The translations under genes and the position numbers were made by a program. The notes under the pieces are model-generated. The model saw only the letters and a program-made list of their open reading frames with translations. It was not told where the DNA came from and searched no databases. This document shows positions 1 to 64,000 of a DNA stretch of 64,000 nt, piece after piece. Position 1 is the first letter of the stretch; each line of letters begins with the position of its first letter. Origin of the DNA: Paragordius varius (taxonomy: Eukaryota > Animalia > Nematomorpha); the NCBI GenBank assembly GCA_964247055.1, contig OZ176053.1, positions 6,944,001 through 7,008,000 on the forward strand. The letters run 5' to 3'.

Positions 1-167
1 TTGCAATTCTCAAATTCACATATTTTTTAATCCTATTATGTGGAACAAAAATGGGGTGATGCCTCAATAAACGTGTATTTTTGCCTTATAATATTCATTA
101 TTTAAATTTTAAAAAGAGTGTGCTTTTTTATTTTTGACATTAAAATATTTTTTATTGATATTCATAG

Positions 168-1690
168 GGCGTGATGATTTGGACCCCATGGATCCGGCTG
201 CTTATTCGGATATACCAAGGTATGATATACTCAAATTTTTTTATGATTTAAATTAATATCTATTATATTTAATGTATTTGAGCCATAGATAAAAATTTAT
301 CAAACTTTTATGAATTTTTTTAAACAATTGATCTCAAATTATAACAAAAATATAAAATATGTTTATTAGATTATACAATTTTATATCTTATCTATAAATT
401 TAAAATGATATTTTTTGAACGTGCCAAGTTTTTAGATAAAAGTACCACGCGTTTTAAATTTCTTTTACAGCGTTAAATTCACACTAATAATTTTTTATCA
501 ATGCCAATACGATTTTTGACAGCGGAAAAAACAAGTTTTAAATGTTTCTAGTTTTAATTTTCATGTAATACGGATGCTAATCGTTGATATTAGCCATTCG
601 TGTAAATTAAAACACAGTTAACAATCAAATACATTTCGAATAGACACTTGAATATTAAAATCGGACGTTTCAAATTCACTCTTGAACATTTCAGAATAAT
701 GCTTTGCTAATCTACCCTAAAAATATATGTTTAATTTAACTTATATATGATAGTTTGGGGATATTTTATCTTTTTTATGTTTTATTACTGTATTTTCTGA
801 TTTTTTTTAAAAAATAAAAATATAGTTAATTTTTTATTTTAAGCTGGGCTATATGTTTATTCAAATATATCTTTTGCATCGTAACAAGGCATACAAAAAT
901 TACCTATATTTTTAATATACCATTTACAATTCAAATTCACCCTTGAACAATTCAAATTCACCCTATTATGTGTTTTCGAGCAAATATAACTCATTATTAA
1001 TACGAAATATATCTTTATTGCTTAGTTTATTATTTTTCAGTATTATTTTAATACAATCAAAATTTTATTTTTTGAAAATATGAGAATATATAAATATTTA
1101 ATCTTAAAAAACACATAATTTATTTTAGGGTAAATTTGAATTGTCAATGGTAAATTTAAATTGTTCAAGGGTTAATTTGAATTGTTTAAGGGGGGATTTG
1201 AAGTGTAAATGGTATGTTAAAAAAATGAAAACCTGAAAAAAACATTAAAATCGAACAATTAATATCATATATGAGGTAATTTAGCCCTTAAATACAATTT
1301 ATATTTAGGGTGATTTCGAAACATTTGAGGTTAAATCGTCAAGGGTCAATTTGAAGTGTTCAATGAATTTAATGTGTAAAATATATATTAAGTAGCATTA
1401 AGATAGACTAAATAAGTCCTTTGCCACGCAAAATTGTATAATAATGATTTATTTCACAAAAAAATATGGTCGATTTTCATTGTGATTGATTTAACGTAAA
1501 TATTAGAGGAACATGGAGTTCTGGGCTACATGGGGATGGAGAGGCCGTAACCGGCGTCGATCAAACAGCATCCGGGCCCTTGTTTCAAATGAGGCCTTAT
1601 CCAAGTCCCGGGGACATTCTTAAGAGGAAAGAAAAGGCACAAAAGTCAACAATATCTAAAAAGAAAAAACAGCAAAAACCACGACCCTAA
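168..1690 (+). CDS. PQBP1: Polyglutamine-binding protein 1, last two exons (168-219, 1507-1690); 5' part lies upstream of the window
   Basis: Spliced translation [17 protein letters not shown]|[43 protein letters not shown]...* matches the conserved PQBP1 C-terminus (DPMDP..YSD.PRGTWS and GPLFQ.RPYPSPG motifs); GT-AG phase-2 intron 220-1506. Confidence 0.9.
640..1380. mobile_element. Nested foldback/MITE (family A) in the PQBP1 intron; core about 916-1215
   Basis: Inverted arms with TATACCATTTA...TAAATGGTAT ends and 21-bp subrepeats TTCAAATTCACCCTTGAACAA; a second copy lies at 22473-22732. Confidence 0.65.
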
Positions 1691-1929
1691 AATATTACAT
1701 ATTTATGTATATGATTGATAAATTAAAAATATATTGATTTATATACATGTTGTATAAAGACAAAATTTGTTTTTAAACATTATTTTTTGTAAGTATATAC
1801 AATTCGGAATAAAATATAAAATGAATATTATATAATATTATGATGAATGCATGATATATCATAGAAGGACATTAATTTGAGATCATATAGCAAAGGATAT
1901 TATATTAACACTAATTTTTGAAATCTTTT

Positions 1930-4016
1930 TTATTTTGAATTATTAGTTTTAATTATGGGTGTAAAATAGCGCCATTCTTGTTTGATAGCATTTCGCATAT
2001 AACCATCATTAAAACTATTTTTGCCTGTTGCTATATTTGAAATAAATGGATTACTGGGATGGAAACTGTTCTTGCAATACGGAGTGTCATTAAAAAATTT
2101 ATTTTCTTTATTGCATTCTACTGTTTCATGTTCAATATTGGTTTGTGATTTGTGACTCTGGCACCAATCATTTAAATTTGTTATGGTTTGAAGTGGATAA
2201 GCCAAATCATTGTATTTTGAAAAATCTTGTTTTGTTGAATTGAAATTGTTATGGAGAGATGGTAAAAACTCCAATTCATTTGGTGTTTGGGGACTAAAGG
2301 CCGGGCTATTTAGCAATCTAAAAATTTTATTATTAGGTAAATATGTATATAAAACAGCAAAATAAAGCATACTCAAATTTTTTGGTTAAAAGTTCGGTTT
2401 CTGATGGAGAATCAAATTGTAATCGTCGTTTACACAAATGAGAATTGTTACCTAAGACATTATTTAAACGATACTATTTGTATTTTTCTCAATATAATGT
2501 AGTGCTGGGGGTTCCAAAAAGTCATTTTCATTGCATGTCAATTGTACTGGTGTATAGTCATTTTTTATGGACAACGTGGTTAGATTTATGTCCAGTGTGG
2601 GTTCATCATTTTGCGATAGAAGTTGATCCAAATATCCAGTGTGATTATTCATGCTATAAAAACTATTTTATATGTAATTTATTAGTATTATGATAAATGA
2701 AAATACCTTGTTTCAAGTCCACTATCGTTTGTAGAAACGGTGGTATTAGAATACATTTCACCATAATCGTCTGCTATAGTTTGATATTGATCATTGGTTA
2801 AATGGGTAATGTTTGATTCATTTAAATTAACATGTTCTTGCTGTTGACTTAAATATACAATGTTTTCAGTATTATTTGGAAAATTATTGTAATATATGGG
2901 CTCAAATGTTTGGATGACTATGTTTCCATCGTTTATGCTTTGATCATTAGCAATATAATCTTCATTCATAATTTCAACGTATTCATTCAAATTTTCGCTA
3001 TCTTTGTGTTCGTTTAAAATATATATAGTTGGATTTTCTGCAATTTCAATGGTTGTATAATCTAGCGGTTCAGCAAGTTTCGATTGAACAGAAAACTCAT
3101 TTGAAGAGCATCCGAAATCGTTTGTAGTAAATTCTAAACGCTTTTTACATGACTTTCCTTTGGGAATAGTGCCAGGAAGTATGGATTCAATCGCTTGTTC
3201 ACATTCATGTTTAATTTCATTTTTTGGCTTTCGTGTGCGTCTTTTGGGTATCGTTGCCCTAAATTTACATAAAATTTTAACTTTTCGGCCCCTTTTGTTG
3301 GAGTTAATTGTAGAGAGGGGTCATTTAATAAATATTCTATATAAATTAAAAAGTGTACTAGATTCTCCAAAATCATATCTCGGTACATTGTTAACAACGC
3401 GATTACTAAACCACAAATCTTCCAACACTTTTGAAGGGTTTACAGTATTACATTTGCGTTTCCTATCAATATATTATTAATGTACCTTAGAGTTTGTTGT
3501 TGAATATAATGTCCATAAACCGCTTCAACAATGTTCCATTCCATGCAATTACTATTAAATTCTACATAATCAAGGTATATGTTGTTTTCTGTAGCTTTAC
3601 TGTGCAAAAATTCTAGTATTTATATTGAATTTATACTTTTATTTTCTAACAATGCCTGACACTCTTTTCTAAGTTTTTGAATGATGGACGTCGAAATTTC
3701 CAAAATTTGTTTCTAATACGGTACAATTAGTCAAGTTAAAATAGAATTTTGTCATTAGTCAACTTAAAAAAGGTGTAATGAACTCTAAGTTCATTACACC
3801 CTAACGTTAGAGAGGTTATTTACACTTTAAGGGCATGTATAATACTGGCTTAAAATTTACCTTGGTTAAACGACCTGAAATAGGAGGAATCATCGAATTT
3901 ACCTTCATAATATCAATTAAGGAATTATAATGATTACGACGATTATCTCTCCATTTTTTGTCTGCATCTTTATGCCTTTGGGATCGAATATATGGGCTTA
4001 GTTGTTTAGTTCTCAT
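1930..4016 (-). CDS. Atypical bHLH transcription factor, 9 exons, 574 aa (4016-3861, 3712-3637, 3612-3486, 3462-3359, 3336-3282, 3258-2707, 2662-2475, 2451-2373, 2317-1930)
   Basis: All eight GT-AG introns (148, 24, 23, 22, 23, 44, 23, 55 nt) keep one frame that joins several separate ORF-track fragments. N-terminus RSQRHKDADKKWRDNRRNHYNSLIDIMK...GRLTK|KQILEISTSIIQKLRKEC has basic-helix-loop-helix spacing; the C-terminal part is low-complexity (N/T/E/S). Confidence 0.75.
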
Positions 4017-4608
4017 CAAAAAAAAATTATTTTAAAAAATCGTTTGGGGAAATATAGCAATATGTCAAAATCAGACGATAATAATGAACCGATTAGTTAA
4101 CGGATTTTTTCGTTTTTAGGTTCATATTTATTATTTTTAAATTTGTTTATAATCTTTTGTTATTTCTGTATTCGTCAAAATATATTGGCACGTTCCCTTA
4201 ATCAACTATTTCTCTTTTTTTAAATACATTTAATTATTGCAGAATTATATATTTCATACATTTACTAACGAAACTTTTATACTTATTAAAATTAAAAATT
4301 ATGATTAATGATGGATGAATGGATACAAATTAATTATTTAGTACGATTGTTTTTTTTTCATAAAAATATAGACAATAAGACTACGAAAACCTTTTACATA
4401 GTTCACCAATACAGTTAATGTTTTAATTTATAATATTTGACATTCAAATGAACTATTAAAACAAAGTACAACAAACAATGTATCGTTTACCCAAAAAATG
4501 TTTATAGATTTTGACATTTATGCAATTTAAAAACAAAATAAAAATGTTTTTGAAGGTTCATATCAACTTATATACTAATTTATATAAACCTCATGTTTGA
4601 ATTTCCAA

Positions 4609-5850
4609 TCACTTTTTCATATTGTGTATCCATTTACATAAATGCGTTAAATGTTCGATTCCCAGTACTTGTGCAGCTTTTTCCACCTTTTTAAAGCGTT
4701 CTGAATTGGGATCCAATTCATCGAATTGAGATGTGTAAATAAATTTTTGTAAAAGAACAAATGTATCTTGATCAATTTCCATTTTTTCTGAAGGTAGTAT
4801 ATGAATTGTGCCTGGAGGCATCGCATTTTTATCCGAAAATAAATTTTCGAAATAATCGCTATTGATTATATTAAGTATAACTACAAAACCCAAAAACATG
4901 TCTTTTCCAAAATAATAAAATATATTGTTATTTAAAGTCGTCTGTTTTTTTATATGATGTGGTATTCCAGACCCGTAAAAACTTTACGCTCGACTGCCAC
5001 TCTGGACTGACAATGGTTATCAAAATATTACAGCATTATTAGATTCTAACCAATATACCCCCCACATAGTACTAGTTGGATATTTTAATCAGATTTTTAA
5101 AAGATATAAATTGATTGCGATTTAATAAACGTGAATGTCTATTATATGAAATTTAACAGGCTGGCTGAAGCCAATGGCTAAAATATTCACGAAAGTACAG
5201 GATAAAGGGCCGTTATTTAATTGTCTTTTAATTTAAAAATCCCTTTTTTCCCGAAAAATACATTGTTCCGCCATGTGCCGGAACTCTGAATTTATTTTCA
5301 ATGGTAAAATACACTCATCTTAACTTTTAACTCTTTAACATATTGTGGTTCATCTTAATTCAACTGGTATCTGTGAAATTGGTGTCATATAAGATACTTA
5401 TTATATTACCTGTGGAGAGAGTAAAATAGCTTGTGCCCACCAAATATCTTATTTTCCACTTTAATGAATATATCTGGATTAAGGATGTTGCCATCATCCC
5501 ATAAATACTGAGTTAATGTCTGGAGTTTCCGCAATTTGCCTGAAAATAAAGTATTGTTCATTGAGGCTCTTCTTGATAATATTTTGAATATATATTGAGT
5601 TACATATGTGAGTATGCTTTTAAAAAATAGAAGTATTCTATTAAATTAGCTGTATTATATTTTTTATTTTATTTTTACGGTTTAATGTTTTATTTAATAA
5701 TATATGGTTTAAGCATGTAAATGGATCACAACCATATCCAGATATTTCCAATAATTCGGAGCCAATTTTTATTTTTTTATGGCTAATTACATTTCAAGGG
5801 TAATTTCTGTAACACCTTTGAAAACAATCAATGTTAATCTCCATATATTC
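4609..5850 (-). CDS. BTB/POZ-domain protein with at least two BTB-like segments; exon structure only partly resolved, 5' end possibly near 6046
   Basis: Terminal exon NNIFYYFGKDMFLGFVVILNIINSDYFENLFSD...TFVLLQKFIYT...VEKAAQVLGIEHLTHLC* is BTB-like; an upstream segment YLWDDGNILNPDIFIKVENKIFGGHKLFY (about 5510-5410) is a BTB N-terminus. The middle exons could not be joined unambiguously. Confidence 0.6.
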
Positions 5851-6661
5851 CTTAACCACTTAACAACCAAATCTATATTCCATATTTTCTGGATATTATT
5901 GGGTTATAAATTATACATTGTTGAAGAATTTAAAAAATTTTGAATTTTTCTTGGCGTTGCTATCAAATTTACCAGACTTTTTTAAATAAGATTGATTTTA
6001 AATTATCTTAAATATAATCAATATCGATATCATAAAAATTGCTCATCTTTAAAGTTAAATTATAATTTAATTGTTACATGGGGCGCCAAATAAAATTTTA
6101 TAAATTTATATACCATTCTCATGCTAATAAATTAGAACATATTGGTTCAAAAATTAAAGGGAAAGGACAATAAATTGAGTTATCCTATTTTTCCAATTTA
6201 AAATCACATATGATAAAGTTTTATTTATTTAATAACTCTAAATTATATATTTATGAATGCAAAATCAGATAATTTTTCAAGATTTTTTTAACGAAGAATA
6301 TCGTTATTTCAATTCTAGTCGTTAATGAAATTCCTTATATTTTACACAAAAATATTTATATTTAAGATATAAATTTCCGAAATTTAACGAAGTAATATTA
6401 AAACATTATCCAACCCGATGAAAAATCATATCTGTCATCGACTCAAATTATTATTTCAAAAATTCATTCTCAATTTTTAGCTGAAATAAAAGTTTAGCCA
6501 ATTCATATTTTAATTAATCATAAAAACTGCAAAAATGAGGTTACCTGTTAATTTATTTATTTATAAAATTTCGGATGGTTGTCCTACAAAACGTATCTTA
6601 ATTTTTCATTTGATTTACCTGCTTGATCACCATAGGCTAGGGAATTTATTTATAATTTAAT

Positions 6662-7587
6662 ATGCATCTATTTCAAATTTTTATATATTTTTTGCTTCTT
6701 GTAGGATGTATCCTCTTATCCCCAATTTATTGTCAAATTCATCTAACGCCATTTTTAGAGAAAAAGATTATTACATCGGTAAATGAAGGATATGTCGGTT
6801 GTTTTGCACAAGTAACACAATTTATTACATAGGTTAAGTCGTTTTTGACAATTTTTTATATGAATTGCGCTTTCCCAATTTTATTTTTTGATTAAACGAC
6901 TTGGATGAAAGAATAAATCCAATTTTAAGCAATCTAATATACTATAAAAAGAACAATTAATGTAAATATAAATATATTTTCTATCTAAAAATTAAAATTA
7001 TAATTTTAAAACATTAAGACGTATATTTTGAAACTTTAAAATATATGATTATATCACCGTACATTTCTACTTCATCCAATATAAAACAATTATGATTTTA
7101 ATTCAAGTTAAAAAATACATCGGTCTTTTGAAACAAAAATATTGTTTTTATATTTTTACGTTTTGTCCGTATAATTTCAATTTTTACTGTATAAATGTTT
7201 AAACTTTTCAAATAATTATTGTTTTGACTTACAAAAAAGCTCTTACATTTTTGCGATATAGTTATATGGTGGTGATGTTTTAGCAACAAATATCAAATAC
7301 ATTTTAAATGAAGCCCCACCCGCTTTTGATGTCAGTAAAGAAGGGAAATTGTGCACAAAAAGTCCGCTTAGCTATGGCATGCAAGCGCAATACAAATTCC
7401 AAGCCCTGGTCAAAAATGATTGGTTGAAAAGTGCTTTGTCGGATATCATAGTGACTCTCATATTTTTCTTCAAAAACAATTGCTAAAAAATTATATATTC
7501 ATTTTTTCATTATTATTTTTCTAACATAATATATTAATTAGTTAGTAACATTTTTTGGATTTTTATTAATAAATATGGAACTGAATC

Positions 7588-7633
<46 letters not shown>

Positions 7634-10443
7634 TATATGTGCATGACAGGTTAATGTTAAAAAGTTATTGTTTAAACCGCCCATCTTTGAGAAAGAAACT
7701 TACGTGATTGAAGTTACTACAGACATTGCGATCAAGAAAACAATACTACAGGTAACGTGTGTGTGTATGAATAATGATGATTTATATTAATGGTAAACAT
7801 GTAAATTCTTTAAATTTGAAATAAAAGAGTCAATAGTTATTTCTATTTGTATAAGTGCCGTTATTCATACATTATATTTGTGTATAATTTTTTTGTGATA
7901 AAATTGATACACACGCGAGGAAATATACCATTTCCACTTCAAGTTTGTACATTAAGCCATTATAGAAAAGGCACCAACTAGAAATGTAAAAATGTTCATC
8001 TTGAAGTGAGTGATGGTATACAATGCGGAATAATTTAGTTATTAATTTTTTCGCACATCATATTTAATGGAAAAAATATTAATTAATGTATAGGTTTTAG
8101 CCAAATCTCAAGATACAATCAATCCATCAGCAATCTTTTATGTGTTAGAGTCTGCCCCTTTGTCCATCGGTCTTAACCAATTAACGGGGGAAATATTTTT
8201 GCTTAAAACATTGAAAAGAAGTCAATCATTGGAAATTAAATTTAAGGTTGTCGCCAAAGAAGGAAACGCCACCTCAACTACAACCGTTACCATTAATTTA
8301 GTGCGAAAAGTATATCAAGATTTATTTTTACATAAATTTTGCCAAAGAAATAACCGGGTATATAGGCTAATTTAACAATGTTTTCTTGAAACTTATTTGG
8401 CTTATTTTATTGCTGTTAATTCGATCTTATCTGTTAAATTTAACACGCCACCTTTCTACTTTTAAAATATCCATTCATATATTAGATTTATATATTTTAC
8501 GAATGTTATTATGTTAAAAAACGGTTCTATATGCAATAATACATTGGAATAATGATTTGAAATCTAACAAATACAATTAACAAGAAAATCATTATAAACC
8601 CAAAACTATTAGACAAAATAGAGAAAATTGATTTCAAAAAACGCAATATTTTATGCGATAATTTTTTTTAAAATAAATAAAAATTTAATTATACTATATT
8701 ATAAAGTATAAGTTCTGTAAAAAAATATTTTGATGAATAGGTAAATGTTTTTCCTCCTCAAGTGACTGTGGTGTCCTCCTTGTTTAAATGTTTATCTACC
8801 AACGATAACACCCCGACAGTTGGTTCCGATAAATGCCCGCGTAAATTTATTATTTTTTGATTTTTTAATCACGCTGGATATTTTTTATTTAATATTTACT
8901 AACCGGCCCTATATTTACGATTTAATCGCTAATTCACTAAGAAAGCAGATACGAAATTATACATGTTGCAAATCGAACTTAACCTATTTCGAAATTATTT
9001 TTTTGAATATTAAATTTAATTTAGTTTGATCATTTGAGGATTTAAATACAGTCCCATTACCGTATAATCTAGAATATGCATAAATACTATACCATTTCCC
9101 AGTCTAAATAAACGTTTTCCCAATAAATCAAATTTTTCCCAGTCAATCGAAACGTTTTCCCAGTCAATCGAAACATTTTCCCAGTCAATCGAAACGTTTT
9201 CTCAGTCAATCGAAACATTTTCCCAGTCAATAAAAACGGTTTTATTTTTGATGATAAATATCAAAACAAGACATAAAAATAACTTTTAACCATTATCAGC
9301 GTAATAGGATATTATTTTTTATAAAAACACAATTATTAAATGACAATTTTCCAAGTATATTCCAGTGCACAATCATTAATGACTTATTCTTTAAAAATTA
9401 TATTTTTGGAATTTGAGATGTTTTTAAGATAAAATTTTTTATTTTATTGATGGTTCGCATTAATATTTGCCGAACGCTTCAAAACAGTTTTTAAACATTT
9501 CAAGTTTTTCTATAAAAATACTGTCGGAAAAAATATCTAAACAAAAAATTTTTTTGATAAAAATGTTTTTGATTTAAAAATATTTAATAAAAAGATATTT
9601 GACTAAAACAGGGGTGTTTAACCAAATGGCTTCGCGGGCCGCATTACTCAAAAAGCACGGCGTTCCGTTCGATATATTTCATGAATAATTTTTCGATTAG
9701 ACATACTGTAAAATACAAAAATATAACAATTTTTTTTAATTTGTTACCAATTTAACAGATTCATTTATTATAATTGCGTAAATTTGAATATTACCAAGAT
9801 TTAGTGATTTTTGCATATGGATTTCTAAATTTTTAGCGAGCCGCACAAAGATACTCGGCAGGCCGCGTTGGCACCCGATAAACCAAATGATAAATATTAG
9901 AAAATTAGGGTAAAATTTATGTTTAATATCCAATATGAGGTGTTAAATGACTTTTGAGATAAAAATGGTATATTTTTATAAATTTTATTATTTCATCCGT
10001 AATAGACTTTATAATTTAGTTGCAGATATTGATGCGAACCATCAATAAAATAAAAAATTTTATCTGAAAAACAACCAAATTCCAAAAATATAACTTTTAA
10101 AGAATAAGTCATTAATGATTGTGCACTGGAATATATTGGAAAATTGTCATTCAATAAATCTGTTTTTATAAAAAATACTATCCTAATATTACTCTGATAA
10201 TGGTTAAAAGTTATTTTTATGTCTTGTTTTGATATTTATCATCAAAAATAAAACCGTTATGTTTTTATTGACTGGGAAAATGTTTCGATTTACTGAGAAA
10301 ACGTTTTGATTGACTGGGAAAATGTTTCAATTGACTGGGAAAACGTTTCGATTGACTGGGAAAACGTTTTGATTGATTGGGAAAATGTTTCGATTGCAGT
10401 GGCGTACCGAGCATTTGCGGCGCCCGGGGCATAAAACTTTATT

Positions 10444-10478
<35 letters not shown>

Positions 10479-13400
10479 CCCCCTTTTAAAAAAGCCAATA
10501 AAACAATTTAGTAAAAAAAATACAAACGTTGTAACCTAAACACCATAGATAAGACAGCACAGTCATATAAATTTTAAATCTATTAAATATATATATATAT
10601 ATATTTATATGATACTAAATTTATTCATTTTTAAATACATAAATATTCTAATGAATTCTATAATATGGAAATTATATATAAAAATAATGTTTTAGTTGTA
10701 TATATCTTATCATTTGAAAATTCTTATTATTTTTGTATTAAAATTTAATTTTAAAATATCATTTAGGCGCCCCTAAATAACGGCGCCCGGGGCATGATGC
10801 ACCCCCTTGCCCCCCCCTCGGTACGCCCCTGTTCGATTGACTGGGAAAACGTTTATTTAGACTGGGAAATGGTATATATTGTTTTTAAAAAAATCTAATT
10901 TCGAACAACATCTAAATTTCGACCTTTAAATTAAGATTTTACTGGATATATATATATATATATATATATAATGCACATTTAGGCTGGTTTATTCATATTA
11001 TTGTTGGTCAATTTGTAACAAAAGAAATTTTATCCATAATTAAAACAAAAGGAAAATATAACGATAAAGGATAATTAAATAGAATTAAATGAAATTATAA
11101 ATAGAAATTATAAACGATATGTGAAACCCTTCGTCAATAGTAATCGCAGACTAGTTTCGTGCTTGTTAGCACTCATCAGTACGACACAACTATTTGACTT
11201 GGGGTTTTCACATATCGATTTCGTATATATATCCAACTTTGCAATTTTGGTATAAATGCAGTTGGTTATACGAATTAAAATTAAATTTTAATGTAATTTA
11301 TGAATATTAAACTGAAAATTTGAAAATAAACTGAAAATTAACTCTAGGGGTGAGCCTAGATTTAGAGATAGCTACTTAGGGATTTCATAGAAATCAATTT
11401 AATAACTAAGAGTGCTAACAAGCACGAAACTAGTCTGCGATTACTATTGACGAAGGGTTTCACATATCGTTTATAATTTCTATTTATAATTTCATTTAAT
11501 TCTATTTAATTATCCTTTATCGTTATATTACGGATTTTAAAAACTGTTATTACAAAACATAACCAATCCGTTCATTACCATTACAAAAGGAAAATATGTT
11601 TGATTTCTACACTATGTTGTTTTTTTCATACACTACTGTGTTGCCAACCACCTTGTAAATAAGCCGGCCGGCACAAATGTGCATACGATATGTAAAATTA
11701 ATAACTTTTTAGAACAAATTAGTTTGATCGAGGATACAGCTATCGATACCCTGATAGCACAAGTAAATGCTACGGATCCAGACCCTATGCCGGGATCTGG
11801 CCTGCAGTACACACTAAGCGGAATGAAATGTAAGCAGAAACAAAAATCACAAGATTGCTACAAAATAAGCCCGGATGGAAGAGTTACACTAAGTGCAAGC
11901 CTAAATTCCGCTACAAAATCTCAATATACGCTAGTTGTGGAGGTTGGGGATCAAGGAAATCCACCCCTGTTTACCCAACAGCCCTTGTACATTGCCATAA
12001 CGCCTAAGGAAAAACTATTGGTCAGTGTATTAAAATTTAAATAGATTATTAGAAGCACGCATAATATATTTTTGATAACTTTATTAAAACAAATTATTGA
12101 AGAATGTGGTATACATTATAAGAAAAACCTAAACAAGTTTTATTTTTAGTTCAACAAATATTGTAATCGAAAATTTATGTTTTACTTATATCAATTATTG
12201 CTGAATTTCTTTATTTTCAATTATTATATGTTAAACGATTATAAAGACAATTTTATACTTTTAATTTTTAAACGATAAGAAAAGTGTTGAAATATGAAAT
12301 TTGTAAAAGAGTCCTTAAGTTTATCATTAGTTTGTCTCCATTTACAATGGAAAGGTATAAACATTATATACAGTAACGAGCACTATTTATGGGCCACATC
12401 TGTATTTTAAATGACTAAAAAAGTATTAAATTTACATATAAAGTATGCATTTTAATGGTTGCTATTTTCACACTATAGGGCAATTTGCAACACAGGAGTG
12501 TATGGAAAAAAGAAAGGAAATAATTGTATATTCAACATTTTGTTGTTTTTCCATACTTTACTGTGTTCCAAATTGCCCTACTATAGTGTGAAATAAGCAA
12601 CCATTATAATGCATAATGTAAATAGCCATTTTTAAGAATTTTCGTATAAGTTATATTTTTGAGAATTGTAAAAAAATAATGTTAAAATTTGATGCTTGGA
12701 AACAGACGTGTAAATTTACACTTTTAGCCATTTAAAATACAGATATAGCCTATAATAATCCTCGTTACTGTAATTGCTCTATCGTTTAGAAATTAATAAG
12801 TGCCCCTTTCTATGGTGTGTATGTTGGGACACAACCTGGTGCAATAGTTGCCAACATATATGTGGATGCCACATATCCTGAATCGATAAAAATTAATCAA
12901 ATACCCCTAGAATCAACGGGTGGATCTGCTAAAACCACAACTCAAACAGACAACCAAAATGTTTTTAAATATGATGCGGATAAAAAAGCTGTAATTTTAG
13001 CCAAGCCCATACCCTCCAGTGCTTACCATGAAAAAATTAGATTAAAGGGTATCCAAGCTAGCCCGCTCAAGGAAACTGACATAACGTTAGAAATGTTTTC
13101 GTATGATCGGGAAGGTAATTTTTTTATCCCTATAATAATAATGTAGAAAAGGTATATTTATTGCATTGATGTAATAGCTTAATATAATTCAGCCGTATTC
13201 GATTGCCATTTACAAATATGTTTTCGGAATTGAATTCGTTTTTTTTAAAAAACGTTTTTAAAACACTAATCAAGTTTCATACAACATTTTTAGCTGAAAT
13301 GGTGATCGCTGAAGCTATTGATAAATTGGATACTGTGGCATGTGCTCTTGTCGCAATATTTATAATTGGAATCTTGTGTGGAATTGGATATTATGGGTAC

Positions 13401-16400
13401 ATAAAATTATCTGCCAAATCAACTACATCAAGTTTGTATTTTATCTGTTTATTTAACTTTTTTGGTTGGATGTGAATTGTATAGTCGTTTACATATTGAA
13501 ATTTCCTTTAAACCAGGAGTGTCCAACACATAAAGTTTCGCGGGCCACATTCAAAATATATAGGGACATAAATAAATATTTTATTAGATTCAACTCTTGA
13601 CTATAAAATGGAAACAAAATAAATAATTCTAATTAGTTGCTGTTAAAAGTTAACAATAATCATTATTAAAACAAAGAAAAAATATTATTAATATACCTCC
13701 CTGCTTTCTCTGCCCAAAATTTTCAATGTATAAACGACTAAACCTAAATCTATATCTTAATTTTATGCCAAATTGTAAAAATATTTTTATTAAATCATTT
13801 AAAATGAAATTATTCGATAGGATAGTTACAAAAAATTTCGATACAAAAATTATTATCAATGATTTTCAATAAAGTTATAAAATTGGAAACTGGAGGGCGC
13901 CGCAGAGAAGAAAAAAAGAAATCCCCTGGATTCTTTGGAATCGCATCCTTTTTCCAAACGCCAAAACCGGTTGAACAAGGCCTTCAAGCCAAAATGGAGG
14001 ATTATGACCCAGCAGACTATAAATATGACATGGATTACAATTACGGAACTTCAGGCGAATATGATAATTATAATTCATACGCAGATGCCTACAGCAAAGA
14101 TGTAAGTTGATATAAAATGAATTAATTATTAAATATTCCTAGAAAAGGTTAACGTAAATAAGCGTTAAAGTTAAAATTTTCAGACTAGAAATGGCCAAAA
14201 TTTGTTAGCTTTAAAACATGCATGAGATACCGGATTTTATAACCTCTAAAAGATTGTGGAATGATGCATAAGCTGATAAAATATATCTGTGAATAACTTA
14301 AGAAAAAGCTATATTTAATTAGTTACTGCCGTTTTCTAGTTATTGATTTTATGGCAGTAATACTCAAATGCGGCCCTAAAAGTGCATGTGGCCCTAAAAT
14401 ACTTTTTTAAGGCAATGAATTATTTATTAAATTTTTTTATATATTTATTTGGAGTGTAAATACCTGCAAATGTGTCAAACAGCTATGAAAATTATCGCTA
14501 TGACCCTTGAGACCAGAATCATATTTTTTTGGTCATAAAAATCTTTGGTGAGTACCAGTGATGGGTATCGAATTTGCGTCTGATGCGAATTTTTTGTTTT
14601 TTAGTGTAAATAAGATTTAATTCTTCCATAATATTAAAATTTTAAATTTAATTTATATATTTCTTCTAGCAATATTATGATGAAGCATCCAAAGACTATA
14701 GTTACGGGGTATATATTTTTTAAATAGTACAAGGCAATTTAATTTTTCTCACACTTACATATTTTATAAAAAATTTATTTCCTTTAAGGGTGATGCCAGT
14801 TCCTACGGTGGCCAATCGGTAATAAATTTTTTTATATAAAAAGTGATTAATTAATCTATAATTCAGTGATTAATATCAAATTAGATAAATAATCATTTTA
14901 ACCGTTATAAATTATTTATAGAACTATGACGCCTCGGCGGCAGCCTCCAATTATGACGCATCGGTATAATTATAATTTTATGAATGTTAAAGGCGCTAAT
15001 AAAGAAATATTTGGAAAATCTTTTTTAAATTTACCAAATATATACAAGAATGTTATCAAACCAAATTTATAATCGTTCATGTTCACGAATCCCGTTTAAA
15101 TATTAATTATTTTAGGAAAATAGTTATTTATAAAAGCATATTTGAATATTCTTTAATTCATATGCAATTAATATCAATCGGACATGATAAAAATTATCTC
15201 GTATGCTTTTAATTTGATTTTGGAGTTAAAACTTCTTATAATGAAATGCTTTAGTTATATATAATTTTCGAAAAATTTAAGTAAATCTTTTATATAAATT
15301 GTAATAAAAAATTTGTATAAAAATGATTGTTAAAACGGATAACATTTGGTCAACTGTCCGATCAAAAAATAATAACGGTATGATCGCTTATGAATGCGGT
15401 TATTCGAGGAATAAATTATATAATTAAAAATGGTTAAAGGTGATTTATTAAACAAGATATAATGATAAATAAATTTGGGGTATACATGTACAAAAAAACC
15501 CAACCCTAGAATCAACTAACTATTTTTTATTATATTTTTCAAAAAATTTTATTATCCACATGATGAAAAAATGTATTATTTTTTAGGCATATGACGCTTC
15601 CGCTGCTGCTTCAAACTATGATGCTTCGGTAACTCAACTATTTTATGTTAAAATATGTTTAGAAAAATTGCTTCTATCCAATAAAATTTTCCACAACCCT
15701 TATAAACTCAATAGATAACCTATAGAATATTATGTATATGCATAAATTAAATTTTATAAGCACAATATAAACATCTGATGTATCAGGATTCTCATGGTGC
15801 TTTGGGTTTTGACTTTAAGAGTCATTTAAGAAAAATGTTTGTACTATGGTAATTGTTCAATATCGAAACGGAAAACTAGTGTGTTAAATTTTTGGATATG
15901 AACTAAAGCCTCAAAACCTAAAAATGTTAATGTAATGTATCTTAAATTTATTTAAAAGCGAAACAATGAAATTTTTGGTGAAAGTCCCACTTTTTCGGAC
16001 CCCGTTTAAATTGGCTAATTTTTTTCCAATAGGCGCAAAGGAGTCGAGATTTTGCAATAAATTTTTATTTTAAATTGAATTTATAAATCATATTTTTTTA
16101 ATTTAAATTTCGGAGAAATTAAAGAGTATCTTATGGTAATATAGCCTGATTAAAGAGTATAAACACATTAAAACAAATTTTATTCTAATTCGATGCTGCA
16201 ATATATTTATATTACCTTAGAATATATAATAAATATACATTCGCCTTCAAATTAAAGTGGATTTTTAGAAAAACACAATTTATCAAATATATTAGATGCA
16301 CGAAAAAAAGAGCAAAATCTTTACTGTTAATGTTATATAACTTTGGCATTAAATGTAATGTTAACTTTCCTAGATATTTCAATATATCAATTTTATTCAA

Positions 16401-17793
16401 AAACATGCGAAAATGGCACTTTATTTTCATTTTAAAATTTTTTTACACTTGCAGTAAAAATTGAAATTATACGGACAAAACGCGAAAATATAACAATAAA
16501 TATTTTTATTTTTAAGAGAACCATACTTTTTTAGTCTTGATTTTTTTAAATATAACTCCTTATTTTACATTTTACACTACAAAGTATAATTTAGAAATGT
16601 CAATTGGTAACACAATTAAATATGTATTTTACAATTGTAATTAAATGTTTTTTATAGGATAAATTACGGTTTAAAAAAATATGGTTGTCTTTTGAAAAAA
16701 ATATATGTCTTTATATTTTTACATTTTGTCCGTATAATTTCAATTTTTACTGTAATAAGACAGTTTTTATGAGTATTTCATGAAATGCTTTCTTTTTAGG
16801 CATATGACGCTTCTGCTGCGGCTTCAAACTATGATGCTTCGGTAATTAAATTTTAATCATTTTACAATGATTTGAGCAATAACTATTTTAGGACAATCTA
16901 TTAAAAGTCAAAAATTTTCTAAATCGTTTCTTTCATTATTTATATTATTGCTTATGAATATATAATAATTGTTTTCTAAATTAAAAATAATTAATTATGT
17001 TTTTTCAGGCTGCCGATTCCAACTATGGACAAGTAATTTTCTACATTTCATTATAAGCAATCTTTTAAAAAAAATTATACGAAAAATAGTTGTAACAGTA
17101 AATATGGCAATTTTTTTAAATAATTGACACTGATGTAAAATATTAATCAATTGTTTATAATTCAATTTTAGAGTGACGCGGGAGCTTATGATGCCTCGGT
17201 AAGTTAAATACAATTTGCTAATAACAATTACATACAAGTCAAACATATTGAAATTCCGAAAATATCATATTTACTATATTGAAATTAAAATAATTTTTCA
17301 AGTAATGTTTTCTAAACCGGAATCACAAACCTTTTCTCGACTTGAAACCATATAAAATTCTACAAACCGTTTTTAGAACCCAAATAGCGGTTCTGGCGTC
17401 TACAAATTAATTTTGTTTATAAAAAACTAGCCTTTTTATTTAATATAGTTGTCTATTTTATTTGAATGACAATAGTATATTTTTTTAATAATTTGCAAGT
17501 AAAGTTAGTAATACAAAGGGTTTTTGTAGAAATGTTGAAGTTTTTGTAGCTGTTTCTCCACAATTTTTCAAAATATGATATCTCTAAATAAAAAAACCGA
17601 AATATACACTTTATAAAATGGTACATTAACCCTTCAAATGAAAAAACTCTTTTGAAAGCAAAATGAGATAAAAAAGTGATTTGGAACCGGTAAATACGGT
17701 TGCTGTTCTATTCCTTAATATTTAACAATTCAAGACCATTATTTTATAATTTAGGCATATGATCAATCCAATTATGGTGCAGAGAAAACATAA
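6662..17793 (+). CDS. Single-pass cadherin-repeat protein, 17 exons, 679 aa, with a Tyr-rich microexon-encoded tail. Exons: 6662-6811, 7262-7450, 7650-7751, 8094-8309, 8741-8840, 11713-12020, 12790-13114, 13294-13431, 13875-14101, 14670-14708, 14789-14818, 14922-14963, 15587-15628, 16800-16841, 17009-17032, 17172-17198, 17755-17793
   Basis: Signal peptide MHLFQIFIYFLLLVGCILLSPIYC; cadherin-like repeats, including a canonical LIEDTAIDTLIAQVNATDPD...YTLVVEVGDQGNPP; TM segment VACALVAIFIIGILCGIGYYGYI. All introns are GT-AG and phases are consistent (2040 nt total). Confidence 0.85.
7594..7631. repeat. (TA)n microsatellite just upstream of the cadherin exon 3 acceptor
   Basis: Uninterrupted TA run. 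Confidence 0.95.
9088..10876. mobile_element. Foldback DNA element with long inverted arms and tandem 21-bp subrepeats (cadherin intron 5)
   Basis: Left arm TATACCATTTCCCAGTCTAAATAAACG + (TTTTCCCAGTCAATCGAAACR)n is mirrored at the right end (...GACTGGGAAATGGTATA); arms extend several hundred bp; an hAT-type MITE relic sits in the middle (about 9608-9890). Confidence 0.8.
10397..10831. mobile_element. Non-autonomous hAT MITE inserted into the foldback's right arm
   Basis: TIRs CAGTGGCGTACCG / CGGTACGCCCCTG; perfect 8-bp TSD TTCGATTG (10389-10396, 10832-10839); sister copy at 63046-63438. Confidence 0.9.
11060..11582. mobile_element. Penelope-derived or retrozyme-like non-autonomous retro-insertion carrying a hammerhead ribozyme
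   Basis: Flanked by a 15-bp direct repeat ACAAAAGGAAAATAT (11045-11059, 11583-11597); contains a perfect 120-bp inverted duplication (11055-11174 / 11410-11529) and a hammerhead core. Confidence 0.7.
11143..11185 (-). ncRNA. Minimal type I hammerhead ribozyme
   Basis: Minus strand reads GUCGUA-CUGAUGA-GUGCU-aaca-AGCAC-GAAA-CUAG-UC^UGCGAU: complete core, 5-bp stem II, 6-bp stem I (two G:U), palindromic ACUAGU stem III, GUC cleavage triplet. Confidence 0.85.
12371..12770. mobile_element. Tc1/mariner-type MITE (cadherin intron 6) with an internal nested hairpin element (about 12466-12595)
   Basis: TA|CAGTAACGAG...CTCGTTACTG|TA termini with extended imperfect inverted arms. Confidence 0.7.
16450..16755. 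mobile_element. Foldback MITE (family C) between two YDAS microexons
   Basis: CAGTAAAAATTGAAATTATACGGACAAAA is mirrored by TTTTGTCCGTATAATTTCAATTTTTACTG; the same arm occurs at about 7110-7190. Confidence 0.65.
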
Positions 17794-18022
17794 CTAAGGT
17801 TAAGAAAGTTGAAAGCGAGAAAAGCTAGGGTAATTACCGAAAACATCCCTATGTAAATTATTCATATCCGTTATTTTGTTTATAATATGATACCTAATGA
17901 TAAAATTTCTACTAATGTTTTCTATTATAAAGAAATGCTTTGTAATTAACACAAAATAAATTTATTGAAAATATGTATACGAACTGGATGTACATTATAT
18001 ATTTGACTATCATTAAGCGACA

Positions 18023-21000
18023 TTAACTCCATGTTTCCATTTGAATGCGTTTTCTTTTCAAAAGCTGTTGAATGTAAGCTTTGGGATCGTTTTGTTCCAT
18101 AGATGCCTTCAAGTAAGGAGCTATGCAAAACTCTAAAGCGTCCAATACTTGATCTGGCATTTGTTTAGACCTCCTTAAGATAAGAATATAGTACTATTTG
18201 GGTAAAAAATATGATAGCTTTTTTCCATTAATTGGACATACTAAGTTATTTAGATGTTGGGCAAAAACATATATATATATATATATATATATAAATGACT
18301 TTTATCGAACAAATTTTGAATTTGCATATGCATAAATTTTATTTCTTTATTAATTAAAACCAAGATTTTATTATATAAAAAACATAATCAGGTAAAAAAT
18401 AACAAAAGATAAGAAATAACTGACTGTGATTCATTACAATATAATCTAAAAAAGCTTATGGCAAACCGTAATAATAATTAGACTTTGAAGTTATGACTAG
18501 AAATGCGATGTTTAAAATAAGCTAAAATGCAATAAATTTATTTTTATTGTAAAATATATCAGATAAAGCAGGAAAAACGATTATAAAAAGGTCATGCGTA
18601 AAACCGTTTTAGACATATAAAAAAAGGAATTACCAAATCTATTACATTACTTATTAAACTATAAACAACTGACATAAAATAAATGTTACAATGAAAAGTT
18701 ATTATTTTTACATGCCAACCTAGTTGCTAGAAACTTTAGAGCACAAAATAGATAACTCATAAATATTCTATTGAAAAAAATGGTTATAAATGTTAGAATT
18801 GATTTAAACAGTATGAGTTGCAATAACCAAAAAATATGGGGAATGTAATAATATAAAGATACATACCCAGAAATAAAAATAAAGGCATTTTCGTTAACAA
18901 TTAATTGACCAAGGGTCTCGCATTGTTGGCGTATTAGGTCCTGTACGTATATCTTATTTTTCTACATATATATAGATTTTGATAATTAATTTTATAATAT
19001 GGGTTAGACTATTAACCTATGATAATATTCTATAAATTTTAAATTAACATGAAATGGTTTGAAACAGGAATAATTTTTAAAAAATATTTTTTCGGTAACT
19101 GTGCGGGTGGAAGCGTTTGTTAATAATCTACAAATTTGCTCAAGGATATTAAACAATATTACATAAGTTATAAAAGAGCTTAAGTACAAACCAATGTATG
19201 AAAACCTAATAATTAAGAATTAAAAGTATATTATCATATAAATTAAGCTTAAAGAATATTATCTTCAATTAATTTATAAACGACAAATATGTTACTTGAT
19301 CTCTAGAATAGGCAGTAAACATTTGCAGATATCCATCAGAAACGTATTGTTCAAATTCTTTCTTAAAATATTCGTCCTTATCCATGTTTCGACATCCAAA
19401 AAACAAAAAATTATCTATGATCAATACATATTTATTTTATATAATTAAAAAAATATTTTGTAAAAGGTATATTAAGATAGGGTCAAATAAAAAAAAATTC
19501 TTGAAACTGCACTTCAAGATGTCCCATAACATTTATGGTTGTGCCCCTGAACATATAACGAATGTCATTAATTTCAAGTTTCTCCTTAGACATTTTGAAA
19601 TTGGTTCCAACTTTTATCAATAAAACTATCTATCCTATTATTTTTAACTTAACTTTTAAATCAAAATGTTTATAATGTTGTTTAATTGGAAAAAAATGTA
19701 TTTAAAAAGTCGTTTTTGAATTAAAAATAATCTTTTATAATAAAATTGACACAAAAATTTGAATATATGCAAACCGAAAACATTAAGGACCAACTTGGAG
19801 TGTTAAACCAACTTAAAATATTGAAAGACAAATTTTATAGAATGGAAACTCTTATGTTCAAAGACAGACTTAAAGTGTCAAAGGACACTCTTGAAGGGCG
19901 AAAAGTATAAAATTACGACAAAATTTATATAATATATTAAAAAATAAATAGTTGATTTAAATTACAATAATTGTATATGTCAAACTTTACATGTTAATAA
20001 AAAATAAAATACGCTTAATTCCGTGTTGTATGCGATAATGGATTAAAAAATGCAAAGGAGCCACTCCAGTACCTGGTCCAACCATAATGAACGGATATGG
20101 TTCGGAAGGAACATAAACAAATCCTTTCTTAAGCCGAACATCAATGTAGGAATGTTCTAAAAAGTTGGAACATATATTTAGTGTATAGATTAATTATATG
20201 CTTATATAATAACTACTATTATAAATAGTTACAGTAAAATTTAACTATAAAGACAAAACATAAAAAGCAGAATATAATATTTTGTTTATAAAAATATGTG
20301 ATTTTTAAATGAAATGTATTGTTTTGCGATGTGGATGTGAAAGATGTAAATAAATAACACTATTTTATAATTGAAATAATATGGATAATAAAAATAATTA
20401 TTATGTTTGTTTTGTTTTATCATTAAAATATCAAGATAAAATAATATGTAACAATCAAATATTCACAATTATATTTACCAGGGTATTCAGAGAGCCAATA
20501 CGAACATGTCCCTAACCTGGGTATCTTTAATTTTGTTTTATATTCAACTACTGCCATTAAAATTTGAATCTTTAGTTTGGTATTTGAAATATTTTTTATA
20601 TGATCCCCCTTTTGTTCATTGAGTATTGGTATAGTTTGACACTGTGCTATTGAAAAATCACGAGGTTGAATACAGGGTACTACTCTGTGTACAACGTGAG
20701 ATAAAGGTATAATTTTTGCAGTGGCAGGGAAATCACAGAAAGTTTCAAGTATAGTCCTACGAACCCGTGAACTATAAGAGTATAATTCTTCTAACGAATC
20801 TACATTTGTACAACATAATTCAGATAAACGGTCATGTTCCATCCCAATCTTTTGTGTGTAAGTCTCTAAAAGAGATGCTGATGATACATTATCAGTCAGC
20901 GTAATACTAAGTTCTGATTGCTCAAACGTTTCAAATAACGTTTTCGTATCATCTAATGCAATATCTAGTCCGTGTTTATCAATGTGGGCAAAAAAGGATT

Positions 21001-23320
21001 CAACAATGATTGAAATATTTGCAATAACTTCATCTAAATTTTCATTTGTAGCAGAATTCGTATCGATTTGTGCGGTAGAACTTAATTTGTGTTCTTTAAG
21101 ATACTGACATATTCGGACAGACAAACGGGCATAATAAAGTAATCGACGGAAAAATGAGCGCCTAGGTACGGCTTGTAAATCAATGCAATATAACATATCA
21201 CGTATATTGTCTTTCCAATTATTTATATTTGAGAAGTTTTCGCAAACATTGCTATTATTATTATGCTTTTGTGAAGGATTTTTAATATATTTGGAGAAAT
21301 GTGGAAAATTATCGTCAATATTATATAATTTTATGAAGGATTGAACAACCGTTTCCCTGTTCCGAGGCAAAATGGATACAATATCAAAGGGTTGGGGTTG
21401 AAAAATGTTACTGTATATTTGTATATATATACAAAAAATGTGATATAGGGTGAATTTTCTAAGAATTCAGTGTTAATTAATATTTTGGTGGCTAAACAAT
21501 AATGCATGTATATTTAAAGTTTTTTATTTTATCAGTAAATGATAGTCATATTACCGGCCTTTGAAGTTTGGCTGTTTACCCCAAAATTATATTATTGATT
21601 TATAAATATATAACTAAATCAAAGCAACACATAATCATCGATGAAAAACCAAAAGTTTACAGATAATGCTTTATTTATTCCTGGGAAAAACTAATAATTC
21701 TCATAAATATTAAATATGTTTATATATCATGGTACACTACCCCTTATTATTTAATTGTTAATTTCGTTATTTTATGATGAAAAGTTTTAAAAATAGCAAA
21801 ATTTTCATAATACATAAAAGGTTAAAATACATACTGAGAGAAGGGATACGTAATCTCAATATTTCTGACATTCTGAAAGAAATTTAAGGGAGTTACGCGA
21901 TCATTATGAAGTATTTGACATTTGACAAACTCTTCTTTGACATTAGCAGCTTTGATTTCTATATATGGGCTAATAAAATGAATATAGTAATAAAAAGATC
22001 GAAAATAGAAAGGTGCAAAATAATTACAATAAAAAGTCTTGAAAAGATGACGGACCAAATTTGATGCCAAAATAATTTCTCAAAAGTAGTTTGACCCTTT
22101 TCATCCATTGATCGATTTGGAATTCTGGACTAAATTAATGATATGCATGCATTCATACCCCTGGGGATATTGTTCATCTACATATACTGGTTCCATTAAA
22201 GCCGTCGCAGATAATTGTTTTAATCTGTTATGTAATTTCTTGGCAGCATAATTATATCTAAATAGCAATAAATGATGGTTTTTATAATTAGTTTTAGGTT
22301 ATGGGTTAGGTTTGACCGGGTATGAATGTTAAGATATTTGACTATGTACGCTTTTAAAAATTAGTCTTTAAATGAAATATACTGTAATTAAAAAAAGTTT
22401 AAATTATAAAATTATATAGTGGTAAAACAGTTTATATATTATTATATTAACCTCGCAACCACGTTTTAGTATTATACCATTTATATTCATTATCCTTAAA
22501 CAATTCAAATTCACCCTCGGACAAATCAAATTCACCCTAAAAATAAGTTATGAGATTTTGGGCTAATATAACTCATATTAATATGAAATATATTTTTACG
22601 TAGTTTATTATTTCAGAATTATATTAATTTTAATCAGAATTTCATATTTTAAAAATATTAAAAATTAACGGTAATTTAATATAGAAAAACACATAATTTA
22701 GTTTAGGGTGAATTTGAACTGTAAATGGTATATTATATTATTACTTAAATTGTAGTTGCGGCACTTTACCTTGATAAATTTGAATACATTTATAACTCAA
22801 TCAGTTATATATATATTATTTTGATAGACAGTGAACAAACGTGTATTTTTGATATACAATTAATATATCCGTTACTATAAATATATTGCTAACACTATTT
22901 ACCACACCATTTATTACATTTAATGTGGTCGATTCCTAAACGTACATATATGATTTATAATAGTATTAATTAGTACTTGGAATAAGTGCTATCACCAAGA
23001 CCTAACAAAATGTATCGCAATCCTTTGAGAAAATTATTGGCTAAGCTTTTCCTTAACAGGGATTTCCAAAACTTTCTCATGTTTGTCGGTTCATCTCCTT
23101 GACCAGTTGTGGAACAAATAAAGATAAAAAAGTTTTTGGGGTTTAATTCCTAATTTATTTTGCTAAATACTTCTGCCATATATTCGTCCATTGAAGACAT
23201 AAAAACTTCTGAAGTATCCTGCACAATAATATCGGTGAATAAAGATTGAGCGACATCCTGAGCGGTTCCAGTTTCGCTCCCAAATAAAATTAAGATTTTA
23301 TCAGTTAGCGTGGTCTTCAT
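18023..23320 (-). CDS. NDOR1: NADPH-dependent diflavin oxidoreductase 1 (Tah18 homolog); start may extend in frame to 23344 or 23443
   Basis: ILILFGSETGTAQDVA and CSTTGQGDEP...MRKFWKSLLRK...LGLGDSTYSK|YNYAAKKLH (FMN domain); PRRSFF, RRTILETFCDFP, IQPRDFSIA (FAD); MVGPGTGVAP, FFGCRN, AYSRDQ, IYVQD, MPDQV, C-terminal IQMETWS* (NADPH). Exons joined by GT-AG introns. Confidence 0.95.
19508..19900. mobile_element. Degenerate foldback MITE (family B) in an NDOR1 intron
   Basis: CACTTCAAG...CTTGAAG ends with about 21-bp subrepeats; a related copy lies at about 53619-54070. Confidence 0.5.
22473..22732. mobile_element. Family A MITE in NDOR1 intron 2
   Basis: TATACCATTTA...TAAATGGTATA termini and TTCAAATTCACCCT subrepeats; internal sequence colinear with 916-1215. 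Confidence 0.7.
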
Positions 23321-23342
23321 AACTTCATTTGCTTGCCTGTTC

Positions 23343-25746
23343 ATGCCATCTGGAGAACTTGATACACGCTTTTCGGAAGCAAAGGCAAAGGCCTCGATTC
23401 TACAGAATAATATTGAATCAATAAATTCTGAATTTGCTGCCATATCGAATTTATTAAGTATCGCATTGGTTAATTATATTAAGATAATATTAACTGCAGC
23501 GTTGAATTAACAAATTTAGAAAAGGAGAAGCAATCTTTACTGACACAAATAAAAACCGTAAAAGATAAATTATTTTTTGTCGAAATATGGAATGGAAGTT
23601 TTAATTCTATATACATAATATATAAGTTAAACAATATAATGTCGACCGTATTGTTTCCGATCACAATAAAAATACAACGCCAATAAAAATAAAAACTGAG
23701 AAGATTATTGTTGATAAAACAACCAATGGTTTAGCAGATTACAATGATACAATAACAAAAACGAAAAAAGTTGAACAGCCAAAAGATACCTGTAATTTAT
23801 TTTACTGTTGAGTTTCGGTTAAAATATATTAATCTGTTATCAAATCAATATATATTTATTAACTAAATAAAACCAAACAAATTAGTTTATACTGTTTTAT
23901 AACAATCGACAAAAAATTTATACCGTTTTCTAAATATTAATAACTAACATAGTTTCTAAATAGTAGGCGGTCGTAATCATGGTAACGAAATCGTTCAATC
24001 ATTTGTTAGTAAAGATACATTTGCTAGATTTTTATTTAGTGACCATCAACAGTAAAGGGATATATAATTGACTTAAAGTTGAGCCAATAAATATGTAATT
24101 TTATTGTTTTTTTCTTTTTAATATTATCGCACTTTACTATGCCAAATTTTATTTGGCATTGTGTAATAAAAAACTAGCAATCCAATTTTTACTCAAACTG
24201 TATATGGTCATCTAAACTGATTTAATCTATGAATTGTAGCTCCTGTCACTTTTGCAAGTCAATTGGATATGCGCGTCGGTAAAATTGTTGAAATTTCCAA
24301 GCATCCAGACGCCGACACCTTGTATGTTGAGAAAATTGATTTGGGTGAACCAGAACCACGGACAGTTATTAGTGGATTAGTGGCGCATTTTCAACCCGAA
24401 CAGGTTATAGTATAGATAATAAAATTATTTAATCTATTTTATTATTTTTTGAAGAAAGCTATATTTATACTTGTGATATATATCAAAATGATTGAACACT
24501 TTATTAATCCTGCATTTATTTTTTTTGGATAAGTTATTTGACTGTGATTTATATAATATATGCCAAACACATGAATCAATTGTTATAAAACGATATACGT
24601 TAAAATTTATAGATTGGAACCATAATTATTATCTGAATTGGCATGTATAATAATTTTTACATTGGAAAATTAAATACCCTAAATTTTATCGTAAATTATT
24701 TTTACACGAGTTTTTAATGTTTAAATCTATTTAGTAGAGTAAAGTGTTTAAAGACAATTATAAGAATAAAGGCATGATTATTTTGATTTTTTTCGTTAAG
24801 TTATATTTTGTTAAGCGGTTATAAAACACGGATTAAAAATTAATTTTTAAGTAATTTAACATGCACAATTTTTCGAAGTTAAGCGTGGATATTTAGTTGT
24901 TTTATGTGTCAAATTCGTAAAGAAGCGGTTTTAGACCACACACATGCGTTAAATATAATTTTGCATTTTAATTCATTATACAGTTACAAGACCGTATGGT
25001 AATTGTTTTGTGCAATCTTAAACCTATGAAGATGCGAGGCATCCTATCCCAGGGTATGGTAATGTGTGCCGTCTCATCAACCAATAAAAAATTGGTGACT
25101 TTAAGCCCACCCAACGAACATAAAGTTGGGGACCGTATATCTTTTGGTGAACATCCAGGTATATTATGCTGTTTAAAAATGGAAATGTAATGGATTGAAA
25201 CTGAAACTATTAGTTTATTTTAAAAAGTGTCATTATGAATTGGAATCGCCTAAAACGGGTCTAAAACAATGATTTAGTTATGTGTCCACCTTTTTTCTAA
25301 GTGTTTTTTTTAAATATATTTAAAATACAAAGGATACTTTTTTGATTTTTTAAACGAAAAAAAAACACACAAAAAACTTTTGTTATAAATATCTTTTTTT
25401 GGCTATTACATATTTACATCTAAAAGAAACACGAAAAAAATCTTACAGAAACCAATCGGTACGAAGCCGCGTTTTTTAGGAACCGAAACCAGAGGCACAA
25501 AATATTCTGTCATCTATTATGTGTTTGTTTGAGAAAGTTTGTGTTATCGCTATTTTTCTGTTTGTTTTAGTTCCAGATAAAGTCAAAGAAATCAAAAAAG
25601 ATAGCTTTGCAAAATGTGCCCCTTTTCTCAAGGTTTCGGAAAATGGGATCGCTGTGTTAGGTGATTTACCATTCTATGTTAATGGGCAGGATGGCCAAAA
25701 ACATCTCATTGAATGCAAGGATATGATTGGAGCAGAAATTCGTTAA
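23343..25746 (+). CDS. AIMP1: Aminoacyl-tRNA synthetase complex-interacting protein 1 (p43/EMAPII), 6 exons, 302 aa (23343-23457, 23484-23597, 23627-23791, 24240-24403, 24984-25158, 25571-25746)
   Basis: N-terminal coiled coil ending VEIWNG|IKQY; tRNA-binding OB fold [40 protein letters not shown]...[22 protein letters not shown]; phases consistent; introns 26, 29, 448, 580, 412 nt. Confidence 0.9.
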
Positions 25747-26299
25747 ATTGACTTAATAAATATCAATTTTGCCTTTTTTAATTAATAAATTTATTATGTG
25801 TTGTTTATTTTAGCAGGTGAGCAGGTTAAAGATAATTAATTATGCATATAAGATCAAAAGAATTATCTTCAACTATATTCGGCAATAATCTCTATAATAT
25901 TGCTAATGTTTGTTGTATTTTAATGCTGAATAATGAATTTATTTATATCTTAATATAACCCTTTTTTAATTGAGTTTGATAACTGTTTGTGTCTAACAAA
26001 TATTCATTTATGTTTTGAATGAGATTATCTCGTACTTGTCATATTATCTGTTTTTAAAATGGTTATGATCTTTTTCGCACCGATTTAATATATCTCTCCC
26101 CATTTTTTTCAAGTACAAGGAAGTAACAATTATATTGATTTTTATTTTTAAGAACAATTTAAAAGGATATAATTGAGTTTTCCCCTCTCTAACAGTTTTC
26201 TTTATTTTTGACAATGATTCACCTATGGGTAACCTATAAATTTTATTTCCAAATAATGTGATAAATAAACTGATTCACAAGAAATAAATAATATTTATT

Positions 26300-28142
26300 T
26301 TATAAGTTATGTAAAGTTTTGTTAAAGGAATTATAGGCGGAATCCAAATCAAATAACATTTGCCTTACTTGTTCGGGTGTTAACTCATCTGAAACGCTCA
26401 TGGTATTTAGCGTTTGAAGCCTGTATATGCAATAATTAAATATAAATGCGCAAATAAAAACTAAAAGGCAACATATCATTATCATGATAGCATATGCAAA
26501 AGACATAAATTGTTTAATAATATGGTATTAATAAACAATTAAAAGTATATATTAAATTAATTATATAATTCGCAGAAACAATTTCGGATATTAATTAAAT
26601 TATAAAAATTTATAGTTTAGTTTGGTACTTTATGACTTTTGCTTACGTAAACCTAAAACTATAAAGAAATTTCATTTTTGTATTACATATAAAATTTGGA
26701 AAAAATTTTATATTCGATAATATCTTTCAAAAATTAAATTTAATAATGGGTGTTATTACCATGTTTGAATTTTTTTCTTGGCATCAAAATCATCGGGTAA
26801 GTTGCGTAATCGATTCATAACTTCAAGTAATTCTTTAAGATCGGGTTGGATTTCATCCATCGCTTTAATTTCGAGCCTCAATTTATCCATAATTGTGATA
26901 AATAACTATGGGTAAATTACAAATATAATCTATACAAATTGTCAAAAATTATGTTCATACGGCATTTAATATTTTGAGTTATAAACATTATAAATTAATG
27001 ACAATTATTATTTTTTATACAACATTATATAAAAATATCTTTAGAACTATAATAATTTTGAATAAAAAAATTTTTTTAATAAGATAGCTGCGTTAAAATT
27101 ATGAAACACTTATTAAATTTACTTAGAAAAATTATTAATAATAATGGTAAAAGTTGGTAAATAACTACAATGCCACTTTATTAAAATGGCACCCTAGTAT
27201 AGATATTATATATATTAAAGTTAATTCTAAAATCCCATGGATTAAAAAATTAAAAAAAATCTTTAGTAAAAATAAAAATGCCATAAGTTATAAAATTTAT
27301 ATACTGAGACAATGTCTGCTATAGATTTGCTAGTGTTTCCCTTATCATCTTTAATAGTTATGGGCCGATCATCTTTTATCCTTTCCATCGCAGCAGGAAA
27401 AGAACACTAAAATACATTAAAAAAAACAATAAATTTAGCCAAGCAATATTTTAATTCAGTGATTTTGTCAAAAATTATTAATCGGTGTAGTAATGCTTAA
27501 AAAGTTTTTTGCGGGAATTAAATGTATACAAGTTTTAGCCATTATAAATATAGGAAAGAATCCGCGAAAGGGACTTTTGCCCCTGAATAAATGGGTATTG
27601 TTATAATTTAGGGATTCCATACGTGATGCCGAATAATAAAATAGATATGGCAAACGTATGAATTTTATATTAAAATATGGTACATATAATTATAGAGGTT
27701 ATAAGAAAAAAAATTTCTTTACATTTTAAAAAAGTATTTAGTGTTAAATATAAAAAAACAGTTTTATACAGATATCAAATAATTTTAATCATGGAAATCC
27801 GAACATAGCAGTATATACCCGGTAATGATGTAAGAAATCTTCAACTGTTTTAAACTCTGCTCCCTGAACCAGTTTAAAAGCTGCTTTGTATTGAACCAAA
27901 AGTTTGGAACACGCTGCAGTATACCTATGATAAAAATATTTTGTACTCCTTAGGAGAAACAGCATCTTTAATATATGCTTTTTCCAAATTTTGAATGGTA
28001 TTTATTACGGAAAATAATTCAGCCTCATTTTCGATTCTAATTATTATTGTAAAAACTACTTTTCTCTTTCTCTCGAGGAATTAAATAATTTTATTTCCTA
28101 AATAAAGTTAAAAATTACTCTGTATAGATTTGGATTTTCCAT
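26300..28142 (-). CDS. VPS28: ESCRT-I subunit Vps28, 7 exons (28142-28119, 28097-28060, 28036-27947, 27924-27819, 27406-27305, 26905-26760, 26420-26300)
   Basis: [107 protein letters not shown] are all diagnostic of VPS28. Confidence 0.97.
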
Positions 28143-28154
28143 CCACCTTATTTT

Positions 28155-28560
28155 ATGAACGAAGGGAAATTCGGTGTTAAATTTAAAATTCAACTTGAAA
28201 AACTCTATAAAGATTACCAAACATTTATATCCCAAGAGTTAAAAGGTTTTTTCTTTTTTTTAATTATAGGTCACAGCAACAAACTTAATGTATTAGCCAA
28301 AACAAATAGTTTTTTACTTCAGAAATACAAAGAAGCGGAAAATTCGATAAAGAAATTAAATGATTTTAACATTGAAATCAATAAAAAATGTAAGGGTCAT
28401 ATAATAATTAGTTGATACTTTGCAACCGTATCTAAATCAGATTAACAAGTTGGAAGATAGAATATCTGAAATGGAAAAAATGGTGTCAAAAATTGATGAG
28501 TATACTTTAAAGCTTGAAACATCTTATCGAAAGCATTTACCAAATCATTGCGATAAATAA
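28155..28560 (+). CDS. BLOC1S2: BLOC-1/BORC subunit BLOS2, 3 exons (28155-28245, 28270-28389, 28412-28560)
   Basis: Short coiled-coil protein with ...INKKFDTLQPYLNQINKLEDRISEMEKMVSKIDEYTLKLE, matching the BLOS2 LQPYL.QI motif; introns of 24 and 22 nt. Confidence 0.85.
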
Positions 28561-28626
28561 TAAAAAGCTTATTGTCAATTGTCTACAACCTTTTCAATGT
28601 ATACAATCCTTTTCCATTTTCTGCAG

Positions 28627-30130
28627 TTTAGATTTTTAAAACATCACACACTGTGCAAAAAAGTTAATTTTTTTACAGCTAACCAGGGAATTAATTTGCC
28701 GAAAATTTTTTTCGATGGCTAATTAATTATTCAAATATTGAGAGAAAATCGAAATTGGCTAAAAATTAAAATCATGATAAAACGAGATATAAAATCATTT
28801 TATGGGATATTTACAATTTATAAATAGCGTAAAATCATATAATTAGGGTTTTTATTAAAACTAAGATCAAAATCCTATTTTACCATTAACATACTTTATA
28901 TGCAATTTTTTTTATGAAATTATATTAATTTTTTTTGAAATAATTTACTAGCTAAATTCACTATTAATTAGCATTCATATTTTATAAATAAAAAAGTATT
29001 TATCAATATATATATATGTCTTCTGATTTATAAGTATATGTTCAATGTTTTATTTTGGAATCTTACATAAGCAGGAATCTAATACAAAATAGGTAAGTAG
29101 TGGAATGTCAACCAAAAATCCGTACTAATCCCAATAAAAATATTATCTTATGTTAAAACAAACCTGCTCATGGGATTCGTATGGTTTTTCGGTTAATATT
29201 CCACTATTTTTAAACCATATTTGTATTTTATATACTTCTAATGTAAGATTACAAATTAAAAAAAAAACAATATTATATTAATTTATTTTGATCTCCTTGT
29301 TGGGAGAAAAAAACACTTAAAAGTTGATAACCTATTTTTACTGTAAATATGAAGGTAAAGATTTTAATAGTGAGTTTATCTAATAAAAAAAATTTATTTT
29401 AATATAGTTTTATAAAAAAAATTGCATATAAAGTATGTTAATGGAAAAACAGTTTTTGATGTGAGTTTCAATAAATATCCTAATTATATAATTTTAAACT
29501 TTTTATGAATTGTAATCATCCGATAAATTTGACCAGCTCTTACCTATGGTTCTAAAACTTAGGCATTAAACAAAACTTATCAAACAAACTCCTAACTAGT
29601 GAGAGCCGAATACTCAAAAGCTGCTTTCATAAACCAGAAATACATTCATTAAAAAACCGATAAAATCGATTAAATCATTCAAACTAATAGATTGAGTCTT
29701 TCATACTCAGAGAAGAGAAGCCACCCATCCTTTAACAACTGTTGAAAAAAATATGTTGATGGCAAAAGAAGAAAGGGGCGGCCACTCTTTTCTTATAATG
29801 ATAATATGAAAATGGACTTGAATCAACGTAACCTTTCCACAGAACAATGTAAAGATCGTAATTTATGGCGGGATTTACTTAATGGACACAACTCCGAATA
29901 TGGAGTCCGAATATTATCCATCCATAATTATCCGATAAAATGACAATAAATCTTAATGTCTTAAGTTTATCATTGTTTTTTTAATCATGCTTCCGTAATT
30001 TTCACTTTTTGGCCACGATCAATATTTTAAAAACTAGGTCGTCAACAAATAAAAATATCAACGGCAGATGAATTCCCTGTTCTAAGCTATCTCATATCAT
30101 TATTTTGTTAAAAAACTTTTGCACACAGTG
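28627..30130. mobile_element. Degenerate nested foldback elements
   Basis: Outer CACTGTG(TG)CAAAA..AGTT inverted ends; internal mirrored blocks at about 28850-28930 / 29395-29480 and 29040-29250. Confidence 0.5.
29700..29900 (+). mobile_element. 3' end relic of an RTE-type LINE
   Basis: Translates (broken) to HTQRRE...RKGRPLFSYNDNMKMDLNQRNLSTEQCKDRNLWRDL, the RGRP...W C-terminal pattern of RTE-clade ORFs. Confidence 0.55.
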
Positions 30131-31035
30131 ATATAATTAAAATTTAATAAGAAATTCCGCTTTTGATTAGGGATTTTACCAAAATTTTAAACATTTTGAA
30201 AACATAATTTTAGGTTGGTTCATTTTTTTGGAATCCGTGTTTCCTTTTTGGGTGACACAATTAAGAGTTAATAACAGGCTTCAAGAATTGGATCGGACCA
30301 TATAAGAGAAATAAATCCGATCTAAAATGTTTTTTGTTCAATTTCAGCAATATTTTAATTGATTTAAGACATGTTTCGATTATTACTAATCTTTATCGAA
30401 TGTAAAATACGAAAATTGGTTACGAAAAAATTGGAGCTTAAATTAAAACACAGAAAAATAAGAAAAAGTAGATTAACAATTTAATTACAAATCATTAATT
30501 TTTATTAACTACCTTATGTTCTTTTATTCGAACATTTAAACCTCTCTTTGTAACATTTTATTTTTTATATTACACATAAGAACTATGATCTTCTTTACGT
30601 TAATCAAATTAAAATATTATTAATTTATCTAATTTTTTGTATTTACGAATATTTCAATTTTATTTAACATTATCACTCTTAGGATTTAAATTCAGTAATT
30701 TGTTGATGGCTTTACTATAATAAAAATTTGCGGGTATTTTTTCTGCTAATTATTTGCTGTTATAAAATTTGTGAGGTTTTTTCTCCATATATATACTGTT
30801 TGGAATTGGCAATGTCGTCTTGTAAACTATGGAGAGATTTAAGCAATTATCCGGATGATGCAATTTATGGTTTGATATATATCTGATTTGTATTATATTT
30901 CGGTGATAATTTATTACCGTTGTATTCTACGTTAATTGAGTTGTGAAATTAATTTAATTGTTTTATATTCGTTATCTATGCAGAATCATCTCTATTTGGC
31001 AGTATAAGTTAGTTCTTTTTCTTGTTTGTTTATAT

Positions 31036-31295
31036 CAGTGGTGTCTAACACAAATGGACACGCAGGCCGTATTTTTGTATTGAACGGGAAGGACCGCATT
31101 CCCAAAAATAAAATTGGCATATATTTAATTAGATTTTAAACAGATTATATAATTTTACAATTTTTTAGCTTATTGCCGAAATTCGGAAAGATTTAATAAA
31201 AAAATTAATTGTACATAGGTTTTATAAAATTGTGCATTTGAAATTTCTCGCGGGCTGCAGAAATATTTCAGAGGGCCGCATCGTGTTAAGCCCTG
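31036..31295. mobile_element. hAT-type MITE
   Basis: CAGTGGTGTCTAACAC...GTGTTAAGCCCTG ends; near-perfect 8-bp TSD GTTTATAT/GTTTATAC; subterminal GCGGGC/GGCCGC motifs. Confidence 0.6.
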
Positions 31296-31926
31296 GTTTA
31301 TACCATATTATAATTAGTCCGTAAAAATGGGAATGTTCAGTAATTAAAATTTTTAAAGGATGAATTTTTACATTTTATCCTGTTATTAAAAATGATCAAA
31401 AAGCTTCGCTAATTTATATTTTTATTAACTGGCCCTGTCACGCTTCGCTGTGACGTAGTCTTACTAATAATCATTCTTAAAAATTTGCAATAAATAGAGT
31501 TAATGGATATAAAAAAATAATAAAAAGCATATTTAACAAAAAGAATATTTTTTTACGGGTTTTTGGATAGGCTCAAATATTGTTTACACGAAATTGACCA
31601 TATTTAAACTGTCCCTTATTAAAGTTAATATCAACTATCCTTGGATATATTTTAAGATTTTGTTTTACGAAATCATGCTTAGTTTTATTTTGAAATTGTG
31701 TTGAGACAGCTGGGACCAAGAGAAATAAAAAGTAAATCATTTGTGGTTCCTTTTTAATGGAAAGTATATTATACAAATTCCCCAGAAATGTGTCTAACTG
31801 AACTGGTATGGCTTTTAAGTTATTTGAAATTAGCTCTAGAACCACACCATTTTTGTATGGCGTCCCAGTTTTAAACCGGTAGACCCAATTCCTATAAAAA
31901 GTGCTGAGTTAAATTGGCTTGATAGG

Positions 31927-34900
31927 TAAGGTGACCAGACGTCCCGCTTTTGGCGGGACAGTCCCGCTTTTTCACATAAAAAAATTTTTTTTAATACAAA
32001 TAATTTTTTATCCGTTTAAGTTTTTTATCATTAAATATCTTTAAAATCTATATAAATTTTAAAATAAAATTTTTTATTTTTAAATTAAAAACATTTATTT
32101 TTTTCGACTTTATATCATATGATTCTACACTTTCCTTCCTACTACTACCGTCATAATATCAAAAAGCAAGTTAACACCACAAATCTCTAGATTAAAAGAC
32201 AAATTAAACCACAAATCGGTAGCTTACACGTTTATTTGAGAAAATTAAGATATAACATTAACTGTGCTAATATTTTAATATTATTACTTGCTAACATATC
32301 AAAAAGCCAAATTAATACCACAAATCGATAGCTTAAATGACAAATTGATACCACACATCAGTACCTTACACGTTTATTCTAGAAAATTAAGGTAATATAA
32401 TTAATATTATACTAATAGTAGTTTATAAATATGAGCACAAAAAGAGGTTGTAAACTCAACTATAAATTAATGAAAGATTTTTCTTTTATTAAAAAAAACG
32501 AAGAATGAATCATCTGTTAAATGTCTTATATGCGAGGGGGAATTCACCCTAGCACATGGCTGCAAGCATGATATTACGAAGCATATGGAATCACAGAAAC
32601 ATAAAAAATATTTAGATATGGGGGCATCATCTTACAAAATGAGCGATTTCGAAAGACCGCTTTTGGAGAGGAAGTAAAAAGAATTTGGCACTAGCTGAGC
32701 GTGTTATCTTTTCACGCCGTTAATCACAAAAATTCCTTTAGATCTATGGACTGTACCTCACAGTTTATTCGCACGTTATTCCATAAAAAATTTACATGTG
32801 CCCGTACAAAGGCCGAAGCCATTTTGCGCAATGTCCTTTCGCCACAGACATTTTCTGAAATACAAAAAGATTTGTTAAAAATTAAATTCTTCTCCCTATA
32901 TTCTGATGCTTCAAATCACCATGAAACATGATTCAGAAACCTGAGTAAAAATTAAAATTTTAGATTAATTTCCCTACCCGGTGAAAATTCCGAAATAATA
33001 TTTACTTCAATAATGCATATTCTAGAAAAAAATAATTTTAAGACAAAATTATCGCACATTGCGCTGACAACACCAATACGAACTTTGGTGAACAAGGAGG
33101 GGAACAAAAAATATTTTTCCGAAATTAACAGATAATCTTAATCAAAACATTATTGGCGTTCGGTGTGCAGCGCATATAATACACAACGCTATTCAAACAG
33201 CTGCTCATTTGTTACTCCTAGATGTGGAAAATGTAGTTGTTAATATATATTCCTATTTTTATATATACACGGTACGTGTTGAAACGCTTAAAGAATTCTG
33301 TGAAAATGCAGAAGTTCAATAGCAAAAAATGCTGGATATTGTAAAACTTGTTGGTTAGCTTTAATGCCAGCTATCGAAAGAATTTTAAATGTATGATCCT
33401 TTAAAATCTTTTTTTATCACAGGACAATGGTCCTACAACTTTAAAAAAGTTTTTTGAAAGTGATTCTTCAAAAATATGGTTAGAATTTTTACATAATCAA
33501 GCTTCTTTCTTTCAAAATGTTATTAAATTTATAGAAGATGACAAAATTCCGGCAATCGAAGTAGCCAATGAAATTTGTAACCTAAAATTCCAATGTCAAG
33601 AACGGTTAGAAAATAACTTTATACCATTAACCATCCGCAATATAATAAATAATTTAGAAAAACAAGGCTTAATAAACCGCCTGTACCATATAAAAATGTT
33701 CTATACAAACTGTAAAGATTATTTGGAAGACTGGATGATGCAATTCAATGAAATTGATCATTTTCGTTGGATAACATTAAAATCAGAATTTAATTGGTGC
33801 GATGTTCAAAAATCATTTGATTATATCTGCTCCCAAAATACTCAAAAAATAATCTTTCAGAAAATGATCTTTTTTTGTGAAGTATCATTAGTTAAAAGAT
33901 ATATTAATAATGAAAAAAAATTATGGACAAAAGAAAAATTATAGTCGAAAAGAAATGGTGGAAATATTTTATCATTTTGAAACAAACTATGTTCCACACA
34001 ATAATATTTTCATTATGGAATATGCACTATTTTTACGTTGCTACTGAGCGCGTTTTTTGCACAGTAAATCAGGTGTGGACATCGGAAAAATCAAATTTAA
34101 ATGTTGAAACTATAAAGGCCTTTTATCTGTTAATTATATTTTGACAAATTCTTGTGAAGACTTCCACAATATTTTAAAAAATGATGACAATCTGCTAAAA
34201 TACATTCACTCAAATAAAAAATATACCAAAGAATAAAATATTTTCTTTAAAGTTTTTGTGTTAAAAAATAAACCAAATTACTTAAGCTTCATATTGTCGA
34301 ATTATATTTGAACACATAAAATGGCTTTTATTCAACATTTAAATTTTCAGTGTCCTTACTTAATTTACTGTGGAAAAACGCGTATAGCAGTGATTCAGGA
34401 AAAGATAATGCAAATTCTACAATTTAAATTTTATTGTATGGAACATAATTTGTTTAAAAATGATTATTTTAACCATTTCTATCCTACGTATTTTTTCTTG
34501 TTGTCCATAATATAAGTTTCATTCAACATATTTATTTAATAATGAGATTTCATTAAAAAGTGTCACTGTGCACCCTCTTGTCTTCCAAATGATCGTTTCT
34601 GTTTTATAAAACATTTTTATATTCTGGCTATTCATTTAGTCTTGTTTTTCTGGATGCTTTATAATATTGAGATTAGGTAATGGTATAAAATTATTTTCTA
34701 CCCTTTTTTGACTTGGAATTTTGACTTTTGATTTGTGATAAAAAATAGGATTCTGAGATCACATTTTTAGAAATATTTCAATCGCTGGCAAAAGAGCTAA
34801 CCAACAGTTCTTTAATATCCAAGCATTTTAACATCTATATTTTCCACATCCAGGGGTAACAAATCAGTAGCTGTTTGAATAGCGTTGTGTATCTGCCAAT

Positions 34901-35236
34901 AATGTTTTGATTAAGATTATTCGCTAAATTGTTAAAAATATTTTTTGTGCCGCTTCTTGCATCACCCAGCGAACTTTGTGATGATTTCGTCTTTATTATT
35001 TTTTTCTAGAATATTACAATCACTCACACTTTGTTCGTGCTCATGTAAATTTATTGAATAAGGTAAAACAACCTGTGAGGTGCAAATTTTTTTATATTTA
35101 TAATGAATTTCTGTTAAAAATAAATAAATATTACAATAAATATTTTGTATAAAAATTTTTGGTTGTACCCCCAACGATCCCCCTTCCCCTTCTCAGATTT
35201 GTCCCGCTTTTTCCTTCAAAAAATCTGGTCACCTTA
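31927..35236 (+). mobile_element. Full-length decayed hAT transposon (Blackjack-like TIRs)
   Basis: TIRs TAAGGTGACCAGA / TCTGGTCACCTTA, subterminal GTCCCGCTTTTT repeats, 8-bp TSD TTGATAGG/TTTATAGG. Confidence 0.85.
32431..34236 (+). pseudogene. hAT transposase pseudogene
   Basis: BED-finger relic (KCLICEGEFTLAHGCKHDITKHMESQKH), FSLYSDASN catalytic region, and C-terminal dimerisation motif ATERVFCTVNQVWTSEKSNLNVETIKA, split by many stops and frameshifts. Confidence 0.85.
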
Positions 35237-35869
35237 TTTATAGGGCAAATATTTGGAAGCATCTTTGATACCATCGTCTTACATGTTATTCGGGAAAATA
35301 CCAAACACTTAATATCGTTATATGATGGCGTATTTTTAGGGCAAGGCCATAAATTAACGGCTAATAAAAAAACGCTTGACCTTATTATTTTCCTAGTTAC
35401 GGGTTATATTTCAAGCTTTTAATAAGTTATATGGCTTCATAAATTTCTGTAAATTAGCTTCGACACAAGGCAAAATCTATATTTTGGCGCAGTTTTTGGC
35501 GGGTAGCTCCAAACCCTGGGCAGAAAAAGTGCTGGGCAAAATTTCTGCCTTTATATGGGGAATATCTGGAATTAACAGGAATTTTATTAGTTCCTATTAG
35601 CCTCATAGGTTTTCTAAAATTTGGCTCCAAAGCCATGCTGTATCGATTTGGTGACGCGGTTTTACGCGGGGGGCCCCCTAACCAGGTGCGAAACAAAAAA
35701 ACGCTCGATTAAAATTTTTGACTTCGGGTAATACCTGGAATCATGATTGATTCCACATGCTCTCGTAGGATTTTCGAATAATTGTTTACCAAAAAGGTAT
35801 TCTATGGTGGCGCATTTTTCAGGGGGAAGTAATTTAATAAATGCGCTGTACCTAAATTTTTGCCTTTTT

Positions 35870-36420
35870 ACGGGTAATATTTCCAGCCCTTATTGAACTC
35901 ATGTGGCCTGATAAGTATTAAATTTGCTTATCTTACGAACACGTAACATCAGCTCCCTATTATCCCAAAAACGATATGGTGGAATGAGGGATATATATAC
36001 CCTCAAGACATACCGGTTAGCAGAATGTGACTCATAATCAAAAATAAATAACACGCTTTGGGGATACCGCACTAATATCCACATTGCTACAAATACCTGT
36101 ACCGCACAACTTTTCCTAAAACGTATACCCCCAATCCAATTACATGGCCAAAATATAATAATCAAACAGACTTCTTCAACGATGTACAGCCGAAACACGA
36201 ATACGATGAAAACGAAAATATATATATAAAAAATGAACTAGTGAATGGTTGGCGCGTAGGAATTGTAAATAAACGACTCGGATTATTCTCATATGAAATA
36301 CAAAGTGGTAAGAAAATCATCCAAAAACACTACGATCAACTAAGACCAAGGGAAGGAGGTAAATGGGAAGACAACTTCGTCCGAAGAAACTATTCTCTAG
36401 AGTCCTCACCTGGGCTTTCC
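35870..36420 (+). mobile_element. Old Ty3/Gypsy integrase fragment
   Basis: Degenerate HVTSAPYYP and GWRVGIVNKRLGLFSYEI...KHYDQLRPR, parallel to GWRPGHILERRGLLSYEV...KHADQLRRR in the 44.8-49.3 kb element. Confidence 0.7.
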
Positions 36421-38899
36421 ATGAATACAATTTTAATGTTGAATCAAATTTTTTCATATAGTTTATAACCATCCAGGCCCCAAATTTTTTTATCTGTTAA
36501 TGATTCTAGTTTTGAAATACTGAGAGAAAATTTAAATTCGGCAGAAAGTTAAAATTTGTGATAAATAAGAAATAATGATAAAACTTGTTATGATTTCTTA
36601 CATTAATCAGACATTTACAATTTATAAAGAGCCTAAATTCATATAGTTAATAAAAACTCTATTCAAAAAGCGTGTTTTTTCTTTAACATACCTAATATAC
36701 AAAAATTATATGAATATTAAAATAGTTTTTTATTTACTATCTAAGCTCACTATTAACACTTGTTTCAATTTGGGGTATCTAAATACCCCAGACTAAATTA
36801 AAGTCATTGACAGTAACCAAACAGGTTAAAATTGAAAGCGACACTAAAAGATTGGATTTATTTGGTTTAACGGTCACTAATCAAAAAGGTAGCGAACAAA
36901 ACGAAAAATATATCTTTAATATTGGGGAAAAAACCAATAATCAGAAGGGATTGGAGTATTAATCAAAAACGAATTGAATAAAAATCAATAGTTATACACC
37001 TTATAAACCGGTATAATATTGGACTAACTGCTAAGTCACTTATAATTGTATATAGTCTATGCCTCTACGTCAAACGTTCCTAAAGAACACTTATTAGGCA
37101 AAGCGCCAAATAGTTTTATATGTAACTAAGAAAGGAGATACGCTTATCTTAGGATGCTTTCCAATATCTTTAAGTGTTTTTCATTCCACCATGCTCCATT
37201 CAGGTTGATTTTACCAGCAAAAACTTGATATTTATAATTAAAATCAGCTGTTTTGTTCAATCGTGCTTTAAGCTTCCCAATTATAGACTCAAGGAGGAAC
37301 AAATAAAAAAATAAATTTTATCTAATACAGCAGTACCATGTTAGTCAATTTAACAAAAAAAATAAAACAGTAGTTTATTGACAACATTAAGCTGGATATC
37401 AAAGTTATTTTTGAAAAAATCGAAATTTTGTACGGTCCCCGAGACATTGTGTGCGGCCCGCGAAAAATTCGAGAATCTATAATTTGCAAAAATATGCTCA
37501 CAGCTCATTAAAGTTGATATTTTTTAGACACAATCCAATGTGTTTTGCTTATATCTTTTATACGATACATTTTAGTGATATTTTTTGAATGAAGCATTTG
37601 GCTTTCATCAAAAAAAGTTTTTTTTAGAAAATGTGCATAAATCTTGATATTTTCATATATGGAGCAGTTTACAAAAAAGTACAAATGACTTTGTTTATCA
37701 AGCAGCATTAGGGCATAAAAATTCCCGAAAAAAAAAGTCGATATGTCCTTTTTTCTGCATCAAATCGAATGAAAAAGGGATTAATATAATATTTGAGCTT
37801 TAGCGTTGATAGAAATTATCGAAACACTTTGTTTTTATAAGGCTTAATTTTTTGGAGGCTTATTGGCGAAACTCTATAACTCTATATAGATTTAATATAT
37901 GATTGTTTTGATAAAAATCAATATCGTTTACCGTATATTAACAAATTTATGATTTATGATTTACCCTGAAATGATTTTTTGACCTTATATTTTTGGTCTT
38001 AATGAGCTCCCAAAAAAGAAGAATCTTAATTGATAACATTGCGTTTGTAACTATCCTTATTCTATACATAAACAAATTAAATTTAATTGACGCTTTTTTA
38101 TTTAATTTTATTGGACCTAATGTGAGATGAAAAAAATTTTAATTTTGGTTATTAACAGAAATACATACCTTTTTTAGTATATTTACCGCATATATCATTT
38201 TAATATTAATTAACCTGAAACTAGCTATCGAATGATATATCAATCCATTAATATTTATATTGCAGCCCACGGTGTTATATTCTACTAGAATAGATAAGTT
38301 TTTTAATCTGAAAGCAAAATCTCCAGGATTGCTTTAAATTTTTTATGTATGCTAGAGATTAAATAAAGTTATTTCGGAAAAAAATAAATATCCTGCGCGG
38401 CCCAAAGAGACCGTGTGCGTGACCCGCGAAAAAATCGGAAATCCATAATTTGCAAAAATATGCTCAGTTTTAGATAATTATTATTTCTTAAATTCAAATT
38501 AGCCTATTGAATTGATAACGAAATTTTTTTTATCGTGCTTGTATTTTTTACTAATGTAAATTGAATAAAATATTTTTGAATGCCCTTACATATTTAAATG
38601 CGGCCCGCCGGTTTATTGAGTCAAAAATGCGCGACACCGAAAGATGTTTTAAATATCCCTAAATGAATGCTTTAAATTGTGCTTTATATAAATTTTATTT
38701 ATGTAGTTTTTTCTGCAATGATTAACAAATGGTTAAATTTTTTTAATCTTGACTAAATCACGCAATACGTCAGTGCGCAGCTAGTAATATATACTATGAA
38801 TATTATTGATATGAGTGTCAATAATCAAAACTTTAAACGTTTTCATTGTTACACCTTCTAAAATTTAAAACAAATTTTTAAAATCATAATTTGATATTA

Positions 38900-40132
38900 A
38901 TGAAAAAGTGCGAAATTTCGAAAGCTAAAAAGCGAAAGATAAAGATGAATTGTTCAAAAAACAAAAAGAACAAAACAAAAAAGCAGAGTATGAAAAAAAT
39001 GTGCAAGCGTCAACCTCAACGTCCTTTGGCAAATAAAAAGCGACATCTCAAGAAACGAAAAGCACCCAAAAAGAGCCCTAAAAACACTAAAATTAAAACG
39101 CTGAAAAATAACAAAGGTGGAAGGAATTCGAAAAAACACTCTATAACTCAAAAGAAGCGTTTCAACTCCAAAAATAACAAAGGAAAAAGAAATACAGCGA
39201 TAAAGTGTAGAAAGGTCAGTGAAAAACGAAAAATTAAAACTACTACTACAAGAAACAAAGCACCCAAGAGAAAAAAGCAAACTGGAAGAAAATTAAAAAA
39301 ATATGTTGGAAATAAAAGATTAAGATGCAACAAACTCACAATTGTAACGGATCATCCTTCACAAAATCAGTCTGATAATGATTCAGTAATAGTACCGGAA
39401 ACAAATGTTCCTACCCAGACATTAAACAAAAACATTTCAACAGATTCTTCGAAATTAATTAATAGCTCTCCTGCTGTAAGTAAAAAACCCCGAGAAATTA
39501 CAATACATACAACAAAAGAGTTAAAGCAGTCTGCTTTGTCAAACAATAGTACAGCAACAATTAATAATATCCTCGAAACTCTTACGCCTGCAGAAAAACA
39601 TTTAGATAAGACTGTTTCTAATATAATAGCCACATCTTATAATAATTCCCCAGTAACAGTTATGCCTTCAAAAAAAGGGTTAAAACGGTCTAATTGTACA
39701 GCAAAAATCAATTTCGAAACCACTATGCCTACGAAAAAACCTTCAAAGCCTGTTCAAAACATAATAACAACAAATGAGTGCGAAAAAACAATGCCTTCCA
39801 AACGGTTAAAACAACCTTCTTTGTTAAATAGTGATTCAACAATAGTTATACCTGATGCAACCATGACTAGATCTGAAAATCAGATTTGTGAAAACACGAT
39901 TTCCACATTAAATCCAAAACCAGTAAAATTAAAAAAATGGATACCAGATTATATAAGAAAAGAAGCCGATTGGCCGCCCATAGACGTTGAGGATTTTTTT
40001 TTAAAGAAAAAATTAAAAGAATTGCGACTTATTCTTAAGTCATCAATCATAGGACACGCTGAAATTTCACGTTCACGTTTCCAACTGCCACCCAAAAAAT
40101 ATACTTCCAATATTAATTATAATTCTCCGTAA
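38900..40132 (+). CDS. Unknown intronless ORF (410 aa from ATG): Lys-rich N-terminus, Ser/Thr-rich linker, C-terminal IN-box-like motif
   Basis: Longest uninterrupted ORF in the window; its C-terminal domain recurs in several local paralogs; expression unproven. Confidence 0.55.
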   Translation: MKKCEISKAKKRKIKMNCSKNKKNKTKKQSMKKMCKRQPQRPLANKKRHLKKRKAPKKSPKNTKIKTLKNNKGGRNSKKHSITQKKRFNSKNNKGKRNTAIKCRKVSEKRKIKTTTTRNKAPKRKKQTGRKLKKYVGNKRLRCNKLTIVTDHPSQNQSDNDSVIVPETNVPTQTLNKNISTDSSKLINSSPAVSKKPREITIHTTKELKQSALSNNSTATINNILETLTPAEKHLDKTVSNIIATSYNNSPVTVMPSKKGLKRSNCTAKINFETTMPTKKPSKPVQNIITTNECEKTMPSKRLKQPSLLNSDSTIVIPDATMTRSENQICENTISTLNPKPVKLKKWIPDYIRKEADWPPIDVEDFFLKKKLKELRLILKSSIIGHAEISRSRFQLPPKKYTSNINYNSP

Positions 40133-40371
40133 GAGTTTTTGACACATCATGTCCTACTATACTGATTGTTTAGTAATTTGGGCCTTAAATTATCAGCTTT
40201 TTAAATTATTGTTAAGATTTGGTAACATATATATATTTTTAATATCATTTTTTGATTCCTAAAACACTAACTAAAACTGTCAAAAAAATTTTATCAGAGT
40301 GGAAAATAAAGCGTTAAAGATATATATTCTATAAATTAATATTAATGATTACACGTTGATGTGAATATTAG

Positions 40372-41148
40372 AGCTTCAGAAGACAGCCCAGTGGCTATGT
40401 CCAATAGTGACACAGGAAGATATGTCGCAGGCAAACCATTCATAAATTATTCCCCCAAAAAAGGTAATAAATAAATAATTTAACCATTTTAAAACACCTA
40501 TTACTATACGGTTTAACTTCATTAAGATTATCATTTTAATTAAATTATATATTTATTTATTTTCTTTTATAAGATTTTAAGCTCTATTATTATGCTTAAC
40601 TTATAGATTTCAATTCAAAATATTAATTAACTATAAATTTAAAAAAGTTTACAAAATTTCGGGACCAGCAGCACATAATACAAAGATTTGGTTAATTGTC
40701 ACATATTTTTGTCAAATTTGAAATATTATATTACAATCATATGCATCCAAAAAATATAACAATAGCCTATTGGCAAGAAATATACAATATTCCTTCAACA
40801 AAACGGCTAAAACGGTCCACATTTTTGTATAATGACACACCACCAATGACAAATGATTTACAAGAGGAAACAACTCCAACAACATCTCAAGATAAGATTG
40901 ATGACAACAAGCCAAGGACATCAAATAATGCAAAACCAGTGAAATATCAGAAACTGATACCGGAATTCCTGAGGGAACGAATCGATTGCATATCCCCGAT
41001 TAATTTTGAACAAATTAGTTTGAAGAAAAAAATCGCCCAATTAAGAAACGTAATCAGTGCATCCGAGATCGGTCAGGCCGAATTTTTACGCTCAAGGTCG
41101 CTTCAGCGTAAAAAATTCGCAAGTGATACAAATTTCAATTCACCGTAA
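40372..41148 (+). CDS. Tandem paralog or alternative 3' end of the 38900 ORF (exons 40372-40463 and 40766-41148)
   Basis: AG/GT-bounded exon ...MSNSDTGRYVAGKPFINYSPKK| splices in frame to AYWQEIYNIPSTKRLKRS...KLIPEFLRERID...FASDTNFNSP*, homologous to the last ~100 aa of the 38900 ORF. Confidence 0.5.
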
Positions 41149-41944
41149 GAATTTTCTTACAAAAATATAGAAATATAATTTATATTCATATAAATAATCA
41201 TACGATTCCGAATATAATAGACTAAGTGTATTCGTAATAGAAATACTAAATATTTTCGAGTTTGGGTTTAATTTATATATAAAAATTAATTAAATTTTAA
41301 AAATAAAGTGAGAAATCTATAAAAAACTCTAAAGTTTACATTTATATTGAATAGTTTCGAGTTTGATAATTTAATTTTTAGGATAGTTTTTAGTTGATTA
41401 TTTTACAATAAGGTGTCGTGCTTAAGTTAATACTTTCTAAGAAATTAATTGGACTACACAAAAATGTATGCCTTAAATATCTTAAATAACTCCATAATAT
41501 TTAGAAATAATAATTATAAACATAAGATTTTATATTTACAGTACTAACCAATAATTTTAAACCAATGCTAAAATAACCAATCTAAGGTTTTATTATGCTA
41601 CCTATAGTATATTTATCACAAGTTATATAGATTATATTGATTTTTACAGTAAATGCAATCTTGCGAAACTTAATGAAAAAGTAGCAATGTATAGTTTCTT
41701 ACAGGATATATTTTTTGAATTTTTTTACTAAAGCCACGAAATACTATTTTTTTTATTTGTCAGATAAAATTATGCATAATGATTAATAATTCCTATTATA
41801 TTTTAATGTGCAAATTGTTTTGTTCGTAAAAATAGAGTTTCGGAAACCCCAATATCCGATTCCAACAATGAATCTGGAATAAGGATAGTTCGCAAACCTT
41901 ATTTTCCTTGGGAACATCAGTAACTTTTAAAAATGACCGAGAGA

Positions 41945-42375
41945 TATGGTGCGTCAGTTGGGTTGTCAGTTAGTTAAAATGCCGCCACATTTTGACTAAC
42001 TCCCTGGTTACAAAGGAAAATCGCAAACCGCCAAATATTCTAGTAATTATAGTCAAAAAGATATGGTGAGTCAGTTGGGTTTTAAGTTGGTTAAAATGCC
42101 GCCACATTTTGACTAACTCCCTGGTTACAAAGGAAAATCGCAAACCGCCAAATATTCTAGTAATTATAGTCAAAAAGATATGGTGAGTCAGTTGGGTTTT
42201 AAGTTGGTTAAAATGCCGCCACATTTTGACTAACTCCCTGGTTACAAAGGAAAATCGCAAACCGCCAAATATTCTAGTAATTAGAGACAAAAAGATATGG
42301 TGAGTCAGTTGGGTTTTAAGTTGGTTAAAATGCCGCCACATTTTGACTAACTCCCTGGTTACAAAGGAAAATCGA
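41945..42375. repeat. 117-bp minisatellite, about 3.6 units
   Basis: TTACAAAGGAAAATCG recurs at 42008, 42125, 42242, 42359. Confidence 0.95.
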
Positions 42376-45070
42376 AAAGAGAAATGCAATTAAACAGCCA
42401 AATATGGAGCTATCCATAACAGAAAAATCCGAATTACCGCCAAATTTGGATAATTCAGTAGTTACACAAAAAGAATAACTTCAGAAAAATTACAATTTAA
42501 TTTATTGCAGATACTCTCCCCTTACCAAAACAATCTATAGATCAAATTATAAATAAATGTAGATCATATTTTACTTACTAATTTAACAGGTGTAGAACGT
42601 TTCACTTTATTAAATACGTTAAATATTTTGTAGCAAAATAAAAATAACTGTGTATATAAGAGGGTCAAAAATTAGATCAATTTTTCGTGGACACAAACGC
42701 AGGTACACTTACAAAACACTTTATAATATACCTAGTTGATATTGTTAATTGTATTTTCAAGAAAAACAGTTAGTAATAATTCAAGTATTGTGATATTACA
42801 CAAACATGTACAGGAAAAAATTTCTCTAGACAGCCTTAATTAAAAAAAAATTTGGCCGATATTTTTTATACATTCAGGGAATTTTAGCTGCAAAAGACAT
42901 GAGGACAAGCGATAACAATTGCAGGACGTAATTTCTCGCTTAGGCAGGAACGTCGGTCAAAAAAGAACTTATTTTTTTAAATTCGCGCGACAATATCATC
43001 TGACCAGATATCATTGAAGCCGGCAGAAAATTTAAGAATCGAATGGGACGAATATAGCCCAGGCCAGATTTGATTCGTAAAACTTCATCGAAAACAGAAT
43101 GTAACATTAAATTTTTACGAGTCAACCTACGTAAAATACAACTTCAAGCTTAACGTAGAGGGAAAAATGCTCGACGCTTTCATTGCAGGCATGGGAGTCA
43201 AAAAATTAGAATTAGATCTGTATAGCAGATTCCCCAACGCCATGTGGGAAAACGAACCCTAACCCTAAAACAAGTGAACATTGCTCTCAATTATGAATAG
43301 GCACCTCAATTAGCACTAATCGATGGCAACATGTTACGACAACAGCTGGGAAATACCAGCACAAGTGTCGATTCTGCCGTTTAAGTCATGACTGGAATCA
43401 CCTCCAACTATACTGTAAGAAAAAAATGATTGCAATGTTTAGAACATCGAATGTGAAGCCACCCCTAAGATAACATTGATAATTAATTGTAAGCCAATAC
43501 GCATGATGATGGACACAGTCAAGTGTTTCTTTTTTCGTCCCAATTCAACATTAAATTCGAAATTTCGAAAATTAAATAAGTTTTAGATCCATGTATTTAA
43601 TATCATTCGAAAGAGCGTGAAAAACTGTATCCTCCAAATGGTAGTAAATTATTTTTAATTAATCAGATGTAAATTTGATATGGTCGAAATTTTCAGCCCT
43701 GTAAACAAGTCAAAAGTTTTCACAGACAAACTATTAATTTTAATATTATTGGATATTGTTTACGCTGAAGTGTGATTGTATTATTATATATGGAATAATT
43801 CAGCAAAAATAATATAAATTTATTATAATATTTCGATTACTACAAGTAATCTTTGTCAAACGTAAAATATGGTTATATTAATATTTAATTAAAAAAAAGT
43901 CTTTGAAAAAGCTTTTGGTTTGCTTTATTATAAAATTATTATTATCTTAATTATTTTACCTGGTGAATACTAAAATGCATAGATATAACTGTAAATTTAT
44001 TGCATAATGGCCATAAAAGATCAAAATACCTTAAACTTGGTTCTTGTTTTTAAAATTTTGAAATTATAAGCTTTAAAAAAAATAATTGATGAGATGGTAA
44101 TTTTTTAAAAAACTAAACACTTAATGGCTGTTTTGAGTATAAAAGCAATAAAAAAATGTTTTAATCATTAAAACTCTCTTGTGTTTTCTTTTTTGGACAT
44201 CATCACCATATATACAAAGTTTGATTTATTTACATCCATTAGTTTTAAAAATATATTAAATAAAAAAACGCTCTCGTTTCGTGCGTTTGTCGCTCTCTAT
44301 GCCCAATATTAATAATAGATGTAAAACATTTTAAACATTTTATAGAGTTGTTTTACTCTTTCGAATGATATATTACAACTGGGCATTTCTTGTATATTTT
44401 TTGAAGGAAAACATTTTTTAGTAAAATTTTGATAAAGAGGATGCATAATCAAAAAAATCAATTTATTCGACTTAGGTGAAGATATAATTTTTATTTCAGA
44501 TTTGCTGTTAAAATGATGGAAAAATGCAAACTTGAGTAGCAGAAAAATATACTGTCCATTGTAATATCTCGTAAAAGGTGTTCGTTGACCTTTATAAGGT
44601 ATTGAGTGCCATACCTAATATACAAAAATTATTTATGAAATTATATTAAAATAGTTTTTTTATTTACTATCTAAGCTCACTATTAACACTTGATTCAATT
44701 TGGGTAACTAAATACAACAGACTAAATTAAAGTTAAAATTTTTAAAAATATACTGAAGGAAACGGTCGTAATTTAAATTTATGCTCTTGTAAAGTTGATT
44801 TATTCACATATAGCAATATGGTATATTAAAATAGAGTTGAGCGATAAAAAGAAAAACCAAAATAAAAAAGTGAGTGGCTATTATATCACAAGTTCTTTTT
44901 ATGTGTGCATGACTTATTTGCGTAGACGTTACACAATGGTTATTCTCAACAACAGATAAGCTTTAACACGAAATATATATATAATATTCAAATACAAAAT
45001 AACTGATGCAACATGAATTGAGTGTGTTAACAAAATAGAATATTATAACCTTACATTACTCTCCCCCTAA

Positions 45071-48000
45071 GTTAACCACGGGGGCTGTCGTGTTCGTACA
45101 TTATACCTATAAGTTTAAACGATCGGGAGGCTGCCGTCTTCTTAGCGGATATCTACGCTCGGGTAGGTCAGAAACCTCTTTTACCACGTCGGGTGTGGCC
45201 TCTACCGGCGTCAGCGATTCTGGGGCTACGTCTTGCTATGAGGTAGCAGGAGTTGGGGCATGGACTATTTGAGATTCCGAGGTGGGATGGAAGGTTTGTT
45301 CGGAGTGGGCTCCCTCGAAATGACCCGGGACACTTTCGACGCTGGGATATTTATGCAGTATTAAGGGATTAGTTTCGTATGAATTCCCTCCTGACCTACG
45401 TCGTAACTGATCTGCATGTTTACGTTTACGAATCCCTTCCTCATCTTGCACTTCATACGAGAGTAACCCCCTTCTCTCCAGAATGTGACCTGGCCGCCAG
45501 CCTACGGCCATTTCATTTTTAATATAGACAGGATCGTCTTGTTGGAATTCGCGTCTCGGTTCATTTTCGTGCTCTATAAATTCGACAGGGGTTGTTTTTA
45601 CCCAAGAGATAGGATTGTGTACACGCCGTTTTAGGAATATGGCGGAAGGCGTTTCTTTTAGCGAAGAATGCATGCTAGTTCGATACGAATAAAGGACCGT
45701 GTTGATAGCTTCATATGCATGCATTTGTTGGGTCTTAGTAGCGGCGTATTTTGTTTTTAATGTCTTTATTACTCCACTAGACCGTTTGTTTTGGGGTGAT
45801 AGGGTGCTGCACAGATGTGCTTGATATTCATATGATTTAGGAGAGTCGTAAATTCTCTTGAAGTAAAATACGTGGCGTTATCGCACAATTTGGCGGGGAA
45901 AACCAAATCGTGCGATGTGTTTTTCCAGGCAATTTAAAACGCATTGACTCGTTATTGATTTAAAAAGATCTATCTCTACCCACCGTGAGGCGCTATCGAT
46001 AGTCACTAACCAATAATATCCGTCCACCGGTCCAGCAACATCTATATGTAACCTTTCCCATGTCAAAGTGTTAAAATTCCATCGATAGGGAAGATTTTCA
46101 GGTGCGTTAGGTCGATAGGTTTGGCAAGCCTCGCACCTTTCCACATAATTCGCTAGATCGGTGTCTAATTCGGGCCAAAATACCGAACACCGGGCTTGGG
46201 CTTTCATTGTTTTTAGCCCGCTTGGTCCCGTATGCAGAAGTTTCAATATCGTTTCCTGCATCGCTTGTGGTATCACTAAGCGATCATTCAGGTATAACAG
46301 ATTATAACAACACTCCAAGTCGTTTTTATGTTTTAAAAAAGGTTTCAGATCTTAGTCGATCCAACTGTTTGTCCTGAGAGCATTTTTAACTTTTGATAAC
46401 CGTTGGTCAGTGATCGTTGCCTCTTCGACCACTTTCTTATTTACATCCAGCGTTTTTAGAGCCAAAAATCGTACCTGCTTGGTGGCCGCGGCATCTTCAT
46501 CATCTGGTTGGCTATGCTCTATGGGAAGTCTCAACGCGTCGGCTAAGTTTTCTTCCCCTTTTTTGTAAAATATTTCATACTCGTACCTGATGGTCTTCGA
46601 TATCCACCTGAGCAGTTTGCTATTATTAATGTTGTTGATGTCTCTCTTCCTCCCAAATAGTGACACCAGCGGTTTATGATCTGTATATATCTCGAACGGT
46701 CTTCATATAAAGTATTTAAATTTTTCTAGGGCAAACACTATGGCCTTGGCCTCTTTTTCGATCGTGGAATAACCCTTTTCTGCTATTGAACAAGTTCGTG
46801 ACGCGTAAAAAATTGGGCGTTTCCCCTGTGGGGTCTTATGAAACAGTATTGCCCCAAACCCCTTGTTGGAAGGATATGTTTCGATCAACAAGGGAAAACA
46901 GTCGTTAATTGGCATTAAAGCCGGGGGCCTGGTTAGCAAGCTTTTTGCTTTCGCGAATTCACTATCATCTGCCGGGGTCCACCGCCAAGGTGTATTCTTT
47001 CCACTTAACTTGTGTAAGATTGCTAGGTGTGGGTGACAGTTTGGTATAAACCGCTCATGAAAATTTATTAAGCCTAAGAACGAACGTAGCTCAGTTTGTT
47101 TGTAGGTGTCGGACAATTTTTAATGGCCTCTAATTTTTCATTGGACGGCTCAATACCTTGGTCAGAAATCACGTACCCCATGTATTTGACTCGTGAGATA
47201 CCAATTTGCAATTTGTTTCGGCGCAATCGTAATCCCGCCTCTTGTAACCTTCTAAATACTTCCCTTAATCTTTGATCATGTTCCTCCCTGGTAGCTCCGG
47301 AAATTAAGACATCATCCAGGTACACACAAATACCAGGTATGTCCTTTAAAAGATTGTCCATGCATCTTTGAAAGATCATAGGTGCTGAAGTTAATCCGAA
47401 TGGAAGTCGTTGGTAAGCATAAAACCCTTTGTGAGTTGTGATGGTTACTAGCGTCTGTGACGCCCGGTCTATCGGAAATTGTAAGTAAGCATCTTTCAGG
47501 TCTAAAGTGGAAAAAATTATCCCATTTGCCACTTTGGTGGCCAACTCGTCAAAAGTAGGTATCAGATGAGAATCCTTTGCTAAATAACGGTTTATACTAA
47601 TTCGGAAATCGGCAATATCCTAATTTCTCCATTTCCTTTAACTATATTTACTGTGGGAGAGGCCCATATTGGGGTTTGGGTCGGATCGATAGGTCGGAGT
47701 ATTTTGAGTTTAAATCTATCAATTTCATTTTCTACTAAAGGTTTTAGAGTTAAAGGTACCCTACGACAAGGAAAAACTTTAGGTTTGGCCCCGGGGTCGA
47801 TAAATAATTTTATTGGGGGCCACTTGAAAGTACCTAACTCGTCTGAAAACAATTTGTCAAAATAATCAAATAACATTTTATTATTAGGTGCTTGCGTATG
47901 TAAAACTGAAAAAACATTTTTTGGGAATTCTAACCGAAACGCCCGCATCCAATTCATCCCAAACACGGCTGGCGGGTTAGTTTGCGTCACCACGCAGGGC

Positions 48001-49027
48001 AGGCACTTCTCTTCTTCGTTCAAAACCACTGAAATCATCGATTTTCCGAGTACTTCTATCGGACCATCATTGAAGGTTCGCAAATTTGGAGCTGGGAGCA
48101 AACGAGGTCGACCAATATTTACCCAAGTGCGCTTGCCAATTACGGATACCTCGGCGCCCGTATCGTAGATAAACGTTGTTGGTATATTATTTATTAGTAC
48201 CTGAATCCGGGGGGTGTTGTTCGGGCTAGTCATGGTGCGGATTGACGGCCGTCGGAACGTTGCCTTGCATACTGTGCTGAAATGATTCCATTTGTCGCAA
48301 TTGAAACACCGTTTTCCTTTTGCCGGGCAGGTGGCGAAACCATGTCGATACCCACAATTACTACATAGCTTTCGGGTTATTTGATTGATTGTATTATTAT
48401 CATTAACAACTGGTTGGATACTTGAAGGAAGTTCACTGGTATTATTATTGTTCAAATCATTATTATCTCTGATGTTGTGAACCTTTTTATCTTCTAATTC
48501 ATAGGAATAAGCGATGTCTACAATCGCTTGAAGGGTTACCGGACCCCGTCCTTTTTGCCATCTGGATATTTGGATTGAATTTCGCGTTCTACTCTGGGAT
48601 TTTCAAGACCTACCAGGAATAAATCGCGTAATTTTGACTGAATATCCCCTTCAAATTTCCCGGCTTCACACTTTGCTTTCAGACGTTCCAGGAAATCCAT
48701 GACTGATTCATCTGGCATTTTTTTTAATCGGTAGAATTCAACTCGATTTAACCATAGGCTGCTGATTGGTGATTATATCTGAGTGGCCAAGGTTGCAATT
48801 TCCTCCCATTCCATGTCATCTATGAGTTTTGGGTATGCTAACGTTTCGATTTTCATTATTACTTGAATACCGCCGAAAGCGAGAAAAGTGCGTTTCATTG
48901 TGGTGTCATTGGATTCGATATTTTTGGAATTTAAGACTCTCCTGATGTGACGTATATATTGCGTAAAATTCATCGGTTCCTTAAAAGGCTCCAAAATCAG
49001 TTTTGAAATGTCCAACGCTTGGCTCAT
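45071..49027 (-). pseudogene. Frameshifted gag-pol polyprotein
   Basis: Twin zinc knuckles CSNCGYRH..CPAKGKRCFNCDKWNH...VC, protease YDTGA, RT LPFGLTSAP and YLDD, RNase H, integrase LHTG...C..C and RLHIDVAGP, scattered over many ORF fragments. Confidence 0.93.
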
Positions 49028-49034
49028 TGAAAGC

Positions 49035-49049
49035 TAAAACGGCACCAAA
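49035..49049 (-). other. Primer-binding site, probably tRNA-His
   Basis: Minus strand TGGTGCCGT directly after the 5' LTR, complementary to the ...ACGGCACCA 3' end of eukaryotic tRNA-His; only about 9 nt match. Confidence 0.55.
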
Positions 49050-50413
49050 TGTAAAGTTGAATTATTCACGTATAGCAATATGGTATATTAAAATAGAGTT
49101 GAGCGATAAAAAGAAAAACCAAAATAAAAAAGTGAGTGGCTATTATATCACAAGTTCTTTTTATGTGTGCATGCCTTATTTGCGTAGACGTTACACAATG
49201 GTTATTCTCAACAACAGATAAGCTTTAACACGAAATATATATATAATATTCAAATACAAAATAACTGATGCAACATGAATTGAGTGTGTTAACAAAATAG
49301 AATATTATAACCTTACAGCTCTTATCCAAATAAAAATTATATAAATAAGCAAAATATCTAAATAAAATTTTGTTTTGAAAAAAAAGTTTCAAGTCAAACT
49401 ATTTCGACGCCATTTTTATTTTGCGAATTTTTGCAAAATATCGTCTTCATTTAATTTTAAGTGTAAAAATCAATTTTTTATTTTAATTACATCTAACATT
49501 AATAGAAATAGAAAAAACGGTTTATTTTAATGTGAACAGATATTTTGAACTTTGACGCAATACAAAATTAAAACATATTTTGTTTTACAACATCGGGGTG
49601 GTATATTACACAGTCACAAAATATCCCGATGAAATATATATATTCTGATAAGAAAATATCAAAATTATCAAGGTTTTTAAGTGATTTACACTTTTGTGAT
49701 CAGTCCGTATATAATTGCCAAAGGTGCGCATTTTTTTCAAATACATTTTTTGGTGAAAGCTAAATGCTTTATTTCAAAAGATATCACTAAAAAATATAAC
49801 ACAAACTAAAAGAGCAAAACAAAATTTTTATAATTTTTAGATATGGGCTCTGAAAGTCCCATTTTTTGCCTCTTTTATAATGGACTGTGCTCTAAAAACG
49901 GAAAAATTTTGACATGATGCAATAATTTCAAAAATATGATAAATTTTGTTATCGAATAAATATGTTTTTTTAAAAATGCATACCTTAAAAATTTATTTTT
50001 TAGCAAAATTTTGTTGAAGCGTTTTTGTTTATGATGGAAACGATACAAACGGGTGAGATGCTATTCCATTTATATATATAATTCGATTATGCTAATTTTT
50101 CTCGCTCAGAATTTTGATCAAAATTTTCGCTCGTTTTTAAGTTAAAATTGAGTTTTATAACAAAAATTTACCAAAATTTGCAAGCAAACAAACCTTTAAT
50201 TTAAAATTCTCAACATACAGTAATTTTCCACATCATTTAAGTATTTAGAGGGTTTTATTATATCTTAAAGCTTCATACCGTTTTCATTCTGCTTCAAAAT
50301 AGTTTGCGCTTCAACAAAATATTTCAAATTTGTTTATGAAAAATAAGAAAACTAATAAAAATTAAAGTTAAGGAAAGAAATTTAGAAATATCATACCTCC
50401 CACCGCTGATCAA

Positions 50414-50445
50414 ATCATGACCCGGTCAATTGACCGGGTCATGAT
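50414..50445. repeat. Perfect 32-bp palindrome ATCATGACCCGGTCAATTGACCGGGTCATGAT
   Basis: Exact self-reverse-complement with no spacer; lies at the left end of a probable MITE flanked by CTCCCACC direct repeats. Confidence 0.9.
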
Positions 50446-52989
50446 CAGGTCAGTGACTATTTATTTTTTAACCATAGTCATTGAAAAAAACACCTGTTTG
50501 AAAAAATGGTAGTAAATTTTTATTGGAAGAGAGATACTAAGATTTATTGTTTTTTAATATATTTTTTAAAATACAAATATTATTTAATTATGCTCATTTA
50601 ACAATATTTAAAATTGTTAAAAATGCCTCTTTATAATACAAGTATTTAAGCATAATTATTTATTTCGAAAAACAAGATAGCACTTTGCAAATTATGCCAT
50701 ACAATATATGTGAACCATTCAAAAATGTAAAACATCCTATAATTGGTATTTTAATGATGAAAGAAAGTGTAAAACAAATTAGGTAAAATTTAAAATAAAT
50801 CTATGCATTTGAAGATTCAGAAGGCCACAAACATGTGGCAAAATTTATTTAACAATTTCTTGACCAAATTCGATCGAAAATATAAATATATACAAACTTT
50901 AAAGAAAAAACATGACATTATTAATGAAACGCAAGTGCAATTTGAACTTATTTTGACAATCTAATATCGCATGATACTTATTTAAGTACAAAGCGGTCAT
51001 GAACCTGGTCTGACTGGGTCTGACCCGATTTTTTAAAAAAGTAATCAAGCACAACCCTACTCCCACCTAATGAGTAAAGACGTAAAAACATTTTTAAATA
51101 CGAAAAAACGTTTATTTCGTTATCATATGCCATATATAATAAATTTTATATAATATGTTACGGGAATACTAATTTTCTACATAATTTCCCGTTCAAAAAA
51201 TGAAATTTTTAAACCTTAACATAGATTAAAATATCATGAATTAATTTTGTTAACTCATTCTAAATTTTGAGGCACCTCTTTTTGCGTAAGCCCTGAATAA
51301 AAGAGCCATTAGCCTGAATCTTACGATTCGAGATTTATAGTTTCGCCACTGCTGCCTTTATAAGCGGCATCCAATCCAATTTTATGTATAATACGAGTGC
51401 AAAATAAAGTATTAACCAATTAAAAATAGGCCAATCTTAGTTTTTTACCGCAAAATGAACCATTTCTTTACAATTTATGTGGTTATTTTTACAGAGGGTA
51501 CTATATTAAATTCTAAAATACTTTTATTGAATAAATAAAAGGTAAATTATATATTTATATAAAATTTATTTTTTTAATTTAAAAAAGCAGTACAAAAGTG
51601 GGCGCAGTACAGGCGCAGTTTTTTTCTGAAAACCCAGTACTGTACTGCGAAAAACAGCCTATCTGGTCACATTTTGTATTTTTTCAATTTTACCATTGCA
51701 CACATGTCACGCTGATTAAATTTTTAACTTTAGGTTTTAGTTAAAAATAAATATTATCAAGTATTTTTGAATAAAATTTTTAATATATTTCGGTTTATTA
51801 ATGTAATATAAAAGTATTTTGCCATCGTTTCAATTCCCTCCATATTTTTTAAAGTATATAATTTTAACAGGCCAGGGATATCCAACTACCCCAATTTGAA
51901 TTGAAGGACTAAAATGAATGTCTTGCATCCAAGTGTTAAAAAAGGATCTGTAGCTAGCCAAATGAATAGTAATAGTAAGAACGTATGTGGTAATTGGCCA
52001 GAAATCAAATCTCCTGGGAATTATACATATCGAAATAAAAGGTCAACGAAACATTTTGGCTAGTTTTATTAGAAGCGTTCTCAAAACGGTGTGAGGTTGT
52101 GTTCACAAAGTTATATCCTCAACTGTTTAATATATAAATTTTTTTGGTTTGGTGTAGACGGCTTATTTCTTTAATTTCTGAAACGGATCATCGTCAGAGT
52201 TCAAAAACTATTGATTGAAACTCCATATTAAACATTTCTCACCTCTTTACCACCCTCAAACAGAAGTGTCAGTAAAAAACGATTCGGACGATAAAGATAA
52301 AATATGACGCGAGAAAAACAAAATCGTTCAGACTTGGCGATGCTAAATTTATCGGACTATTGCTATATGTGTCTTTGTTGGTCAAAAACCAGAAATATTT
52401 TTTGAACTAGAAAGCCAGGGGAATACTAAAGGGATCAGTAGATTTTAAAGATTCCTCCGAAGTAACTTATTATTCGGAATGTAAAGACCAAGGTTGACGA
52501 AAAAACGTAGTTGCTCGCCCGACATCGTCCACATCTCTGTTTTTGATGGTCGAGTTAATTTTCCCAAAAAAATGCTAAGCTGTACGCCAAAATTTGGAAG
52601 GGAGATGTTAGGAGAATTTTGTTTAGTTATAAATATTTATTCTATATTAAATAGAATATACATTCTAATTGCTTTATATGTATTATTGTGTTGTATTTAT
52701 AACTATTCTGATTTAATATATCTATAGCTTAAATATAAACAACTATTCCAAATATGGTAACGCATCCGATAAAGAAACTATATCTTTAAAGCGGGTAAAA
52801 CGGATCTCGAATACTGTGCTGCAGAAGGCATTTGATTTTGCTCCAAATAAAATAACAACAGCCGATAATGAGTGCTAAGAATCGGTTAAAACAATATTTT
52901 AAATAGTAATACAGCGGTACTTATCATTTATGCGACCATGCTCCCACAACATCTGAAATCAGATTCATACTGGCAACACTATATTCCGA

Positions 52990-53155
52990 AACCACTGAAA
53001 TTTAAAAAATTGATACCGGGTATTATAAGAAAATAAATCAATTGGCCTCCTCTAGATGTTGAAGAATTTTTTTAAGAAGAAACCGAATGAATGCGCCAAA
53101 TGCTCAAAGCCTCAACATATTACGAAACTTACTTCCAAAATCACCGTAAGAGTTA
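52990..53155 (+). pseudogene. Degenerate copy of the IN-box-like terminal domain
   Basis: PLKFKKLIPGIIRK*INWPPLDVEEFF*... then an internal deletion before TCACCGTAA. Confidence 0.7.
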
Positions 53156-55499
53156 ACAGATCTATATTTTATGATAAATTTATTGCCCTAAATAAGAAAA
53201 TTTTGTCGGAAAATATATCCTGTAAATAAACTCAATTTAAATAATTAGTATTATTTATTAGTAATAGAGATATTATGGATCATAGCTTTCAGATTGAGTT
53301 TATTTTATTGTATGAATGAACACCTTCTTCAAATTACGGGCACAAATAAATTCTATAGTTCTTATTCGATTAGTTGTAAAAAAATATTTAATTTTAAAAA
53401 CACCATAAAAATTATATCAATTTTAAAATTATCCATTCTATATGGACGTGCCTGATTCGTATGTGAAAATTTTGACTGGCTATCTTTATAAACGGCACTA
53501 AAGAATCATTTCATAGGGGAATCATGTTCTGCAATACAATTCTTTACTACTTCCTGCCTAAAATTATCATCTTTGTAAACTAGTGTTAAGATTTGGTAAC
53601 ATATATATATATAATTTGCACTTCAAGAGTGCCCTTGAACACACTTCAGGTAAGTCCTTGATCATTTCCAATTTGTCCTTAGATTTTGAAATTTATTGAT
53701 CATATTTTAATATTGTTATTAAAACCAGATTTATTTGTTTCAACTCAAATTTTTCCAATCAAAAAAATTATTAATTTATAGATGTTTTATGGAAATTTGT
53801 AATTAATGGCTTAGAAAACCTATAAAATTTTCAATTACGTATATATAAAATATTTTTAAAAAAACTAATAAAATAGATTGTTTAAAAGTTGATATTTATT
53901 TAGAGTCTATATTGAATTAAGAGAATAGGTTAAAAATCACAAAATAAATGAATGATACAAGGTTTTATTTATAAAAAACAAAAAAGAGTTAAAGGACCAA
54001 TGAAATGTTTAAGGATAAACTTGAAATGTTCAAGGACTAACTTGAAGTGTTTAAAGATACTCTTGAAGACAAAATAATATATTATATTTATATATAAACG
54101 TTGATATAACCTTTTGATTCCAAAAACCCTAACCCTAATTTAATCATTACAGAGAAATCACAATAAACCGTCAGGTAAATGGCCCAATTATATAACTACA
54201 GAGAAATTATGTGAACCACCAGATATGTTACCTGTTTTATAGGTATTAAGCTAAATAAACCGCCAGGTATGTGTCCAGTTACAGAGAAATCAAAATGACC
54301 CACCAGATAAGTTGCTTAGTTCAATGGTCTCAGAGATACCAAATTATTGAAGACTGTCCACTTATAAAAAAAATATACAATAAACTTTAAATATAAAAAT
54401 ATAATATTTTGGAACTAGCGATGTAGATTAATTGACTGATTTATATCTTGATTGACCTATATATACATAATTTAACTCATAAAATTTTTCATTGAAATTA
54501 CTTTAAAACAATTGAAAAACGTATAGGCTTATTTTTATTGTCGCATATATTGTACAACGAATTTATAAAGGGTTGGTAGGTGTGGGAATATATTTTATTA
54601 ACCCTGAAACAGATGAACGGCTCTTTTTTAACTTTTAGTGTCGTTCGTTTTATATAAATTCAACAAATTTAGAGCGCGCAAATAGAAACGGAATGGGAAA
54701 AGCGCAAATCCAATTTTGACCTTTTCCGCGAATACGACTGTTCGATTATGAGCCTAACATTCTTTTGTATTTTAATTATTAAAGTAACTGACCCTTTTCC
54801 ACAGTAAAATTTGGTTTGCGTTTTTGAATTGAAAAACTTTAAGTTGAAACAAATATATTTGGTTTTTGAATTAACAATTTAATTTTAAAATGAAGAAATA
54901 TGTAATAAAAGTAAATTCGGTTAAAAAATAATCAAATAAAAAAAATCATCTAAACATTATGATTAAATCTAAATTTAAAATTTTAAGGATCCAACAAATG
55001 ATCAAGAACTAACCTGAAGTGTTCAAGGATACTTTATGAAATTATATATATTACCAAATCTTAACAATAAATTACAAAGATGATTAGGCGAATTGTATTG
55101 GAGAACTATATTCATTTATTTTATGATTCTTTAGTGCCTTATAAGGATAGCCAGTCCAAATTTTCACAAATATTCGCACAAGCATATTAAATGGTATAAG
55201 ATATTCAATTGATATAATTTTTAAGGTTAAAATGTAATAAAATAAATAAATTTTTTACAATTTAAAAACGAATAATAGTTATAAATATATCTGTACCCTT
55301 TATAATTTGAAGAAGTTGACTCATACATAAAAATAAACTCAAATGTCTGAAACAAAGGATTCATAAAATCTCATTAATGAATAAATTTAATTATTTAAAT
55401 TGGGTTAATTGATTATATTTTCCGACAAAATTTTCTGATTTAGGGCGATAATAATATTTAATTTATTAGAATGTATATATATGTATCTAGAACTGTCTA

Positions 55500-55715
55500 A
55501 AAAAACTCTTGTGAATTTGAAAGTAAGTTTTTTGGGTCGTAGTTTTGAGCGTGAACGTAAAATTTCAGAGCGTCATGTGTTAAGCTTTGAGCATTCGGGG
55601 CATTCATTCGGTTTCTTCTTAAAAAAATTCTTCAACATCCAGAGGAGGCCAATTGATTTATTTTCTTATAATACCCGGTATCAATTTTTTAAATTTCAGT
55701 GGTTTCGGAATATAG
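55500..55715 (-). pseudogene. Degenerate copy of the IN-box-like terminal domain (mirror arm)
   Basis: Same PLKFKKLIPGIIRK*INWPPLDVEEFF* plus a retained EILRSRSKLRPKKLTF..NS tail. Confidence 0.7.
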
Positions 55716-56099
55716 TATTGCAGTATGAATGTGATTATCAGATGTGTTATGAGACATGGTCGCGTAAATGATAAGTACCGCTCATTACTATAAAAAAAGA
55801 TTGTTTTAACCGATTCTCAGCACTCATTATCGGCTGTTGTTATTATATTTGGAGAAAAATCAAATGCCTTCTGTAGCACAGTATTCGAGATTGATTTTTC
55901 TTTTACCATTATTTAACAAGGAAAACCGTTTTACCCGCTTTAAAGATATAGTTTCTTTATCGGATGCTGTTACCATATTTGGAATAGTTGTTTATATTTA
56001 AGCTATAGATTTATTAAATCAGAATAGTAATAAATACAACACAATAATACATATAAAGCAATTAGAATGTATATTCTATCAAATATAGAATTAATATTC

Positions 56100-58640
56100 A
56101 TTATTGTAGCAAAGATCGTTGTCGATTTTTTGCTTTTTCGAAGGTGTATTTTCTCCAGTTTATATGATTGTAAGTGAGTGATGTTAACTGTTGTAAAGAG
56201 AGATTGGTTTCTTTGGTTAGGTTTTCAATCTAGCGCATCTTGCAGCGTCCACGTTTCCTAGATCCGTCGACCATGCCTTTCATTAGTTGGAATTCCAAGT
56301 CATTAGCTCTGGTAATGTGACCAAAGTATGATAATTTCATTTTGAGGCACATGCCAATCAAGTGTATCTCGGGGTTTATTTTAAGGATTACAGTGTTTTT
56401 TACTTTATCTTTCCAAGTGATTTGAAGTGCCTTCCGCCAGCACCAGATTTCGAAGGCGTTAATGTATTTTTCGTCTACCTTTTTTATTGTCCAGCTTTCT
56501 GATGCATATAGCATGCTAGGAAATATTAGGGCTTTAACTAAACGGATTTTTGTTTTAAGTTTGATGTCGTGTGATGACCATAGTTTATTATATTTTATCA
56601 TTTTTGTCTTTGCAATTCCTATTCTTCTTTTAATGTCTGGGGTGCTGTTGTTAGTTGTATTTATAAGACTGCCCAGGTAAGTGTATTGGGACACTACTTA
56701 TTTTTGTTGGTTGTGAAAAGATAAGTTGTTATAATGGTTATGAGCGTTTATAGTCATGATTTTAGTTTTTTTTGAAATTGATCGTCAATTCAAATTTTTG
56801 GCATTCGTTTGAGAATTCAGTTAGGAGTTTTTTCAGGTTGTCCACTGAGTTTGACAGCAGTATGGTGTCATCAGCATAATGAAGTGATGATATAATATTG
56901 CCGGCAATGCTTATACCATTTATCTATGTTCCGTAATACGCTTCTATGCAGACGTTAAAAAGAGTGGGTGAGAGGATACAACCTTGTCTTAGACCATACC
57001 CAATTACTTGTGCCATGTGGGGTTTTTATGTTTAGTGATGAATTGGAATAAAGGGATTTTATGATGTTTAAAATGTGATCTGAAACTCCCATCTGAGATA
57101 TTGCCTTCCACAGCGTGTCGTGTTTCACGCTGTCGAAGGCTTTTGTAATCAATGAAGCAGATGTGGGTTTCTTTCTGAAATTCAATTTGTTTTTCGAATA
57201 TCCAACGTATATTGCTGATCATGTCCCTGCATCCGCGATTGGATCTAAATCCCGCTTGAGTATTAGAAAGTTCGGCTTCAATTATGCCTTGGATACGCCT
57301 GTGAATTATTTTGAGGAAAACTTTTGATACTTGATTGATTAGCGCTATAGTTCTATAGTTGTTAAATGATTTAGGATCGCCTTTTTTCAAGATGGGGATG
57401 AGTATTGATTTGCACCAGTCTTGGGGGAATGAGGCGTGAGCAAATATCTTTTGGAATAAGCCAGTTAGGATATGGGGGATAAAACAAATGAGTTCGGTTG
57501 GAATATCGTTGTACCCCTCAGATTTGTTGGGGAATGGTTAAGCGCCCATTCAACTTCCTCTTTGATGATCGGCGGGTCATGTTGATAGATCTTATTGTTT
57601 TTATCGGCGTTCATAAAGTGGAGCCGTATAGTTTTAATACATATTGTTCCCATTGTTTCACCAGTGTTTTTTGTCTGTGATGATATCTCCATCTTCCTTT
57701 CTCATTGGGCCTTTGTAGATTTTAGAACTACGTGGAGCAATGTGTACTTCAGCAAAGTAGTTGTTGTTATGTTTAGCAGCGTTTTCTAGTTTTAAGCACA
57801 GCTGATTGTAGTGATCGTTTTTGTCTTCCCGAGCGCTTTTTTGGAAATTTGCGTTAAGCGATTTGTACTCTGCCATATTATAGCGTTTAGGTTGGCGCCG
57901 TTTGTCCGCCAAATCTAAACTTTTTTGTGATAGCTTAATTTTGTTAAGATGGGATTTTTGGATAGGGATGCATTATCTGGCTGTAGTGCTAGTGATATTT
58001 TGTATTGTATTCTAAAGATTTTCAGCGTCATCGTCTATTTCGAGTGTTTTAAATCTGTTTTCAAGTAACAAAGGAAACTCGGGATAGATCGCAGAGAAAT
58101 CTAATTTGGGTTTATGCTGAAATTTTGGTTAGCGTGAGAGAACTGTTTTAATTTTTAGTTTAGCTATAAGGAGATTATGATCAGAATAGCAGTCAGAACC
58201 AGGGTAAGTTTTTACGTTCATAAAGGAAGATTTATATTTTTGCATACCGAGAATAAAGTCAATTTGGTTTCTGTGCTTCTTGCAAGGTGAAATCCATGTG
58301 TATAGCCTTCGCTTAGGTTGTTGGAAAAAGGAGTTTGATATGAATAATTTGTGTCCACTGCAAAATTCTATGAGGCAGTCTCCTCTCTAAACACAATCCT
58401 CCTACTATCTCCCTGCCAAATTTTGGCGTACAGCTTAGCATTTTTTGGGAAAACTAACTCGTCCATCAAAAACTGAGACGATGTGGGCGATATTGGGCGA
58501 GCAACTACGTATTTTCGCCAACCTCTGGTCTTTACATTCCGACGTTCACCTGTTATATCGATATGTATACAGGAGATTTGATTTCTGGCCAATTACCACA
58601 TACGTTCTCATTATTACTATTCATTTGGCTAGCTACAGAT
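56100..58640 (-). mobile_element. Decayed RTE-clade LINE (endonuclease 3' part + RT + C-terminus)
   Basis: NSFFQQPKRRLYTWISP...NQIDFI, SDHNLL (APE); NNYRTIALI, QAGFRSNRGCRD, FIDY (RT); YLGSLI...DIKRRIGIAK, YASESWT, YFGHITR, RKRGR; many frameshifts. Confidence 0.92.
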
Positions 58641-59450
58641 CCTTTTTTTAACACTTGATTACTTTTAACAAAAACCTAAAATTAAAAATTTAGTCAGCGT
58701 GACGTGTGTGCAATGGTAAAATTGAAAATAGGCTGTTTTTCGCAATACAGTACTGGGTTTTCAGAAAAAGACTGCGCCTGTACTGCGCCCACTTTTGTAC
58801 TGCTTTTTTAAATTAAAAAAAATTAATTTTATAATATATAATTAACTTTTATTTATTCAATAAAAATATTTGAGAATTTAATATAGTACCCTCTGTAAAA
58901 ATAGAAATGGTTCATTTTGCGGTAAAAAACTAAGACTGACCGTTTTTAATTGGTTAATATTTTATTTTCCACTCGTATTATACATAAAATTGGATTGGAT
59001 GCGTCAAACCGCTTATAAAGGCAGCAGTGGAAAACTATAAATCTCGAATCGTAAGATTCAAGCTAATGGCTCTTTTATTCAGGGCTTACGCAAAAAGAGG
59101 TGCCTCCAAATTTAGAGTGAGTTAACAAAATTAATTCATGATATTTTAATAAATGTTTGAGCACGTTTAAAAATTTCATTTTTTTGTTATATTAATTAAA
59201 CGGGAAATTATGTAGAAAATTGTTATTCCCGTAACATATTATATAAAATTTATTATATATGGAATATGATAACGAAATAAACGTTTTTTCGTATTTAAAA
59301 TTGTTTGTTTTTACGTCTACTCATTAGGTGGGAGTAGGGTTGTGCTTGATTACTTTTTTAAAACATCCGGTCAGACCCAGTCAGACCATGGTCATGACCA
59401 TTTTGTACTGAAATAAGTATCATGCGATATTGGATTGTCAAAATAAGTTC

Positions 59451-60032
59451 AAAATCTTGTGTTTATAATTAATATTTCTAAATATTATGGAGTTATTTAA
59501 GATATCCTCGCTTTTGTATTTATAGTGTTTGAAAGGAATAAGAGTACAATTTTAAGATCGAATCGTATGTTTAATAATGAATTTGAATGGAGAAGTAAAA
59601 AATATATTAATAATCGTTGTTTTTAAAATTTTAAGGCATACATTTTTGTGTAGTCCAATTAATTTCTTAAAAAGTATTAACTTAACCAGGACACGTTATT
59701 GTAAAATAATCAAATAAAAACTATCCTAAAAATTAATTTATCAAACTCGAAACTATTCAATATAAATGTAAACTTTAGAGTTTTTTTTATAAATTATTTA
59801 CTTTATATTTATAATTTAATTAATTTATATATATATTAAACCCAAACTCGAAAATATTTAGTATGTCTATGACGAATATACTTAGTCTATTATATTCGGA
59901 ATCGTATGATTATTTATAAGAATATAAATTATATATCTTCTAAATTTTTGTAAGAAAATTCTTACGGTGAATTGAAATTCGTATCACTCGCGAATTTCTT
60001 ACGCTGATGAGACTTTGAGCGTAAAAATTCGG
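59451..60032. repeat. Inverted copy of 60934-61512
   Basis: Near-identical reverse complement; abuts the large palindrome on the left and duplication copy B on the right. Confidence 0.92.
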
Positions 60033-60618
60033 ATCATCCTTCACAAAATCAGTCTGATAATGATTCAGTAATAGTACCGGAAACAATTGTTCCTACCCAG
60101 ACATTAAACAAAAACATTTCAACAGATTCTTCGAAATTAATTAATAGCTCTGCTACTGTAAGTAATAAACCCCGAGAAATTACAATACATACAACAAAAG
60201 AGTTAAAGCAGTCTGCTTTGTCAAACATAGTACAGCAACAATTAATAATATCCTCGAAACTCTTACGCCTGCAGAAAAACATTTAGATAAGACTGTTTCT
60301 AATATAATAGCCACATCTTATAATAATTCCCAAGTAACAGTTATGCCTTCAAAAAAAGGGTTAAACGGTTTAACTTCATTAAGATTATCATTTTAATTAA
60401 ATTATATATTATATTTATTTTCTTTTATAAGATTTTAAGCTCTATTATTTTGCTTAAATTATAGATTTCAATTCAAAATATTAATTAACTATAAATTTAA
60501 AAAAGTTTACAAAATTTCGGGACCAGCAGCACATAATACAATTTGGTTAATTGTCACATATTTTTGTCAAATTTGAAATATTATATTACAATCATATGCA
60601 TCCAAAAAAAATATAACA

Positions 60619-61005
60619 ATAGCCTATTGGCAAGAAATATACAATATTCCTTCAACAAAACGGCTAAAACGGTCCACATTTTTGTATAATGACACACCAC
60701 CAATGACAAATGATTTACAAGAAGAAACAACTCCAACAACATCTCAAGATAAGATTGATAGTGACAACAAGCCAAGGACATCAAATAATGCAAAACCAGT
60801 GAAATATCAGAAACTAATACCGGAATTCCTGAGGGAACGAATCGATTGCATATCCCCGATTAATTTTGAACAAATTAGTTTGAAGAAAAAAATCGCCTAT
60901 TAAGAAAAATCAGTGCATCCGAGATCGGTCAGGCCGAATTTTTACGCGCAAAGTCTTATCAGCGTAAGAAATTCGCGAGTGATACGAATTTCAATTCACC
61001 GTAAG
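60619..61005 (+). pseudogene. Frameshifted copy of the 40766-41148 terminal exon
   Basis: Nearly identical to copy A until ...KKKIA, then TAT TAA (A has CAA TTA AGA), removing the terminal NSP motif. Confidence 0.8.
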
Positions 61006-61894
61006 AATTTTCTTACAAAAATTTAGATATATAATTTATATTCTTATAAATAATCATACGATTCCGAATATAATAGACTAGGTGTATTCGTCATAGAAAT
61101 ACTAAATATTTTCGAGTTTGGGTTTAATTTATATATAAAAATTAATTAAATTATAAAAATAAAGTGAGAAATCTAAAAAAAACTCTAAAGTTTACATTTA
61201 TATTGAATAGTTTCGAGTTTGATAATTTAATTTTTAGGATAGTTTTTAGTTGATTATTTTACAATAACGTTTCGTGCTTAAGTTAATACTTTCTAAGAAA
61301 TTAATTGGACTACACAAAAATGTATGCCTTAAAACAATTAAAAAACAACGATTATTAATATATTTTTTACTTCCATTCAAATTCAATTATTAAACATACG
61401 ATCCGATCCTAAAATTGTAATCTTATTCCTTTCAAACAATATAAATACAAAAGCGAGGATATCTTAAATAACTCCATAATATTTAGAAATAATAATTATA
61501 AACACAAGATTTTATATTTTACAGTACTAACCAATAATTTTAAACCAATGCTAAAATAACCAATCTAAGGTTTTATTATGTTACCTATAGTATATTTATC
61601 ACAAGTTATATATATTATATTGATTTTTACAGTAAATGCAATCTTGCGAAACTTAATGAAAAAGTAGCAATGTATAGTTTCTCACAGGATATATTTTTTA
61701 AATTTTTTTATTTGTCAGATAAAATTATGCATAATGATTAATAATTCCTATTATATTTTAATGTGCAAATTGTTTTGTTCGTAAAAATAGAGTTTCGGAA
61801 ACCCCAATATCCAATTCCAACAGTGAATCTGGAATAAAGATAGTTCGCAAACCTTATTTTCCTTGGGAACATAAGTAACTTTTAAAAATGACCG

Positions 61895-62430
61895 AATGGT
61901 GCGTCAGTTGGGTAGGTTAGTCAAAATGCCGCCACATTCTGCTGGTTACAAAGGAAAATCGAAAACCGCCAAATATTCTAGTAATTATAGTCAAAAAGAT
62001 ATGGTGAGTCAGTTGGGTTTTAAGTTGGTTAAAATGCCGCCACATTTTGACTAACTCCCTGGTTACAAAGGAAAATCGAAAACCGCCAAATATTCTAGTA
62101 ATTATAGACAAAAGGATATGGTGAGTCAGTTGGGTTTTAAGTTGGTTAAAATGCCGCCACATTTTGACTAACTCCCTGGTTACAAAGGAAAATCGAAAAC
62201 CGCCAAATATTCTAGTAATTATAGTCAAAAAGATATGGTGAGTCAGTTGGGTTTTAAGTTGGTTAAAATGCCGCCACATTTTGACTAACTCCCTGGTTAC
62301 AAAGGAAAATCGAAAACCGCCAAATATTCTAGTAATTATAGACAAAAAGATATGGTGATTCAGTTGGGTTTTAAGTTGGTTAAAATGCCGCCACATTTTG
62401 ACTAACTCCCTGGTTACAAAGGAAAATCGA
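61895..62430. repeat. 117-bp minisatellite, about 4.6 units
   Basis: Anchor TTACAAAGG at 61946, 62063, 62180, 62297, 62414. Confidence 0.95.
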
Positions 62431-63045
62431 AAAGAGAAATGCAATTAAACAGCCAAATATGGAGCTATCCATAACAGAAAAATCCGAATTACCGCCAAAT
62501 TTGGATAATTCAGTAGTTACACAAAAAGAATAACTTCAGAAAAATTACAATTTAATTTATTGCAGATACTCTCCCCTTAACAATCTATAGATCAAATTAT
62601 AAATAAATGAAGATCATATTTTACTTACTAATTTAACAAGTGTAGAACGTTTCACTTTATTAAATACGTTAAATATTTTGTAGCAAAATAAAAATAATTG
62701 TGTATATAAGAGGGTCAAAAATTAGATCAATTTTTCGTGGACACAAACGCAGGTACACTTACAAAACACTTAATAATACACCTAGTTAATATGTTAATTG
62801 TATTTCAAGAAAAATAGAATTCAAGTATTGTGTTACACAAACATGTATAGGAAGAAATTTCTCTAGACGGCCTTAATTAAAAAAAAAATTTGGCCGATAT
62901 GTTTTATATATAGAGCGAATTTTAGCTTCAAAAGACATGACGACAAGCGATAACAATTGCACGACGTTATTTCTCGCTTAGGCAGGAATGTCGGTCAAAA
63001 AAGAACTTCTTTTTTCAAATTCGCGCGACAATATCATCTGACCCG

Positions 63046-63438
63046 CAGGGGCGTACCGATGGGGGGGCAAGGGGGTGCATCATGCCCCGGGCGCCGTTAT
63101 TTAGGGGCGCCTAAATGATTTTTTAAAATTAAATTGTAATTTTGCAAAAAAATAAGAACTTTTAAATGAGATTTTTCAGCAATTTATGTAATAATCCCTA
63201 TAATATATACTCTATTATTCACCTAATTAGTACCATTGAATAAATTTAGTATCATATAAATATATATATTTAATAGATTTAAAATATATATGATTGTGCT
63301 GTCTTATCTATGGTGTTTAGGTTACAACGTTTGTATTTTTTTTACTAAATTGTTTTATTGGCTTTTAAAAATAAGGGGGAGGGGGGGCGCCATAAATGTT
63401 TTATGCCCCGGGCGCCGCAAATGCTCGGTACGCCACTG
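63046..63438. mobile_element. hAT MITE, sister of 10397-10831 in opposite orientation
   Basis: TIRs CAGGGGCGTACCG / CGGTACGCCACTG; perfect 8-bp TSD CTGACCCG; empty site visible in copy A near 42998. Confidence 0.93.
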
Positions 63439-64000
63439 CTGACCCGATATCATTGAAGCCGGCAGAAAATTTACGAATCGAATGGGACGAATATATCCCA
63501 GGCCAGATTTGATTCGTAAAACTTCATCGATAACAAAATGTAACATTAAATTTTTTTACGAGTCAAACCTACGTAAAATACAACTTCAAGCTTAACGTAG
63601 AGGGAAAAATGCTCGACGCTTTCATTGCAGGCATGGGAGTCAAAAAATTATTATTAGATTTGTATAGCAGATTCCCCACTCCATGTGGGAAAACGAACCC
63701 TAACCCTAAAACAAGTGAACATTGCTCTCAATTATAAATAGGCACCTCAATTAGCACTAATCGATGGCAACATGTTACGACAACAGCTGGGAAATACCAG
63801 AACAAGTGTCGATTCTGCCGTTTAAGTCATGACTGGAATCACCTCCAACTATACTGTAAGAAAAAAATGATTGCAATGTTTAGAACATCGAATGTGAAGC
63901 CACCCCTAAGATAACATTGATAATTAATTGAAAGCCAATACGCATGATGATGGACACAGTCAAGTGTTTCTTTTTTCGTCCCAATTCAACATTAAATTCG

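Follow-up and report, generated by a model that had tools for sequence, protein, structure and literature searches.

A 17-exon non-classical cadherin gene model from Paragordius varius with an unusual tyrosine-rich tail built from microexons

Introduction

A stretch of 64,000 nucleotides from the horsehair worm Paragordius varius (contig OZ176053.1; hereafter the window) carries a putative cadherin gene on its forward strand, the 3′ part of which appears to be divided among eight very short exons. The original prediction held that these microexons complete a cytoplasmic tail rich in tyrosine, that the tail might serve as a phosphotyrosine docking array whose number of sites could be set by splicing, and that the whole is a candidate for an undescribed system. 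The locus thus raises two questions: whether the microexons are genuine coding exons, and what kind of tail they would give to an adhesion receptor.

Results

Gene structure

Joining nine upstream exons to the eight microexons in a splice model yielded a single unbroken frame of 2007 nt encoding 668 aa, with canonical AG/GT borders at 16/16 introns, although the donors of exon 8 (CAA/gtttgt) and exon 2 (ATA/gtgact) are weak. Judged from sequence, this is a real 17-exon gene, predicted to encode a type I membrane protein. Exon 1 (6662..6778, + strand, as are all the others) supplies the ATG start and, in 39 codons ending in phase 0, a hydrophobic N-terminus read as a signal peptide, and closes on the donor TCG/gtaaat. 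The ectodomain is carried by exons 2 to 7, the transmembrane helix by exon 8 (13294..13431; residues 467-488, the top hydropathy window of the protein), and the tail by exon 9 (13875..14101) and the microexons, the last of which ends in a TAA stop. An AATAAA motif lies about 160 nt 3′ of terminal exon 17. The neighbouring NDOR1 gene is convergent with the cadherin gene and ends about 230 nt away; database searching with it returned distant orthologs only (about 45% identity; bivalves, vertebrates and sponges). Rfam and tRNA scans gave no match.

Cadherin identity and topology

The assignment to the cadherins was borne out by exon 6 (11713..12020), which encodes the best conserved repeat (repeat 3) and matches the Pfam Cadherin family (PF00028) at E 3.7e-10 and 40.5 bits, over the curated cut-off of 28.8, placing the protein in the superfamily by at least one extracellular repeat above threshold. 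Its nearest solved chains in the PDB are those of CELSR1, protocadherins and cadherin-23 (E 4e-18 to 1e-6), and the ESM Atlas look-up likewise returned cadherin for exon 6, while exons 7 and 9 were uninformative there. Alignments of the spliced model by phmmer agree, with residues ~40-370 aligning to the repeats found in numerous known cadherins. Within this span, exon 2 (7262..7450) encodes a short cadherin-like repeat 1 (Pfam Cadherin E 0.15, sub-threshold), and repeat 2 begins in exon 3 (7650..7751), which has phase-consistent splice sites, and is completed by exon 4 (8094..8309; Pfam Cadherin E 0.0044, under the cut-off), the phmmer alignments crossing the exon 3/4 junction. Exon 7 (12790..13114) encodes a membrane-proximal domain that matches no Pfam family and is possibly a degenerate repeat 4; alignment to cadherin repeats is confined to its first ~25 residues, and its AlphaFold model, made without an alignment, is all-beta but unreliable (pLDDT 44).

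The ectodomain thus reads as three clear cadherin repeats and a degenerate fourth, as against the six or seven repeats and conserved cytoplasmic motifs of clustered and delta protocadherins. Tandem cadherin repeats are characteristically joined by calcium-binding linkers with DxNDN, DxD and LDRE motifs. On a reading of the gene model, the NDN calcium motif is kept only in the linker between repeats 2 and 3, where exon 5 (8741..8840, ending in phase 1) holds the sole intact copy; the linkers between repeats 1 and 2 and between 3 and 4 are Lys/Leu-rich stretches, and DPD is kept in repeat 3. The protein is a non-classical cadherin, with calcium-binding linkers that appear mostly degenerate, and probably a lineage-specific member of the superfamily.

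Hydropathy, the only measure used here, has two maxima, at residues 1-24 and 464-488, and basic residues cluster behind the latter, as in a protein with a signal peptide and a single span. Since the tail comes after the span, whose inner side is flanked by basic residues, it is placed in the cytoplasm. The candidate role of the tail as an extracellular substrate for cross-linking or sulfation was rejected on this topology.

The microexon array

The eight AG/GT-bounded, phase-0 exons of 39, 30, 42, 42, 42, 24, 27 and 39 nt were recovered with coordinates and peptides within 1-2 nt of those first proposed. They comprise microexons 10 (14670-14708, 39 nt), 11 (14789-14818, 30 nt), 12 (14922-14963), 13 (15587-15628), 14 (16800-16841), 15 (17009-17032, 24 nt) and 16 (17172-17198, 27 nt), followed by terminal exon 17 (17755-17793; 39 nt, 12 codons and the TAA). 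All are multiples of 3 in phase 0-0, that is, symmetric cassettes; each is preceded by a T-rich tract and AG, and GTA follows every one of the seven internal exons. Together they hold 285 of the 2007 coding nt (14%) and the last 94 residues of the protein, and their GC content (0.33-0.60) stands against 0.14-0.27 in the introns.

Translated in six frames, the window contains seven copies of the motif YDAS, each in a microexon, against 0.22 expected from shuffles. When a microexon-like segment was defined as a pyrimidine tract and AG, an open frame of 24-42 nt with GC of at least 0.5, and GTA, both strands of the window (128 kb) contained 11, among which six were microexons of the tail. A search of the tail introns revealed no extra or decayed microexons.

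The three 42-nt exons are copies of one duplicated unit (repeat family D4), exon 12 being the oldest and exons 13 and 14 differing from each other by two synonymous changes. The third-position differences among them proved real: across 13 shared codons there are nine synonymous and no non-synonymous differences, so that 9/9 differences separating the old copy from the young ones leave the peptide unchanged (P<5e-5 if changes were placed at random). The introns flanking these exons are unrelated, as claimed, matching at 26-38% against a random expectation of 33%, and the synonymous-only divergence supports the proposed selection at the protein level. A satellite or transposon origin of the 42-nt units was rejected, the repeat family spanning only the exon and its splice signals.

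A second constraint is visible at the exon ends. Where a microexon ends in a Ser codon, that codon is TCG in 5/5 cases, whereas TCG makes up 4 of the 43 Ser codons in exons 1-9 (~7e-6 by chance). TCG as the final Ser codon places a G at donor position -1, and codon choice at the microexon ends is best read as a reflection of splice constraint. From all that the DNA itself offers, we conclude that the microexons are not chance.

Composition of the tail

The predicted tail of 180 aa begins in exon 9 with a basic juxtamembrane stretch, after which a Tyr/Asp-rich region starts. The seven YDAS motifs and 24 tyrosines of the original prediction were all found, the latter within the last 128 residues. 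In total the tail counts 24 Y, 21 D, 32 A and 26 S (pI 4.2), and its microexon-encoded part is 71% Ala/Ser/Tyr/Asp. Tyrosines recur once per 5-9 residues with Ala/Ser spacers between them, and lie in 12 YD, 8 YDxS, 7 SxYD and 5 YG ([S/N]YG) motifs. About 25 of 135 residues are acidic, and the net charge is about -20; the tail is devoid of aliphatic residues, and its last 120 residues of Pro.

The absence of a catenin-binding tail was upheld: Cadherin_C was not detected, and exon 9 matched no Pfam family at E<=1 and had no PDB relative. The closest language-model neighbours of exon 9 were Tyr-rich low-complexity regions (Sam68-YY, hnRNPA1 LC), with scores (0.41-0.43) too weak to be more than a lead. 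A C-terminal PDZ ligand was considered and rejected, the protein terminating in Lys-Thr.

Searches for relatives

A HMMER search with cadherin repeat 3 against 1.84 billion representatives singled out no ortholog, because the summed scores of giant multi-repeat cadherins swamp the list, and none of the 150 best matches has a similar tail; phmmer alignments of the spliced model to 150 cadherins all leave the tail uncovered. Word-index protein searches with exon 7 alone and with the carrier alignment A3 (length range about 230-720 aa) gave no match. As the 668-aa model would score 337 bits against the A3 profile, that collection probably contains neither the product nor close kin of it, or else the length range is derived from the alignment in another way. 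Metagenomes were scanned with the exon 6 protein and with a degenerate motif covering the 13 core residues encoded by the 42-nt exon, likewise without a match. The missing ortholog probably reflects databases that do not cover the lineage. A literature search returned no description of the tail motif, of Tyr-rich cadherin tails or of horsehair-worm cadherins.

Discussion

With moderate confidence, and on sequence grounds, we propose as the best explanation a 17-exon non-classical cadherin with a disordered, multivalent Tyr/Asp tail that arose by tandem exon duplication. The tail would consist of a basic juxtamembrane patch and then a low-complexity region that is strongly acidic and intrinsically disordered. 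Tandem duplication of the 42-nt unit would have produced the microexon array, which selection acting on both peptide and splice signals would have retained, and most microexons are expected to be included constitutively. What we infer of its function comes from its composition: the tail may act as a multivalent binding platform beneath an adhesion site, in which flanking Asp would keep exposed tyrosines accessible and the tyrosines are probably phosphorylated, the acidic context being one that would suit tyrosine kinases and the seven SxYD sites being potential targets of casein-kinase-2 type.

Parts of this arrangement have precedents. C. elegans cdh-5, -7, -8, -9, -10 and -12 are six nematode-specific non-classical cadherins (PMC11844738). 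Like the protein described here, they are single-pass, with cadherin repeats and tails unrelated to the catenin-binding tail, and they belong to one ecdysozoan lineage only, with mostly unknown functions; the likeness is one of description. The text of PMC11844738 does not mention tyrosine, and reports no Tyr/Asp-repeat or microexon-built tail. The extracellular repeats most similar to repeat 3 are those of CELSR/Flamingo, protocadherins and cadherin-23, but these have 6-27 or more repeats against 3-4 here, and the present gene appears to lack DxNDN in most linkers, and has no seven-pass or other known intracellular domain.

For the array itself, the nearest parallels are the 54-nt exons of fibrillar collagen, titin PEVK and tropoelastin, in which short phase-0 exons encode one repeat unit each. 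Such arrays of short symmetric exons grow by tandem exon duplication, and in titin and elastin length is tuned by exon skipping. The P. varius array shares with them a low-complexity repeat peptide split one unit per short phase-0 exon, but differs in that it makes up the cytoplasmic part of an adhesion receptor, in units of 24-42 nt that encode a Tyr/Asp/Ala/Ser peptide. Schistosome micro-exon genes (MEGs), which encode small secreted proteins mostly from 6-36-nt exons, also have symmetric microexon runs flanked by normal exons. The present gene falls outside that class, with the minor share of its coding sequence in microexons given above, three exons of 42 nt, and a 668-aa membrane protein whose microexon-encoded part is intracellular.

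An alternative, which we regard as rather unlikely, is that the tail needs no phosphorylation and works as a disordered 'sticker and spacer' region of acidic-aromatic type that clusters the receptor or recruits basic partners through many weak Tyr contacts. The reading is likened to prion-like low-complexity domains or acidic activation domains. The prion-like [G/S]Y[G/S] domains of FUS and hnRNPA1 share with the tail an even Tyr spacing and small polar spacers (Ala/Ser/Gly here), to which may be added the five [S/N]YG motifs, the lack of aliphatic residues and of late Pro, and the weak language-model neighbours, themselves from RNA-binding proteins. The tail, however, is Ala-rich, Gln- and Gly-poor and membrane-tethered, and so highly acidic, far above FUS-like domains, that homotypic condensation should be opposed; its net charge argues against simple self-association.

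The docking array regulated by splicing, as first proposed, compares poorly with known sites, and we consider it quite unlikely. Multi-tyrosine docking regions include the p130Cas substrate domain (YxxP x15), the YDxV sites of nephrin and the EPIYA repeats of CagA, and Nck-type sites are pYDxV, with Asp at +1. The tail shares with these many tyrosines in a disordered region at an adhesion site, and its 12 YD motifs in acidic context recall the +1 Asp of nephrin/Nck sites, yet it lacks the defining +3 Pro or Val. Its 24 tyrosines include no YxxP, Yxx[MILV] or NPxY and a single YxN, so no repeated YxxP or other recognised SH2 consensus is present; the +3 position is nearly always Ser, which appears to fit no well-known SH2 class. 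As to tuning, any subset of internal microexons could be skipped in frame, the exons being symmetric cassettes like those of splice-tunable arrays of the titin PEVK and CD44 type, but this symmetry follows automatically when one symmetric exon is duplicated in tandem, and the splice sites, which look strong and uniform (T-rich tract and AG, GTA donor, G at -1), fit constitutive inclusion better than regulation. That this tail docks SH2 domains or is tuned by splicing is at present speculation. We would give only a slender chance to a wider version, in which a small horsehair-worm family of cadherin-like receptors sets its cytoplasmic valency by skipping symmetric Tyr/Asp microexons in different combinations, for example between parasitic and free-living stages.

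That the gene ends after exon 9, the downstream units being relics or chance, is highly improbable: read-through of exon 9 terminates three codons into intron 9, and a short isoform by intron 9 retention is possible from the sequence, but synonymous-only divergence, splice-driven codon choice, the GC contrast, the strong enrichment and a single consistent frame whose stop lies just 5′ of a poly(A) signal and the end of the neighbouring gene all speak against it.

As for the disordered multivalent tail that we favour, to call it an undescribed system was an overstatement, short symmetric repeat exons being a known architecture and lineage-specific cadherin tails common; what stands is an unusual tail on a real gene, that is, a well-supported gene model, as read from sequence, rather than a demonstrated new system. 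If transcripts confirm it, the locus would offer a clean natural case of an adhesion receptor whose disordered, multivalent Tyr tail expanded through exon duplication. A phylum with almost unknown cell biology would gain such an example, and with it a tractable system for the effects of tail valency on adhesion signalling or clustering.

Structure of the cadherin gene and its product

We chained 17 exons on the + strand (6662–17793), all bounded by canonical AG/GT and consistent in phase, in AT-rich eukaryotic DNA (window GC ~28%), and the joined exons form a single 2007-nt reading frame of 668 codons. The deduced product begins with a hydrophobic signal sequence and continues with ~440 residues of ectodomain, a single, strongly hydrophobic membrane span (residues 467–488) followed by a basic cluster, and a C-terminal tail of 180 residues, which by topology is cytoplasmic. 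The TAA stop codon (17791–17793), an AATAAA ~160 nt downstream and the nearby end of the convergent NDOR1 gene fit a true 3′ end. Since only ~230 nt (17793–18023) separate the stop codons of the two genes, which lie tail to tail, their predicted 3′ UTRs have to overlap unless both are very short.

Exon 6 (11713–12020), encoding repeat 3, matched Pfam Cadherin at 40.5 bits (curated cut-off 28.8 bits), and exons 2 and 4 gave sub-threshold matches. When the spliced protein was compared with 150 known cadherins, residues ~40–370 matched cadherin repeats in hundreds of alignments, some of which span the exon 2/3 and 3/4 junctions and thereby support the upstream exon model. These matches identify the predicted product as a cadherin, in agreement with the original prediction. 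Among solved structures, exon 6 comes closest to CELSR1, protocadherins and cadherin-23 rather than to classical cadherins, and the NDN calcium-site motif is kept in one inter-repeat linker only. For the membrane-proximal exon 7, Pfam and language-model neighbours revealed no detectable family, and the structure modelled from its single sequence was of unusable quality.

Foldback elements lie in introns 5 and 13. Intron 13 holds a small MITE-like foldback (16449–16755; 59-nt arms, 86% complementary; I11, I12 and D6), to which a copy in intron 1 (7124–7191) is related at 82–86%. Intron 5 contains a ~1.8-kb foldback (9088–10892; D1, D2 and I2–I10) with arms of 21-nt tandem-repeat arrays whose complementarity reaches 97% over a stretch of 104 nt. 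Its translation includes a repeated FPSQSKR-like peptide that is probably meaningless. Also in intron 5, just upstream of exon 6, lies a perfect 120-nt inverted repeat (11055–11529; I1; 100% complementary, 235-nt spacer), an insertion for which a hammerhead ribozyme had been proposed. Rfam at gathering threshold returned no ribozyme across the whole window.

Elsewhere, a large NDOR1 exon (20426–21466, − strand; 347 codons) is covered by the ortholog alignment over only ~1/3, a pattern suggesting that this conserved flavoprotein has gained ~200 residues through a lineage-specific insertion. The protein search yielded distant orthologs only, and over the range of lengths covered the collection lacked the window's own NDOR1. 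Two long open frames on the − strand (41970–42389 and 61917–62444) encode near-identical tandem units of ~39 residues (RFSFVTRELVKMWRHFNQLKTQL...), probably a satellite or transposon-borne repeat. Decayed LTR-retrotransposon pol/gag fragments with protease, reverse transcriptase and integrase-like frames (45236–48455, − strand) coincide with a GC-rich block (GC 0.35–0.41).

The microexons are under selection

The tail is completed by eight phase-0 microexons, exons 10–17, exactly as originally described (39, 30, 42, 42, 42, 24, 27 and 39 nt). All eight are preceded by a T-rich tract and AG, GTA directly follows each of the seven internal ones, and their GC content is 0.33–0.60 versus 0.14–0.27 in the introns. 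On sequence grounds, the predicted structure of the gene can be regarded as established.

Six-frame translation of the 64-kb window contained seven YDAS motifs, the predicted number, all inside microexons, where shuffles of the window gave an expectation of 0.22. A template of pyrimidine tract, AG, an open frame of 24–42 nt with GC ≥0.5 and GTA matched 11 segments on both strands of the window; six of these are microexons, which share strand and frame and all fall inside 2.4 kb. The three 42-nt exons (12, 13 and 14) constitute a repeat family, D4, that extends no further than the exon with its splice signals. Between the oldest copy and the other two, nine positions differ across 13 shared codons, every one synonymously, an outcome seen in 0 of 20,000 random placements, and the 100 nt on each side are 26–38% identical, the random level for their composition. 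Finally, Ser codons ending a microexon are TCG in 5/5 cases, compared with 4/43 among the Ser codons of exons 1–9, a choice that places the preferred G at donor position −1.

Taken as four independent lines, the YDAS enrichment, template clustering, synonymous-only divergence and TCG bias show, at the level of sequence, that the microexons are not chance and that the splice sites, as well as the peptide read in this frame, are under selection. The claims of silent divergence between unrelated flanks and of protein-level selection thus held. This constraint also suggests that the microexons are included in mRNA.

The tail matches no standard docking consensus

Beyond the basic juxtamembrane patch, Ala, Ser, Tyr and Asp make up 71% of the last ~135 residues, which include 24 Tyr (one per 5–9 residues), 21 Asp and one Pro, lack aliphatic residues and have a pI of ~4. 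Exon 9 has no relative in Pfam or PDB and none of the 150 known cadherins aligns to the tail, so that, judged by sequence, it is not a catenin-binding tail, as anticipated. For exon 9, the language model returned low-complexity, Tyr-rich regions from RNA-binding proteins as neighbours, at low scores that make them a lead at most.

The tail contains YD 12 times, YDxS eight, SxYD seven (with a Ser of casein-kinase-2 type) and YG five. The proposed SH2 docking array was not supported: YxN occurs once, YxxP, Yxx-hydrophobic and NPxY are absent, and the tail fits no standard SH2 or PTB consensus. The +1 Asp, shared with Nck-type sites, is the sole likeness to a known docking site, but their defining +3 residue is missing.

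Relation to known systems and possible function

Short symmetric exons, each with one low-complexity repeat unit, occur in collagen, titin PEVK, tropoelastin and schistosome micro-exon genes, and the array shares this exon-per-repeat-unit layout. Lineage-specific cadherins with orphan tails are likewise common. The six nematode-specific cadherins of C. elegans, still largely uncharacterised, are an example (PMC11844738). The combination seen here, a cadherin with a Tyr-rich microexon tail, had no description in the literature searched (motif, Tyr-rich cadherin tails, horsehair-worm cadherins). Protein-collection searches (exon 7; profile) and metagenome scans (42-nt-exon core pattern; exon 6) gave no homologs of the gene, probably owing to sparse coverage of the lineage in protein collections. 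Scored with the search profile, the 668-aa model would reach 337 bits, which lends that empty search some weight, limited by the uncertain way in which the length window for alignment queries was set.

We infer that the tail is disordered and acts as a multivalent platform, its acidic context keeping exposed the tyrosines, which are probably phosphorylated. Nearly as likely, the tail may work as a sticker independent of phosphorylation. The original idea that microexon skipping tunes the tail is a less likely reading and finds no positive support. Exon duplication by itself produces symmetric microexons, and their splice signals are uniformly strong in appearance. The array behind the putative platform would have grown by tandem duplication of a symmetric 42-nt exon, with exons 13 and 14, which carry two synonymous differences, as its youngest pair.
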